From IMG/VR virus record IMGVR_UViG_3300036939_000082, positions 124,943 through 188,942 of that record: 64,000 bases of DNA. One strand, given 5' to 3'. Position 1 is the stretch's first letter. Every line of letters starts with the position of its first letter. Of this stretch, positions 1-64,000 are shown one piece after another. The notes under the pieces were generated by a model. The model did not search any database. It saw nothing but the letters and a program-made list of their open reading frames with translations, and was not told the origin of the DNA. The DNA comes from a virus. Both the position numbers and the translations under genes were made by a program.

Positions 1-940
1 TATTGGCAAGTTTGCTTCTTTCTTGCCACTCTGCCATAATTGCGTCGTAAGCCGATTTCTCTTCATCCGAAACGTCTGGTAGTAAAGGTGGTGGCATAGG
101 AGTGCGGTAAGAATCGCGCATATCCCAGCGGTAATCTACAGGTCTTAAAGCTTTTATAAACTCAAGACCTAAAACTGTCGGTCTAATATCTGCTTTGTCT
201 CTTGCATCCGATCGGTTTTGAACTGTTCCGAAGACAAATGTAGTTGTTGCGCTGTCGCCCAACTGCACTTGATTTGATGCGCTCACGCTAGCGCCAGCTC
301 CTATACCCGTACAATTAACCAACCCGGCTTGATTTAAAGCAGCAAATCCAACTGCTGTATTGTTGTTGCCTGCTGTATTTGGGTTGAGAGCTAAAGTCCC
401 TACTGCTACGTTGCTAGAACCAGAAGTATTTTCGTTTAGCGCATACATCCCCACACCTACATTGTTCCCCCCAGTTGTGTTTTTGTTAAGACACAAAACA
501 CCTACTGCTGCGTTTTGAGAACCTGTAGTGTTGCGGGTCAACGCAAGACCAGCTCCAATATTGTATCCGCCCGTCGTGTTAAAAGAGAAATCTCCGCCAC
601 TTCCTATTATGGTATTGTGAACGCCTGTTGTGCTTCCACCAACAGCTCCGCCACCACTCAATAACATAAAGCAGTTGCTATTATTTTTGTTAGCAATTGC
701 TACTCCGTTAAAAAAAGCGTTTCCATTATTATCTATAGAAGCATTTACAGATTTTATTTTTTTACCTGTTATGCCGTCAAAGGCTACAATCTTAGAGTCT
801 ACGCTTGACTCTACACCTTCAACAACGGTCGCCTTAAACGCTGTGTTTTCAGCTCGAACTTTTGTTAGTTCCGCTGCTACCGTGTTTTGCAGCGAAGTGG
901 TGCTAGATACCAGCAACCCAACTTGATGTTCTAAACTCAT
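1..940 (-). CDS. tail fibre/spike protein with C-terminal peptidase S74-like intramolecular chaperone domain (runs off window start)
   Basis: Not in the ORF track. Manual translation from ATG at 940 (GGAGAG RBS upstream): MSLEHQVGLLV..., with Gly/Asn-rich repeats (NTTGGNNVGVGMYALNENTSGSSNVAVG), then SDARDKADIRPTVLGLEFIKALRPVDYRW, typical of S74 chaperones. Open to position 2. Confidence 0.85.
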   Translation of the reverse strand, partial: MSLEHQVGLLVSSTTSLQNTVAAELTKVRAENTAFKATVVEGVESSVDSKIVAFDGITGKKIKSVNASIDNNGNAFFNGVAIANKNNSNCFMLLSGGGAVGGSTTGVHNTIIGSGGDFSFNTTGGYNIGAGLALTRNTTGSQNAAVGVLCLNKNTTGGNNVGVGMYALNENTSGSSNVAVGTLALNPNTAGNNNTAVGFAALNQAGLVNCTGIGAGASVSASNQVQLGDSATTTFVFGTVQNRSDARDKADIRPTVLGLEFIKALRPVDYRWDMRDSYRTPMPPPLLPDVSDEEKSAYDAIMAEWQERSKLAN

Positions 941-951
941 ATATCTCTCCA

Positions 952-994
952 AAACAACAGAGGCCGCCCAAATAGCTTGGACGGCCGACGTAGC
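952..994 (-). promoter_or_regulatory. hairpin leader motif, copy 1 (upstream of tail fibre)
   Basis: Minus strand GCTACGTC-GGCCGTCCAA-gctat-TTGGGCGGCC-TCTGTTGTTT. Aligns without gaps to 28394..28436. Confidence 0.75.
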
Positions 995-1112
995 AAATTA
1001 TTTATTTTTTATAGAGTGCTGCAAAAGCAGCACTTTCAACCCGATCGCCCGCGCAATCTCAGGATTTCTGTACCAAGCATATCGCGAAGGACGAAAACTT
1101 GCAAATTTTTAG

Positions 1113-1532
1113 CTAACCTTCGTCTTGAGGCTCCCAACTTTTGAATCCCGCCTGCTCGGGTCGGATAATGCAGGTTTGATTGATCGGGTCGCGCAAGGCG
1201 CTGGCAATTGCCGAAGGAACTCCGTGCATCCCCACTCGCCAATCTACTTTGTTAATTGACTGGGTATTTCCCGCATTCACAGCACCCTGCGGCGCGTCAG
1301 AATTGCTGTTGCGGGTATAAATTGCCAAGTTTCCGTCAGAGATGGCGACCGGTTCCCTGCCGCGATACAAGTATTCGCCAGTTAACATACCTTCTTGGAA
1401 AAATACTATGCGATATTCGGCGACCGCACTCCACCCGATAACCCTAAATTCGGTTGGCGGGCGAAGTTTGTGAGGATTGGGGATGATTTTGCCGTCTTCT
1501 TTTATCAGTCTTTGGTAAAAATAAGGCTCCAT
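1113..1532 (-). CDS. hypothetical protein, probably tail-associated (139 aa)
   Basis: ATG at 1532 lies 2 nt after the lysin stop (MEPYFYQRL...). The track's longer start overlaps the lysin gene. Confidence 0.6.
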   Translation of the reverse strand: MEPYFYQRLIKEDGKIIPNPHKLRPPTEFRVIGWSAVAEYRIVFFQEGMLTGEYLYRGREPVAISDGNLAIYTRNSNSDAPQGAVNAGNTQSINKVDWRVGMHGVPSAIASALRDPINQTCIIRPEQAGFKSWEPQDEG

Positions 1533-1533
1533 A

Positions 1534-3060
1534 TCACACCATTTTAATTTGTGGGTGCGGCAAAACATCGCGGGGATTGACATCCTGGCCGTTAATGTAA
1601 ACACCGAAATGTAGGTGAATGTTTTGCTGTCCGTACCCACAATCGGCACCAAAACCAGAACAACCACGCATTGCAATTTTCTGACCCGCTTGTACGGACT
1701 GACCTTCGGTGACGAGAAGAGGTGCTTGAAGGTGCATATACACGCTCTCCGTGTTGTCCCCGTGGTCGATGCGGATCATCCTGCCTTCTCCACCGCTAGG
1801 ATCGCTTTTAGCTATTTTTACTTTGCCTGATTTGGCTGCAAATATTGCATCCGGATCTGGTCCAGAACCGAAACCGCCGTAATCGATTCCAGCGTGATGT
1901 CGCCCTCTAGCGCTTCCCCATTCGCACCTAGGTCCTGCAACTGTGTTTCCTTCAATAGGCATCGGCGATCGCCACCCTTGCTTTGAAACCGGCATTCCGC
2001 TTACCGTAACAGTCTGGGCAACGGCGCTTTCTGGAGCGGCTTGGTGTTTTTGCGGGGCGTCCGGTTTGGAAGCGTCGCCCCGAAACAGTTGAATTTTGGC
2101 GTTGGGGTCGGGTTTAAATGCCGTCACTTCCGCTTCGAGGCGATCGCCAAACAAGAAGAGAACTTCTTCCACAGTATAGGTATCGTCCAGTCCTTCTCCC
2201 AATCCCCGCGCTTCAAATGTCAGACCGGCGTCTAATTTTAAAATATCCGGCTGACCGTGAACGTCGAGGCAGAATTGAGCTATGTGAGTTTTGTGGGAGT
2301 CAAGGGCCATCAACCCCAGCGCTGCTTCCATCGCCCCCAACTGAGAAGTTGGGTTGTGCTGACCGACCATCGCGACCGCAGGCGCTCCCCCGGTATCAAA
2401 ATCGGTTGCACCGGTGTTGCCGGGAAGGGCTGGCATCCCATCAATCCCCGACTTAAAAATTTCCATTCCGCGATCGATCGCGGGCTTGAAGGTTCTGCCG
2501 AAATCGTTGTCGTGACCGTTGGGATTGCCCTGTATTTTGCGCCTTACCTCGTGCCAGTCTTGAGCCTCGGCAGAAATTTGACAGTTTTGGTTTGCATTGT
2601 GCTTTCCCTGCCAGTACATTACTGTTATTTTTGCTGCAATTTCTGGCTGTCCGGCTAGTTCTGGATTTTGCAGCAAAGGCAAATTCAACAGCTTCCCAAA
2701 CATTTCGTAGTTGTAAGTATGCGTTAGTTGAATATACCCCCGTCCGCGAAAATTACTACCTCCTTCGACTGATGAGCTTCCTGGTCCTATTTCTGATGCC
2801 GGTGTAAAATTCAGGGTTTCCGTTCCCATTGTGGCAATAATGCCAACAAGTTGATTCTTTGATTTCAACCCAGCTTCATTCATCGCTCTTAGAATGTAAG
2901 GCAAGTTTTTCCGGATCGAGTCAAGATCGAACTGAGGTAAAACTTTTTTTACGTCCTCCGGCGTCGGATAGGATTGCTGCGTCGGTTGCTGCGTGGCGGG
3001 GGCGATCGGTTTGGTTGCAGGAGTTGCAGGGGCGATCGGCTTAGTTTTTGTGTCTTCCAT
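1534..3060 (-). CDS. tail-associated lysin: GH19 glycoside hydrolase + hub-like linker + M23 peptidase
   Basis: GH19 motifs ETLNF...E and FRGRGYIQLTHTYNY. M23 motifs HAGID, YMHL and HLHF. Confidence 0.85.
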   Translation of the reverse strand: MEDTKTKPIAPATPATKPIAPATQQPTQQSYPTPEDVKKVLPQFDLDSIRKNLPYILRAMNEAGLKSKNQLVGIIATMGTETLNFTPASEIGPGSSSVEGGSNFRGRGYIQLTHTYNYEMFGKLLNLPLLQNPELAGQPEIAAKITVMYWQGKHNANQNCQISAEAQDWHEVRRKIQGNPNGHDNDFGRTFKPAIDRGMEIFKSGIDGMPALPGNTGATDFDTGGAPAVAMVGQHNPTSQLGAMEAALGLMALDSHKTHIAQFCLDVHGQPDILKLDAGLTFEARGLGEGLDDTYTVEEVLFLFGDRLEAEVTAFKPDPNAKIQLFRGDASKPDAPQKHQAAPESAVAQTVTVSGMPVSKQGWRSPMPIEGNTVAGPRCEWGSARGRHHAGIDYGGFGSGPDPDAIFAAKSGKVKIAKSDPSGGEGRMIRIDHGDNTESVYMHLQAPLLVTEGQSVQAGQKIAMRGCSGFGADCGYGQQNIHLHFGVYINGQDVNPRDVLPHPQIKMV

Positions 3061-3196
3061 AAATAAAAAAAACTACCTAGGGAATCCCAGGCAGGGCGCG
3101 TGTTTTGCTTTGGTAACAGGCGGGTGGGCGATCGGGTTAGATGTTCAGTTTCTCAATATCGTCGCGATTAAATTGCAGCCCGCGTCGAAATTGCTC

Positions 3197-3487
3197 TTAA
3201 GTCCAATCTCGAACGTGGGATTTACACATCGGATTTAACGCATTTAAAAATCGAAACAACTTTTCTGTTGAAAAACCTGTCAGTTTTCCTTTGATCAACG
3301 CTGACATTTCTTGTTGGTCAATTCCTAATACTTCTGCTGCTTGAACTTGATTCAGTTTCCTTTGACGGAGGATCTTATTTATCTGTCTTACCAATTCAGC
3401 CTTTGCCAGCATTTCACCAGAATTAAGTAAACCCAAATCACTAAATATATTGCCACTACTGACTTGAATGTTCATTTCTTTCCTCAT
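3197..3487 (-). CDS. XRE-family HTH protein (antitoxin-like)
   Basis: SSGNIFSDLG...LNQVQAAEVLGIDQ..MSALIKGKLTGFSTEKLFRFLNAL is the characteristic pattern of this family. Confidence 0.8.
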   Translation of the reverse strand: MRKEMNIQVSSGNIFSDLGLLNSGEMLAKAELVRQINKILRQRKLNQVQAAEVLGIDQQEMSALIKGKLTGFSTEKLFRFLNALNPMCKSHVRDWT

Positions 3488-3671
3488 TATTTACTTTTCA
3501 TTTTATTCTATCTTAGTTGTTCTATGGGTCTATTGATAAAAAAAAGCAATCAAGGGGACTCTTCTTTGCGAGTCGATCGCCCTTAAGAGCCAGTCATTTG
3601 TCGAACAGCCCGATCGCCCACCATTGCCGTTAAGCCCAAAAACAAGTATAATGACCTAAAACCTTTACAGC

Positions 3672-3702
3672 AAGCCCTTTCTGGGTATCCCAGAAAGGGC
3701 TT
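3672..3702. terminator. stem-loop upstream of histidine kinase gene
   Basis: AAGCCCTTTCTGGG-tat-CCCAGAAAGGGCTT perfect inverted repeat. Confidence 0.55.
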
Positions 3703-3721
3703 TATATTTTAAAAGCACACT

Positions 3722-5647
3722 ATGCTCACAAGTAAAAATTTTTTAGGGCTTCCGGCACTTCCCCAGGGACGTACTTTGTCAAGTGAAGAGATATCCAGTG
3801 CAGCGATCGCCCTTGCAGCCAAAGTGAAGGAGATTGTTGGGTGCGACGGCGTGTTGGTATGCGAGTTTAACTTAATACTGCCAAATCAAGGGCCGAGGAT
3901 TATTGCAGACGCTTCTAAAGACAGGTGGAATGAAATAATAAACAAGGAATTTGTTGGCAGGCATTTAAGAAGTTTGTCGCAGCAAATTTACGCAAGTGTT
4001 GATATGAGCAAAGACAATTCTCCATACCACGAAGAGCTTTCTAGCCTTGGCATTGGCTCTGTTCTCAGCGGTTGCATAGAGGTTAACAATCTAGAATGGG
4101 GTGCGCTGATCTGCTGGAATAAAAATAGCTGCGAATGGGAAGAAAGCAATTTATTGTTGATTTTACAGACCTGTCAGTATTTAGAATACGCGATCGCCAG
4201 ATCGATGTTGAAATCCGTATTTGTAGATCGGGGTCATACAAAAACAATCAGTAAAATTAAGTCATTGCTCAATACTCCAAGCGATTGGAAAACATTCCAA
4301 GTGTTGGTCAAAGCCTCTCTTCAGTCTTTAAGACAGTTGTTTCAAGCCAGCAATTGCTCTATATTGGTAGGCAACGAATGTTTGTTTACGCTAACAGAAG
4401 ATCGCTTGTCAGTAACGAGAACCCCTTACTATCAGGACATAGTAACTAAAGACTTGGTTGTAGTTCCAATCTTTATCAACAGCATTCATTGGGGTTTTAT
4501 AGAGATAGAATCGCCTTATCTTCCGTGGGATGAAGTAGAAAGTACGTTTTTGAGGAAAGCCGGGTTTATAATTTGTAGCGCGATCGCCAACAAAGAGTCT
4601 GATTACCTTCAAGCTTATTATTTAGATAGGATCATAGAAACAGCACCTATCGTTCTTTACAAGCTTGACAAGTTAGGGATTTGCACTTTTTGCTTAGGCA
4701 ACAATCTAGTTGATTACCAAATTTTTCATAAAGAACTGCTAGGAAAGAATATTTTTGAAGAGAATGCAGGATATCCAAAAAACCAACAATTTTTCAAGGA
4801 AGCTTTTGAACTTAGCACGCATTCGGGATTTGTAAGTGCTAACGGAACAATTTTTCACAACCATACCGTACTGCTAGAAAACGGAGAAATTATAGGTGTC
4901 GCGATCGATTACACAGAACAGTTTACATTTCAAAAAGATTTGGAAACTGTTGTATACTCATTGTCTCACGACTTACAGGAACCGTTGAGGGCAATTTCCA
5001 ACAACCACAAGCTACTAGAAAATAGATTGACAGCAATTGGAGTTCAGGATGATGAAATCAGCAACCGCTTAAAAAAAGGATCGTCAAGCGTCAAAAAGTT
5101 ATCTGAATTGATTGAAGAACAGTTGCAGTTGAGCCGAATAAACTCGACCAAAAAACCATTTGAACAAAATGACAGTAAATCTATTATTCAAGAAGCGATA
5201 GATAATTTATCGGATTTAATAACTAGGAAAAACGCGCAAATTGAATTTGTGACACCTTTTTTTCCGACTATTAGCTGCGATCGCTCTCAAATGGTTTCGC
5301 TGTTTCAAAATTTAATTGGCAATGCTATCAAATTCAACAATCTTACCGAGCCTCCCTCAGTATGGATTAGCTGCAATTTAGAAGGAACTAGATTTTGGAA
5401 ATACGGAATTGCCGATAACGGTATCGGTATAGATCCGCAGTATCAAAAACAAATTTTTGAAATTTGGAAAAGACTCCACAGTGAATCTGATTTCCCCGGC
5501 ACAGGAATGGGGTTAGCTATTTGTCGCAAAATAATTAATCGACACAAGGGTAATATTTGGGTCGAATCAGAAGGCGACGGTACTGGAAGTATATTTTACT
5601 TTACAATTCCAGCGTCAACAGAAGGATTGTTGTTTAGTGCAATTTAA
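3722..5647 (+). CDS. GAF(-GAF)-PAS sensor histidine kinase, Cph1-like transmitter
   Basis: H-box SHDLQEPLRAI, N-box FQNLIGNAIKF, G1 DNGIGI, G2 GTGMGLAIC. GAF-type WGALICW...W and VVPI..WG segments. Confidence 0.9.
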   Translation: MLTSKNFLGLPALPQGRTLSSEEISSAAIALAAKVKEIVGCDGVLVCEFNLILPNQGPRIIADASKDRWNEIINKEFVGRHLRSLSQQIYASVDMSKDNSPYHEELSSLGIGSVLSGCIEVNNLEWGALICWNKNSCEWEESNLLLILQTCQYLEYAIARSMLKSVFVDRGHTKTISKIKSLLNTPSDWKTFQVLVKASLQSLRQLFQASNCSILVGNECLFTLTEDRLSVTRTPYYQDIVTKDLVVVPIFINSIHWGFIEIESPYLPWDEVESTFLRKAGFIICSAIANKESDYLQAYYLDRIIETAPIVLYKLDKLGICTFCLGNNLVDYQIFHKELLGKNIFEENAGYPKNQQFFKEAFELSTHSGFVSANGTIFHNHTVLLENGEIIGVAIDYTEQFTFQKDLETVVYSLSHDLQEPLRAISNNHKLLENRLTAIGVQDDEISNRLKKGSSSVKKLSELIEEQLQLSRINSTKKPFEQNDSKSIIQEAIDNLSDLITRKNAQIEFVTPFFPTISCDRSQMVSLFQNLIGNAIKFNNLTEPPSVWISCNLEGTRFWKYGIADNGIGIDPQYQKQIFEIWKRLHSESDFPGTGMGLAICRKIINRHKGNIWVESEGDGTGSIFYFTIPASTEGLLFSAI

Positions 5648-5649
5648 AA

Positions 5650-6066
5650 ATGATGGCTAAGCATAGTGTTTTACTGGTTGAAGATTCGCCTGATGACGCT
5701 GAAATAGCAAAGATTGCTTTTGAAAAGACACAGCTCGACATCAATTTAGAAGTAGTTAAAACCGGGAGATCTGCTATTCTGAGATTGCAAGAAGTAAATC
5801 AACCGGATTTGGTTATTCTCGACTGGAATTTACCGCTCGTGTCGGGAAAAGAAGTTTTGTTTTTTATCAAAAGAACAGCAAGAATTAAGAGAATTCCTGT
5901 AGTTGTTCTGACTACATCAAAGAACACCCAAGATATAACTGATGCTTACGACGGTCACTGCAATGCCTACACAGTAAAGCCATTAGAGTTTGATGACACG
6001 ATAGAGCTGTTAAGCTCGATTGCGAATTTTTATTGCAGGTACACATTATCACCCAAAGAGCTATGA
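5650..6066 (+). CDS. single-domain response regulator, Rcp1-like
   Basis: LLVEDSPDD, DLVILDWNLP, RIPVVVLTTS, YTVKP. Starts 2 nt after the kinase stop. Confidence 0.9.
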   Translation: MMAKHSVLLVEDSPDDAEIAKIAFEKTQLDINLEVVKTGRSAILRLQEVNQPDLVILDWNLPLVSGKEVLFFIKRTARIKRIPVVVLTTSKNTQDITDAYDGHCNAYTVKPLEFDDTIELLSSIANFYCRYTLSPKEL

Positions 6067-6974
6067 CAAGCGAGCGCGAGCCAATACTAATAATAGATGA
6101 TTCCCCGAACGACGGAGAATTTGCGGAAATAATACTCCGAGAATCAGGTTTTGACGGAGTTACTTCTACTACAAGACTGTCTGATGCGATAGAAATCTTA
6201 AAAGCTGACAATACAATCAAGCGAGTTGTATTGGACTTGGGGGGGTTGGTAAGAAAATCAGACAACCCTCTTGCTGCGTTAAACGCACTGGAAGCAGAAG
6301 GTTTTCCCGATCTTCAAATAGTCGTACTAACAGGAAACAAAAACCCCGCTCTTGTTCGAGAAATAGAAAAAAGAGGGTATCAGTGTTTGACAAAAGAAAA
6401 TGCACTAGATTTAGTCGAAAAATCTAGTGCTCTGCCAGATGCCATCGCCAAGCTTGAATCAAGCAACCTTAATCTGCGACAAAATATTCACGTAAACGAG
6501 CTGTTTGCAAGAGTTAAGAGGCTAGAAACTCAGATTGATGGAATACTTTTGCTTTCGGGAACAAGTAACTTGCAATCGCTAGCCATCGATGTTAAAGCCA
6601 TAGAGTCTCAACTCAATTTGTTGTACGAACTAAAAGACCGCATCGCAGAGTTTGAACGTAGCGATCAAATTCTGCGCGAAACTATTGGCGAATTTCGACT
6701 AGAAATAAAAGTTATAAATACCGAGAAAAATATTGAGCTTTTGAAGTTGCTGAGCAAAGCTATTTGGCTGTTAAAACTCAATCAAAAATTTTGCAATTTG
6801 TGCGTTTTTGTGTTTACGGAAATGTATAAGATGGTATTTGAAAATATAAAAATAATCTTGCTTGGATGTGCCACCACAATAGTTGTCACTTCTTCTTTTT
6901 GGCACAAGTTAACAGATAATTTACCTGAAATACAAGAAAAAATCAAAACTACAATAGAAAATCTTTTGCGTTAA
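6063..6974 (+). CDS. response regulator receiver + coiled coil + C-terminal hydrophobic segment
   Basis: IIDDSP, VVLDL, VVLTG and LTK receiver motifs. ATG at 6063 overlaps the upstream TGA (ATGA). Confidence 0.8.
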   Translation: MTSEREPILIIDDSPNDGEFAEIILRESGFDGVTSTTRLSDAIEILKADNTIKRVVLDLGGLVRKSDNPLAALNALEAEGFPDLQIVVLTGNKNPALVREIEKRGYQCLTKENALDLVEKSSALPDAIAKLESSNLNLRQNIHVNELFARVKRLETQIDGILLLSGTSNLQSLAIDVKAIESQLNLLYELKDRIAEFERSDQILRETIGEFRLEIKVINTEKNIELLKLLSKAIWLLKLNQKFCNLCVFVFTEMYKMVFENIKIILLGCATTIVVTSSFWHKLTDNLPEIQEKIKTTIENLLR

Positions 6975-7396
6975 TTTAAAGATCTAAAAGTTAATGACAG
7001 GCGATCGCCCTCAATGTTCCAACCAATCAGCTCAACCAGATCGCCGTTCAAGTGGTGGCGCGATCGGATCAGCAGCGGCGGAACCTCAAATATTTTAGTC
7101 TCCAAAATCACCAACCGCCCCGAAACCGTTCTATCGTTAAATTTTTGCAGTCCCCAGTCAGATCGCATTTTTTCGGCAACCGCAAGGGCTGTTTTTAGAT
7201 CGGCGATCGCGCTGTCTAGTTTTTCCGGTGGGGCGATCGTTACCGCTTCCGCAGCTTTGGTTGCATCCAGTCTGACGACCCAAGCTTTGAACTCATTGAT
7301 TTTAACGATAAACTGTTCCAATGCAAAAATTAATTCTGATTCTGTGTTATACATGACTTGCGCTCGATCGCTTTTCCCTCTACAATACATTGGCAA
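6971..7396 (-). CDS. hypothetical protein
   Basis: 141-aa ORF with protein-like composition; likely start is ATG 7354. Confidence 0.5.
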   Translation of the reverse strand: MPMYCRGKSDRAQVMYNTESELIFALEQFIVKINEFKAWVVRLDATKAAEAVTIAPPEKLDSAIADLKTALAVAEKMRSDWGLQKFNDRTVSGRLVILETKIFEVPPLLIRSRHHLNGDLVELIGWNIEGDRLSLTFRSLN

Positions 7397-7416
7397 CCAG
7401 TATTAAGGCAAATCAG

Positions 7417-7773
7417 ATGCAAGCAGTTTTCCAAGAGCTACAGGAATTAATTACCGTTTTAAACGGTTTCGCTCCGGCTCTCGAACAGGCGATTGGTAGA
7501 ATTAAATCACTGCGGGCCGAACTCAATTCACTGAAAGGCGAAGAACTAGCAGAAGACGAAAAACAAGCTAAGGATGAAGAAGCTCTGCTCGGAACCTTGA
7601 GAGCATTTACCTCTACTATTAGTACGATGTCACAAAAAGTTACAGAGGTAGTTGCCGAGGAGCCAGCACCAGTCGAGCTTGAAGTCGGACAGCCTCCCGT
7701 CCAGCCAGATACTGCTGTTCAATCAGTCACGACAATTCCACCAGTTCCTCCAGTTCAAATTCCTACTGCTTAA
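7417..7773 (+). CDS. hypothetical coiled-coil protein with Pro-rich tail
   Basis: Heptad-rich acidic N-terminus and PPVPPVQIP C-terminus. Confidence 0.6.
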   Translation: MQAVFQELQELITVLNGFAPALEQAIGRIKSLRAELNSLKGEELAEDEKQAKDEEALLGTLRAFTSTISTMSQKVTEVVAEEPAPVELEVGQPPVQPDTAVQSVTTIPPVPPVQIPTA

Positions 7774-7864
7774 CATTTTTGACGCATTTTTGACACAAGA
7801 AAGCCTCGCAGAAACTCAGAGTTTCTGCGAGGCTTTCTATTTGATAGAGGGACTCAAAGATTTA

Positions 7865-8377
7865 CTAAGAGATTTTTTGTCCTATTTTGTTGCACGACGG
7901 ACATTCCGGTCGTGTGAGTTCAACAAAACTATCTGGTAGCGAGTACCAAGTATCTTGGTTTTTGCATTTTGGGTCGCTACATTTATATTCCTCTGTTTGG
8001 GGATATGATTTTCGAGCAGGGTAGATGTGTTGGTACTCCTCAACGGGAACACCAAGCCATTCAACGTGTTGTTCGACGCTTTTTGGTAATATCGAATGTA
8101 GTACCAGGGTATTTTCCCTCCAAACTAAAACGTTTTCACCATTGATAGCATTTGCGATCTCAGTGGGAATCCCGTCGTCGTTTATTTCGCATTCTTCTTC
8201 CATGTCGAAAAAAATGTACACTTCTGGACATGGTGGAAAATCTTGATCGATTCCCGTCCAGTCTTCTACACTGACATCAGAATTGGCGATCATTTTGCGA
8301 ATGCGTTCTGCAATTTGTTCCGCTATTTTTTCAGAGTAAGCGTGAATTTGATACTTAACTAATGTCTGTGTTTTCAT
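7865..8377 (-). CDS. hypothetical protein with C-terminal Zn-ribbon-like cysteines
   Basis: CSDPKC...CPSC, AC-rich leader and an upstream extended -10 element. Confidence 0.65.
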   Translation of the reverse strand: MKTQTLVKYQIHAYSEKIAEQIAERIRKMIANSDVSVEDWTGIDQDFPPCPEVYIFFDMEEECEINDDGIPTEIANAINGENVLVWRENTLVLHSILPKSVEQHVEWLGVPVEEYQHIYPARKSYPQTEEYKCSDPKCKNQDTWYSLPDSFVELTRPECPSCNKIGQKIS

Positions 8378-8439
8378 TGTCGTTCGTGTTTAAAACTATA
8401 TTTAGTATAACATATTTAGCATATTAATTTTCACAAAAT

Positions 8440-8475
8440 AAACGCACCGCGTAAATTAATTTACGCGGTGCGTTT
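8440..8475. repeat. perfect 36-bp palindrome
   Basis: AAACGCACCGCGTAAATT|AATTTACGCGGTGCGTTT. Confidence 0.9.
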
Positions 8476-8490
8476 TAACGAAGTAATAAA

Positions 8491-8928
8491 CTACATAGCT
8501 AATAAGAGTTTGTTTTTCGCACTCTCTTCCTCGGACAAGGGATTAACTTGATCTGTTTTTACGATTTCCCAGAACATCCTTTGGAGAAGTTCGGAATTTT
8601 CTTTGCAAGCCACAATTGCTTGCCCGTCTATTCTTGAAGGAATATACGACTCTACATCGATATTCACGCGCAAAAAAGGTTCACATTCTACCCATTCTCC
8701 GATTTTTCGATTGAAACGCTTGGAATGCTTTTCTACTTTGATCCTGCATTTCTTGTATTTCAATGTGACGGTTTCAAGTTCACTAGGAGTGACATCGATC
8801 ACTTTTTGGAAAATCAGAAACCAGTGAGAGTGCCTGGGGTTGAAAAATCCACCAAACATTTCTCCTGGCTCAAGTTGCCAAACGAGTGTGTTTTCGGAGT
8901 TATCGGTAAGAGGATGTTTGTAAGGCAT
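8491..8928 (-). CDS. hypothetical protein
   Basis: Likely start is ATG 8928 (MPYKHPL), downstream of a TGTTACAAT promoter element at 8963-8971. Confidence 0.6.
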   Translation of the reverse strand: MPYKHPLTDNSENTLVWQLEPGEMFGGFFNPRHSHWFLIFQKVIDVTPSELETVTLKYKKCRIKVEKHSKRFNRKIGEWVECEPFLRVNIDVESYIPSRIDGQAIVACKENSELLQRMFWEIVKTDQVNPLSEEESAKNKLLLAM

Positions 8929-9117
8929 GATTTTCACGCTTTTGCGTTTGTGTTTATACTTTATTGTAACACGGTTAACATATTTTTGTAAAATAAAAAA
9001 CATCGCAAAATTTTTAATTACGCGATGTGTTTTTAACTGTTTATTTTTGAGCGCGCTTTTTTCTAAGTTCGCTCTTGCGTGTATTTATTGTAACATATTT
9101 AACGAGTCAATTGACAT

Positions 9118-9154
9118 AAAAACGCATCGCGTAAATTAATCGCGATGCGTTTTT
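9118..9154. repeat. palindrome of the same family as 8440
   Basis: AAAAACGCATCGCG-TAAATTAAT-CGCGATGCGTTTTT. A degenerate third copy lies at ~8997-9034. Confidence 0.85.
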
Positions 9155-9156
9155 GT

Positions 9157-9444
9157 TTATTTGAGAGATTTTCTAATAACTTCTAAATCTGGGAGACTGT
9201 CAGTCTTTACAACTTTCCAATGCTTCAAGTTTCGATAAATACTTTGATAGTGTTTTTTAACGTATTCATCCGAGCATTCTGCGTAGTCTGGTAATTGGCT
9301 TCTCATGGCAGTAATTCTCGTAGCATGAGTCCCGCACCGCTTGTCAATTCCCCACAATTCTTTTTTAGGCATTAAGTGTGGCGCACTTTTGGGAATGTGA
9401 ACTGGGAATGCTATTTGATAGTTGATTCTTGTCTTGACGGTCAT
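9157..9444 (-). CDS. hypothetical basic protein (95 aa)
   Basis: ORF preceded by TGTGTTACAAT at 9478-9488. Confidence 0.6.
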   Translation of the reverse strand: MTVKTRINYQIAFPVHIPKSAPHLMPKKELWGIDKRCGTHATRITAMRSQLPDYAECSDEYVKKHYQSIYRNLKHWKVVKTDSLPDLEVIRKSLK

Positions 9445-9501
9445 AATTTTACGCTATTTGTTTTATGTTTCTCAATAATTGTAACACAATTGCAACTTTT
9501 A

Positions 9502-12500
9502 TTACTGCTTGGCTTTTTCAACAATATCTCGCAACTGAGTGCGAATAACTCTTTGCGCCTGCGGTGATTCCAAATGCTTCATAATTTCGCCCAATAACTC
9601 TTCCGCTGCAAAACTTGGATTTGCTCCCTGAACTACAATGTCTCCAAAAACAAATTGAACGTTAAATTCTGTTGTCTGCGAAGATGCAGCGGGCGGAAGG
9701 GGAATTGGGGTTGCGGGGACAGGCAATGCTCGAAGGCTGGAAACCTCTACCCGATCGCCCTGGTTGATCGATTCCAATAAAGGTAGGTTCGACCGCGTAG
9801 CAGCAGCATTGACAACAAACTCCCCAGGCGACGCCAGAATAGGTACGCGATCGCCCGTAGATGTTCCCATTCCCGATATCAAACCGCCAGTCGCATAACG
9901 CTGTACTGGCTGAACCTGCAGCGGGTGGCTCGGCAAAGGCTGACTCCGCAGCGAAGGAGCGAACAATCCGCCGACGAACGGAATATTAGCTAAAACCCCC
10001 ATTGAATTAGTTACAACCCACTGAATCAGATTCCAAATTCCTTGGAAAACTCTAGTAATAGCGCTTCCTACAACAACAAATGTTTCTTTTAGTACCCACC
10101 CGACCGCCACAACTCCAGAAATTATCGCCAAAAAAGGTGCGGCTGCAACTACCGCAGCAGAAATACCCGCAATCACAGCCCCAATACCGCCCGTGACGGC
10201 TGGAACGACAGCCGCAGCAAAAACTCCTCCTATTGTCGCCAGCGCGCTCCCGACTCCCGATACAGCAGAGCCGATCGCCCCAACAGCGCCTGTTATGCCA
10301 GCAAGCACCGCGCCAAAATTTGCTGCCAAAGTTAAAGTAACGACTGTTCCGGCAATCGCAGCGCCGACAGTTGCTACTGCTCGAACAATTTTGGAGACAG
10401 CGTTAAATACAAATCCTAGCGTTTTAATTACACCGATCAGTACGAATGAAATTGTTTTAATGATTTTAATCAAACTAAAAGTTAAAGTTTTAACTGGAAT
10501 CAGCAATACATTGATAATTGATGATGCCAAACCTGATATGTTTCCATCCACTCCGCTAAAGATGCTGGCGATCGTCCCAAAAATTTGAGCGAATGGCTCG
10601 ACGATGGTATTTCCCAATTCGACGAGCGCGCTCCACACGCTATCAATTTCCTGAAAGAGCGTTCCAGTTACTTGGGCGATCGAATCCCAAATTCCCCCAA
10701 AAACGCCTGCAACGATACTCCCGATAAAGCTGAAGACTTTTCCCAATACCCATCCAACTGCCACAATTCCCAGAAGCAAAGGAATAAAAGGAAGGAAGGG
10801 GGAGATTGCTGCGGTTGCTGAGGCAAGGATTGCACTCAAACCGCTGAGAATCACTGGAACTAAGACTCCGCTAAATATTCCAGCGACACCGGTGGCAATA
10901 GTTGAAAACTCAATTAACGCGAGACTCAACCCAGCAACAAACGCTCCAGCACTTACAAACAGTCCCCCTATTTGCGTTAAAGAAGAAAATACCGCTAAAG
11001 CAGCGCCTATCCTCAACAGCGATTCAACCAATACGCCAAATACAGTAAAAGCAAATTTGCCCGCTTGGATTAACGATCCAATGATTCCTGCAACTGTTCC
11101 CACGATTGCAGAAGCAACACTGGAAATAGACTCAAGAATCCACGAGCTAAAATTGCCCAGACTATTTTTTGCATTTTCCACAACCTCTTGAATGCCGCCA
11201 ATGTTGTCTTTGTAAGATCGGTACAGCAAAAATAGGGCAGAGCTAATTCCCAATATCAAAGGTAAAAACGGCAGCAGCGGTACAATCATTGATTTGTAGG
11301 CAAGTTTGGCAGCACCCGCGACAAATCCGTAAGATGCGGCGATCGCCCCGTTAGCGCCGCCCACAATTCCTGCTTTAGTCAAAGCAGATGCGGCGATCGC
11401 GCTGTCTGCAGCTACGGAACTTGCTGCGTTCGTTGCGTAAAAAGCTCGCATCCCCGGCATCGCCGTCCGAATATCTAAGAATGAAGTCACCAAGTCATTC
11501 ATCATAAATATCGGTGTCGCTAGTTGCGGGGCGATATTCGACAATACGGAACCGATCGACAGAGAGAGACTTCTAACGCTTTCACCGACCTGCTTCCTAG
11601 CAGCGGTATCTTGCTCGACTGCTAACGTTACTCGCCGATGAGCAGATTCTAGATTCTTCAAACCTTGAGTATAGACTTTGCTATCGATCGCCCCTTGTTT
11701 GTAGAGATCGTTCAACCGCACCTGCCTCGCTGTAATTCTGTGAAGGTTGGTTTGGGACTCTACCGGATTCCGACTAACGCTCGACATTGCCAACTTCGCA
11801 TCAAACTTCAACCCGCCAAGCGCTTCGCCAGCTTCGGCAATTTTAGACGGAGATAGCGCGGTGAGCGATCGATCTAAAAATCTGTAAATTGCATTGCCTT
11901 CAATCTTTGCCGACAGCGCCAAGTCCGACAGCCGACTTTGAATAGTCTCTGTAGTGTTGACCCAGTTTTTGCGAATCCAGTAAGTCGGTCCCGGCGAGGC
12001 TTCCGACAAATCGCCCTGCAATTGCTGTCCGGTTTGTTTCGCTTTCCTGCCGATGCCCGCGATCGCCCCGACAATTTTGCCTCCGGTTTTTTCCCAAATT
12101 GCGCCCACTGTTTTTAAAGGCTGTTCGAGGAACTGGGCGATCGCTGCACCTAGTTCTCCTAACTCCGACATTAGTCGCCCTTTCAATTCTGTGGCGTTGC
12201 TACCGAGAACGCCGATACTAGCAATTATGTCGGGAATCCCTTTGAAAACGCTAAAGATGTCGAACGGCAGGGAAACATCTAGACCTAACTTGAACAGAGC
12301 AACGCCTACATCTTTTAGTCCAACCAATATTTCAGCTACAACGCCTGCCATCTTCAATCCAAAAGTACCGATATCTTTTGCAAAACCGAGGAAACTGCCA
12401 GCAATCTCGCTCGCGGTCAGCGCAACGCCCGCTAATTGTGCCTTGAAGCTTGCAAAACCTTCTTGTACCCCCGCGAAGGCTTCCTTGGATTTTCGAGAGA

Positions 12501-15500
12501 ATGACGACAGAAGCGCAACAAACCTCAATACAGATTTGTATAAACCTAGAACGGCGGTCATTACCCGAGCCGGCCAGTCCAGCACAAAACGAAATGCCCA
12601 TACAAACTTTAGTGCGAAGGCAGACAGCTCAATTCCTATTTGGGTAAAAACCCACAAAACCTTGAACAAAGGTGGGAGTACAGTTGTAGAAAAATTAACT
12701 ATTCCAGCTAGTATTTTGCCGACAACTTGCCCGAAGTCTTTACCCGCAGAAGCTGCGCGATCGGTGTCGCGACCAGCAGAAGTCAATCCCTGAGAAAACT
12801 GCCCCAAGTTTTTTAGAATCCATCCCAAAAATTCACCCAAATGTCTGACAGCAGATGAAACGCCTGTTAGTTTTGATGTCATTTCATCGGAGGCGATCGC
12901 CCCGCTGTTTACCGCTCTAGCAATATCGAACAAAGTTTGACCAAAATCAATAGCTGACTTACTCGCAGAAATCACTATACCGATCAAATCTGTCAGGGGC
13001 TGCTGAACCTCAGAAAATAAACTGGTTGCAAAATTAGAGATGAATCCATTTAGGGATTTAAACCCATTTTTTATTACATCTAATAAATTAAATTTCGCAA
13101 TAATTTGAGTGGCTACCCATGTCGCAGGCGCTATCAACTGTAGCAGCGAGTTTGTTATCTTGGTAACGGCTTCCTTCCACGCTTCAGGAATTTTGACTGT
13201 TGGGCTGTGATTCAATAAACCGATCAATGTCTGACCCAGCCATTTGGCAAAGTCTGCGATCGGAGTCAATATGGTTTGAAATTCTGCTGCAAACTTCTCC
13301 CATTTCCTTTTAATCCAGTCTGCTGCTTTCCCAAAGGCGATCGGGACTTCTTGTAGGGCTTGCTCAAATAGTTGAGGAACTCTAGAGCTGAAATCTTGCA
13401 ACCCCGTCAAAACAGTTAAGAACAAATCCTTTCTGTTCAAGAATTCCGTGAGGCGCTGCCATTGAGCCTGGACGGAAGCGATCGCGCCATTTATACTGGG
13501 AATAATTTTAGCGATTTGCTCTTTCACTTTTTCAAACAAAGAGGGAATAGATTCGCCAAAATTTTTCATTTTTGCAGAAATACCTGTAAATAAATCCGCA
13601 GAACTCAAGAAGGTAATAAAATTCGGCCATTCCGACTTAATCCAAGATATTGTTTCGCCAAACTTTGTACCAATCAACGTTAGGAAGTCCAAAGCTCCTG
13701 GAATCATTGGAGTCTCAGACAACCAAACAGATAATTTATTCCATTTCTCTTGAATAAATGCAACCGTATTGCTAAGCCTTTCCCCCAGCAAAGCAATTTT
13801 GACAAACAGATTTTGAATTGCCGGGATCTCGAATTTCAATCCAACTTCGATCGCCCACGCAGACAGCCTACCGCTTAAGTCTTTTAACCTATCAAAAAAT
13901 CCTTGAAATATTTGCCCGGTAGCCAGCGACTTCTGAACTTCCGACCATTTTTCTCTTAACAAACCCGAAAACAATGTAAATTCCAATCCGACCTTAAGCA
14001 ATCTATCAAACAGCCAACTGAATAAATTAGTTCCGCTCATCCAGCCTACAAACTTACTCCACGCAGCCTCCAAAATATTTACGGTTGAGAGAAAAGCTTG
14101 AGAGATATTTTCTGGCTTAAAAGCTTCGCGCAGCCGATCGCCCGCAACTCGAAATAGATCGCTCTGTCGCAACCAGTCTCCTAGCTGTTGCCACGATGAT
14201 TGAACTTTGACGATCGCCCGATCGAAGTATTCCTCAACGTTCAACATCTTCATGATTTGGCGGAACTTCGACTCGACTGCAGAAATTGCACCGCCAAACC
14301 CTTTCTGAACTGCCGCTGCAATATCTGGGGGCAGTGCGACGAGAATAGTGTTGAAAAAGCCGCGCCAGAAGTCTCCGACATATTTGAGGGGCGCTGTTAG
14401 AGCTTCTGTGATTCCCGGCACCAATCTTTTAAGGCGATCGGGAATTGACTCGGAAGATCCGTCTATGGAGCCAAATAGTTGGCTGATGCCGGTGATCGCA
14501 TCCTTGAACGTAAAATTCTTGATAGACTCCTGAACCTGAAAAATTCCATTTTTAATCGACTGCACCGCGAGATCGACCTGTTCCGCGAAAAGTTGTTTGA
14601 TGGCTGGAAAATGGTGTTTAACGCTGTCGATCGCAAACGCCACAGCATCAGTCACTGACTTGACTGCGTTAATCAATATGGATGCAACCATTTCTCCTGC
14701 TTGCTCTCCCGACTTGAAGGCTAAAAAGAAGTTATTGATAGATTCAGTTGCGCGTTTGAGGGTAAAGCCTAACGGTCGGAAAACTTGCTCGATCGCCTCA
14801 CCGATTCCCCGCAACACTTGGAACGAACCTCGGGCGATCACCTTCAACCCATCGTCCGCGCTGCGCCCAAAATTCTCAAACGCAAATCCCAGCCCTCGAA
14901 AGCCTTCTTGAATTAAAGTAAAATCTCCTTTGAGCGCGGGCAGTATACCTAGGGCGATCGTTTTGAAAGCACCCGCCGCTTCCACCAAGCCCCACAGCGC
15001 TCCAGCCAAAATCTTGCCCGCGCCAATCCCAATCTTAATTAGCCCGGTCAAAATCGTGCGGATACCCAAGAAGTTTGCAGCGATTACCGCAGCCGTAAAA
15101 GCGACCCCCCCCAGCACTAGAAGCAGCGGAGAAATGCCCGACAGGGAAAATAGTCCGAAGGCGATCGCCGACAAGCTCATGCTGTTGAATCCCGACAGTA
15201 CCCCTCCAACTCCATACTTGAAGTTACCGAAGAAGTCGCGAGCCGCATCCCCTAGTTCCACAAAATTGAGAGTTAGCAAGGCTTTTGCCGATCGTCCAAC
15301 AAAGTCAACCAAATCGTTGCCCAATTGACTCAGACTGCTTGTAACATACTCCATCCCCGGTGCAAACAGAATACTGGCACTGCCTACTCCGCGATCTGCA
15401 AGATACTGATAGCGGTCGCCCACGGCTAACGCGAAAAAACTTGCAGCTCTAATCGCCTGACTTTTGAGATCGTTTGTTGGCGGTGACAGCAATATCTCGC

Positions 15501-18500
15501 TAGCGGAATTTGTTAAGTTACCGCGCAGGATCGATCCGGTTTCCTTGGCGTTTGCTTGAATATCGCCCATCCACCCGCCGATCGCCCCAACAGTTTTTTC
15601 CCAGTAGTGGCGAATCCAGTAAGTCGGACCGGGAGATCCTTCGGAAACAGCCTTTTGTAATTCGTACCCAGAATCTTCTGCTGGCTGCACCAAGGAATTA
15701 ATGTTTGCAGTAATAGCTGAAGCGGTATTGACCCATGCCGCATTTGTACTGGCAGCGCCTAAATCGCCCAATCCGATCGCCCCGGTCACACCGACACCAA
15801 CCGTGTTGGCAGTTTTCGGGGCTGCACCGCTAAATATTCCCGCACCTGCTTTGGCAGCCAAGTACGTTTTTTTCTCGATAAAGTCTTGTTTTCTTGAAGA
15901 GATAAAATCTTTAGTTTTGTCAATTCCAGATTTAACTGTACCTTGAATAGAGTTTGCAATTTTTGGCGCATTTTCTTTTATACCTTGAATCAAAAAACTC
16001 AAGAATTTTTGTGCGGAACTTGTTTCTGCAACTTCTAACGGCAAAAGGTTTTCACGAGATCGATCGGCGATCGCCTGTTTAACGGGCAATTGCATAGGTG
16101 GGTGTAAAGTGTTTATTGCCATTAGAATTTCGCCTAATACACTATTTATTGCTTCCAGTTGTACAATTTGTTGCGACTTCCCAGGCTGTCCCGGTGCAAG
16201 TTTAATTGCATCATTCAAAGAATCTTGTCCAACCAATGCTTTATCTAGCAATGCTCGATCGGGAATCTTCGCTCCCACGGATGCAGCCGTAGCACTCAAC
16301 CTAGCATTAGAGAACATCCCTTCTTGATTTTTGGCAGATGCTGCCAATTGCTCTTCTATATATTTTTGACCGGCTTGATTGATTTTGTAGACATCTTCTG
16401 TTTGACCCAGCAGTCCGCCAAGACCTTTTTTCTGTACAGTAATCTTCGTTGCCAAACCTGCGTATTCTGCTTGAGAGGATAATGATTTTGAATTCAATCC
16501 TTGGAGTATCGTGTCTGCAATCTTAAGTTCTTCTTTCTGCATCTGAGTTTGAACTTGCGTTCTAAACGCAGATTCTTTGTCAAATACATTTCTAATTTCT
16601 ATAAAATCGGGAATGTGTACCTTATCTAACAGTGGAATTCCCTCTAACGGATTCCATCCTCTTTTTTGTTGATCTAAATCATTGGAAATATCTTTTTGTC
16701 TTGATTGTTCGGTTCTTTTTTCCCATCCTTCACCTTTTAAACCAAGCCCTATTTGATATTTGCGCTGCGCTGACACAGAACTTTTTCCTAAATCGGGAGC
16801 TTGAGCGGTTGCCAATGACCTTGTTTCTTCTTGAGGCTTGTCAAGTAGAGCAAGCAAAGATTTAGTATAAAAAGCAATGCGATCCAATGTAGAAACTATT
16901 GATACAAAAAGTCCTCTATGTAGGTACAATTCAGACTCGATCGCCCGAGAACCTTGGGTGAAAAAACCTTCCATTCCGACATAAGTGTTTGTCAGTGAAT
17001 TTTTGGTATTAACAACAGCTTCTTTACCTTGACTAACAACTAAGTTTGCCTGTTTTGCTTTACCACTAAAGAAATTGCCAACTGGCGAAAATATACCCGT
17101 CAATATGCCAGCAACTTCTTTGGCGGGAGTTAGCAGCCAATTCATTGCCCCTGATATTCTTTCCACCGCCCCTTCCCATGCAGTTGGGATTTTCTCTGTG
17201 GGGTTGTGATTTAAAGCGTCAATAAGACCCAATGCTATTTCTAAAGCAGTATCGACCAACGGCATATCGAGAAACCAGTGTACAAACCCCGTCCAAGCTT
17301 TTTGAATTGCTTGAACAGAACCGGAGAATAGATTACTAATTGCGGTTGTCAGCTTAACCGTTTTTGTCCTAATATCCGCAAAGTCAGTAGTGAAAGCAAG
17401 CGTTAGAACAGATAGAGCTGTTGTTATGCCTCCGATTCCCAGTATCAACGTGCCAAGTTCCCCTAACATTCCTAACCCAAAAATCGGCTTAAGTAAATTG
17501 CCAAATTTAGAAATGCTTTTGCCCGCTCCGCTTTGTTGCAGTGTTCCCAACATTGCTGGAGCGGTTACTGTTGGAGATCCTCTTTGAACAAAGCCGCCCA
17601 TACTCCGGGCAGAGTGACTTAGCTGCGGTGGCGCTTCCCTTGAGAATCTTCTTTGAAGCATCGCTTCTATTCTTGTCGCTAGATTCTTATTTCTTTCTTT
17701 GTTCGTGGCAAACCTCCAAAGTGTTTGCGCCTGTGCGGTCTGCTGCTGCCTGATTTGAGCGTGGAGAAGTTGAGCTTGAGTGTCTAATTTCTTACCAACG
17801 GAATCAAGAGGCGACAGTACCGAAGTAAGTGCAGCGACGACTTTGCCGAAGCCTATCTGTAAATTGTCTTGCCACGACAATTTCTGTTTTTCACCCGTAG
17901 CTCCTAATGCTATTGAATTGATAAATTCTGTTTTGCGTCGCTGCTTGGCATCATCGGCTTGGAGCGATTCGGACATTTCTTCTCCTACCCCCTTCGCTGG
18001 AGCGACCATCCCTTGTATCGAGCCTGTTATGCTTGCAACAGCTCCCTCCCATGCTGTCGGTATCTTCTCCGTAGGGTTGTGGTTGAGAGCGTTTATTAAG
18101 CCCTGCGCTACGTTCAGTGCTGGCTGTACGATCGCCATCAATTTCCCGCCAAACGCATCAATAAATCTTTGCCACGCAGCGGTAACAAAGGCGATCGGCG
18201 CTGACAGGGCTTGAGAAAGCATATCGCCAGCAGATCGCGCCAAACTTCCAATACCTAAAAAGTTGTTTTTAAAGGCTAAATACAAGCCCCCCGCAGCTAG
18301 CCCGATCGCCGCAACCCCTGCAATCAAAGGAGCTAGCGGTAGCGCTGCTGCTCCCACCGCTCCGGCGATCGCTCCGCCAATGCCAGTTAGTCCGGCGATA
18401 GTTGCTCCCGACACCGAGACTATCGCTCCAAAACTAGCTCCCAACGCAGCCAGTACCGGAGCGGCCAGTCCGCCAACCGCCCCGATCAAAGTAAACAGTT

Positions 18501-21500
18501 CTGTTACCTTGTAAAGACTTTGGGCAGTTTCTTCGTCGATAAAACCCATGTTTTGCAGCGAAAAGAAAGCTGTCTGCGCCGCAAACCCGGCGGCTGTCAC
18601 AGCACCGCCCACGGCCATTCCAGCCTTGCCAACTCCTCCCACCGCGCCGACTAATTTATGAAAAAATCCAACTGATTTGGTTGTAGCCTGTTCTGCCGCT
18701 TGAGGGATGCGGGCGATCGACTGCTGGGTAACTTGCGTCGCGCGCTGCATATCTCGGGCAATCTCTGCTCCCGTTCCCGCCGCCGCCTGAGCCATTTGAT
18801 TCATGTTTGCAGTGGTAGAGTGTTCGGTATTTTTCCAGGCTGCGCTGGTCACGTCGGATGCGCGGTGGTTGAGGCTGCTCACAATCTTGACTCCCGCCCA
18901 CGCAGCGCGCTTCACCATCGTCCACCAATTATTCCCGGTAATTCTGTTGGTGGCTTCTTGCCACGCAGTTTCAGTGCGGGTAGCAGCCCCTTGAAAGTAA
19001 GTAGAAATTCCTCTGGCTGCGGACGAAGCGCCCTTCAGTATTGATGCGGATATCTTCTCGGTCAAGGGGAGTATATTGTTACCATATTCAGCCATCCCGC
19101 TGTCAATGCTAACGTCGGCCGAATCTATCAGTCCGCGACGCTCTAAACTCCGGTAGTGCCGCCGCCCTCCCCGGCTGGCTTCTCTAATTGTTGTTTCGCT
19201 TTGGGGAATTGCAGCTTGGCGCGATCGCGCGTTCAGCGCATCAGCTCCTTGTCCAACTTTTTGAGAAGCAGTCTTCAGCAATTCAGCAAGTCCAAACAAA
19301 GCTGCTTTTGCCTTAGAAGCAGGAGAGTTAAACTGTTTGGTGTATTCAATCCGATCCCCCAAAGTTGCTGCGCGGCGTTTAGCAGCAAGACCCAGCCTAG
19401 AGTCCCCTTGAGACTGAGCTAGTCTTTCTGCTGCCGCTTTGTGCTTTTGTAAATTTGCAATATCTTTGTTGCCAAAAACATTAGAAAAAAAGTTTTTGAT
19501 ACCAGAAAACAAATTGCCGATCGCCCCTAAGATTCCGCCTTGCTGCGATCTCGCTTGGTTCCCCGCTTGACCCAACACTCCGGCAACCGCCTTAAACAGT
19601 TCCCCTGCTTTGTCAACTATTTTAACCGTCCAAGATTTAGCTCGTTCTGCATCAAATCCGCTGGCGCGATCGACAAAAAACTTTGACATCGAATCGCCGC
19701 TGCGGGCTAAAAATCGGGAGAAATTATTAAGGAAATTGCTGAACGGGTTTGTCCCGATCAACCCTTCGACTTCGCGGGCGATTCGGTTGGTTCCGACTGA
19801 CATAGCGATTCGGGCGCGATCGATGATGCTCGAAATCCCAATCAATACTGGTTTGCCCAGTACGGGAGAGATATCTGCAACTATTTTTTTAACAAGTCCA
19901 CCTGCTCCCGTTTTCGCTGCGAGTGCTGTTACGCCCCCGGTAAAATTCTTTATCAATTCAGGGAATGCTTTAGCAAAAAATACCTGATAAGGTGCAACAG
20001 ACTTCGCTGTGTAATTAGGATTTTCAATGATTTCGCGAGCCCTAGCTTCATTTACATCTAAAGCTTTTCCTAAAGCTTTAGTAATATCTTCAATCTTGTT
20101 GCTCATCCCTAATTTGTTGAGTCTGTCTTTGATTGAAATATTATTGCCATTGCTATCTTTTTGATCTTTTAGGATGGACTGCAAGATAGTGTCTTGAGTT
20201 TTTCGATCCTTAATATCAGTTTTCGTAAGCTCTGCAAACATTTGACCCATAAATTGATAATGGGTTTTCGGGGCTTTCTCACGCCCTTCTGTCATCATGT
20301 GTTCCAAGCTGTTTCGCTGAGCAGTTCTGAAATCTTTATTTAACTTCTCGATTCTTTGAACAAATTTAGATCCTTTGATACTAACTTCTGCTGCTTTATA
20401 CAGATCGCCAGCTAGTTTTATTGACGAATCTTTGGCAGATAAAGCTGACTTGTAAATACCGGAGTAAAAATTGCGGAGCGGGCGCACAATATTTTCCGCC
20501 ATTTCTACACTCATAAAAGGTATTTTGATCAATTTTGATTCTAGAGAGTCTATTTTATCAATTGTTGATCGATTAAATCGCTCGAAACCCGCATCTAGGT
20601 TTTCAAGAAAAACCTGTACGTTAACTTTTAGCTGTTCTAAAGGATTTTTTAGTTTAACTTTATCAATATTCTTGAGTTCGCGTGCCGAAGACAAACCAAT
20701 CAAGCTAGCAATTTGTTCTTGCTGTTCCTGACTGGCTTTTAAAACAAATTTACCAGTCAACAAGTATTGATCGAATACAGCAGCAAGTGAGTCATCTCTG
20801 CGGAGACTGTTTCGCAAATCGTTTAATTCATCTTTGCCTCCTATACCAGCATTGGTTAATTGTTTTTGCAGCGTATCAAAATCTGTTTCTTTGAGCTGTT
20901 TACCCCGATCGCCCGTACCGTGCGTTAGAAACCTTCGCAACTTTTGAATGTCTTCTTTGTTTAAATCGGGCGCGGATTTTAGTCTATCTAAGAATGTCTT
21001 TAGCCCATCCACCCCCTTAAACTCAGATCGCTTCTCGCCAAAACTAGCTTCTAGCATTCCAGTTAGTTTGGTAATTTCTTGACCTGTAGCTTCTCGCTGA
21101 AACTTTCCTGTTTCTATAAATTGATTAAAAAATTGATGCAACTGTTTGTGTTCTGGTTCCCTCAATTTTCTCAAAAGTCCATCTAGGTTGCCGTGTATTG
21201 GGTTGTTTTTAACTAAAGCGTCAAGTCCTCTTTCTCGCGCCCGTTTCAACAATAAGGCAGCACTAGCTTCAGATTGAATCAATTTTTCAGTTCTAGCTTG
21301 AACTATTCGCGCTTGAATTGCGATTGTTTTGTCAAATCGCATAGATTCTAATATCTTGGGAATACCAGTCCATCCAAAGAAGGTGCGAGCTAGTGTATTG
21401 CGAGTAGAAGTAACTTGCCCTTCTAGCAAGTTAGAAGACTGCTGCATTGCAGTACCAAGATTTCTCACGCCTTCTACGGCTACATTGCCAAATCCAGTAA

Positions 21501-24500
21501 CTACTTGTCTCGACCTCCCAGAAGCTTCTTGAAGTTCTTTCGCAGCCTGCTTATTTGCCGATTCAAACTCTTTAAAAGAGGGTATAGTTACTGCAATAAA
21601 ATCAGCTTGTCGCTGATTAATCTTGTTGATAACATCCTTGACGACCTTTTCGTATTCTCCACGGTGAAGAGTCTCCCCTATTGTTTTTGCTGTTTTTATT
21701 TGAGCTGCATAAGCCTTGATTTCGTCTTCGCCAAACATATTTGTACCCGGTTTCCCCGGTCTGTCTGACGATCTAATGTTTGACAAAACCGCCATCATGC
21801 TATCTCGAAAAGCGTTTAGTTTGCTCGCGTAAGTGCTTTCTGCAGACTTTAGCGCACCTCTAATCTTTTCAGACGAAGCGGCAGTGTCAATCGATTTATC
21901 TCCTTTATCTTTGAATCTAGACAGTTGAATGTCGAAAGCTCTCTCGCTATCTGGTTTATCTTTCGATACTTGCGGTAATTTTGTCTTGCTTACGTAAAGG
22001 TATTCGGCTTTAATATCTTCAACGTGCAAATTAGCCATCGCCTTCTGGAAATTATTCAAAAGGTCAATCGCCACATTCTTGCCACCGGCTAACTTCACTA
22101 GCTCTTCGTTGCTCGGGGCATTGCCAAATCGAGAAAATTCAGCATCCAACCCGGATCTTTTCGCTGCCTCCCGGCGTATGTTTTCAAACTGCAAGCCCCG
22201 CCCCGCCTTGACATTTTCGCCGCCCCGACCGCTCATTTTTAGCAGTTGGCGACCGATATCGGTAACTTGGTACTGTTCTATACCGAATCGGTTGCGACGT
22301 TTTTCTACAGCCGCTCCGCTCACGCCCTCGGTAATGCCGTTTTTGTCTTTGAGGTAATATCGGCGTTCTGCATCTGCCAATCCTTTCCCAAAATCAGTTC
22401 CCCGCTTGACTTCGGAAATCAAAGCGCGTTCCGATAATGCCTGTTCTTGTCGCTGGGCTTTAGCTAACTCTTTCTGATAGCGCAGCGCAGCCTTTGATTT
22501 GCCAACCCTTTGATCTCCAAGCATTGTCGCTTGCTGCTGAGTTTGGAAGTCTTGAGAATAAGCCAGCGGGTTGGCAATTCCGGCAACTGTCGATCTGCGG
22601 CGCACTTTATTTGCAACTTCGCTCAAGCCAACCTGTACGTTAGCGCTGCTAGCAACTTGCTTGACCCGATCGCCCACGCCTGCTATTGCCTCCGAAACTT
22701 GCAAGATGCGTCCGACAAACAAGAGCACGTTGCTGGAAATCATCTGGAACGCACCGCCGATATTCCGCGTCAGCAGCAGCGCGATCGCGAAGACTCCCGA
22801 ACCGATTACCGGAAGAAATTTAACAAATTGTTCTGCGAGGTTGCCGATGAACCCAGTTAAATCCGGGGATACATACAGCCCTAAGAATCCCGCTATTCCC
22901 TGCATCGCCACATTCAATGCGTCGATCGGGTGCTGGAGGGCGGTGATGATTTTATCTAAAGTCTGAAATCCGGTAGCGTACTCGTAAGACAAGAATCCGC
23001 CGAGTTCGATCAGTCCCACGATCGCGAATTGGATCGGACTCAGCAATCCGTAAATTCTACCCAACACGCTAGCAACCGCCAAAATCTCCGGCCAAAAATC
23101 CGCAGCAAACCGAACTAATTTATCGAGTTGCAACTGGCGGACGTAAACCATCACCCCGGCGGTTGCTGCGACTAAATTTTTGGCAAAGAGTTCCGTCAAT
23201 CTGGTGATTTCACCGATCGGATCTCGGATCAGCCTGACAATTTCAGCAGCGCTTGCCCCGACGATCGCCCCTACTGTTTTACCCAAATAGGCGATCGCGC
23301 CTACTGCCCGCATCGCTGTCTGCTGAAACCCGAAGTTGATGACTCCAAACAAATCGCTAAAAATTTGCTTGACTAGCGGTACAAAGTTACCGCGCAACAA
23401 TGCTGCGATCGCGTCACCGTACTGCTGCGTCTTCAGTCGGATCAGTTTAAATGTTGCCAATATTGCAATCAGCACACCATCTGCCACCGCTACCGCCGCG
23501 AGAAGTACGCCCGCTAGCGGGTTTATGACGGAGAACTTAAAGACGTTGGCAAGGATAGACGAAACTCCGACAATCTCGTGAACCGTTACCCCAATACCTG
23601 TCCCTAATTTGTCAAAGACATCCATAACGGTTGCAGCCATCCCCGGTATCGCCTTCAAGAATCGGAACAGCACTTCACCGAGATCGACTACCACAAACCG
23701 CATGACTTCCAACACCTTGGCGACGGGCATCAAACTGACACCCAAAAGTCTGGTATTGGCGATCGCGTCTAACATCTCTTGATTGACTGGTTTCAGGATG
23801 TTGTACCAAAACAGCATCGTCAGACCCAATCTACTGACAATCTGGACGATCGGGGAAACCATCATCAATCCTTGGACGAGCTTGATAAATACTTTCATCG
23901 GACCCGATGCGCTTTCAAGGATTTCAACTAGCGATACCAAACGCTTCTCTCTCTCAGCCAGTCTCCTCGCTGCGGGAGTAGCTAAAACTTGGAATATTTC
24001 AGCTTGTTTCCTAGAAATAAAGTCCAGCGGAACTGCACTCCCCGATACCAACCTCGCAACTTCGTTCAAGCTCCTATTCAATCCCAGTGCAATATCGACA
24101 GGGTTGATGTAGTTAGCAAGATTAAATATTTGGGACAATCCTCCAAAACCACCCTTCTTAATAATTCCCGCCAATCCTTTGGTTCGGATGTAAAAAGCCA
24201 AGAACTTAAAAGCTGCTGCCGGGTTGAGAGCTTTCATCAGGATATTAGAAACGGGACTTAACCCTTCTCTAAATGCGTAAACTGCTCCCGACATTAAATC
24301 GGTAAAAATCTTTCTGTAGCTTGAGAAAAGAGCAACTAATTGTTTTGTCGGAAAAAACCTCAGCAGCAGATTTAGGTAGCGGGGCGCAGATGCCACAATT
24401 AACTGAAAGAATCCGCCCAGAGCTTTAGTTGCAACCAAAAACGCAGCCGACAAGTGTTTGCCGATATAGGGAATTTCGAGGATTAAGCCAGCAATGCCAA

Positions 24501-27500
24501 TTACTGCGCGATCGATCGCCAGCAACATTGTTCTTCCAACAGCAGCAGCGACAGATTGAGCGTTAAGCGAGATCGCCCGCAGGATATCCGTAATTGGAGT
24601 CAGCTTGCTGATAATTTCCTGCAATACCGCCAATACTGGCAAAGTAACGATTGCATTGAAAGTAAAAATAACGAGAGAGGAAATAGCGGAAATAGTCCTG
24701 AGCGCAGCGGGTAAAACGGTTCCAGTCAAAAAGCCCATAATCCCCTGAACTGAAGGAGACTTAGCTAGCGACACCAGTGCCTTTTCCATCGGCAAAATAG
24801 CAGTCACTAGCGGTATCAGGGGCGGCAGCGCCGAGAAAAGCGGGAAAGAAGTAAATGGATTGAAACTTAAAATTGGTTCGATTCCGGCGTAAATTTCCTT
24901 CCCAATTTCCTTGGACAAATCTCCGACGCGGTGGAGGTAAGCAATCAGTCCTACTAGCGGGCCTCGAATAAAATCTTTAATTGCTAAGTAAGTTTTGTCG
25001 ATATCAACATCGATCGCCATTCCCCCCGGGAACATTGCGGGCATGGACTTCGTAAAAGTTGTCAATCCCTCGCTCAGCCCCTCATTTAACTTCTGCTTCA
25101 TCCCGACTGACAGGGAATTGAAAATTTTGTCGGAAGTTTTTTCTAGAAATTCCGGCATTGCATCGATCGCGCCCATGAATCCCCGCTCAATTCCCCGGAT
25201 CAATCCGGTGGAAGTGGCGATCGCAATTAGCCCCGGCATCGCATATAAGAAAGCCCTGGGAATTCCTTCTCCAATAATGAACGCTAACTCTGGAACGATT
25301 AGCGCTGCACCTTCTTCTAACTGAGCTAGCAGAGTTAGCGGCAGCGACGACAAAGTTAGCAGTGTAAAACTGAGAAAGTCAAAATTTTCTTTAACTCCAT
25401 CAATAATACCCCGCTCGAAGTCTCTGATTTTTGTAACCGCTTCACCAATAACTGAAAGCTTTCTAACGGAGTTAGCGACTAAATTAATCGCCCCTCCGAG
25501 CAGTTGCTGCTGAGCCTCCATTCTTGAGGATTCTGTTATATCTCCAATACCTAGAAAGGCACGGTTGACCAAACCTGCAGCGTTCCGAATCCTAATAAAT
25601 AGCTTTTCTAAAAAGGCGATCGTGTAATCCCACTTTTCTCGAATCATATAGGTCGGTCCCGGCGATGCCTCAGCCAATCCCCCTTGCAACAATTTGCCAA
25701 TCTGGGCTACGAAATCAGCAAAAGGTGTCAGCAAGTTTTTGATGTAGTTCAGCGTGTAATTCCACGAATTCTCGATCGCCTTGCCAGCCAACTGAAAGGG
25801 CTGCGCGACGAACTTGAAAATATCGCCTCCGATCGCCCGCCCGGATTTCCGCCAAGCTTCAAAAGCCGCGGTCGCATATTCAATCGCACTGCTGACTGCT
25901 GCAAACGGAGCGGTTAATACCGAACCCGCAACAGATGTGGGAATATCTAGCGCAGCGAGCAGCGCTTCTGTAAATCCTTGAATTATTCCAACCGCGAAAC
26001 CGGCAACGGAACTGACGGCGCTGAAAATAGTACCCAGTAAATTGATTTCTGGGTTGATTTGTTCGAGGATGGCGTTCAATGCGAGGAAACTGGCGATCGC
26101 GATACCGAGCGGAGACAGCGCAAACGACACCGACATCGAAGCCAGCGACCTCGAAACCACTGCAATATTTCGCGCAATCCCGCTCAATCCAAAATTGACA
26201 TCCCTAGATGTGGAAGCAATCGTGTCAGAGAAAGCTTCCGCAGCAAACGAGGCAGTCTTGAACGGATTGGAAGCCGTACCTTCAAAAGCTCCCATCGCCG
26301 CCGGGAAAAATCCGGTCAGCGGAATCACGCTAGCTTGCAGTGCAATTCCAGCAGCAGTGGCAGTAGCAGCGGCTTGCGAAAATCCAAACAGCACTACACC
26401 GACTGTTCCGACAGCAACCGACACCGCCGCAAACCCTGCCGCAAGCACCCCAACTCCGGCAATCAATCCTCGAACAGGAGACGGCAGGTTGGCGACTGCC
26501 AGCAACAGTTTGGTTGAAGCGTCGGCAATCGCGCGCACGATCGGGGCGATCGGTTCGATCAAATTAACCTGAACTGCTTCAAAAGCAGAACTGAGCGATC
26601 GGAACGAACCCGCCAGGTTATTTTCCATCACCTGCGCCATCGTTTTAGCTGCGCCGGATTTCCCTTTAAATTCAATCCCCAGTTCGCCCATCGCTGAGGT
26701 TAGTTTGCTGACTGCCGCATTTGCGTCGGGAGCAGTCGTCAAGATCGCATCAAATAAATTCTCGCCTTCGGGTATTTGAAAATATCCCGACAACTGACTT
26801 AACTGGGCACTCGAAAGATTTCCTAGATATTCATTTGATTTAACTAGGGCGATCGTAGCAGCATCTAATTGTTGCAGCGCATTTTGATAGTTGCCTGCTT
26901 CCCGCAGGAGCGAAGTAAAAACATCTTTATCTGTGGCTAATTTGTCTATACCCTGAGATTTAAACAACTTCTCATAATCTTCAACAGCAAAGGAACTGCC
27001 CCTACCCGCCAAGCTCAGGCGAGTAAATTCTTGCATTTGGCCGATCGCAGCCGATGCGCCCGAGATGCCAGTCGTACCAAAAATATCTTTTAATGCAGTA
27101 ATTTGCTTTGATTGAGCAATTTGTCCTAATTTTTCTACGTCGTCGCCTGCTTGAATTATGGAATCCAAGGAAGCCGGATCTAATTGCAGGTTCGTACCGA
27201 TATCTTGCATGACATCGACAATATTTCGCATTTTGCCGCTCGTATCGGTCAGCGAAATACCGTATTCGTTTAGCGCCATCCTGCCCCTTAGCGTAGGTGC
27301 AGCTAATTTTAGGAATGCTCCCCTCGCAGCCGTTCCAGCTTTATCTGCTTGAATCCCGGCGTTTGACATTACCCCAATCAACGCCGAGGTTTCTTCAATT
27401 CCCGCGCCAAACAGAGCGGCGTTTGGCGCAGCGTAACTCATCGCTACACCCAACTGCTGAATGTTGGTATTTGCGCTAGCAGCCGAAAGCGCCATAACAT

Positions 27501-28383
27501 CGGTAATGTGTCCTAAATCGCTAACTCCCATCCGCATCCCGCTGAGCACGTTGGAGGCAATATCGGCCGATTCAGCCAATCCCAGTTGTCCGGCCGAAGC
27601 TAAATCCAAAGTTGCCGGAACCCCCGCAAAAATCTGTTGAGCGTTAAAGCCCGCCGCCGCCAAATATTTTTCGGCATCCGCAGCCTCTCCTGCGGTAAAT
27701 CGAGTTGTCGCCCCCAATAACTTGGCTTTTTCCCGCAACCGATCTAAATCCTTGCCAGTAGCTCGCGAGATAGCTGCCACCGCACTCATCTTGTCGTCAA
27801 AATCAGCAAAAACTTGAATGGCTTCTTTTCCGGCTTGCTTCAGAGGATTGAGCGCTATATTCCCAACTTGATTGAGCGCTCCAAACTCGCCCTTCCTTTG
27901 GGAGAAAAACGCAGCTTTGCGTTCGGCATCGTGCAGGGCAAGCTTGTCCTTGATGACGCGCTGCTGCCGTTTGAGGACTTCGGTAAATTCCCGCTCCGCT
28001 GCCGTTTCGCCCTGAACTTGCTTTCTTAATTCTTTCAGGTTTTTAACGTAAGCGTTGACAGCGGTTGTGGCTTTCTTGAACTGGCGATCGTCTAGCACGT
28101 CTCCAAAATCAATATTTGCCGCAGTAGCTTTCAATGCCCTAAACTCAGCTTTTAGAGGCTGCAAGCTCTTTGCCATGCTTCCGGAAGCAGTGTCGAGCGA
28201 GCGGGCTGCAGATTTAAATTGACCTGCCAGCCCGCTGCTGTCTACGGATTTGGAAGCGTCGGCAACCGCTTTTTCCATGCTGCGCAAGTGTTTGACGACA
28301 GATTTCATGGAAGAAAAACTGCCGTCTGCAACTAAGAAATTAAACTGACCAACCAGTCCGTAACGATCTAGACTCTCTTCCAA
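9502..28383 (-). CDS. giant phage tail tape-measure protein, TP901 family (~6,290 aa)
   Basis: N-terminal TP901 core (FADFDDKMSAVAAIS...GATTRFTAGEAADA...ANTNIQQLGVAMSYAAP...GIQADKAGTAARG), long amphipathic repeats, and the C-terminal TMP motif YATGGLISG.GTSTGDRVPILASPGEFVVNA. TTG start at 28383 inferred from the leader motif. Confidence 0.9.
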   Translation of the reverse strand: MEESLDRYGLVGQFNFLVADGSFSSMKSVVKHLRSMEKAVADASKSVDSSGLAGQFKSAARSLDTASGSMAKSLQPLKAEFRALKATAANIDFGDVLDDRQFKKATTAVNAYVKNLKELRKQVQGETAAEREFTEVLKRQQRVIKDKLALHDAERKAAFFSQRKGEFGALNQVGNIALNPLKQAGKEAIQVFADFDDKMSAVAAISRATGKDLDRLREKAKLLGATTRFTAGEAADAEKYLAAAGFNAQQIFAGVPATLDLASAGQLGLAESADIASNVLSGMRMGVSDLGHITDVMALSAASANTNIQQLGVAMSYAAPNAALFGAGIEETSALIGVMSNAGIQADKAGTAARGAFLKLAAPTLRGRMALNEYGISLTDTSGKMRNIVDVMQDIGTNLQLDPASLDSIIQAGDDVEKLGQIAQSKQITALKDIFGTTGISGASAAIGQMQEFTRLSLAGRGSSFAVEDYEKLFKSQGIDKLATDKDVFTSLLREAGNYQNALQQLDAATIALVKSNEYLGNLSSAQLSQLSGYFQIPEGENLFDAILTTAPDANAAVSKLTSAMGELGIEFKGKSGAAKTMAQVMENNLAGSFRSLSSAFEAVQVNLIEPIAPIVRAIADASTKLLLAVANLPSPVRGLIAGVGVLAAGFAAVSVAVGTVGVVLFGFSQAAATATAAGIALQASVIPLTGFFPAAMGAFEGTASNPFKTASFAAEAFSDTIASTSRDVNFGLSGIARNIAVVSRSLASMSVSFALSPLGIAIASFLALNAILEQINPEINLLGTIFSAVSSVAGFAVGIIQGFTEALLAALDIPTSVAGSVLTAPFAAVSSAIEYATAAFEAWRKSGRAIGGDIFKFVAQPFQLAGKAIENSWNYTLNYIKNLLTPFADFVAQIGKLLQGGLAEASPGPTYMIREKWDYTIAFLEKLFIRIRNAAGLVNRAFLGIGDITESSRMEAQQQLLGGAINLVANSVRKLSVIGEAVTKIRDFERGIIDGVKENFDFLSFTLLTLSSLPLTLLAQLEEGAALIVPELAFIIGEGIPRAFLYAMPGLIAIATSTGLIRGIERGFMGAIDAMPEFLEKTSDKIFNSLSVGMKQKLNEGLSEGLTTFTKSMPAMFPGGMAIDVDIDKTYLAIKDFIRGPLVGLIAYLHRVGDLSKEIGKEIYAGIEPILSFNPFTSFPLFSALPPLIPLVTAILPMEKALVSLAKSPSVQGIMGFLTGTVLPAALRTISAISSLVIFTFNAIVTLPVLAVLQEIISKLTPITDILRAISLNAQSVAAAVGRTMLLAIDRAVIGIAGLILEIPYIGKHLSAAFLVATKALGGFFQLIVASAPRYLNLLLRFFPTKQLVALFSSYRKIFTDLMSGAVYAFREGLSPVSNILMKALNPAAAFKFLAFYIRTKGLAGIIKKGGFGGLSQIFNLANYINPVDIALGLNRSLNEVARLVSGSAVPLDFISRKQAEIFQVLATPAARRLAEREKRLVSLVEILESASGPMKVFIKLVQGLMMVSPIVQIVSRLGLTMLFWYNILKPVNQEMLDAIANTRLLGVSLMPVAKVLEVMRFVVVDLGEVLFRFLKAIPGMAATVMDVFDKLGTGIGVTVHEIVGVSSILANVFKFSVINPLAGVLLAAVAVADGVLIAILATFKLIRLKTQQYGDAIAALLRGNFVPLVKQIFSDLFGVINFGFQQTAMRAVGAIAYLGKTVGAIVGASAAEIVRLIRDPIGEITRLTELFAKNLVAATAGVMVYVRQLQLDKLVRFAADFWPEILAVASVLGRIYGLLSPIQFAIVGLIELGGFLSYEYATGFQTLDKIITALQHPIDALNVAMQGIAGFLGLYVSPDLTGFIGNLAEQFVKFLPVIGSGVFAIALLLTRNIGGAFQMISSNVLLFVGRILQVSEAIAGVGDRVKQVASSANVQVGLSEVANKVRRRSTVAGIANPLAYSQDFQTQQQATMLGDQRVGKSKAALRYQKELAKAQRQEQALSERALISEVKRGTDFGKGLADAERRYYLKDKNGITEGVSGAAVEKRRNRFGIEQYQVTDIGRQLLKMSGRGGENVKAGRGLQFENIRREAAKRSGLDAEFSRFGNAPSNEELVKLAGGKNVAIDLLNNFQKAMANLHVEDIKAEYLYVSKTKLPQVSKDKPDSERAFDIQLSRFKDKGDKSIDTAASSEKIRGALKSAESTYASKLNAFRDSMMAVLSNIRSSDRPGKPGTNMFGEDEIKAYAAQIKTAKTIGETLHRGEYEKVVKDVINKINQRQADFIAVTIPSFKEFESANKQAAKELQEASGRSRQVVTGFGNVAVEGVRNLGTAMQQSSNLLEGQVTSTRNTLARTFFGWTGIPKILESMRFDKTIAIQARIVQARTEKLIQSEASAALLLKRARERGLDALVKNNPIHGNLDGLLRKLREPEHKQLHQFFNQFIETGKFQREATGQEITKLTGMLEASFGEKRSEFKGVDGLKTFLDRLKSAPDLNKEDIQKLRRFLTHGTGDRGKQLKETDFDTLQKQLTNAGIGGKDELNDLRNSLRRDDSLAAVFDQYLLTGKFVLKASQEQQEQIASLIGLSSARELKNIDKVKLKNPLEQLKVNVQVFLENLDAGFERFNRSTIDKIDSLESKLIKIPFMSVEMAENIVRPLRNFYSGIYKSALSAKDSSIKLAGDLYKAAEVSIKGSKFVQRIEKLNKDFRTAQRNSLEHMMTEGREKAPKTHYQFMGQMFAELTKTDIKDRKTQDTILQSILKDQKDSNGNNISIKDRLNKLGMSNKIEDITKALGKALDVNEARAREIIENPNYTAKSVAPYQVFFAKAFPELIKNFTGGVTALAAKTGAGGLVKKIVADISPVLGKPVLIGISSIIDRARIAMSVGTNRIAREVEGLIGTNPFSNFLNNFSRFLARSGDSMSKFFVDRASGFDAERAKSWTVKIVDKAGELFKAVAGVLGQAGNQARSQQGGILGAIGNLFSGIKNFFSNVFGNKDIANLQKHKAAAERLAQSQGDSRLGLAAKRRAATLGDRIEYTKQFNSPASKAKAALFGLAELLKTASQKVGQGADALNARSRQAAIPQSETTIREASRGGRRHYRSLERRGLIDSADVSIDSGMAEYGNNILPLTEKISASILKGASSAARGISTYFQGAATRTETAWQEATNRITGNNWWTMVKRAAWAGVKIVSSLNHRASDVTSAAWKNTEHSTTANMNQMAQAAAGTGAEIARDMQRATQVTQQSIARIPQAAEQATTKSVGFFHKLVGAVGGVGKAGMAVGGAVTAAGFAAQTAFFSLQNMGFIDEETAQSLYKVTELFTLIGAVGGLAAPVLAALGASFGAIVSVSGATIAGLTGIGGAIAGAVGAAALPLAPLIAGVAAIGLAAGGLYLAFKNNFLGIGSLARSAGDMLSQALSAPIAFVTAAWQRFIDAFGGKLMAIVQPALNVAQGLINALNHNPTEKIPTAWEGAVASITGSIQGMVAPAKGVGEEMSESLQADDAKQRRKTEFINSIALGATGEKQKLSWQDNLQIGFGKVVAALTSVLSPLDSVGKKLDTQAQLLHAQIRQQQTAQAQTLWRFATNKERNKNLATRIEAMLQRRFSREAPPQLSHSARSMGGFVQRGSPTVTAPAMLGTLQQSGAGKSISKFGNLLKPIFGLGMLGELGTLILGIGGITTALSVLTLAFTTDFADIRTKTVKLTTAISNLFSGSVQAIQKAWTGFVHWFLDMPLVDTALEIALGLIDALNHNPTEKIPTAWEGAVERISGAMNWLLTPAKEVAGILTGIFSPVGNFFSGKAKQANLVVSQGKEAVVNTKNSLTNTYVGMEGFFTQGSRAIESELYLHRGLFVSIVSTLDRIAFYTKSLLALLDKPQEETRSLATAQAPDLGKSSVSAQRKYQIGLGLKGEGWEKRTEQSRQKDISNDLDQQKRGWNPLEGIPLLDKVHIPDFIEIRNVFDKESAFRTQVQTQMQKEELKIADTILQGLNSKSLSSQAEYAGLATKITVQKKGLGGLLGQTEDVYKINQAGQKYIEEQLAASAKNQEGMFSNARLSATAASVGAKIPDRALLDKALVGQDSLNDAIKLAPGQPGKSQQIVQLEAINSVLGEILMAINTLHPPMQLPVKQAIADRSRENLLPLEVAETSSAQKFLSFLIQGIKENAPKIANSIQGTVKSGIDKTKDFISSRKQDFIEKKTYLAAKAGAGIFSGAAPKTANTVGVGVTGAIGLGDLGAASTNAAWVNTASAITANINSLVQPAEDSGYELQKAVSEGSPGPTYWIRHYWEKTVGAIGGWMGDIQANAKETGSILRGNLTNSASEILLSPPTNDLKSQAIRAASFFALAVGDRYQYLADRGVGSASILFAPGMEYVTSSLSQLGNDLVDFVGRSAKALLTLNFVELGDAARDFFGNFKYGVGGVLSGFNSMSLSAIAFGLFSLSGISPLLLVLGGVAFTAAVIAANFLGIRTILTGLIKIGIGAGKILAGALWGLVEAAGAFKTIALGILPALKGDFTLIQEGFRGLGFAFENFGRSADDGLKVIARGSFQVLRGIGEAIEQVFRPLGFTLKRATESINNFFLAFKSGEQAGEMVASILINAVKSVTDAVAFAIDSVKHHFPAIKQLFAEQVDLAVQSIKNGIFQVQESIKNFTFKDAITGISQLFGSIDGSSESIPDRLKRLVPGITEALTAPLKYVGDFWRGFFNTILVALPPDIAAAVQKGFGGAISAVESKFRQIMKMLNVEEYFDRAIVKVQSSWQQLGDWLRQSDLFRVAGDRLREAFKPENISQAFLSTVNILEAAWSKFVGWMSGTNLFSWLFDRLLKVGLEFTLFSGLLREKWSEVQKSLATGQIFQGFFDRLKDLSGRLSAWAIEVGLKFEIPAIQNLFVKIALLGERLSNTVAFIQEKWNKLSVWLSETPMIPGALDFLTLIGTKFGETISWIKSEWPNFITFLSSADLFTGISAKMKNFGESIPSLFEKVKEQIAKIIPSINGAIASVQAQWQRLTEFLNRKDLFLTVLTGLQDFSSRVPQLFEQALQEVPIAFGKAADWIKRKWEKFAAEFQTILTPIADFAKWLGQTLIGLLNHSPTVKIPEAWKEAVTKITNSLLQLIAPATWVATQIIAKFNLLDVIKNGFKSLNGFISNFATSLFSEVQQPLTDLIGIVISASKSAIDFGQTLFDIARAVNSGAIASDEMTSKLTGVSSAVRHLGEFLGWILKNLGQFSQGLTSAGRDTDRAASAGKDFGQVVGKILAGIVNFSTTVLPPLFKVLWVFTQIGIELSAFALKFVWAFRFVLDWPARVMTAVLGLYKSVLRFVALLSSFSRKSKEAFAGVQEGFASFKAQLAGVALTASEIAGSFLGFAKDIGTFGLKMAGVVAEILVGLKDVGVALFKLGLDVSLPFDIFSVFKGIPDIIASIGVLGSNATELKGRLMSELGELGAAIAQFLEQPLKTVGAIWEKTGGKIVGAIAGIGRKAKQTGQQLQGDLSEASPGPTYWIRKNWVNTTETIQSRLSDLALSAKIEGNAIYRFLDRSLTALSPSKIAEAGEALGGLKFDAKLAMSSVSRNPVESQTNLHRITARQVRLNDLYKQGAIDSKVYTQGLKNLESAHRRVTLAVEQDTAARKQVGESVRSLSLSIGSVLSNIAPQLATPIFMMNDLVTSFLDIRTAMPGMRAFYATNAASSVAADSAIAASALTKAGIVGGANGAIAASYGFVAGAAKLAYKSMIVPLLPFLPLILGISSALFLLYRSYKDNIGGIQEVVENAKNSLGNFSSWILESISSVASAIVGTVAGIIGSLIQAGKFAFTVFGVLVESLLRIGAALAVFSSLTQIGGLFVSAGAFVAGLSLALIEFSTIATGVAGIFSGVLVPVILSGLSAILASATAAISPFLPFIPLLLGIVAVGWVLGKVFSFIGSIVAGVFGGIWDSIAQVTGTLFQEIDSVWSALVELGNTIVEPFAQIFGTIASIFSGVDGNISGLASSIINVLLIPVKTLTFSLIKIIKTISFVLIGVIKTLGFVFNAVSKIVRAVATVGAAIAGTVVTLTLAANFGAVLAGITGAVGAIGSAVSGVGSALATIGGVFAAAVVPAVTGGIGAVIAGISAAVVAAAPFLAIISGVVAVGWVLKETFVVVGSAITRVFQGIWNLIQWVVTNSMGVLANIPFVGGLFAPSLRSQPLPSHPLQVQPVQRYATGGLISGMGTSTGDRVPILASPGEFVVNAAATRSNLPLLESINQGDRVEVSSLRALPVPATPIPLPPAASSQTTEFNVQFVFGDIVVQGANPSFAAEELLGEIMKHLESPQAQRVIRTQLRDIVEKAKQ

Positions 28384-28393
28384 GATTGCCCCC

Positions 28394-28436
28394 AAACAAC
28401 AAAAGCCGCCCCATTGGGTGGGGCGGCCGACGTAGC
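28394..28436 (-). promoter_or_regulatory. hairpin leader motif, copy 2 (upstream of TMP)
   Basis: Minus strand GCTACGTCG-GCCGCCCC-acccaat-GGGGCGGC-TTTTGTTGTTT, about 10 nt before the TTG. Confidence 0.75.
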
Positions 28437-28453
28437 GTGATATATTAATTTCA

Positions 28454-29317
28454 TTGAATTGTACCAAAAATATGGATTTAAGAGAATCGGTAGCAAAAGC
28501 CCAATTACAGCTACTCGGAATTCAATCGACGATCGAAGCTGAAGGTTGGGACAAAGATCCGGATTGGGTAACGCGAGGTAAAGACGGTAAATTTGGGGCA
28601 AAAGATAGTTCCGATGGGGAAGGGTCAAACAAAAATCTACAAAATTTAAAAATAGAAGATTTGCAAGCAAGTTATGAGTTATTAACTAAACAGGCAAAAG
28701 AAGTGTACGCCAACACAATAAATTCTGAAAGCTCAAAAAAAGTACACAATAAAATTTCTACTGCAATTGCTAAATTCTTTGATACCAATACTGGTAAAAT
28801 TTATAAACAAGCAGTAGAAGAGTGCAAAAAAGTAGAACCAAAAAAATATATAGATGTCGTAAACCAAAAAATAAAACAACATCCCTTAGAAGCGGAGATT
28901 GGAGCGGTAATACTTGGAACATTAACCGGACTGTGTTTGGCGGGGACAGCAATATTTGCCTCGGAAGCACTTGTAGCGGCTGCTGCTTTCAGTATTAACG
29001 CAGCAGCAAAACAAGAAACTAAATTGAGCGCGATAGCAGCGGGACAAGCAGTTAGAAATAAAGTTGATAACACAATTAAGGCTGGTGTTGCCGGAGTTTT
29101 AGTCAACAAGTCACGTCAGAAGTTGGAAGACAAAGCAACAGAGGGATTCAAAAGAAGAGAACAAACAAACAAGATAGTTGACGAATTAAAATTAAAGTCG
29201 GTCTTAGAAAAAAAACAGGCAGAGAAGTTTGCTGAGTTAATATATGACGCTTATGCAGATCCTTCGGAAAGAATAAATAACGAGCTACAGTTATTAGACA
29301 AGCTATTAAAAAAATAA
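28454..29317 (+). CDS. hypothetical protein with N-terminal RGKDGKF motif and hydrophobic segment
   Basis: 287-aa Lys-rich ORF containing WVTRGKDGKFG and IGAVILGTLTGLCLAGTAIFA. Confidence 0.7.
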   Translation: MNCTKNMDLRESVAKAQLQLLGIQSTIEAEGWDKDPDWVTRGKDGKFGAKDSSDGEGSNKNLQNLKIEDLQASYELLTKQAKEVYANTINSESSKKVHNKISTAIAKFFDTNTGKIYKQAVEECKKVEPKKYIDVVNQKIKQHPLEAEIGAVILGTLTGLCLAGTAIFASEALVAAAAFSINAAAKQETKLSAIAAGQAVRNKVDNTIKAGVAGVLVNKSRQKLEDKATEGFKRREQTNKIVDELKLKSVLEKKQAEKFAELIYDAYADPSERINNELQLLDKLLKK

Positions 29318-29335
29318 AGACAACCATTATTTACG

Positions 29336-29376
29336 AAAATAGGGGCGCATTCAAATACTGAATGCGCCCCTATTTT
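29336..29376. terminator. bidirectional intrinsic terminator
   Basis: AAAATAGGGGCGCATTCA-aatac-TGAATGCGCCCCTATTTT between convergent genes. Confidence 0.8.
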
Positions 29377-30785
29377 TAGCTTCGGAACGTTACTTGGAGT
29401 TCCCCGGTTAAGAAATTAAAGCGTATTGCCTCAATCCTTGCGATCGTGCGAACGATCGCGCTAGTTATTCTTTTGATATCCTCTTTTGAAAAGGGACATC
29501 CTTTCTTTTCTGCCTCAAGCACAGCTTGTGCTTGTTTTACAAGAGTTTCTTCTATTGTCTGTTTAGCGTTTTCTAACTCTGAACCAGGTGGAATACGAGA
29601 GAGTGATTCCTTAACTGCTTCATTTGCAGATTCCAACTGAGCGATCGCATCCTGCCTAGAGGTTGGTTCGTTCGACTTTGGAATGTCCAGTTTTTCAACA
29701 GCTTCGACCGTCATAGTAACTGGTAAACCGTCCACTTCAACAGTGGTGGTTTCAGATGCCAGAACTACTGGACTTGGCGACACAATTTCTTGTGCCGTAA
29801 GTGATTTTGCTGCATCAACTATCGTTGGCAGCAAGCAACGCACTGCCGCTGCTGAGACGGCTATGTATTGTAGCCCCACAGGGAGGGCTAGCGTTATCAA
29901 TTTAGCGGTTCCGATCAGCCTGATAGCTGATTCGACCGCCTCGGCAGCTATCTGAAACGATGTACGCGGCGGCACATCGCAGGAAATATCTACTTTAACA
30001 GTCAGTGACTGTCCGTTGGGGCTTTTGAGTTGCACCCCTTTGGTTTTGCTGATATTTATTTTAAGCGTACCTCCTTTTACAAGGAGGGGACTTAGATCCT
30101 TGCGGGCGATCGCAATTTCGATCGCCCCTTCAGGAATTAATCCGGGAAAAAATGCTAATTCGTTGCGGTCGATCGCCCATACAGATGCGCGATCGCTCGA
30201 CTGAACCAGAATTTTTTCTTGCCCTATTTCGACAGAAACAGTTTCTGCCTCAAAGAGGGCTTCTTTGGGAATAGTGAAAGATATAGATTCCCCATCCTTG
30301 AGCGGGTCGTCTATTATAAGGGTTTGCATTGCAATCACTCCGTCCGGCGCGATCGCCGATAATGAAAGAACATTTCCAGCAATCTGGATGTGTACCTTGT
30401 CAGCGATAGCGCCAAACTTATTAATTGATTTCCACGTCTTCGTGGATAGTTCAACGCGGGCGATCGGATCGCCTACATTGATACTTGGAATTTCTATTCG
30501 ATCGGAAACGCAGAAGACTCCTATATCGGTGATTGAAAGTATGTTTTCTTCTCGATCAAAAGCGAATCTCAATTCTTGTTTTGGATCGAGAATATCGCAA
30601 TCTTCCTTGTCTGCTTGAGCTTTCCAAGACTCGTCGCCCCCTTCTACTGCAATCTTTATTATCGTAGTTACAGAATTAACTTGAGAAAAGATTTTAGCTT
30701 TTCCAAATCCGTCGTAGCTAATAACGCTAGAGTTGTCAGCAGAAAGCAGGGTTGAGAATTGTTCGATCAACATAGTGAATACCAT
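29376..30785 (-). CDS. divergent DNA sliding-clamp (DnaN/beta-clamp)-like protein with C-terminal extension
   Basis: Three ~105-aa alpha/beta modules with clamp-like patterns (FTIPKEAL; FPGLIPE..IAIARKDL; FQIAAEAVESAIRLIG..LITL...RCLLPTI). Assigned by pattern only. Confidence 0.5.
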   Translation of the reverse strand: MVFTMLIEQFSTLLSADNSSVISYDGFGKAKIFSQVNSVTTIIKIAVEGGDESWKAQADKEDCDILDPKQELRFAFDREENILSITDIGVFCVSDRIEIPSINVGDPIARVELSTKTWKSINKFGAIADKVHIQIAGNVLSLSAIAPDGVIAMQTLIIDDPLKDGESISFTIPKEALFEAETVSVEIGQEKILVQSSDRASVWAIDRNELAFFPGLIPEGAIEIAIARKDLSPLLVKGGTLKINISKTKGVQLKSPNGQSLTVKVDISCDVPPRTSFQIAAEAVESAIRLIGTAKLITLALPVGLQYIAVSAAAVRCLLPTIVDAAKSLTAQEIVSPSPVVLASETTTVEVDGLPVTMTVEAVEKLDIPKSNEPTSRQDAIAQLESANEAVKESLSRIPPGSELENAKQTIEETLVKQAQAVLEAEKKGCPFSKEDIKRITSAIVRTIARIEAIRFNFLTGELQVTFRS

Positions 30786-30871
30786 TTTTTTGTTTTTACT
30801 CTCGTATTATAGCATATATTATCTATACAAAGTATAATAAAGAAGTAAGCATTCAAAGCAATTAAAAAACA

Positions 30872-33800
30872 ATGAATAACGAAGCAATTGGACGTGCAAA
30901 CCTCAAAGCAGTGCAAGTCCTAAAATCTCTGTGCGGAAAACTTCCTTCGCAAGAAGAAAGACAAATCCTTGCAAGATTTACGGGTTGGGCCGCGATCGCC
31001 GATGTTTTCGATACATCCAAAAATGGGTGGCGAAAAGAAGTCCGCGACGAACTCCAAACATTGTTGACAGATAAAGAATACGCGGAGGCAGTCGCTTCCA
31101 CGTTTAACGCCCACTACACATCCTTCCCCGTAGTAAAAGCCATGTGGGACGGATTAGTTGCGCTCGGATTGAAAGGCAAAATTAACGCCCTTGAGCCGGG
31201 GTGCGGTATCGGGCGATTTATTGAATGCGCTCCGCCCGACTTAGATATAGATTGGGTAGGAATAGAGCGGGACATCATTCCCGCAGCGATCGCCCGAGCA
31301 ATTCACCCGCAGGCAAAAATCATAAATCAAAAGTTTCAAGATTTTAACTGCGAGGGTTTGTTCGATCTGGCGATCGGCAACATCCCGTTTGGGGATATTA
31401 AAATCGGGAGTCTAAATATTCACAACTTCTTTATCAAGAAGTCAATAGATTTAGTCCGCCCCGACGGGTTTGTAGTCCTGATCAGCACATCAGGTACTCT
31501 AGATGCTCGCGGTAATACTTTCCGCGAACTCCTCAGCAATTCAGTCAGTTTAGTAGGCGCAATCCGCCTGCCAAACACTGCCTTTTTGGAAGAGAACACG
31601 GAAATAACCACCGACATTTTGGTTTTCAAGAAAGAATCTTGTGAAAACAAAAGTTGGACGGCATCACCAGAAATTCAGTCGATCGCTTACGGCAAAGGAT
31701 TTAAAGAAGCGTTTGCACACCTCTTGCCCGAGCGCCTAAAGCCTGAAGACTGGATAAAAAAAGCTTATGACAACATGAGCGGAATCGGATCGAAACTAGG
31801 ACATTTAAAACATCTACATCTAAACGGGTACTATCTGTTTAACCCATCAATGATGCTCGGCGAACTAGCTGAGTGTGAATTGTACGGAGGACGCATAGCA
31901 CTCAAAGGTGACGGTCGCGACTTGTCACAAGAAATAGTCCGCTGTTTCAAAGAGTTTAAATCGGGTTACGAACCAGCCAAAACTCAAACAATTGAAATGG
32001 CAGACCCGGAAGTCACTTGCATCCCCCACAATCACTTTTTCTGGAAAAATCAGAAACTATGGCAAAAAGGGAAATTTAAGGCTTTTGAAGTAGTCAAAGA
32101 AGTTGAAAAAATTGACTCGATGCTCAAGCTATGGGGAGATTTGGAAAAACTTTTGAAGGCTCAACAAGGTCAAGACGAAGATCGATTGATTGAATGTCGT
32201 AACGATCTCAATGATTCCTACGAGCGTTGGATCGAAAAATACGGCTATCTCAATAGCCCCGCGAATATCAAAGTTTGCTGCACCGACCCGCGCTATTACC
32301 TGTTAATGGCGCTGGAGGTTCCAGCGAAAATGTGTGGCTACAGCTTCAAAGAGTTGCTAAAAAGCACGCAGCATTTTAGCAAAGCCGACATCTTTACCAA
32401 AAGAACAGCTTCACCTAAAATCACTCCTGAATCCGCAGATTCAATCGAAGACGCGATCGTTCTGTCCCTAAATCAATTTGGGAAGATCGATACCGACTTT
32501 TTAATTAAACTGCGCGGCGAAGGAGTAATCGACGAACTTGAAAAAAGTTCGTCAGCTTTCTTCGACACCAGTACCTCAACTTGGGTATCTGCTGAGCAAT
32601 ATCTCAGCGGCAACGTTCGAGAAAAACTGGCAATCGCCCAACTTGCTAGCAACAGCAAAAATATAGAAGCACTGGAGTTAATTCAGCCTCTATATTTCTT
32701 GCCAAAAGCCAGCACCGAAACCAGGGCGGAAGTTGCAATCCGCCTTGGAGCGTCCAAGTGCGAAGCCGATATTTCGATTTACTACCAAGTTCTGTTCGGC
32801 TCCACCTGGATTCCAGCCCATTACTACGGGCAATTCGCATCCGATTTGATGGATGCACCCGTAGAAATCGCATACATCCCGCACCCGATCGACTGCTATA
32901 GGGTCACACCCTATTACACGATCGCCCGAAGTGCCGCAAACAAGCAGCGCTGGGGAACGCCAAAAGCCGATTTCCTATCGCTGTTAGAAATGGGATTAAC
33001 TCAGAAAGACCCCATTATTAAAGACATTGTTGACAAAAAAGCAGTTGTCAACGTACAAGAAACGGAAAATGCTAGGGCCAAGCTGCAAGAAATCAAACAA
33101 AAGTTTGCAGAGTGGCTTTACCTCGATGTTGATCGCGCCGAACATATTACGCAGCTCTACAACGAACAGTTTAACTGTTTTGTAGACCGCAAATACCGAG
33201 GCGAAGTATTGACATTAGCCGATGCTAATCCAGATTTTATCTGGCGATCTCACCAAAAAAACGCCATTTGGCGAACGCTCCAAGAAGACGCTGTTCTGTA
33301 CAGCCATTCTGTGGGAGCAGGCAAAACCGCCGCAATGGTCGCCAGTGCTATGGAATTGCGCCGACTGGGACTCGCCAACAAACCGATGATCGTAGTGCTT
33401 AATTCTACGATTTCAGGAATAGAAGCAGAGTTTCGACGACTGTATCCATTTGCTAAACTCAAAGTTTCGACCCAGGAATCGCTGTCACCGGACAACCGCA
33501 AACGGTTTTGTACGGAGATAGCGATGGGAGACTGGGATTGCGTTATTATCACGCATACCCAGTTCAAGACAGGTATATCTTTGTCGCCAGAATCAACTCT
33601 TGTTTTTCTAGAGGAAGAGCTAAAAATAGCCGATCGAGTTTTACTAGAAGCTATAGAAAATGGCGACAAAAAATCGATCAAACAAATTGCAAAAGCAAAA
33701 GAAAGAATCGAATCAAAAATTGCAGCATCCATCGAAGCTGCCAACCAACAAAAAGACGGGGTAATCTACCTCGAAGAAACCGGGGTTGACGCTTTCTTTA

Positions 33801-36172
33801 TAGATGAAGCTCACGCCTTCAAAAACTTGCCTTATCACACGAGGCAAACAAACGTAGCAGGTCTACCAAACACATCTTTCTACAGCCGAAAAAACGGCGG
33901 GACACTTACATCTCGCAGTTTCGACTGCTACATGAAAGTTCGGTGGATGCTATCTACAAAGAAAAAAGTGGTCTTTGCCACGGGAACGCCAGTGTCGAAC
34001 ACGCTGGTCGAGTCTTGGACAATGATGCGCTATCTAGCGCCGTCCATGCTGAAAAAAGCAGGCATTGAATCCTTCGATTCGTGTTTGTCAACATTTTTCA
34101 ACCTGACGACGAGCGCCGAACAAACTCCTACCGGGTACAAAACCCGAACTCGGTGCAGCGGCATCGTGAATTTACAAGTATTCATGTCGCTGTGGCGATC
34201 GTTTGTAGACGTACAATCAGCCAAAATGCTGAATTTGCCCGCTCCCGACCACGAAATAATCCCAGTTGAATGTCCGGCATCAACCGAGCAGGCAGCCTAT
34301 ATGGACTACCTGATCGAACGGCTGTACAGCATTCAAAAAAGGTTAGTAGCACCTGACGAGGACAACGCTCTAAAAGTTTACACGGATGCCCGCGCCGCCT
34401 TCGGTATTGACATCCGGTTGAGGTGGAAGGATGGCAAAGACTTTATTTACAACAAAATCAATACTTGCGCCCTCAACGTCTACCGCATCTGGAAACTGGG
34501 AGCCCCAGCAAAAGCAGCACAAGCTATCTTCTGCGACTTCTCAACACCCAAAGACGGCAAAGTCTTTGAAGCGTACACGTCCTTGCGCGACGTTCTAATC
34601 TTGTTGGGCATCCCTGCCAAAGAAATAGCCTTCATCCACGACGCTAAAACCGATAGTACTCGCAAAAAAATGATGGCGAAAGTTAATTCCGGCGAAATCC
34701 GAGTTATTTTGGGTTCGACTCAAAAACTCGGAACCGGAGTCAACATTCAATCTCGACTGCTGGCCGTTCACGACATGGATTGTCCCTGGAGGCCTTCAGA
34801 TATCGAACAGCGATCTGGGCGCATCGTGCGCCAAGGCAACTTGTTCGACAAAGTGTTTATTTTCCGCTATGCCACTCAAGGCGTGGAAGGTAAGCCCGGT
34901 TTCGATTCCTACATCTGGGGTGTAATCCTTCAGAAACTAGAATCGTTCCAAATCTTGATGTCGGGAGAAGCTCCCGGTAACGCCAGCGACGACATTGACC
35001 CGTTTGTAGCTTCTGCTGCAACGATGATGGCGATCGCCAGCGGTGACGATCGCATCAAGCGCAAAATAGATGTCGATCAACTCGTAAATTCCTTGCTGAT
35101 TCAGCAAAGAGGACACGAGCAGCAGCGCTACCAAAATTCTGTAGCTTTGGACAGGGCTTTAAAAAAGATAGATTTTCTATGCGACTCGATCGAAAAGATG
35201 CAGGCGGATTTGGCACAAGTCAAAACTGCCGAACCAAAATTGTTTTTGGCGAACAAAGAAATCGCTAACAGCAAGGAAAATGCCGAGGAAATTGGCAAGA
35301 TAATCGCAGAAAAACTAAACAACCTGCGAAACATCAAAGACAACCCTTCTGCAATCAAAAAGTTCAACCCTGTTATCGGTAAATTTGCTGGCTACCAACT
35401 GCGAGTAGAAGTAAGTCCTCGAACCCTCTCAATAAATTTAATTTTGGGAGGAAAAGGAAGCTACATTCTTCCCTCAAGCAGCAGGATAAAGATTATAGAA
35501 TCTTTAAGCATTGAGGGTATTTCCAATGTAATCCAAAAAGAGATCGACTCATACGTTGAAGATTTAAGATTGACTCGCGCCAACCATAAATCTTTGAGCG
35601 AAGCGCTATCGACTCCTTTCGTAGGAGCCGAAGAGCTAAAACAGCTCTTAGACGAGCAAGCGGAACTCGAAGAGCAATTAAATCCTGCGGAAGTTCCACA
35701 AGATCCAGATTCTCCAACAGAACCAAAAAAAGAGCCAGAACCTAAAGAATCAGAACCTGCTGAAACTTATGAGTTTTGGCAGACCGACTCCCCCTGCGTT
35801 TATGAGGGAGTAGACGATGACATGATAGAAGATTTGAAGCAACTTCTAGAACAATCCCCCAACTGGGTAGATCGGGTTATGTCTTCCTGTGAAGATGTAC
35901 TTCCGAAGTTGGCTTCAATAGATGTAGAAGTCTTTGCGGGCGATGACGATCGTGAAGACACAGATGACGAAACAGATCCTTGTGAATTCAAGGATTTCGA
36001 CGATGATAGCGACTTCTTCGACGATGATAGCGACTTCTTCGACGATGACGGCGAAGATTTCAGTAATGACTTTGACGATGACAGTGACTTTTTCGACGAT
36101 GATGACGACGAAGAATCTGTTGTTACCAGTCTCAATAATTTCGACGATGATGACGATTTCTTTGATGACTAA
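30872..36172 (+). CDS. DarB-like N6-adenine methyltransferase / SNF2 helicase fusion
   Basis: MTase motif I LEPGCGIG and motif IV GNIPFG. Helicase Walker A HSVGAGKT, DEAH, ATGTPVSN, GTGVNIQ, QRSGRIVRQGN. Asp/Phe-rich tail. Confidence 0.9.
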   Translation: MNNEAIGRANLKAVQVLKSLCGKLPSQEERQILARFTGWAAIADVFDTSKNGWRKEVRDELQTLLTDKEYAEAVASTFNAHYTSFPVVKAMWDGLVALGLKGKINALEPGCGIGRFIECAPPDLDIDWVGIERDIIPAAIARAIHPQAKIINQKFQDFNCEGLFDLAIGNIPFGDIKIGSLNIHNFFIKKSIDLVRPDGFVVLISTSGTLDARGNTFRELLSNSVSLVGAIRLPNTAFLEENTEITTDILVFKKESCENKSWTASPEIQSIAYGKGFKEAFAHLLPERLKPEDWIKKAYDNMSGIGSKLGHLKHLHLNGYYLFNPSMMLGELAECELYGGRIALKGDGRDLSQEIVRCFKEFKSGYEPAKTQTIEMADPEVTCIPHNHFFWKNQKLWQKGKFKAFEVVKEVEKIDSMLKLWGDLEKLLKAQQGQDEDRLIECRNDLNDSYERWIEKYGYLNSPANIKVCCTDPRYYLLMALEVPAKMCGYSFKELLKSTQHFSKADIFTKRTASPKITPESADSIEDAIVLSLNQFGKIDTDFLIKLRGEGVIDELEKSSSAFFDTSTSTWVSAEQYLSGNVREKLAIAQLASNSKNIEALELIQPLYFLPKASTETRAEVAIRLGASKCEADISIYYQVLFGSTWIPAHYYGQFASDLMDAPVEIAYIPHPIDCYRVTPYYTIARSAANKQRWGTPKADFLSLLEMGLTQKDPIIKDIVDKKAVVNVQETENARAKLQEIKQKFAEWLYLDVDRAEHITQLYNEQFNCFVDRKYRGEVLTLADANPDFIWRSHQKNAIWRTLQEDAVLYSHSVGAGKTAAMVASAMELRRLGLANKPMIVVLNSTISGIEAEFRRLYPFAKLKVSTQESLSPDNRKRFCTEIAMGDWDCVIITHTQFKTGISLSPESTLVFLEEELKIADRVLLEAIENGDKKSIKQIAKAKERIESKIAASIEAANQQKDGVIYLEETGVDAFFIDEAHAFKNLPYHTRQTNVAGLPNTSFYSRKNGGTLTSRSFDCYMKVRWMLSTKKKVVFATGTPVSNTLVESWTMMRYLAPSMLKKAGIESFDSCLSTFFNLTTSAEQTPTGYKTRTRCSGIVNLQVFMSLWRSFVDVQSAKMLNLPAPDHEIIPVECPASTEQAAYMDYLIERLYSIQKRLVAPDEDNALKVYTDARAAFGIDIRLRWKDGKDFIYNKINTCALNVYRIWKLGAPAKAAQAIFCDFSTPKDGKVFEAYTSLRDVLILLGIPAKEIAFIHDAKTDSTRKKMMAKVNSGEIRVILGSTQKLGTGVNIQSRLLAVHDMDCPWRPSDIEQRSGRIVRQGNLFDKVFIFRYATQGVEGKPGFDSYIWGVILQKLESFQILMSGEAPGNASDDIDPFVASAATMMAIASGDDRIKRKIDVDQLVNSLLIQQRGHEQQRYQNSVALDRALKKIDFLCDSIEKMQADLAQVKTAEPKLFLANKEIANSKENAEEIGKIIAEKLNNLRNIKDNPSAIKKFNPVIGKFAGYQLRVEVSPRTLSINLILGGKGSYILPSSSRIKIIESLSIEGISNVIQKEIDSYVEDLRLTRANHKSLSEALSTPFVGAEELKQLLDEQAELEEQLNPAEVPQDPDSPTEPKKEPEPKESEPAETYEFWQTDSPCVYEGVDDDMIEDLKQLLEQSPNWVDRVMSSCEDVLPKLASIDVEVFAGDDDREDTDDETDPCEFKDFDDDSDFFDDDSDFFDDDGEDFSNDFDDDSDFFDDDDDEESVVTSLNNFDDDDDFFDD
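35996..36049 (+). repeat. 21-nt tandem repeat encoding (F)DDDSDF
   Basis: TTCGACGATGATAGCGACTTC x2 plus a partial copy; further degenerate copies follow. Confidence 0.9.
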
Positions 36173-36180
36173 TTGAATTA

Positions 36181-36216
36181 AATGTGGTGCAGATTAGTAT
36201 TAATCTGCACCACATT
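36181..36216. repeat. palindrome followed by TGTGTTACAAT promoter element
   Basis: AATGTGGTGCAGATTA-gtat-TAATCTGCACCACATT. Confidence 0.85.
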
Positions 36217-36338
36217 TTGTGTTACAATAAAACAAAACACATGAACTCTAGGTACAACAATATAAAAATAGGTACATATCGCTAACAATCTGTACCTATT
36301 TTTGTGTTAAAACAAACAACAAACACAAGCACAAAACC

Positions 36339-36974
36339 ATGACAGAACCTAACACTCAGCGTTTCCAAAATCCTTTTTGGGAAAAGATCGACAGTTATCA
36401 AAAAGAGTACGATTCGTTCCCAACGCATAAAACTAAAATTCTTTATCAATTTGACCCAAAAAAGAAAAAATGGGTAAAAACAGAAAATCAGCGTAGGATG
36501 GACAAAGATAACATGATTTTAGACAAACCCATAAAAGATGGTTACAATTATTGGATGGTAAAAATAAAAGATGAAAAAACAATTCTTCGCTTTCCAAATT
36601 GGGACGAAAAATACTCTGGACAAACCTGCGAAAAAGCAATTCAGCAAGTAGCAAACAAAAATTTTTCAATTAATTATCCAGAGATTGACACCAGCGGAAA
36701 TTTTGAAGTCGATTATGTATTTTTCGATCGCGGAGAATGCAAATCTCAAGAAATTGTGAACTGGTTTGACAACGAATTAGGACACTTCTATCATCTCATC
36801 AAATACTACGAAGCAGAACATTACAAAGTAACTCCGCAGTATGTAGAAGTTACTTGTTTCATCTACGAGGAACGATCGCCGTGTCACAAGGATGGAACAT
36901 TAAAAACAGGTTCTTCTAATGATAACTTCTCTTCTCTAGGAGAAAGTTGGCATGACAAATACGGACCAGCCTAA
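36339..36974 (+). CDS. hypothetical protein (211 aa)
   Basis: Clean ORF with an AC-rich leader. Confidence 0.7.
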   Translation: MTEPNTQRFQNPFWEKIDSYQKEYDSFPTHKTKILYQFDPKKKKWVKTENQRRMDKDNMILDKPIKDGYNYWMVKIKDEKTILRFPNWDEKYSGQTCEKAIQQVANKNFSINYPEIDTSGNFEVDYVFFDRGECKSQEIVNWFDNELGHFYHLIKYYEAEHYKVTPQYVEVTCFIYEERSPCHKDGTLKTGSSNDNFSSLGESWHDKYGPA

Positions 36975-37005
36975 AAACTTACAAAGAAATTAACACAAAA
37001 ATATC

Positions 37006-37061
37006 AATTTAACACAATAAGACGTAAATTAATACAAATTTACATCTTATTGTGTTAAATT
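37006..37061. repeat. long imperfect palindrome containing CGTAAATTAAT
   Basis: AATTTAACACAATAAGA...TCTTATTGTGTTAAATT arms. Confidence 0.8.
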
Positions 37062-37091
37062 AAATATGCACAAAACACAAAAACAAAAAAG

Positions 37092-37346
37092 ATGAAACCT
37101 CAAGAAATTTCAGTCAATGAAATCAATTACCGCAACCGCCAGTGCTACAAAGTTTTTCCAGTATCGGGCTTTTGGTCTAAAGGAGGTATCCACAAAAATA
37201 AAGTGAGAGAATTGCTGTCACAAATGGGATATTCCATTACTTCTGATGAACCTTACCTTTTGAATGCAAACGAATTTTTTCCAGATCTTAAACCGCTTGA
37301 ATCAGTGTCAGCTTTTGTATTTTTTAAGACCGAAGCAGAACAATAG
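37092..37346 (+). CDS. hypothetical protein (84 aa)
   Basis: ORF with AC-rich leader, followed by a terminator. Confidence 0.6.
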   Translation: MKPQEISVNEINYRNRQCYKVFPVSGFWSKGGIHKNKVRELLSQMGYSITSDEPYLLNANEFFPDLKPLESVSAFVFFKTEAEQ

Positions 37347-37397
37347 CAATTAAACACAGAACAATTTGTTGTTTAGCAGGTAGCTAAAATTTTTAAC

Positions 37398-37430
37398 AAA
37401 GCCCCTCAATTAATTACTGAGGGGCTTTTT
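37398..37430 (+). terminator. intrinsic terminator
   Basis: AAAGCCCCTCA-loop-TGAGGGGCTTTTT. Confidence 0.8.
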
Positions 37431-37513
37431 GTTTGTGCGTAGGTCAACCTTGTGATAAAAATAGAAATAGCGTTACTACGATCGCCAGTCACTCCCTTAC
37501 TACACCTTAAAAC

Positions 37514-40309
37514 ATGGACTACTATATTTCGCCTGATGGAATCGATTCCAACCAAGGAACAATCACCGCTCCTTTTAAAACTCTCGACAAGGGTTTAAAC
37601 CAAGCGTCTGCGGGCGATCGCGTTATTATGCGCGGCGGAACTTACCGAAACAGAGCGGGGTGGTTTCAAGGAAAAGCGACAGCCAGCAATCCGGTTAGGG
37701 TTGAAGCGCATCCGGGCGAAACGGTTAATCTTTCTGCTTTTGGAGAACTCGTAGGTTGGGAACCTTTCGATCTGACTGGCGGTAAGGCTATTTACCGCGC
37801 TCCCATGCCTTTTACAATGTGCAATGAATCCTTACCAGCAGGTGAGGATTTATTGATATGGAACGGATCTGTATTGAACGAGGCGCAGTGGCCTCCTGCA
37901 AATATCAACAGCTATCCCCAGTCTATCGAGGGATGGGCCGCTGTTGAAGACGGTCAGTGGATCTCCGATCCCACCGTAGAAAAAGCAGACGTATTTGCAA
38001 AAATTTACGATAGCGATTTGTTGGATTTCCCTGACAATTCCTTGGTCGGCACCTACATTACAATACTGCTTGGCGCTAGGTGGACACTGCTTTCTGGAAA
38101 AATAACGGCAAATCAAGGCAACAGCCTTACATTTGTGGCAAAATCTCCCGGAGGATCTTCATTTTACAAGCCCGACGGGCGCAGCCTTTATTTTTTGTTC
38201 GGCAGCCAACAATTTCTTTCTTATCCCGGCAGTTGGTGGCGAGATGCAGCATCTAAGACTGTTTACGCTTGGTTGCCAGACAGCAGCGATCCTGCTAAAG
38301 CGACAGTAGAAGCAAGACAAACAGACAGGTTAATCGACTATTGGTCGAGAAGTTACTACCAAAATTACAACTTGAATTTTATCGGTGCCGGAGTCAACAT
38401 CGCTAACGCAGCAGGCACAGTTTTTGAAGGTTGTACCTTCCAGTGGTATTCCCACCGACTTTACTGCCCTACATCGTGGGCGTGGATAAATCCGGCTCTG
38501 TACCACAACAGAGATGGGTTAACTTTGCGAGACTGTGATTTCGTGGACGCCGTGGGAAGTGTAGTAGCGCCGGAAGGCGCAGCGCTGGTAATCGAAAACT
38601 GTACTGCCATCAATACTGATGGAATCAACTTTGGAGGAGTAAATTCTCGGCTCGTTCAAAATACTGTGTGGAAATGCCCTTACGGAGTTATTAAACTCAG
38701 CAACGACCTTTCCAATTCAAAAGTAAAAAACAACGATATAGGTCACGGGGGCTTGTTTTTTACTGACGGCGGCTTGCTGCTAGTTGCTCGAACTGCAAGA
38801 GGTACATCCGTTGAAGTTTACAATAATTTATTGCAGGGAGGGCAGGGACTTTCTGACGGCAGCAAGGAATTTTACGGAACAGCGGGACTCTATTTTGAAG
38901 ACAACACCGCACAAATCAAGTTTCATCACAATATCATTGCCAAAGTTACATCTCCTAGCCTCAACATCTGCGGAGATTTAGAGAATGTCTTGTTTGTCAA
39001 CAATGTTTTTGATGATTCGTTAGGCATCGCTTGGTGGATGAACAAGCGGTATCATGGGTGCAAATTTATCAATAATTACGCTACCAAGTTTAATTCAGGT
39101 ACAAACGTCCATCCCGACATAGAATGTCGCCAAAACGCTTTCAAACAAATTAGTTTGCCAAACAATCTTTTGGCACCCGACCCCAAATTTAATCCCGATT
39201 ATTCTTTGCAGTCAGATTCCGTACTCAAGGGTGCGGGAACGGTTGTTAACAGTATCACCTCCACAACCCCCCCCGACATTGGGGCCTGGGAAGGAAATCG
39301 AGAACTGGTTGGAGCAGTCTTGAGAAAAAAAGATTTGTTGCAACTTCAGATTGCTGTTGCGGTAGTTGAGTCTTCCCTCAAAGTCGAGCTTTCCAACCTT
39401 CCTTTAGGGAGAAAGCCTGGTGCAGAATTTTCTTTGCGAGTCGGCGAAAGAATGGCTTTGAGATCGGGAGAAAAAGAATTTGTGGTTGAAGACTTTACCG
39501 CTGCTGGCAGTTCTCAGCAAATATGGGCAAGAATTAATTCGAGCGGTGATTGGCTTCAAATTGGAACGGCAAACATCGCTGCTCCCGGCGAGAACGGCGG
39601 TTCAGTCGATATTACCGAGCCACCGCCTGCAGTTAATTATCCCGCGCCACCGCCTCCCCCTCCCAATATCGTTTCAATTTCACCGGCGCGACCGATCGCC
39701 GGTGAAACGATTACCTTAAACGGCAGCAATTTTACCCCCGGTGCAGCAGTTAAATTTGGAGAGTTGCCCGGTTTAGATATTTCCGTCAAAAGCGCTACTT
39801 GGATTTCAGCAAAAATTCCTCAAGTTTCAGGCTCTGTGCTTGTTTGGGTTCAAAATAGCGACGGGTCAAATTCAAATATTGTCAGTTTGACGATCGACGA
39901 GATTCCCGTTCCCGCTCCCGCTCCCCCACCCGTTTCCATCCCCGCCCCGGTTCCGACCCCAACTTCCTCTCCAGCTCCTACCGAACCCGCTCAGCCTGTA
40001 GAATCAAATTTGCTTTGTCGGGCGATCGGCGATCGGGTTGAGTGTTGGGATCTCAACAAAGGTACTTGGGTTCTGTGGGTCGATCGCTCGGTAAAATCTT
40101 CTGAAAATTCTCAAGATGTTTTGGTTGAGATAATTCGTTCTCTAAGCGTGAGTTTACTTGCACAAGCCAATACAATCTCTAGATTGCAATCTAAGATTGA
40201 AGCACTGGAAACAACAAAAAGCAACCTTGAGTTGACGATCACCATTCTTCGAGGACATCAAACCAATATCGATTCCTCACACCGTCGAAATGAAAGGATG
40301 GATGATTGA
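37514..40309 (+). CDS. right-handed beta-helix (pectin-lyase-like/DUF1565-type) protein + IPT/TIG domain + Pro-rich linker + coiled coil
   Basis: N-terminus YYISPDG.DSNQGT..APFKTL..GL..A.AGD.V.MRGGTY, beta-helix Asn ladders (YFEDNT, FHHNII, FVNNVF), and IPT motif ISP...GETITLNGSNF. Confidence 0.8.
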   Translation: MDYYISPDGIDSNQGTITAPFKTLDKGLNQASAGDRVIMRGGTYRNRAGWFQGKATASNPVRVEAHPGETVNLSAFGELVGWEPFDLTGGKAIYRAPMPFTMCNESLPAGEDLLIWNGSVLNEAQWPPANINSYPQSIEGWAAVEDGQWISDPTVEKADVFAKIYDSDLLDFPDNSLVGTYITILLGARWTLLSGKITANQGNSLTFVAKSPGGSSFYKPDGRSLYFLFGSQQFLSYPGSWWRDAASKTVYAWLPDSSDPAKATVEARQTDRLIDYWSRSYYQNYNLNFIGAGVNIANAAGTVFEGCTFQWYSHRLYCPTSWAWINPALYHNRDGLTLRDCDFVDAVGSVVAPEGAALVIENCTAINTDGINFGGVNSRLVQNTVWKCPYGVIKLSNDLSNSKVKNNDIGHGGLFFTDGGLLLVARTARGTSVEVYNNLLQGGQGLSDGSKEFYGTAGLYFEDNTAQIKFHHNIIAKVTSPSLNICGDLENVLFVNNVFDDSLGIAWWMNKRYHGCKFINNYATKFNSGTNVHPDIECRQNAFKQISLPNNLLAPDPKFNPDYSLQSDSVLKGAGTVVNSITSTTPPDIGAWEGNRELVGAVLRKKDLLQLQIAVAVVESSLKVELSNLPLGRKPGAEFSLRVGERMALRSGEKEFVVEDFTAAGSSQQIWARINSSGDWLQIGTANIAAPGENGGSVDITEPPPAVNYPAPPPPPPNIVSISPARPIAGETITLNGSNFTPGAAVKFGELPGLDISVKSATWISAKIPQVSGSVLVWVQNSDGSNSNIVSLTIDEIPVPAPAPPPVSIPAPVPTPTSSPAPTEPAQPVESNLLCRAIGDRVECWDLNKGTWVLWVDRSVKSSENSQDVLVEIIRSLSVSLLAQANTISRLQSKIEALETTKSNLELTITILRGHQTNIDSSHRRNERMDD

Positions 40310-40379
40310 AAAAGATATAGATAAATTATACAAAAAAGGGCGATCGAAATATTTCAAATATTCCGATCGCCCTTTTTTA

Positions 40380-40700
40380 TCAACTGTTATTAAAAACAGA
40401 TGTAGTACACCCAACAGCTTCCAATGCTTTTACTACACTGTCTACTAATTTTGTTACATCAATACCTTGTGCAATTCGTAGATGTATTCTATTGTCGTCG
40501 CCGACACGATAGTTAATACCTCCCTGATTTTGCAAACCAATAAGCACTGACATAGCACTTGGTGCCTTGTTTAGATTTATACAAGTGATTGTCATAACTC
40601 CACTCAAAGAAAATATATTCTGACTAGCTTGATGCAAAATGTAAGTAATACTTACATCACTACAGTAAGAATCACTAATATTTAATGCCATTGAAATCAC
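40380..40700 (-). CDS. hypothetical protein (106 aa)
   Basis: AT-rich ORF with protein-like composition. Confidence 0.5.
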   Translation of the reverse strand: MISMALNISDSYCSDVSITYILHQASQNIFSLSGVMTITCINLNKAPSAMSVLIGLQNQGGINYRVGDDNRIHLRIAQGIDVTKLVDSVVKALEAVGCTTSVFNNS

Positions 40701-40964
40701 CTTTTGTTTTAGACTATATACTTATTATATCATAAATGATAATAAAAAACAGTATTGAAATATTACAATTACCTGCAACCAAAATCAAAACAGACAAAAT
40801 CACCCCACCATCTCAACTCGCGGTAAAAACTGACGCGCCAAAACAAGCGAAACTACCATTGACATTATACTTTAAAAATAAGAGAGTGAGTAAATTGAAG
40901 AAACCATGATAACCACACAACAATACTTATTTTTGATACAGCCACTTACAACAAATTGCTTACT

Positions 40965-41039
40965 GAGGCACTGGAATCGACAAAAAGTAACCTTGAATTG
41001 ACGATCGCCATCCTTCGAGCGCATCAAGCCAATATAGAT
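40965..41039 (+). pseudogene. diverged copy of the 3' end of the beta-helix gene
   Basis: 64/75 nt identical to 40199..40273 (EALESTKSNLELTIAILRAHQANID). No in-frame ATG. Confidence 0.7.
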
Positions 41040-41125
41040 ATCTCAAGAAATTAAAGCTAGTTTGATGTAGCATAGTATTGAACTTTCATGTTATGATATA
41101 AGCAAATGAAAGTAACACAAAAACA

Positions 41126-41422
41126 ATGACAATTCAAAAATCTGATATCGCAGCAATTGACAAAAAACAGATAGAAGCTATCGCTTTAGCTGTAAAAAAA
41201 TACAATCGGTTAAATATTGATCTAGATTTAGCGACAAGAATATGTCGCTCAAAAGCTCCAAAAAACGACGTGCATTCACTCCCTTATTGGGAATCAAAAG
41301 AACATAAAGCTTTGTGGAAAAAAATGCAAGTTTTATCCGTAGATGAATTGGCTCAAGATTTTGGGAGCCAAATCTCAAATCCAAGAATTTTGGAATATTA
41401 TGTTCCAGAAGATGAAATGTGA
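41126..41422 (+). CDS. hypothetical protein (98 aa)
   Basis: ACAAAAACAATG leader and downstream terminator. Confidence 0.65.
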   Translation: MTIQKSDIAAIDKKQIEAIALAVKKYNRLNIDLDLATRICRSKAPKNDVHSLPYWESKEHKALWKKMQVLSVDELAQDFGSQISNPRILEYYVPEDEM

Positions 41423-41486
41423 CCAAGTACACCAATTTTTCGTCCGGCGTTAAACTTGTTTTGACCATCTATTAGTCACGGACATC

Positions 41487-41520
41487 AAAAGCCCCTTAGC
41501 GTTTAACTAAGGGGCTTTTT
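41487..41520 (+). terminator. intrinsic terminator
   Basis: AAAAGCCCCTTAG-loop-CTAAGGGGCTTTTT. Confidence 0.8.
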
Positions 41521-41712
41521 GTTTGTAAGTTTTTAGCTAATTCGTATTGCTAAAACAAACAAAGCAGCCCCACATTTGAATTGGTGAGACTGCAATCGAA
41601 GTCGCTCGATTAGCTTGAAACACAGCGAACTACCTAGAAAAGCAAGATATTGCTATGTTAGCACAGGTTTGACAAAACCAAAAATTCTATGGTAAGAAGA
41701 GTATACAGATTT

Positions 41713-42033
41713 TTAAAATTTTAGCGGGCGATCGCGTCTAACAAATACAGCGCTTGACGGGCGATCGCCATGTATTGCCACCGCCATCACCCCGTCCGAT
41801 CCCCGACAACACCCGCAACACCCACAACATTCACAGTTCTTTGTCTTCGATTTCAAATCCATTAATTGCTTGAGAACCTCTGGCGAGACACGTACCACAG
41901 AATTTGTACGCTTGCGATTTAAATTTTGATCTGCTGCAATTTTAATAAGTACCAAGTACATCTCAATAATCTCCTCGTGAGACAAAGTTACAGGGTCTGA
42001 CTCTTGAACTAAACTTGTCATAAATAATCCCAA
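41713..42033 (-). CDS. hypothetical protein with CECCGCCGCC cysteine cluster
   Basis: 106-aa ORF. Confidence 0.5.
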   Translation of the reverse strand: MGLFMTSLVQESDPVTLSHEEIIEMYLVLIKIAADQNLNRKRTNSVVRVSPEVLKQLMDLKSKTKNCECCGCCGCCRGSDGVMAVAIHGDRPSSAVFVRRDRPLKF

Positions 42034-42229
42034 GTAATGATTTCATTTTTACTAATTTTAGCAAAAATGAACCCGATCACCCGCAACTCCCATCCAAATC
42101 TACATAATGCCACCACAATCAAGTCGCAGCAAAGAATCACTGCGCCGGAACTGGCGGAACTGCCATTGACATCACATCTTCAAAAAAAAGCATGAGTATA
42201 TTGAAAAAGCCACAAGGAAACCACATGAT

Positions 42230-43723
42230 TAATAAAAACGGGATACAAGCCTCGTCCTTTCCTTTTAGGAAGACTTTAGTTAAGAATTGTGGATAACCGA
42301 AAATATACTTTGTCAGAATGCTACGGTTAGGTAGGAGGGTAGAACAAATGTTTCATTTAACCTACGAGTTCAAACTGAAACCAACGACAGCACAAACAGT
42401 TATACTTGAAGACTGGGTGGAACAGTGCCGTCGCGTCTATAATTACGCGCTAGCTGAACGCAAACATTGGTTTCAATCTCGTAGCTGTCAGATTAACGCT
42501 TGCTCTATTCGTTCCGAATTCATCATTCCTGCTGAAACAAAACGACCAACCTATGCCAGTCAGTGCAAAAACCTAACAACTGCTAGGGCAAACATCCCTG
42601 AGTTGGGAGCGGTGCAGGTTCACGTTTTGCAGCAAACACTGCGAAGACTTGAAAAAGCTTTCGTCAGTATGTGGGAACAGAAGCACGGCTTTCCTCGTTT
42701 CAAGAAAACTGGCACAATGCGGTCTTTCGTTTTTCCTGAGCTGGGGGTTAACCCAGTTCGGAACGGGGCGGTAAAATTGCCCAAGATCGGCTTGGTCAAG
42801 TTTCACCAGTCGCGCCCTATTCCCGACGGTGCGATTATCAAGCAAGCGAGAATAGTCAAGAGAGCTAGTGGCTGGTACGTGATGCTAACCTTGCAATGGG
42901 ACGTGTCAGTGCCGTCTGTCATGCCACACGGCGAAGCTCTTGGGATAGATGTCGGTCTAACAAACTTCATCGCAACCTCTAACGGTCTTTTAATCAAGCG
43001 CCAAAAGTTTTTCGTTGATGCCGAACGCAAGCTTAAATTGCTGCAAAAAAGGGTCAGTCGCAAAAAAACGGGTTCCAATAATCGACTGAAAGCTCAAAAA
43101 AAAGTTGCTAAGTTTCACGAGTACATTGCCAACTGTCGTAAAGATTGGCACTGGAAATTGGCGCACCAACTATGCAAAGACGCGGGCATGATTTTTGTCG
43201 AAGACTTGAACCTCGTTGGCTTAGCTAAAGCGATGCTGGGAAAACATTGCTTGGACGCAGGTTGGGGTCAGTTTTTCACTATCTTAGGTCAAGCCTGTTT
43301 CAAGCATGGCGTGTACTTCCAAAAAGTAAGCGCCCACAAAACAAGTCAAATTTGTCCTAGTTGCGGAGTGGAAACTGGGAAAAAAGAATTGTCGGAGCGC
43401 GTACATTCGTGTTCTAGCTGTGGTTACACCACCGATAGGGATGTAGCAGCCGCGCAAGTAGTTCTAATTAGAGGACTTGCAGCCGTGGGACACACGGTGA
43501 AGATGCTTGGGGAGGGTAAATTCATTGGAATCCCTGCGAACCAAGAATCCTTATTCTAGGAATCTCAAGAGCTTGGTTCTTGGTAAGGATTGTCAAATAA
43601 ATGGTTGACATAGTTAGTTAATTGCAGCCGTAGGGCATACGGTCAAGAAGCTTTCTGAGGGTTAACTCAGTAGAGTCCCTGTGAAGAAAGAATCCCCACG
43701 CCTTCAGGTTGGGGGAGTGTCAA
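42230..43723 (+). mobile_element. IS200/IS605-family (IS1341-like, tnpB only) element with two tandem right ends
   Basis: Left-end hairpin after ATGAT; right ends GAAT...TCAA at 43596 and 43723. Removing 42230..43723 rejoins ATG ATA AGC CTC ACT ATT GAT in frame. Confidence 0.75.
42348..43559 (+). CDS. tnpB: RNA-guided endonuclease TnpB
   Basis: RuvC motifs GIDVGL, FVEDL and DRDVAAA; zinc finger CPSCG...CSSCG. Confidence 0.92.
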   Translation: MFHLTYEFKLKPTTAQTVILEDWVEQCRRVYNYALAERKHWFQSRSCQINACSIRSEFIIPAETKRPTYASQCKNLTTARANIPELGAVQVHVLQQTLRRLEKAFVSMWEQKHGFPRFKKTGTMRSFVFPELGVNPVRNGAVKLPKIGLVKFHQSRPIPDGAIIKQARIVKRASGWYVMLTLQWDVSVPSVMPHGEALGIDVGLTNFIATSNGLLIKRQKFFVDAERKLKLLQKRVSRKKTGSNNRLKAQKKVAKFHEYIANCRKDWHWKLAHQLCKDAGMIFVEDLNLVGLAKAMLGKHCLDAGWGQFFTILGQACFKHGVYFQKVSAHKTSQICPSCGVETGKKELSERVHSCSSCGYTTDRDVAAAQVVLIRGLAAVGHTVKMLGEGKFIGIPANQESLF

Positions 43724-44119
43724 AAGCCTCACTATTGATGAAATCAATTATAGTAAATTGCTTGCAGAAATTGTTCCTAGGGCGATCGCCAGCAAGAGGA
43801 ATACGATCGCCTCCTAGCTGTAGCGGAACGGTTAACGTTTGCTAAAAACCTCACTCCAGAAGAAAAAGTTTTGTACAAGCTGTTAATCACGCTGATTAAA
43901 GTTTACGAGACAAAAAAATATCCGATGGACAAATCCGAGCCTCATGAGATTTTGCAACACGTTATGGAGTCCAGCGGCACCCGTCAAGCGGATTTGGTAG
44001 GTATCGTAGGATCGAGCGGTGTGGTGTCTGAAGTTGTCAACGGGAAAAGAGCGATTAGCAAGGCACAAGCTAAGGCACTAGGCGATTATTTTAAAATTTC
44101 ACCTAATTTGTTTATTTGA
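43724..44119 (+). pseudogene. higA: HigA-like HTH antitoxin, IS-interrupted at codon 2 and frameshifted near 43795
   Basis: SLTIDEINYSKLLAEIVPRAIAS / EEYDRLLAVAERL...EILQHVMES...QADLVGIVGSSGVVSEVVNGKRAISKAQAKALGDYF lies in two frames. Start ATG is at 42225. Confidence 0.75.
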
Positions 44120-44957
44120 TTGGCAAAGTTACATCTTTCCAAGCATCTCCTAGGGCGATCGCCCCAATAAAACGCTGCGAAACTCCAAATAAACTAGCAA
44201 TTTCTCTACGACTTTTTCCTTGAGCAAGCATCGTTTTAATTTGCAATACGTCATCTGATTGAAGCTTTTTAACCTGAATAGAAGGCTCACAAAAACAGGT
44301 GATATCAATATTCACATTTCTCCAGGTATTTTCTCGTTCTATTTCTCCTATCGTATGCTGCGAAACTTCAAACAAATCAGCAATCTTTTTTTGGGTAATT
44401 CCGCCGTGAGCAAGCATCATCTTAATTAATACAACATCTCTATAGTTAAGCTTACTACCAATACCTTTCCTATGTCTGCTATTTATACTTCCTATGTGTT
44501 TCCAATTTGTACCCGAATTGATTTTATCAATCGCAGAAATAGTTACATTAAATTGTTTCGCTATCTCTCTAAAACTAAGCCTATCTTCGCACAATAATTG
44601 TTTAATTTCTACAATCTGAGAGTCAGTAAGTTTAGAACTTGGAACTTGAGTTCCTTTCAACTGACGATCCTTTTTTACCTTGTCTGTATTGTTATCTGCG
44701 TAAGTCCCCAACCAGAGATGTTCGGGATTAATGCAAGAAGGATTGTCGCAAGTATGGCAGACACAAAGCTCCCCTGGTGATTCGTTTTTAAAAACCTCAT
44801 AAACCACGCGAGCAAGTTGACGAATCTCCCCGTCAACCGTTATCTTGGGTCGCCCATCTTTTGGGTTAATATAATAATCTGTGAGCCAACAACCTTCTTT
44901 TGATATAACGTGTGACTCAATCCTCTGCTTTAGCGGTCGTTTTTTGTATTTCTTCAC
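44112..44957 (-). CDS. HNH homing-type endonuclease with three tandem C-terminal HTH repeats
   Basis: CHTCDNPSCINPEHLWLGTYADNNTD, then 3x KL....EIK.ML...REIA..F.VS...I..I..G..W. Confidence 0.85.
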   Translation of the reverse strand: MKKYKKRPLKQRIESHVISKEGCWLTDYYINPKDGRPKITVDGEIRQLARVVYEVFKNESPGELCVCHTCDNPSCINPEHLWLGTYADNNTDKVKKDRQLKGTQVPSSKLTDSQIVEIKQLLCEDRLSFREIAKQFNVTISAIDKINSGTNWKHIGSINSRHRKGIGSKLNYRDVVLIKMMLAHGGITQKKIADLFEVSQHTIGEIERENTWRNVNIDITCFCEPSIQVKKLQSDDVLQIKTMLAQGKSRREIASLFGVSQRFIGAIALGDAWKDVTLPIK

Positions 44958-45268
44958 GAGATGAACTCGATATCAACGTACTTTTGTTTAATAATTATAT
45001 CTCACCAAGGTAGTAACCGATCGCCCGCTCTACAATTTCAGCCTGTTCTGGGGTTAGCTCAATATTCATGCTTTAATGTCCAATAACTGTAGTTCTGATT
45101 TTAGCACATGGATATTGCAGGGCAGGCGATCGCCCAAAAAAAATCCGTTCGTTATCCTGCCTACAGCAAGTAGTTTTATTATAGTTAAACAAACAACGAG
45201 CGAAATAGAGCTAGAATGTGTTAGTAAAGTCTAAGAATACACATTAACAGCAATTTGGTGTTCTGTTT

Positions 45269-45838
45269 ATGTCTAAGCGCAAAAAGCAAGAATGGCTCAA
45301 GGAAACTCTAGAACTCAAAGAAGACCACAATTGGAAAGCAAAGCCTGGGACTCGAATTTTTGTAGCAGGAAGAGGTGCAGTCCGCTTTGATGTCCCAGAA
45401 GATTGGCACCTTGAACTGGATACTAATTCGTTCCGGTTTACGGATAAAAAACCGCCGGATGATGATTGTCGTTTGGAGGTTTCGTTTAATTTGCTACCAC
45501 CTGGTGACTGGGCAGATTTTCCGCTGGTGCCGCTATTACAGAAGGTACTTGAAGAAGAGACGCGGAATCCGATTGTTCCTAGGGAAATTATCCAATTGAA
45601 ACGGCAAACTGCCCGCGTTGTTTGGACTGAATTTAAGTTTATTGACCCTCCAAAGCAGCGGGAAGCTTATTCACGAATTTGTATCGGACTGGGTTCTAAC
45701 GTTCAGTGTTTAATTACTTTTGATTACTGGGTTGACGATGCTGAACGTTTGACTCCTGTATGGGATACAGTAATAGATTCTTTAATTTTGGGTTTGTTTA
45801 TTAGCGACCCTCAAACTGGGTTCGCACGTCCAGACTAA
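45269..45838 (+). CDS. hypothetical protein, cyanobacterial-like (possible PsbP/Mog1-like fold)
   Basis: 189-aa ORF with VRFDVPEDW and CLITFDYW...W..V..SL patterns. Confidence 0.6.
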   Translation: MSKRKKQEWLKETLELKEDHNWKAKPGTRIFVAGRGAVRFDVPEDWHLELDTNSFRFTDKKPPDDDCRLEVSFNLLPPGDWADFPLVPLLQKVLEEETRNPIVPREIIQLKRQTARVVWTEFKFIDPPKQREAYSRICIGLGSNVQCLITFDYWVDDAERLTPVWDTVIDSLILGLFISDPQTGFARPD

Positions 45839-46098
45839 CCAAATCTTCTAGAAAACTTTCAGGAGCTAATACCCTCGCTTCTTCAGGTACAATATTATTC
45901 CAATCCATGAAAAACCTCACTTTCTAATATCGTTTAACTTTGCTTTTTGTTTCGGGCGATCACCCGAAACAAAAAGCAATACACATCAATATCGTTCTGC
46001 ACCACGCCAAATCAAGCTTGTTATCCTATGAGGATATTTTTTGAGAAACTTGATATAATTGGGAAAACAACGCAGTTACAATAATTTTAAACAACAGC

Positions 46099-46254
46099 AT
46101 GAAAACTGGATATCGTCCTAACCCCTTGGAAAGATTAGCTTTCCGACAACAGCTAAGAAATGCAGAAATTTTAGGGATGTTGATAGGTGCATTTTTTCGT
46201 CTAGCCTTTTTTGGTCTTGCGGCATTCGCATTACTTAAATTTTTGTTGCGCTAA
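46099..46254 (+). CDS. small membrane protein (51 aa)
   Basis: Below the track cutoff: MKTGYRPNPLERLAFRQQLRNAEILGMLIGAFFRLAFFGLAAFALLKFLLR. Confidence 0.55.
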   Translation: MKTGYRPNPLERLAFRQQLRNAEILGMLIGAFFRLAFFGLAAFALLKFLLR

Positions 46255-46530
46255 AACAGAAGAATGCGGGCGATCGTGCTATCCTAGAACAAGAAATGAA
46301 CAGACCGCAAAAAATAAATATATAGCCCGTTAGGGATGTTGTGATCGCCGGAGGCAAAAAAAATGAAGTAGAAAACAGATGTCCGGTGTTTTGATTGCTA
46401 CAGACAGAAAGTAAAACCGTTCGATAGGAGTGTCGAACGGTTTTTTTGTATCAACGATCGCTTGTTTTACAATTTCAACTTGTTCGAGTAATTTGTGATA
46501 TAGTTAGACAACATCTAACAACTAAAAACA

Positions 46531-46962
46531 ATGACAGACACCCCCGATCGTTATGTACACCCAAAAGAAATTCTTGAGACAGGAACGCCGGTTAAACACA
46601 CGGTAAATGGTGCAGAAATGATGTGGGTAGTAGACTTCGATCTGCAAATCGCTACTCTTGGTCCTCGTCTAATGTACGAAAGGAAAGATTGGCTAGGCTT
46701 TGCTGCGCCTAATCGAGATTGGTTTCTTCAGTTCTTAAAAGCGCAGCAATCAAAAGCTACAGAAGGAACTGAAAAGTCTTTACAAGCTTGGCTGAATGAG
46801 GGTGTTACTTTAGTTCCTGTATTTGACGACGCACCCCACACCTCTTTTTATGTAGGCTTTTATCTTGGAGACGTACCGTACAGTATTGGTTTAAGAAAGT
46901 TTGACCGAAAATCAGGTATTAGTGATTTCATAAACGAAATCGTTAAAATTAATGGGAGATAG
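46531..46962 (+). CDS. hypothetical protein (143 aa)
   Basis: AAAAACAATG leader. Confidence 0.7.
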   Translation: MTDTPDRYVHPKEILETGTPVKHTVNGAEMMWVVDFDLQIATLGPRLMYERKDWLGFAAPNRDWFLQFLKAQQSKATEGTEKSLQAWLNEGVTLVPVFDDAPHTSFYVGFYLGDVPYSIGLRKFDRKSGISDFINEIVKINGR

Positions 46963-47139
46963 CTTGATTATTCAATAGGTAAATTTTGTTATGCAGGCGA
47001 TCGGTTTGTCTTAAATTTGCTCAACTCACCGATCACCCACCGCTAAATCTTTCCGGAATAGTGATACAATCTAAAAAGGTTGTGAATATCAACATTTGTC
47101 TCCTGACAAGTTCAGTTACATAAAACAAAAAACAAATAC

Positions 47140-47430
47140 ATGGACACTACCCCGTTTTTTGATCCCAAGAAAAATCCACCTCCCAAAAATGGAAGTTTTC
47201 TTCTTTTGTTGGTTAAAGCTGATAGGGACAACTGGTGTCCCACAGAAGATAGGGAAATTTTTAGAACTATTGGTTTCAATGATTTCGATGAAAATGGGGA
47301 AAGCGATACTTGGCGCTGCGTTGGATGGGACTGGTGCATGGATGAGATAGTTGAAACTACAGGCGAAATTCTTGGATGGCTCCCTATGCCTGATATTCCT
47401 AAGTATTTCCTTGAGCAAACTGACGATTAG
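47140..47430 (+). CDS. hypothetical phage protein (96 aa)
   Basis: PPKNGSFLLL...GWLPMP pattern common in small phage proteins; followed by a terminator. Confidence 0.65.
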   Translation: MDTTPFFDPKKNPPPKNGSFLLLLVKADRDNWCPTEDREIFRTIGFNDFDENGESDTWRCVGWDWCMDEIVETTGEILGWLPMPDIPKYFLEQTDD

Positions 47431-47460
47431 TAAAAAGCTGCAGGAGATCTGTAAAATCTA

Positions 47461-47497
47461 AAAAAGCCCCTCAGCAATTAACTAACGGGCTTTTTTA
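47461..47497. terminator. intrinsic terminator between convergent genes
   Basis: AAAAAGCCC...GGGCTTTTTT. Confidence 0.6.
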
Positions 47498-47571
47498 GTG
47501 TACTGTAGATTGCGGGCGATCGCCCGCACTATCAAAAAAGCAATGCACATCAATACCGTTTTACACTACTT

Positions 47572-47703
47572 TTAATCATCACCATCAAAAAACAAGAAAT
47601 TGTTGTTGTCATCTTTTTTGTCATTCTTATCGCTGTCGTCACCAAAACACAAAACAACAAAAACAACAAAAACTACTATGATTGCCACAATCTTGTAACT
47701 CAT
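47572..47703 (-). CDS. small membrane protein with acidic tail (43 aa)
   Basis: MSYKIVAIIVVFVVFVVLCFGDDSDKNDKKDDNNNFLFFDGDD. Confidence 0.5.
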   Translation of the reverse strand: MSYKIVAIIVVFVVFVVLCFGDDSDKNDKKDDNNNFLFFDGDD

Positions 47704-47812
47704 GATTTTACAATTATAGATTTGGTTGTATCGGACTGTAATTGACGATCGCTCGACTGGGGAAAATATAAGTCGGACGATCGCCAACAAAATCTTTAAA
47801 ATACAAGTCCTA

Positions 47813-48229
47813 CTAACACATCATTCCAGAATAACCTGTTCCATCAGTTAAATCTGGTGCGTATGGTCTAAGTCTTTCATGTCGCAACTTGTGATAATCA
47901 TCGTTTTGCCATACCAATCTACGTTCACCGTCTTCTACAAGGATTTGCCACTCCCAACCCATCAGATTGCAGCCTTTTTCAGCAAAATAAAAGGACATAT
48001 CACAAGGCAAACATTTTTTAGACTCATCTGTGATATATCTTAATGTCCAGCTTTTTGAATTTTCTTTGTCAATCACTATCTCGCCTACCTTCAGTCCACG
48101 AGCAGTTAATCTGTCATGTATTGAATCAGGTATAACATAGTTCAATCCAGACCTAAGTAAGTTCATTATTTTTGCAATTCTAGATTTGGTCACATTGACT
48201 TGTATTTGGAGATCGCCCCGCCATTTCAA
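47813..48229 (-). CDS. hypothetical protein (138 aa)
   Basis: ORF with protein-like composition. Confidence 0.55.
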   Translation of the reverse strand: MKWRGDLQIQVNVTKSRIAKIMNLLRSGLNYVIPDSIHDRLTARGLKVGEIVIDKENSKSWTLRYITDESKKCLPCDMSFYFAEKGCNLMGWEWQILVEDGERRLVWQNDDYHKLRHERLRPYAPDLTDGTGYSGMMC

Positions 48230-48340
48230 ATAGTTAAGTCAATCGCTCGCGCACAACCAATTATATACCATACAATATTAAATAATTAGATCGACTATAA
48301 TAGATATCATCAAAATAGTCAAAGGTTAAACAAAATGTCG

Positions 48341-48415
48341 AGTGAGCCAGATATTGTGTTGCGGACTGAAATTGCTGCAAAGTGGTAAGCGCTGGTTCAA
48401 ATCCGGCTCTTGCTG
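48341..48415 (+). ncRNA. degenerate tRNA-like element (GAA anticodon-like loop)
   Basis: T arm GCTGG-TTCAAAT-CCGGC, acceptor AGTGAG/CTTGCT, loop CTGAAAT, 75 nt. D arm is reduced. Confidence 0.35.
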
Positions 48416-48543
48416 TTGGAGGAGTCCAAGAACTCAAAAGTAGTGCGATCACGTCGCCTAGTTGCAAAAAGCGATCGGTAAATCTACAACTTTAGAAAGA
48501 TAAACCCAGTCACAAGATCTGTAGCTTAGTTTATCGTTTTGAA

Positions 48544-48707
48544 GCAGATTCGTCAGAACCGACTGGGAGGTTCACGAAATCCCCCAGAAACCCAAAGGCA
48601 AAAACCTGGATGTTCGCGGAAATATAGTCGAGTTCGATCGCCCACAAAAGAATTCCAGAAATCTGCGCCGCGAGGTCAAAGAGCGACGCCAAAAAAACCA
48701 AACCTAT
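48544..48707 (+). pseudogene. diverged, frameshifted fragment of the replication initiator gene
   Basis: Similar to 49639..~49790 and shares CGGAAATATAGTCGAGTTCGATCGCCC. Confidence 0.75.
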
Positions 48708-48751
48708 AACTAATTGTAAAAATTTGCAACATAGTAGCCTAATCAATTAAG

Positions 48752-49114
48752 TTACCAAAACTGTGGTTTGTCGGTATAAACATCATCAGTTATTACAAGA
48801 TAGTTTTTGCGGGTGATCTTACAAATAAATGGTTCAAAATGAATTAACCTATGTTTTTTGTTACCACAATCTCGACACAATTTGGCATCATAAGTGTTTG
48901 ATATCTCCCAATGATTATCAGCCTTCATCCACCAATTAGCAGCTAAAGTCATACCCACTTGACGTTGTAAGAAATATAATTCGCCATCATGTATCTGTCG
49001 CTCGCAGGCATGGCAATCATAAAAGCCAAATTCACACACAACCAATTGTGGTTTTTCGGCAAAGTGTTTGCAATTAGCATTTTCAAAAATTAAACGCATT
49101 TTCATTGTACCCAC
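48752..49114 (-). CDS. hypothetical Zn-finger protein
   Basis: CHACERQI...LCRDCG. Confidence 0.6.
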   Translation of the reverse strand: MGTMKMRLIFENANCKHFAEKPQLVVCEFGFYDCHACERQIHDGELYFLQRQVGMTLAANWWMKADNHWEISNTYDAKLCRDCGNKKHRLIHFEPFICKITRKNYLVITDDVYTDKPQFW

Positions 49115-49382
49115 GTAGATCCCACTACTTCAACGCCCGATCGCCCGCCCAGTTTTAAATCTTCCTGAGATCTATGATATCATCAAAAACAAGAAGCCCC
49201 GCTACTCGAAATAGCGGGGCTTCTTACAAAAAATGCTTGTACGGGAAAGGTACTACAGCAGGATAAACAAAAACCGTAATTCGATTGTAGCACATTTTTT
49301 AAATGTCAAGCTAAATCGGAAAACCTGCAAGAAGTAGTGCCGATCGCGCCCAAGCAAGCAAACCCAACTTGCAGGTATCGAC

Positions 49383-50831
49383 ATGACTACCACTAGACTG
49401 CCCAGAAACCGTGAAAACCCGTTTGTCGTCCTCCCTACGAGCGTCGTCAGAAACAGCGAACTTAGTGGCACAGAATTTCGAGTCTTAAGTATTCTCCTGA
49501 GCCTACCCGAAGGGTGGCAACCCGCAGCGAAGCATCTCTCTACACAGATGCGAGAAGGGACTTATGCCATCTCCAAGGCTATCCAGAATTTAAAGGCGAT
49601 GGGCTACCTCGTCTGCCGGAGCGTCCGCGACAGCCTCGGCAGATTCGTCAGAACTGACTGGAATGTTTACGAAATTCCTCAGAAACCCGAAAGTGAAAAC
49701 CTAGATGTCCACGGAAATATAGTCGAGTTCGATCGCCCCACCAAGCCCAAAAACCTCCGCCGGGAAGCCAAGGAAAAGAGGGCAAAAGCGAAGCCTGAAA
49801 CCGTTACTGTCAGAGCTTTCGATCCGTATTTGGAAAATCCAAATATGGGAAATCGCGAAGGAAGTAATATAGATATACCGAATATCTATCAAGATCTAGA
49901 GAGAGATGGCGAAGCTTTTAATATTTTGGAAGAAGAAATATTAACAACAGAAGAGTGTGCTTCAGCTTCTTTCATCGATCGACAGGTTTGGACTGAAGAT
50001 TTTGACTGCGAACAAGATGGACGATCGGAGAAATATTCCGCGACGGCTGAGTTCGATGAAGACGAACTCAACCGTTTTAAGGTTCAGTTAGAAAAATTGG
50101 GCAAAAATTTAGGGCGACACAGCCCGCTGGGATGGGCGTTCGCCATCGTCCAAAATTTGAGGGAAGGCAAACCGAGCACTTACTGGGAAGAGTTTAAAGC
50201 TGGCGTTCCGCTCGGAACTTCCGAGCAGTGGGAGTGGGAAATTGAACCGGGCGTACCGTGTTCGATCGTCAGAGAATGCCTCAAGGACTACTACCGATCG
50301 AAGCCTGGAGCTACAGACCAGGAAGCGGCGGTGCAAGCAGGCCGATCGCTCGCCAAGCCAAAACAAATGCAAGAGCTGTGGCAGTCGATCAAAGAACGAG
50401 TCATGTTTTTGAAGCGGGAAGCCGATCGCCTGTCCGAACTCGGCGTTGAAAACTCTATCATCGTCGATCCGTGGATGAAGCCCAAACAGGAGATTACCGT
50501 TGAGGAATTTTCGGGGGCGATCGCCACTTTGCAAGGATCTGCTGCATCGGCGCAAATTGAAGGAGCGGCGGAAAAAGCCACAGGAATAGAAGGGACAGCA
50601 GTTGAAAATTTGCCAGCCGCAGGAGAAGCAGATCCGTATGCGCTAACGCCGGAAAGTTTGGCAGCTCGGGAAAGGGCGCGATCGCTCCTCAACAAAAGAT
50701 TTGGCAAGCCGACAAAAGCAGAAGCAATTCTAGCTGCCAATATTGCTGAAGCCAAACAAGCTTCCCCAGTAGAATCTGCAAAAGTTTTAATTACCGAGGA
50801 ATACGACGAGGAGGAGCCAATACCTTGGTAG
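49383..50831 (+). CDS. HTH replication initiator / replisome organiser-like protein
   Basis: N-terminal winged HTH (PFVVLPTSVVRNSELSGTEFRVLSILLSLPEGW...AISKAIQNLKAMGYL) and C-terminal EEYDEEEPIPW. Confidence 0.75.
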   Translation: MTTTRLPRNRENPFVVLPTSVVRNSELSGTEFRVLSILLSLPEGWQPAAKHLSTQMREGTYAISKAIQNLKAMGYLVCRSVRDSLGRFVRTDWNVYEIPQKPESENLDVHGNIVEFDRPTKPKNLRREAKEKRAKAKPETVTVRAFDPYLENPNMGNREGSNIDIPNIYQDLERDGEAFNILEEEILTTEECASASFIDRQVWTEDFDCEQDGRSEKYSATAEFDEDELNRFKVQLEKLGKNLGRHSPLGWAFAIVQNLREGKPSTYWEEFKAGVPLGTSEQWEWEIEPGVPCSIVRECLKDYYRSKPGATDQEAAVQAGRSLAKPKQMQELWQSIKERVMFLKREADRLSELGVENSIIVDPWMKPKQEITVEEFSGAIATLQGSAASAQIEGAAEKATGIEGTAVENLPAAGEADPYALTPESLAARERARSLLNKRFGKPTKAEAILAANIAEAKQASPVESAKVLITEEYDEEEPIPW

Positions 50832-50899
50832 CATAGAAGTGGCGGGCGATCGCCCGCACAACTTCTAAATTAAAATTTCTCAACTAACATCAGACAAAA

Positions 50900-51685
50900 A
50901 TGAAACCAATAACTCAAGACAGAATTTTGGATGTTTTAGAAAAGCTGTCAAATCGACGAGATAAAAAGGAAAAAATTGCAATAAAGACTGATTTAGTTGT
51001 TCATGAAATAACAAAATATCTTGGGAAGTCGTGTAACGTAAAATGTCATTCAAATAAGCCTTATCAAATAGAATGCGAAGTTGTCGAGCGGTATGAGCCT
51101 GTGAATTTAGTGTTGTTTTCTAAAGTACAAGCACTAGCTAGCGATCTTGCTACCAAGATTGTTAAAATAAGAAATACCTACACCATTCGACGTGCAAAAA
51201 TTTTAGACATTCAAGTTAAACACGATATTAGCGGACTAGAGTGGAAACATATAGAGCCTACGTTTGTTACTAGCGGTTTCAGTTTTCCTTTTTTTAGCAA
51301 GGAACTAAGACCGATCGCCCGCGACTTACAAACCCTAGCTAGCTACAAAGGTTCTGTCATTCAATATTGGGTAGACTGCGCTTCCAAGCTAGGACTCGTT
51401 CCTTGTTATTTGACGGATGGCATTTGGACACCTATAGCTTTTGATAAAGTTTGGGAAAAAAGCTCTAATTTTGATTGGGCAGATATTTCGCTAGACGAGT
51501 ATTATGTCTCACCTAGTATTATTGACGCCACAAATTACGACAAACCGCGTCGGGAACCTGAAATGGATGATGACGAGCTACATACTGAATTTCACCTGGC
51601 GATCGGGCGCGGGTTAGATCGTGATAATGCTGATGCTGATGTACTAAATTTTATGCTGGTTAAGCAAAGACCTATTTATTGTTAG
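50900..51685 (+). CDS. hypothetical protein (261 aa)
   Basis: Clean ORF. Confidence 0.65.
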   Translation: MKPITQDRILDVLEKLSNRRDKKEKIAIKTDLVVHEITKYLGKSCNVKCHSNKPYQIECEVVERYEPVNLVLFSKVQALASDLATKIVKIRNTYTIRRAKILDIQVKHDISGLEWKHIEPTFVTSGFSFPFFSKELRPIARDLQTLASYKGSVIQYWVDCASKLGLVPCYLTDGIWTPIAFDKVWEKSSNFDWADISLDEYYVSPSIIDATNYDKPRREPEMDDDELHTEFHLAIGRGLDRDNADADVLNFMLVKQRPIYC

Positions 51686-51764
51686 TCAAAATCGGATTTG
51701 AAAAAAACATTGTTGCACCCGCCTCAAAAACGTTAAAATTGCAACAACCTCTCAAAAATCGAAA

Positions 51765-52259
51765 ATGCTAACAGGAAAAGAATTGCTGGAGTTAGTCGCG
51801 TCTAAACCAGAAGGAACCACAAAACAGGAACTGGCGATCGCCGCAGGATACAAAAGCAAGAAAGGTAGAGCGCAGCTTGTGAAATATTACGAAGCGTATA
51901 TGGCAGCACGAGGATTGGAAGTTCCGCCACCGACTTCTAGAAAAAGGGGTAGACCAAGTTCTCAGCCAAGTTCCTCTGTATTGCACTCGCACAAAACCGG
52001 GAATGTTGTTGTCACTAAAAGTTGGTGGCAAGCGATCGATGTTGGTCTAGAAGATCAGATCGCGATTTCGATCGATCGCGAGTCTCCCGAAGCTCAAGCT
52101 GTTGGACCGCGAATAATCTTGCACAAGCTCGCTGCGGGCGCTGGCGATCGGACAGATTGGACGCAAGTTTTGTCAGATGAAACGGAAACTGTCGCCAATG
52201 TACCAAACTCGCACGAGCCTATCGCAGCCGAACCTATGTTTGCCGAAGCTGCGCGTTGA
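51765..52259 (+). CDS. cyanobacterial AbrB-like transcription regulator
   Basis: LTGKELL...KQELAIAAGY...AQLVKYYEAYMAARG...KRGR...HKTGNVVV matches the cyAbrB architecture. Confidence 0.75.
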   Translation: MLTGKELLELVASKPEGTTKQELAIAAGYKSKKGRAQLVKYYEAYMAARGLEVPPPTSRKRGRPSSQPSSSVLHSHKTGNVVVTKSWWQAIDVGLEDQIAISIDRESPEAQAVGPRIILHKLAAGAGDRTDWTQVLSDETETVANVPNSHEPIAAEPMFAEAAR

Positions 52260-52317
52260 TTGTTGTATTGGGCGATCGTCTAAAAGCCCCAAAAAAACTT
52301 GGAGACTTTCAAGAACA

Positions 52318-52632
52318 ATGAAAAATTTGATGGAAGACAGTAATTTGTCACGGAAGATTGATAAAGCGTTTTTCTTTTCCTGCGGACTCGTGGAAATTAG
52401 AGCTAACGACAACAATCCAATTACGCTGGAGTCAGAAGCTCATTTCAGTTCGGGATTAGAACAATTAGCGAGCGGAACTAAGATACTTATCAGTGTCAAT
52501 GACCTAATGCAAAGTTATGACACCTTCTTTCCACAGGCTAACCGTCAACTCGAACCGTGGGCATTTACTCCTCCGATCGCGCAATACGAAGAATGGAAGC
52601 GAGAAGTTGTTAGAGGTTTACAAACTGTCTAA
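52318..52632 (+). CDS. hypothetical protein (104 aa)
   Basis: ATG at 52318 with AAGAACAATG leader. Confidence 0.55.
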   Translation: MKNLMEDSNLSRKIDKAFFFSCGLVEIRANDNNPITLESEAHFSSGLEQLASGTKILISVNDLMQSYDTFFPQANRQLEPWAFTPPIAQYEEWKREVVRGLQTV

Positions 52633-52724
52633 CCGTGTTTACCGCGATCGCCCAAAAGCCCCCAGTTTGTTCAGGGGGCTTTTTATTGGAATGTTGTTGG
52701 GGGCGATCGGTTTAGATATGCTGA

Positions 52725-54299
52725 TTATTTTTGCTTGGCTTTGAGGTAAGTTGCAGGCGATCGTCCAATGTTCTTCAACAACTCTCCTGCAACGGGTAAC
52801 AAATCATCGGTCAACGCAGAACAACGTAAAACATCCACACAGCATATATTGTTGCGACTAATTTTAACGTTGTAAACATACTCTTCTGCTGCCTGAGTAA
52901 ACCTACTTCTAATGTCAACACGACCTTTTTTTAACCATTCTAATTTATGTGGTATAGTCCGCGAATAAAGCCATCTGTTGTAATCATCGGTTTCATCTAC
53001 CCAAAGAGCAAGATAAATTTGTCTAGTTTCATTTTGACAAGAAAAAAAGCACGGCTGAGCATCATGTTCGATTTGACACTCCCGGGCCTCAAGGCGTGGG
53101 GATTCTTTGTTCGCAGACTCAACTTGCTCAGACAGGATTTCTCCAGCCAAAGTAGAGGTCGAATCTCCCAAAGCGTTCGGGTCTAAGACCCGAGTTCCGG
53201 TATGCCCTACCGTACTCAAGGCAATTTTCAGAATGTTAATCGCCGCATTCCAATCCCTATCCATAACAAACCCGCATTCACAAGCGTGAGTTCTTACTGA
53301 TAGGGATTTTTTGACGATTGCACCGCAGTTGGAACATTTTTGCGATGTGTAGGCAGGGTTGACCGCTACGGTCACACGACCAAACTTTATCCCAAAATAT
53401 TCCAGCCACTTCCTGAACTGATACCAACTAGCATCGTTAATCGACTTCGCGAGACAGTGATTTTTAACTAAGTTTTTGATCCTCAAATCTTCGTAAGCTA
53501 CCAAATCGTTAGATTGGATTACGCAACGCGCCAGTCTCTTGGCGTGTTCTTCGCGCTGCCTGCTTATTTTGAGGTGTGCTCGCCCTAGTCGATTAATTGC
53601 TTTCTTGCGGTTGGCAGAGCCTTTCTTTTTGCGAGAAACACGGCGCTGTCTAAACTTCAACCGCTTCTCGCTCGTTCGATAAAACTTGGGATTTGGTTCT
53701 GTGCGACCGTCAGAGTCGGTATAAAACTCTTTCAGCCCCACATCCAATCCAACTGTTTTGCCTGTCGGAGCTGTGTCTGCTTTGTTTTCAGCACCGATCA
53801 GGAACTGAACGTAGTAGCCGTCAGCACGGCGTATCAAGCGTACCCGTTTTATTTGGTCGAGTTGGTAGAAGTTAAGATCCCACGTTCCTTTCAGCTTGAG
53901 TTTGCCAATTCCTTTCTTGTCGGTGAAAGTGATTTGCTTCCGAGTTTCTGAAAGTTTCCAGCCGCTGACTTTATATTCAACTGAGCGACAGTTCTTTTTG
54001 AAAGTCGGATAACCTTTTTTTCCGGGAACGGCTTTTTTGCAGTTGTCGTAGAACCGAGCAATTGCAGAATAAGCCCTTTCCACAGAAGCTTGGCAAGCGC
54101 TAGAATTCAAGTCTTTGACAAAGGCAAACTCTTCTCTCAGTACGGTGCTGTGACGGTACAGTTCTTTTTGCCCTACGCCTCGGTTATCCATCCAGAAACG
54201 GATGCACTTGTTCCGAACGAACTGAGCAGTCCTAATCGCTTCGTCTATTGCCCTGTACTGATTTGGTTTTCCTTTAGCCTTGAACTCTAAAGCAAACAT
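52725..54299 (-). CDS. tnpB: TnpB (409 aa) fused in frame to 115 aa of the interrupted target gene
   Basis: GLDVGL, AYEDL, DRDWNAA and CSNC/CEC motifs. No stop codon before the TCAA end. Confidence 0.9.
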   Translation of the reverse strand: MFALEFKAKGKPNQYRAIDEAIRTAQFVRNKCIRFWMDNRGVGQKELYRHSTVLREEFAFVKDLNSSACQASVERAYSAIARFYDNCKKAVPGKKGYPTFKKNCRSVEYKVSGWKLSETRKQITFTDKKGIGKLKLKGTWDLNFYQLDQIKRVRLIRRADGYYVQFLIGAENKADTAPTGKTVGLDVGLKEFYTDSDGRTEPNPKFYRTSEKRLKFRQRRVSRKKKGSANRKKAINRLGRAHLKISRQREEHAKRLARCVIQSNDLVAYEDLRIKNLVKNHCLAKSINDASWYQFRKWLEYFGIKFGRVTVAVNPAYTSQKCSNCGAIVKKSLSVRTHACECGFVMDRDWNAAINILKIALSTVGHTGTRVLDPNALGDSTSTLAGEILSEQVESANKESPRLEARECQIEHDAQPCFFSCQNETRQIYLALWVDETDDYNRWLYSRTIPHKLEWLKKGRVDIRSRFTQAAEEYVYNVKISRNNICCVDVLRCSALTDDLLPVAGELLKNIGRSPATYLKAKQK

Positions 54300-54377
54300 T
54301 TTACGTGGACATTCGCTACGTTATAATACTAGCACAAAGCCGTCCTATAAGGACGGGGCTTTAAACCCCATTTTTTG
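53073..54377 (-). mobile_element. IS200/IS605-family (IS1341-like, tnpB only) element, 1305 bp
   Basis: Target TTTAC. Left end CAAAAAATGGGGTTT-AAAG-CCCCGTCC hairpin; right end GAAT-CCCCACGCC...GGGAGTG-TCAA. Excision restores an in-frame gene. Confidence 0.9.
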
Positions 54378-54430
54378 GTAAACTTCTAAATACTCAAGTT
54401 TGCCTAGTAAAGGATTTTCGGGGAGGTGAT

Positions 54431-54819
54431 TCATTTGAGTTTCTGCTGAGTTTCTATAGGCACAAGTTTTGACGGATAGACAGCATTACCAAAAATACCG
54501 TTAGGGTATCGAGCATCGACAACCAAAAAACTATCTTCTAATTGGTCATCGGTATAAAACACCCGATAATATCTGTCCAGCATATTCCCGGAACCAAAAG
54601 CCCATTCACGGATTTTGATTTTGACAGAAGTGAAGTATGGCGTCTCTGGTACTGGTAAATGGCACCTACAATTAAAGGATTTCCATTTGCATCCAAAACC
54701 GGGCAAACATTGTCTCGCATTATTGAACCCGAATCGATCGCCCGATCGAATGCTTCTGCCGTCGCTGCGTCGGGATTCATAAAAAATAAGCGTGATCGAA
54801 TCTTGTTAAAGTCTTCCAT
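54431..54819 (-). pseudogene. hypothetical gene with an apparent frameshift near 54650
   Basis: Overlapping ORFs 54538..54819 and 54431..54706 join as ...GNPLIVGAIYQY / PETPYFTSVKIKIREW... Confidence 0.5.
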
Positions 54820-54820
54820 T

Positions 54821-55180
54821 TTAACCTCCGTTACAGATCTTTTCTACGTATCTCCAAGTGATTGGTTGAGCGAGTTCGTATCTATTTCTTTCTAGATAGC
54901 GAACTTCGTCAATTTCTCCAATAATTTCTGCTCGATAGCGATCCAAAAACTTCTCGCACACTCCATCAGGGAAATCCCATCAAACTCGATCGCCAACTTC
55001 GCGACATTGAACTAATCCGCGATCGGTGATTCGCTGCCAGCAATTTGCGTACACGTACCGGGATGGGTGACAAAAAGGATCGTCTAAAGCAAATTTTCCT
55101 AAAGATGATTGATTCTCTGATTGAAAATATTTAATTTCAACCAAACACTCTCTCGACATTTTGCTGTTCTTGTCTTCCAT
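54821..55180 (-). pseudogene. hypothetical gene with an internal in-frame TGA at 54980-54982
   Basis: The frame continues after ...REVGDRV* as WDFPDGVCEKFLDRYRAEIIGEIDEVRYLE..., ending 2 nt before the next ATG. Confidence 0.55.
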
Positions 55181-55362
55181 ATTGACCTCTGTTTTTTTTG
55201 GACGTTTTGCTATTTTGACTTGCGGGCGATCGTCCAATGTACGCTATTTTCCCTATGGGCGATTGGTATGTTTCGCTGAGTTAATTTGTGTGGTGGGTGA
55301 TCGGTATTCCCTTCAATGCTTTTGCTGCCAGTGCTGCTCTGGGAGTAGCACTGGCAGCAATT

Positions 55363-55662
55363 TCACTCGTCTGCTGTGAAATTGACCAACCGAATTCTAC
55401 TCTCGACAAAGCTTTCGGCTTTTAAGATTTTTAAACATTCTTGAGCTATTGACTCCCCGCTTCGCAAATCAGGAGAATACATAATCCAAAATCCTGATCT
55501 GCCTAACGCTTGCGGGATGTCGTAAACTTGTACGTCTACATATCGCTCTGAAAGGTGTTTAAATTTTGCAATTGTTTCCGGGCTTAAAGGTTGGGAAAAA
55601 GTTACATCTACACTTCCTGCACCTTTTGTCACTTTTATTGCTGCGCTGTATTCGGCTTGCAT
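55363..55662 (-). CDS. hypothetical protein (99 aa)
   Basis: ORF preceded by GGAG. Confidence 0.6.
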   Translation of the reverse strand: MQAEYSAAIKVTKGAGSVDVTFSQPLSPETIAKFKHLSERYVDVQVYDIPQALGRSGFWIMYSPDLRSGESIAQECLKILKAESFVESRIRLVNFTADE

Positions 55663-55839
55663 GAAACTTACTTAGCTCCTTGTTCTTTGTGGGCGATCGG
55701 TTGTTTTCAGGTGTTATACCGATCGCCCGATTACTGTATGTACATTTCCTAGTGGGCGATCGGTATTGTGTGATGATCTCCCCAAAAGCCCCCAAGTAAT
55801 CCGAGGCTTTTTGGGAATATTACTGTTGGGACGATCGTT

Positions 55840-56064
55840 TTAGCGTTGTATACGTGCTTGTTCGATCAACTCATCCGCCCAGCTTAAAGATTCTTGAATT
55901 AATGCAGTTTTAGATTTTCTTGAATCAGGGTTTTGCATATATGATTCAAGATTTTCTCTCATTAGTTCCGGTAAAACTTTTGCTGCAATTTCAGTTCGTA
56001 AGCGGATTTTGGGTTCCTCAAGTATTTCCTCTAACCCTTCTTGATCGTGTATTGTGCTGTTCAT
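55840..56064 (-). CDS. hypothetical protein (74 aa)
   Basis: AAAACAATG leader. Confidence 0.6.
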   Translation of the reverse strand: MNSTIHDQEGLEEILEEPKIRLRTEIAAKVLPELMRENLESYMQNPDSRKSKTALIQESLSWADELIEQARIQR

Positions 56065-56165
56065 TGTTTTAGCAAGTAGAATTGCTCTAGTTTTGTGTTT
56101 GCTGTTTACAACAGTAGCATAGATAAATTATGATTGCAAGTGCTAGCGACAAATAGGAGCGACTA

Positions 56166-56435
56166 ATGTTAGACCTCAAGTATATAGATAGAGTTAAATG
56201 GGATGACGACCTTGCTAAACGCTTAAAACGGTTGCGGAATAAGACTTCTCGCAGTACGTTGGCTAGCAAGACTACAGAACTAGGGCATCGTGTGGCTCCT
56301 CAGTATATTCAGCAGCTTGAGCAACCGAGCTTGTTCTCGCATCGCCTTAAAAGTAAAAATTTAACGGTATCGCTTGATGTTGTTCAAGTTCTGTGTGAAG
56401 CATTGGGGGCGGACTTGACAGACATTTTTATTTGA
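56166..56435 (+). CDS. XRE/Cro-like HTH regulator at a divergent junction
   Basis: RLKRLRNKTSRSTLA...YIQQLE...VSLDVVQVLCEALG.DL. Confidence 0.7.
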   Translation: MLDLKYIDRVKWDDDLAKRLKRLRNKTSRSTLASKTTELGHRVAPQYIQQLEQPSLFSHRLKSKNLTVSLDVVQVLCEALGADLTDIFI

Positions 56436-56558
56436 TACAGACAGATTTTACCCAACCCCTTGACACTTACTGCTAGTAACAGTAATATAAAGCTACGCCA
56501 ATAAAAAAGCCGCCCCGCCAAGGGCAGCTCATTATGTACTGATTCAGAATCTAAATCC

Positions 56559-57488
56559 ATGATAGCACCACACACGCGAGAATCCCTAAGCGTTCTCTCT
56601 TGGGATGAAATTCGTCAATTGCACCGTTCTTTGAATTTAGTTGCAAAAAAAGGGTTTTGCACCCGTCGAGATTACGAGAATCGGATTCTAGAGGTACAGC
56701 CCCAGAAAGTTGAAGAACCGATCGCCCCGCAACCGATCGCCCCCCATCCAGAACAAGAAAGCGAACCCGCTAACTCTGCTGCACCGACAGCTCTCCCAAA
56801 GATATGGGACAAAGTAAGTTCAGAAGTGGCGATCGGCGAGTACATCAGAATGCCGTGCCACCCCGTGTGGGTGGTTGCGGACAAAACAGTAATGGACGAC
56901 GGGCGTACTCGTTTGGTAGTCCGCACTCCCGCCGGCGGTCAAGTAGAAGAATGGTATTTGCCCGCACCGTTACTGGAATCAACCGAAGCAGTTTGGAGCT
57001 TAGACCAACTTGAAGAGGCGATCGCCAGTTTGAAACAAGACATCCTCAACCCCAAAAAGTTGCTCGCTCGCCCCGTCCGCAACGAGTCCTTCGATATCGA
57101 GACAATAACCTGGAAAACCCCTTTTCAAGGGGAGATCTTAGGTCGAAACGGGAAACGCCCTTTCTTTATTGAAGGCGACTGCATATATATCGTGCTTCAA
57201 TCAAAGACAAATTGCTTCTGCGCTTCGGAGCGCGCTCACCCCAACTACCATCACAAGGTAATCAGGCAGGCGATCGAGGCAGGTAAGAATTTCGATTCTT
57301 TGAGTAAAATAGGCGAACCGTGCCGCTTTGGACGAATCTATCAGTCCTGCGACGGCTGGTGGTGGGTGTGGGGGTACGGGGAAGCCAGAGGACACAATTT
57401 CTTTACCAGACCGATGGCGCTCAAGTATTTAGAAATGAAAAGTGTTGAGGCGGTCGCGGGCGATCGGGCAACCTCTGTTATGTGGTGA
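56559..57488 (+). CDS. hypothetical protein (309 aa)
   Basis: Clean ORF. Confidence 0.7.
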   Translation: MIAPHTRESLSVLSWDEIRQLHRSLNLVAKKGFCTRRDYENRILEVQPQKVEEPIAPQPIAPHPEQESEPANSAAPTALPKIWDKVSSEVAIGEYIRMPCHPVWVVADKTVMDDGRTRLVVRTPAGGQVEEWYLPAPLLESTEAVWSLDQLEEAIASLKQDILNPKKLLARPVRNESFDIETITWKTPFQGEILGRNGKRPFFIEGDCIYIVLQSKTNCFCASERAHPNYHHKVIRQAIEAGKNFDSLSKIGEPCRFGRIYQSCDGWWWVWGYGEARGHNFFTRPMALKYLEMKSVEAVAGDRATSVMW

Positions 57489-57493
57489 CAAAA

Positions 57494-57682
57494 ATGACTC
57501 CCAAGGAAATCAAAAAACTTAAACAGAGAATTGCTGTACTCAACAGATTGATAGCTCGTTTTAGTTATTCCAGAAAGTTTATCCGGCGGTGCTGTGGCGA
57601 ACTGCTGGACAAAGAGGCTAAATTGCGCCAGAATACCGTTCAATACAAGATAGCTTCCAGCGGTCAACTCTGTTTGTTTTAA
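57494..57682 (+). CDS. small basic protein ending in QLCLF
   Basis: 62 aa; stop abuts the next ORF. Confidence 0.6.
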   Translation: MTPKEIKKLKQRIAVLNRLIARFSYSRKFIRRCCGELLDKEAKLRQNTVQYKIASSGQLCLF

Positions 57683-57720
57683 TGGCGGGCGATCGGATTA
57701 TCCAACTACATCACGAAACA

Positions 57721-58191
57721 ATGAAAACTTTGCAAAAGATTCTTGATGAAACCCCAACATTAATTGAACAGGCTTATCTCGATCTTGAAAACAATCAAAT
57801 TGAGAATGTTGAGTTACTAGCACCTCTGACTAACTTGATAGGTCTTTACCTCAGAGACAATCAAATAAGCGATATTAAACCGCTTGCATCTCTGACTAAT
57901 TTGACTACTCTTTACCTCGCAAACAATCATATCGCCGATTTGGAACCGCTTACATCTTTGACTAATTTGACTGTATTGTCGCTCGGAAACAATCTAATCA
58001 GCGATTTAAGACCGTTGACATCCCTGGCAAAACTAACTACACTTTCTTTGGAAAACAATTTGATTAGCAACTTAAAACCGTTAGAAAACCTCGTTCATTT
58101 GATTTGGATCGATATTACAAACAATCAAGTCAGCAATGAAGATATTGTCTGGTTGCAAAACAAGTTGCCAAAATGCCGGATTTACTTCTGA
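57721..58191 (+). CDS. leucine-rich repeat protein (internalin-like 22-aa repeats)
   Basis: Six repeats of LxLxxNxIxDLxPLxxLTNLTx. Confidence 0.85.
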   Translation: MKTLQKILDETPTLIEQAYLDLENNQIENVELLAPLTNLIGLYLRDNQISDIKPLASLTNLTTLYLANNHIADLEPLTSLTNLTVLSLGNNLISDLRPLTSLAKLTTLSLENNLISNLKPLENLVHLIWIDITNNQVSNEDIVWLQNKLPKCRIYF

Positions 58192-58205
58192 AAAACTTGC
58201 TCCTA

Positions 58206-58230
58206 TATCCGCAGGAGCTAAAAGGGCGGA
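58206..58230 (+). repeat. 25-bp leader repeat (identical copy at 58481..58505)
   Basis: TATCCGCAGGAGCTAAAAGGGCGGA twice, each ~30 nt before an ATG. Confidence 0.9.
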
Positions 58231-58257
58231 CAATTCAATCAACTACATCACAAAACA

Positions 58258-58449
58258 ATGACAACCAAAAACATCGAAAAAAATAATGCTGTAATTGGAT
58301 GGGTTATACCACCAGCTAACACAGTACGTCGCCCTTCTCCTTGGAGACATAATTACAGTTGGTTTCCGGTATGTACAATAGATTATTTACCAAGTCAAAA
58401 AGACAAATATCATCCCGTTGACAAGCCCCTAGGCGGTTGGGGTATCTAA
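58258..58449 (+). CDS. hypothetical protein (63 aa)
   Basis: Lies between the two leader repeats. Confidence 0.55.
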   Translation: MTTKNIEKNNAVIGWVIPPANTVRRPSPWRHNYSWFPVCTIDYLPSQKDKYHPVDKPLGGWGI

Positions 58450-58537
58450 AAGTAACAAAGCATCAAACCGTTTTGCTCAGTATCCGCAGGAGCTAAAAGG
58501 GCGGATGATTTAACTTACTCAATTTCAACACAAAACA

Positions 58538-59611
58538 ATGACAGCCGAAAACACAATTTCAATCCCCGGTATCCAGCCTTCTTTGCTAGAAGAAGCTAAA
58601 AAGATGCGCGATCGCCAGCTAGAAGAACTCGATCGCCTGCGTCAAAAGAAAGAAGCTCTTGAGTCCAAGCGCATTGAAGAAAGCAAGCAAGCTTTTCTAG
58701 AATATTTGGATAAATACGCTGGCAGTATCTTGAATCAGTTAGATTTTTCGACACCCCCTCTAGATATTGAGAACTATGATGGGTTGTGGGTTTACGATTT
58801 CACGGTTGCTCACACAGTCATTTCATTAGCAGCACCAGAAAATCTTCACGGTGGCAAATGTACAGTCGGTGTCAGCGTCAAAGGTAGTTACTTTGGGGAT
58901 GTAAAAAGGAAGTGGATTGACAGAGACAATTTTTCTGATTACTTGTTTGGTCTTGTAGGTGAGATAGTTGAAGAATATCAGCAATATCGCTGGTTAGTAG
59001 TAGATTTAGACCAATACAATTCTGAACTTAAAGTCGCAGCACAAAAAACTGAAAACCACATCGCAAATGACAAACACTCTGTTTGGACTTGGTCCGATCG
59101 CGCAACTCTAAACTTCTACAAAATTACCTGGACAAAAGGTGGTTGTTGTAGCTCAGATACCGAGTCCGGTTGGTCGCTGTCCGATCGCCCCGACGACGAC
59201 GGTTACTTCCACCTGTTAACCCCGACGAACAGTATCAACCCTCGAAAGCTAAAAGTTACCCCCAGCGCGATCGAGCTTTTTTCTGTAGCACGATCCGAAG
59301 ATGTGCCACCCGAACTCATGGTAACTATCTGTCCCGAATTTGAGGTGGCGATCGCTTCAGAGCTTACACTCCATGAAGTCAATTGGACTGAAGAACAAAT
59401 CCTAGCCTACAAACAAGGGGTAGAAAACTGTCCATTGAATGAGATTACAGAAGATGACATTCACATTCTCTTCCCAGAACACCTTCCCAAGCGTCCGAGC
59501 GAAATTCCAGACTTGGTGGTGTATCGAACACAGTCTATCGAGCTAGGACGAGTGCCTTGTCTTCAAATTAGACAGGCGGTTGAGGCGATCGCTTCTTGCG
59601 AAAATAGCTAA
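58538..59611 (+). CDS. hypothetical protein (357 aa) with N-terminal coiled coil
   Basis: Clean ORF. Confidence 0.7.
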   Translation: MTAENTISIPGIQPSLLEEAKKMRDRQLEELDRLRQKKEALESKRIEESKQAFLEYLDKYAGSILNQLDFSTPPLDIENYDGLWVYDFTVAHTVISLAAPENLHGGKCTVGVSVKGSYFGDVKRKWIDRDNFSDYLFGLVGEIVEEYQQYRWLVVDLDQYNSELKVAAQKTENHIANDKHSVWTWSDRATLNFYKITWTKGGCCSSDTESGWSLSDRPDDDGYFHLLTPTNSINPRKLKVTPSAIELFSVARSEDVPPELMVTICPEFEVAIASELTLHEVNWTEEQILAYKQGVENCPLNEITEDDIHILFPEHLPKRPSEIPDLVVYRTQSIELGRVPCLQIRQAVEAIASCENS

Positions 59612-59686
59612 ATTTGTACAATCGCCAAACTGCGGTACGGCTGAATAGAACCGCAATTAATTTACCCAATAATCACGAAAAACACA

Positions 59687-60682
59687 ATGTCTAACTCAAC
59701 TGGTAAAACAAAAGCGGAAGTCGTTGATACAAGCGCGATTGAAACAACTGAAGTAGAAGTTCTCCAAACTGCAAGAATGTACGATCTCGATTCTGAACTA
59801 TTTTCTGAGGAGTATTTTGCACCACTTGAAGAGCCTTTGCCTTATGCGATTAGTGACGCTCGCGGGTTCATAACGATTCCCGAAACAGAAATAGAAAAAA
59901 CTTTGTGGCTAGATCCTCCACAAAACTTTATCACTGAATCAATTAAAGGGGGAGAACCGTTCTCTGCTATCAGGTTTACCGATGTTCGCATTTCCCTTTT
60001 GGGAAAAAGTGCACCGTACTGGTACTACTCGAATTCACCTGAAAATAGAGCTTCAAAACTTGCGGGTAAACCAGTTTGTTGGTACAACTCTCCCGATGGA
60101 GAGATTTTAAAAGCTAAGCTAGAGACAGATCCTTTGCCTGCCAGCAATATCCGTCCTTATGCTTATGCAACGAAACTTCAGTTTTTGCTGCTAGATTCAG
60201 ACAACATCCCCCTGCATGAAATTCCATTCACTTGCAATTTTCGAGGTAGTGCTTGCTGGCACGTTTTGGATGAATTGCGGAAATTCTACTCATCTGCTGA
60301 AAAAACATTGTCCAAGGTAGGCAATTTTCGTCGAACTGCTTTTGATCAAAGGGTGCGGTCACTGTTGATTCCTAGTATTAAATTTGGAACAGATTGGGTA
60401 GGATCTGTCGCCAAGTCCGAAGCAATTCGGATCAAGGAAATTACGAAGCCAACTGTAGAAAATATGACCGAGTGGTATTTGGGTTTTAAACAAACGACTG
60501 CTACTCGCAACCTAATTTGGGACACGCAATTTAACTACAAAGATTGTGGTGCAAATCGATTGCCAGAACCGATCGCCCTTAATTCAGCACAGATCGCCCC
60601 GGCAATTCCTAGTAGCGCCAACGTTCCTCAATTGAATCCCGGTTCCGAAGAAGTAGATGCTGAAGCAGCTAACCTTTTTTAA
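59687..60682 (+). CDS. DUF5895-like cyanobacterial/phage protein
   Basis: LQFLLLDSDNIPLHEIPFTCNFRGSA resembles the DUF5895 core (recalled, not searched). Confidence 0.55.
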   Translation: MSNSTGKTKAEVVDTSAIETTEVEVLQTARMYDLDSELFSEEYFAPLEEPLPYAISDARGFITIPETEIEKTLWLDPPQNFITESIKGGEPFSAIRFTDVRISLLGKSAPYWYYSNSPENRASKLAGKPVCWYNSPDGEILKAKLETDPLPASNIRPYAYATKLQFLLLDSDNIPLHEIPFTCNFRGSACWHVLDELRKFYSSAEKTLSKVGNFRRTAFDQRVRSLLIPSIKFGTDWVGSVAKSEAIRIKEITKPTVENMTEWYLGFKQTTATRNLIWDTQFNYKDCGANRLPEPIALNSAQIAPAIPSSANVPQLNPGSEEVDAEAANLF

Positions 60683-60762
60683 GACTAAATCTCCCTAGTT
60701 TCAGTTTTAGAGCTAGGTGGTTTATCGCTACCTAGCTCTTGCTCTTTTACCCGATGTTTAAA

Positions 60763-60927
60763 ATGCCATTATCAAAGATCAAGCAACTACCGCCATTAGT
60801 CAAATACCCTGGAGGTAAAACCCTAGTTGCCCCATTAATAGCCGAACACTACGATCGCCAGCTCAGATATGTTTCGCTGTTTGTCGGCGGGTTGGGAGAC
60901 GTAATGGCGATCGACCCAAAACACTAA
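60763..60927 (+). pseudogene. N-terminal fragment of a Dam-like (D12 class) adenine methyltransferase
   Basis: VKYPGGKTLVAPLI...RYVSLFVGGLG, then a stop after 54 aa. No DPPY motif. Confidence 0.65.
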
Positions 60928-60965
60928 CCGCCGATCAATCTGTACCATAAACCACATACTTCATT

Positions 60966-61703
60966 ATGTACGCACTAAACAACAAAATAGATAATCCAAG
61001 ATCGACTAGACATGAGTTTGACTTTTACGAGACTCCCGCGTGGTTGACACTTTTAGGACTAGCTCACATTCCTTTTTCTGGCACGATCGGGGAGCCTTGC
61101 GCGGGACACGGCGCGATCGCCACAATCATGAAAGAGGCTGGCTTCAGTATCTGGCTCAACGATATTGATTCAAACAAGCCTGCCGACTATCACGGCGATG
61201 CAACCAAGGTACAACACTGGGAAACTTTGCCGGAAGCTGACTGGATTTTCAGCAACCCGCCGTATGGGAAACTTGCCGCACCAATTGTCCAAAACGCATA
61301 TTGCCACGCAAAGATTGGCATTGCTATGATTCTCCGGTTGAACTGGCTTGAGGTCTGCGACGATCGTGCTGACTTTCTCAAGCGTCATCCACCAACGCTA
61401 ATAATCAACGTCCCCAGATTTTGTTACACAAAATCAGCTAAAGGGGAATGGGCTACAGATATGTGTCCAACCAATATCTATTGTTGGCAAAAGTCAAATA
61501 TTAGCGGATTGACAGAGATTCTGTCGCTATCAAAAGCGGAAATTCCTCTATTTTACAAAAACCCAGACGAAAGCCCTACGGTTGAACAAGTCAAAGTGGA
61601 AATTCCTCGTCGAATCAATAAATGGGCAAATCCTTCTGGGAAACGACGAACACTAGAAGATTTGCAGAGGTTGTTAGGTACTGACAAACCCGCTCAGATG
61701 TAA
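60966..61703 (+). CDS. phage amino-DNA methyltransferase (N6-A/N4-C)
   Basis: DFYETP, EPCAGHGAI, WIFSNPPY, MILRLNWLE. Confidence 0.8.
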   Translation: MYALNNKIDNPRSTRHEFDFYETPAWLTLLGLAHIPFSGTIGEPCAGHGAIATIMKEAGFSIWLNDIDSNKPADYHGDATKVQHWETLPEADWIFSNPPYGKLAAPIVQNAYCHAKIGIAMILRLNWLEVCDDRADFLKRHPPTLIINVPRFCYTKSAKGEWATDMCPTNIYCWQKSNISGLTEILSLSKAEIPLFYKNPDESPTVEQVKVEIPRRINKWANPSGKRRTLEDLQRLLGTDKPAQM

Positions 61704-61805
61704 TGAGATCGCCCGTGAACCGATCGCGTTATCGAACTTTATTCTGACTTGGGCTTTACTATTACCACCTTCCACAAAACTCGGGCCATTAACTGCAAGG
61801 GGGAA

Positions 61806-61868
61806 GGGAGGAAAACCGGGGCGATCGAAATGTTAGCAACTAAAAATACCACAAAGGAAAAAACAATG
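61806..61868 (+). repeat. ~62-bp leader repeat (copy at 62192..62255)
   Basis: GGGAGGAAAAC..GGG.GATCGAAATGTT.GCAAC.AAAAATAC.ACAAAGG.AAAAAACAATG before two consecutive genes. Confidence 0.85.
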
Positions 61869-62180
61869 TTAATGTCAACAATAGACCGTGTAAAACAGTT
61901 CTTTCAAAAAGATAAGGAAAGAAATGACGAGATATCTTTCAACTGTCCATGTTGCAACCACGTTTTTCTTGAGTCATATTTGTTGGATAAAGAAATTAAG
62001 CTCCGAAACAATTTACCCTATCCTCCACTTTTTTGGCGTACAATTACCTGTCCATCATGTGAGTCAAGATATTATGCACAAAAAGAGGAAAATAAAGTGA
62101 TTCTTGAGGCAATAACGGACTTCAACGAGAATGAAGATGTGTTGATTGACCCAAAAAGATATCGAGATATTTGGTGGTAG
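61866..62180 (+). CDS. small Zn-ribbon protein
   Basis: CPCC...CPSC. Confidence 0.65.
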   Translation: MLMSTIDRVKQFFQKDKERNDEISFNCPCCNHVFLESYLLDKEIKLRNNLPYPPLFWRTITCPSCESRYYAQKEENKVILEAITDFNENEDVLIDPKRYRDIWW

Positions 62181-62252
62181 TATTACAAATGGGGAGGAAA
62201 ACACGGGTGATCGAAATGTTGGCAACCAAAAATACTACAAAGGGAAAAAACA

Positions 62253-62597
62253 ATGCCTGATTACTACGATACAGTTTACCGTCAAGTCATCAAAGAAATT
62301 CTAAGTAAACACATTAGACCTTATGACGAAAAAGAAGAGAAAGTCTGTGAATTTTCCTGGGCAATTCTTGCCAGGGAACGTTATGCAGGGGCAACAGGTC
62401 TTACAAAAAGGATTGAATACGATGTAGTTGAAAATGAAAGTATAGTCTGTGGCATCAAGAACATCAAGCAGCAAACAGATTTTATCTCGTTTCAGATAGA
62501 TGTCTACAGGTTATCAAACAGCTATTATCTAGTAGAGCAAGCGAAGAGGATAACTTTCCAGTTGTGCAACGCAAAGCTTTATGACTTCATTCACTAA
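62253..62597 (+). CDS. hypothetical protein (114 aa)
   Basis: Follows the leader repeat. Confidence 0.6.
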   Translation: MPDYYDTVYRQVIKEILSKHIRPYDEKEEKVCEFSWAILARERYAGATGLTKRIEYDVVENESIVCGIKNIKQQTDFISFQIDVYRLSNSYYLVEQAKRITFQLCNAKLYDFIH

Positions 62598-62631
62598 AAC
62601 AAAGTCAAAACATTCTCCCAAACACAAAACA

Positions 62632-63105
62632 ATGAAAACATCAACAGAATTAAAAGCTGAGCTAGAAAACTTGAGGCAAGAAAGCAGTGCTTTAGCAACA
62701 GAAGCCAAAGAACTAGAACAAAGATTGAAAGCGATCGAAGACAGGAAAGCCAATCTTGATGGAGGTAGATATCGGGGACTGATCGAATGTAAAATTGCTG
62801 AAATCAAAGAAGCTGAGTCTCGCGAGAAAGATGAAGCTTGTCCTCGACCAATTTGGATAGAGCCTCCTGCGATGTCTCTCACAACGGATAAGATTTTGGT
62901 AATTAGTAGAATCACAAAGAAAAGGATAACCCTAAAAGAAATTGGAGGGCGTGAAGTTCATTTTTCAAAAGAGACAGGAACTACTGTTTACGATGATTAC
63001 ACCTACGATCGCGTAAAGCTAGATGTAAATGCAGCTATTGATATCTGGGATTCTCATGTCAAAAATACAAAGCAGGAGAGCTTAAAATGCAGCAAGATCG
63101 TTTGA
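62632..63105 (+). CDS. hypothetical coiled-coil protein
   Basis: ACAAAACAATG leader. Confidence 0.6.
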   Translation: MKTSTELKAELENLRQESSALATEAKELEQRLKAIEDRKANLDGGRYRGLIECKIAEIKEAESREKDEACPRPIWIEPPAMSLTTDKILVISRITKKRITLKEIGGREVHFSKETGTTVYDDYTYDRVKLDVNAAIDIWDSHVKNTKQESLKCSKIV

Positions 63106-63605
63106 TTGAACTCTACCTCAGAGATTACTGTTTGCCGATCTATCCATCGGACTTCGATTCTTTGCGGTATGCTGTCAAAAATCCAGAATGGAATTGTTTA
63201 ACCCGTAATGTATTTCAGTCAATAGCTGTATCGGAAAATCTCAAACTTGACGATATTACTCTTGGGTTTTGGCACTGCGAAGATTACCGCGAAGAGTATG
63301 AAGTAAGAATTTCTCAAGACAATCGAAAGCTCGCTACCATCAAGTGGGAATTTCAAGATGCAGCCAAAAGAGGTTCTCGATTCTTACTTTTAGACTACTT
63401 AATTGATTTTTGGAAACAGGAACGCGAGGAACTTCAGCTAGAGCAAGGCGAGCAAATATTGTTTGATTGGGGAATGAGCCAAATCGAAAACTTTGTGGAC
63501 GATCGCCCGATAGTAAATATCAATCGAACCGCGATAGATCATCCCAATCGATTAGGGTTTGTTGAAAAAGTAATTTGCGAAATCCTTGAGTCAAAGAATA
63601 CATAA
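63087..63605 (+). CDS. hypothetical protein (172 aa)
   Basis: Overlaps the upstream gene end. Confidence 0.6.
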   Translation: MQQDRLIELYLRDYCLPIYPSDFDSLRYAVKNPEWNCLTRNVFQSIAVSENLKLDDITLGFWHCEDYREEYEVRISQDNRKLATIKWEFQDAAKRGSRFLLLDYLIDFWKQEREELQLEQGEQILFDWGMSQIENFVDDRPIVNINRTAIDHPNRLGFVEKVICEILESKNT

Positions 63606-63610
63606 CAATA

Positions 63611-64000
63611 GTGGAGGGACAAATGTTTCTAAAACACGCAGACGTTCATATTTCCGAGATAAATTCGAGGGCTTTTCGTATAACAACAAGTCAAGATAGT
63701 TACAAGTTGGCGCGATCGATACTTTTGAATCTCAAAGACCAATGCGCACTGCCTTTACACTTGCATTCAGAAGAAGTGGCAGCAGTGACTAAAAAAGCAA
63801 AAGTAGTAGATAAGTCTATTGTTTTTACCCACCATCCTGATATCATTTTTGAGGAAAATTTACCACCTAGATACCGAAACGAGTTTATAGTGGAAGGTCA
63901 TAGGCTCGTAGGTCAAGACCGGAACAAAATGATTATTTTGGCTAATAACCTAGCTGACAATCTAAAATCTTTTGGTCTTTCCGTAGTCATTCACGCCTAA
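63611..64000 (+). CDS. hypothetical protein (129 aa)
   Basis: Complete ORF ending at the window end. Confidence 0.55.
   Translation: MEGQMFLKHADVHISEINSRAFRITTSQDSYKLARSILLNLKDQCALPLHLHSEEVAAVTKKAKVVDKSIVFTHHPDIIFEENLPPRYRNEFIVEGHRLVGQDRNKMIILANNLADNLKSFGLSVVIHA

Follow-up and report, generated by a model that had tools for sequence, protein, structure and literature searches.

Both the tape measure protein (TMP) and the tail length have been published for the Anabaena myophage A-1(L), with a TMP of 689 aa and a tail of 104.5 nm (PMC10966104), T4 (590 aa, 92.5 nm) and phage G (2,893 aa, 450 nm; PMC8570332), and P23-45, with 5,002 aa and 800 nm (PMC10770324 and its preprint). The scaling of ~0.15 nm of tail per TMP residue quoted in a first-pass annotation of this DNA holds across these four phages, at 0.152-0.160 nm, and one eCIS has a higher ratio, 0.229 nm per residue. 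In solved tails, including those of diffocin (PMC11329794) and A-1(L) (PMC10966104), the TMP runs once through the tail, as a parallel trimer or hexamer. Hydrophobic TMP segments have been proposed to act as a DNA conduit in thick-walled hosts, including for a cyanophage. Among the contractile phage tails that we found described, that of phage G is the longest (~450 nm); with all tail types counted, the maximum is ~0.8 to 1 μm, in P74-26. A similar contractile tail, of ~0.49 μm, is that of Bacillus phage 0305phi8-36.

The window, that is, the whole stretch of 64,000 nucleotides analysed here (positions 124,943 to 188,942 of IMG/VR record IMGVR_UViG_3300036939_000082, hereafter G000), contains a gene for a TMP of 6,293 aa. 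The first-pass annotation had set it beside that of Thermus phage P74-26, a comparison that did not stand: the tail of that phage is flexible and non-contractile, whereas the genome described here encodes a contractile sheath, which makes phage G the right comparison. Both TMPs are long helical proteins assigned to contractile tails (gp183 in phage G; PMC8570332), and an equal ratio of length to residues is assumed, but the TMP here is 2.2 times longer, no C-terminal wall-degrading domain was found in it, the host belongs to a different phylum, and the tail genes are scattered instead of forming a module. Among giant TMPs, gp96 of P23-45 and P74-26 (5,002 aa, ~800 nm; PMC10770324, PMC10034513) is the nearest described in length, the protein here being 26% longer; in contrast, gp96 belongs to a non-contractile tail and has an RNA polymerase (DFDGD) and a metallopeptidase, and neither motif was found here. 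The best calibration point is gp13 of A-1(L) (PMC10966104), likewise a contractile cyanophage, whose sheath is among the fold matches of the sheath described below; however, its TMP is nine times shorter, and its sheath has ~505 aa compared with 1,000 aa and a beta-rich insertion here. With TP901-family TMPs (TIGR01760, PF10145), the protein shares the N-terminal core, the helical body and the hydrophobic clusters, but it is ~7 times the median length of the ordinary hits (851 aa) and carries a clade-specific 70-aa module.

An 18.9-kb gene encodes a TP901-family tape measure protein

Translation of the window yielded an uninterrupted minus-strand frame of 18.9 kb (Table 1), comprising 6,293 residues and a stop with no internal stops, in agreement with the ~6,290 aa given in the first-pass annotation; over the same interval, the plus strand is closed, without a continuous frame. 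The TTG at position 28383 was preferred as the start because the homologues open with a methionine located 0-10 residues ahead of the same DRYGL motif. Alternative gene callers place the start 4 codons upstream (6,297 aa), and the longest frame possible for this ORF is 6,321 aa.

The N-terminal TP901 core and the TMP-type C-terminal motif, both recognised in the first-pass annotation, were recovered by profile searches. Indeed, the core (aa 183-453) matched TIGR01760 at 177.8 bits (cut-off 28.8), and aa 217-436 matched PF10145 with an E value of 2.5e-40 and 139 bits (cut-off 33.2). At the opposite end, aa 6153-6209 showed a 54% match to mycobacteriophage TMPs such as TM4 gp17, and PHROG TMP families matched both the N- and the C-terminal ends. 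The protein is the sole PF10145 match and the product of the longest gene in its genome. Judged by these profile matches, it is a genuine TP901-family tape measure protein.

Table 1. Position of the TMP gene, its domains and neighbouring features in the window.
Feature	Position	Strand	Details
Tape measure protein (TMP) gene	9502..28383	-	6,293 aa, TTG start; profile matches, homologue N-termini, dN/dS
TP901-type core domain	27025..27837	-	aa 183-453 (PF10145 aa 217-436)
First hydrophobic cluster	25981..26466	-	aa 640-801; three segments, mean hydropathy at least 1.9
Repeat module, copy 1	25572..25782	-	~70 aa, centre aa 903
Hydrophilic, charged block	18784..22536	-	aa ~1950-3200; best cargo candidate
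Repeat module, copies 2-7	11904..18984	-	centres aa 3169, 3432, 3724, 4247, 5055, 5459 (direct-repeat family D1)
Distal hydrophobic cluster	10120..11286	-	aa 5700-6088; eight predicted membrane-spanning segments
C-terminal TMP motif	9757..9927	-	aa 6153-6209; common to mycobacteriophage TMPs
C-terminal cap	9505..9680	-	hydrophobic hairpin, then terminal helix; conserved in all complete homologues
GC-rich hairpin and U-tract, terminator-like	28396..28428	-	8-12 nt before the TMP start codon
Gene (G000 124692-125894), 5' part	1..952	-	leader shares sequence with the TMP leader
Cell-wall hydrolase gene	1534..3060	-	endolysin-like and M23-like peptidase; hairpin-U leader as at the TMP gene

The gene is intact in a relative and under purifying selection

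No tandem repeats were found in the TMP gene, and its direct repeats are short (at most 71 nt) and diverged, making a repeat-collapse chimera unlikely. Two further assemblies, from NCBI and Logan and probably derived from the same sample as the record, call the same full-length gene. The stretch compared takes in the N-terminal 9 kb of the gene, and over it they are 99.995-100% identical to the record. In addition, a separate relative, the 188.5-kb IMG/VR genome G001, which is colinear with the record and circularly permuted, has an intact TMP of 6,291 aa with 87.8% identity to the 6,293-aa protein. The dN/dS ratio between the two genes was 0.116 overall and lay between 0.035 and 0.156 in every 500-codon window; by this measure, the gene is under strong purifying selection along its full length.

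Assembly chimerism had been named in the first-pass annotation among the findings that would refute its reading. The agreement among re-assemblies, the intact relative and dN/dS values of at most 0.16 all speak against an artefact, as do the full-length homologues, which number more than 20 and span 4,300-8,170 aa, one of them in a finished isolate genome. The probability that the frame arose by misassembly or by the chance joining of several genes is thus practically negligible.

A circular cyanophage genome with genes for a contractile tail

The source record comprises 188,942 bp. In another assembly, its two ends are bridged by a 5,897-bp segment with phage-like genes, which closes the genome to a circle of 194,839 bp (~195 kb), and the label of integrated provirus was therefore rejected. 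The joining segment trimmed from the record (L041:2100-7998) encodes an HTH regulator, a TnpB and an M78-family peptidase, a content that hints at an inducible switch.

The sheath gene (G000 88300-91302) encodes 1,000 aa. A profile built from 54 sequences hit solved sheaths at 3e-20 to 3e-8, the best match being 9ezm (3e-20) and the others including the Streptomyces CIS, T4 gp18 and Afp; the AlphaFold model reached a pLDDT of 86, and all the Foldseek matches listed were contractile-tail or CIS structures. The adjacent gene encodes a gp19-like tube according to Atlas features (0.95) and TM values of 0.67/0.85 to gp19 clusters, with a weak Pfam match (0.019); its profile gave no significant match to the PDB, and its single-sequence fold was uninformative (pLDDT 34). 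Two profile searches of the genome detected a spike OB fold (E 5e-4 and 5e-5), and a P2 gpI-like baseplate protein scored above the cut-off. Matches to gp25 (E 0.085) and J (E 0.014) were weak and below the cut-off, and both genes are conserved in pC052_F, the Nostoc element described below. The genome also encodes a terminase (1e-23), a portal (3e-19), an SU10-like major capsid protein (3e-4) that is conserved in relatives, and one gp26-like candidate for the tail assembly chaperone, which is not firm. By its gene content, the phage is contractile-tailed (myovirus-type). A siphovirus reading was rejected on account of the sheath, and an eCIS or tailocin reading on account of the terminase, portal and major capsid protein. 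The size of the sheath protein is unusual; at ~aa 150-680 it contains a beta-rich insertion made up of small repeated domains, which resembles tail-fibre domains and may decorate or stiffen a long sheath.

Structural genes are scattered over both strands of the genome, and the TMP gene itself, which has a gene of opposite orientation and unknown ORFs as neighbours and is located ~45 kb away from the sheath and tube genes, is absent from the usual tail-operon position. That position, after the chaperone genes, is usual for TMPs but not universal, and T4 scatters these genes too. The dispersal of the structural genes, together with the filing of a relative as a plasmid with ParA/ParB, would fit an element that has ceased to make normal virions, whether it is a cryptic phage-plasmid or produces headless tails, with the long gene in a cell-associated role. 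We regard this as highly improbable, since G000, G001 and pC052_F share a conserved set of head and tail genes, all of them intact, the TMP gene is under strong purifying selection, and several relatives assemble as complete circles. Neither ParA nor a tyrosine integrase was found in the G000 genome; ParA/ParB are present in relatives, and at least some of these would thus live as phage-plasmids.

The host is a cyanobacterium, as the first-pass annotation had supposed and as indicated by 127 occurrences of HIP1 in the genome against 1.6 expected and by relatives in Nostoc. Sheath relatives come from Nostoc, Allocoleopsis and Richelia records, and a relative of the histidine kinase described below was found in a Xenococcaceae MAG. 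Exact TMP peptides had no carrier among GTDB genome contigs, and the capsid protein had no match among cultured phages.

A clade of cyanophages with giant tape measure proteins

A profile search with the TMP returned as top matches ~20 clusters of 4,281-7,596 aa, followed by ordinary TMPs. Complete members of this giant-TMP family have both ends in common, and its shorter members comprise 1,901-2,761 aa, the 1,901-aa one being encoded on a contig of 126,238 bp, a size identical to that of a contig with the sheath family. Viral records were also chosen by sheath similarity alone and then scanned for TMP frames. Records with sheaths 48-53% identical contained frames of 8,062, 6,043, 4,867, 4,851, 4,305 and 3,686 aa, with none in one partial record, and those with distant sheaths (26-37% identity) had TMPs of 771-1,109 aa and little or no HIP1. 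On this evidence, the phage belongs to a clade of cyanophages with TMPs of 1,900-8,170 aa.

The longest TMP of the clade (WP_179070682.1, 8,170 aa) is encoded on pC052_F (NZ_CP040278.1), a finished plasmid of the cultured strain Nostoc sp. C052, and was annotated automatically as 'phage tail tape measure protein'. It is homologous end to end to the 6,293-aa TMP, with 45% identity over the first 1,040 aa and 34% over aa 850-3807, and the repeat module is common to both. Moreover, the two elements share 37 ORFs, including those for sheath (49%), tube, capsid, portal and terminase. The Nostoc element differs in the greater length of its TMP, with 11 module copies and an embedded J-domain, and in the presence of ParA/ParB. 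A literature search of incomplete coverage found no paper on pC052_F as a phage, nor any description of the clade.

In a tree of N-terminal regions, the 6,293-aa TMP fell in a group supported at 100/99 whose members, the Nostoc protein among them, all have 6,293-8,170 aa. Close pairs of TMPs in the clade differ by internal block duplications. Within its own family, this TMP is surpassed in length by proteins of 8,170 and 8,062 aa. Nor does it set the record among uncultured phages, given that huge-phage surveys have described proteins that reach 7,694 aa, without identification as TMPs.

In two complete relatives, G007 and G006 (L095, L096), PF10145 no longer detects the TP901 core of the TMP (~4,850 aa), and standard annotation would therefore miss these proteins. 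Contig JAESGK010000011.1 (L106, 520 kb) carries a close sheath homologue at a central position, which suggests an integrated member of the clade.

Protein anatomy and the portion that may act as ruler

In all 500-aa windows of the TMP, hydrophobicity showed a period of 3.6-3.67 residues at 1.7-4.1 times the shuffled signal (controls, 0.9-1.6), consistent with a predominantly alpha-helical, amphipathic protein. Nineteen strongly hydrophobic segments were detected, clustered mainly at aa 640-801 and 5700-6088. The C-terminal cap is presumed to be the spike anchor, by analogy with the diffocin and A-1(L) structures.

The helical signal is lowest in the charged block (1.7-1.9 times shuffled at aa 2000-3000), which is also compositionally distinct. 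This raises the question of whether the block (aa 1950-3200), or an N-terminal portion of the protein, could be cleaved, or stowed within the head or neck, as injected cargo, leaving only part of the chain as ruler and a tail of ~0.4-0.8 μm. A precedent exists in gp96 of P23-45, an enzyme-fused TMP that holds an RNA polymerase (PMC10770324), and five relatives carry J-domain inserts with an intact HPD. However, the block contains neither a catalytic motif (DxDGD, HExxH) nor a Pfam or PDB match, its Atlas hits were weak and TMP-like, and only 5 of 1,400 columns were invariant among 14 homologues. The DxDGD two-barrel polymerase motif was absent from all 28 giant-TMP family sequences. With Pfam, PDB, Atlas, motif and conservation checks all negative, the presence of a cargo enzyme in the TMP was rejected. 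Furthermore, the ratio in P23-45 is still 0.16 nm per residue even with a polymerase in its TMP, the J-domains occupy <1% of TMP length, and subtraction of 1,250 aa would still leave a tail of ~0.78 μm. We thus consider a partial ruler unlikely, albeit with a weight that should not be neglected.

The second half of the protein contains most copies of the ~70-aa repeat module, which consists of a helix, an SPGP or NHxP turn and a Trp-bearing helix. Copy number ranges from 1 to 11 across the family and rises with TMP length (rho 0.75, a value that ignores kinship). The helix-turn-helix pattern of the module and its near confinement to the giant-TMP clade (1 of 121 ordinary TMP hits) might favour a folded-back arrangement, in which fewer chains turn at the SPGP/NHxP motif and the tail is of ordinary length. 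Nevertheless, the seven copies are irregularly spaced, from 263 to 2,266 aa apart, which makes equal back-and-forth passes impossible. The variable copy number and the single pass of the solved TMPs, as parallel trimers or hexamers, also count against a folded-back chain, which we judge very unlikely.

The J-domains (PF00226) with an intact HPD are embedded in five giant TMPs, those of pC052_F, P0004, P0005, P0007 and P0011. In pC052_F, the domain lies at aa ~7260-7310 (L036:42540-42700) and scores above the Pfam cut-off. The domains comprise ~60 aa, are located 700-1,300 residues from the TMP C-terminus and have a patchy distribution on the tree; none was found in the 6,293-aa TMP or elsewhere in its genome. 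A J-domain inside a TMP was not described in the works found, within the incomplete coverage of the literature.

Predicted tail length, mechanism and possible role

Multiplication of 6,293 aa by the published ratios gives a tail of 954-1,006 nm, an extrapolation to twice the longest contractile calibration point, and the same ratios give 1,240-1,310 nm (~1.25 μm) for the TMP of pC052_F. We consider it probable that the TMP acts as a full-length ruler and sets a contractile tail of ~0.95-1.0 μm. As in solved tails, 3-6 copies would form an extended helical bundle through the tube, with the C-terminus on the spike and the N-terminus at the neck, and most of the 6,293 residues would set a tail of ~0.85-1.0 μm, equivalent to ~1,400 sheath subunits in ~240 rings. 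On contraction, sheaths lose about half of their length, and T6SS sheaths of 0.85-3.3 μm are known to contract (PMC5511345). A comparable shortening would push the tube out by ~0.45-0.5 μm, hence a predicted stroke of ~0.5 μm. After firing, the TMP would be released and its hydrophobic clusters would form a membrane conduit for DNA. Within the clade, TMP length probably changed through duplication and loss of internal helical modules, and in some members the TMP J-domain might recruit host DnaK for assembling the giant chain or drawing it in.

The likeliest selective reason for such a tail would be the need to pass a thick layer of sheath or slime on the way to the cell wall, a purpose that we find quite possible but short of probable. 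Only tentatively, and with rather more doubt, do we propose the wider picture of an undescribed clade of cyanophages whose free-floating contractile tails of 1.0-1.3 μm would exceed every described phage tail and would work as long-stroke drills on the sheath and slime of filamentous cyanobacteria, with reach tuned by duplication of TMP modules and, in some, a J-domain recruiting DnaK.

A tail of ~1 μm would be roughly twice the longest contractile phage tail that we found described and, together with the ~1.25 μm predicted for the Nostoc element, would extend the known range of free contractile nanomachines more than twofold. If true, these lengths would test the ruler rule at that scale, as well as the chaperoning and ejection of hydrophobic chains of 6,000-8,000 residues. 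They would suggest a concrete way in which phages might get to the ensheathed cyanobacteria of mats and crusts, and would provide a natural scaffold of long stroke that is of interest for contractile injection systems. These predictions are testable, given that a cultured strain carries the longest TMP of the clade, on a finished plasmid, and that TMP length varies fourfold within one sheath family.

Leader hairpins and other genes

Leaders of the hairpin and U-tract type seen ahead of the TMP gene were found before ~12 of 180 ORFs, for the most part genes of virion or lysis function, against a random background of 6/600. Five relatives have a similar hairpin, of different sequence, before the TMP gene; it is weaker in G001 and absent in one relative. 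Further leader hairpins were located at window positions 960-990 and at the G000 genes at 25130, 69367, 79964, 91302, 105209, 106064 and 126476. No Rfam match was obtained within the window. The structure might attenuate late genes or, as a 5' hairpin, protect the mRNA.

Other genes deserve mention. A 716-aa protein (G000 25130-27280) with lytic transglycosylase and M15 peptidase domains, conserved in pC052_F, is a candidate dual-hydrolase part of the hub. Two adjacent genes (L006:13209-13904 and 14064-18476; 231 and 1,470 aa) have nearly identical spike N-termini, which would fit a recent duplication or a swap cassette. On the plus strand of the window, positions 37514-40309 encode a 931-aa pectate-lyase-like beta-helix protein with a TIG domain, a candidate depolymerase for host slime that would bear on the idea of sheath crossing. 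Positions 30872-36172 (+) encode a 1,766-aa DarB-like antirestriction methylase-helicase (PHROG E 0), as in the phage-plasmid P1. Finally, at positions 3722-6974 (+), a gene for a GAF histidine kinase precedes those for two probable response regulators, and this kinase family is kept at 41-87% identity in related contigs.
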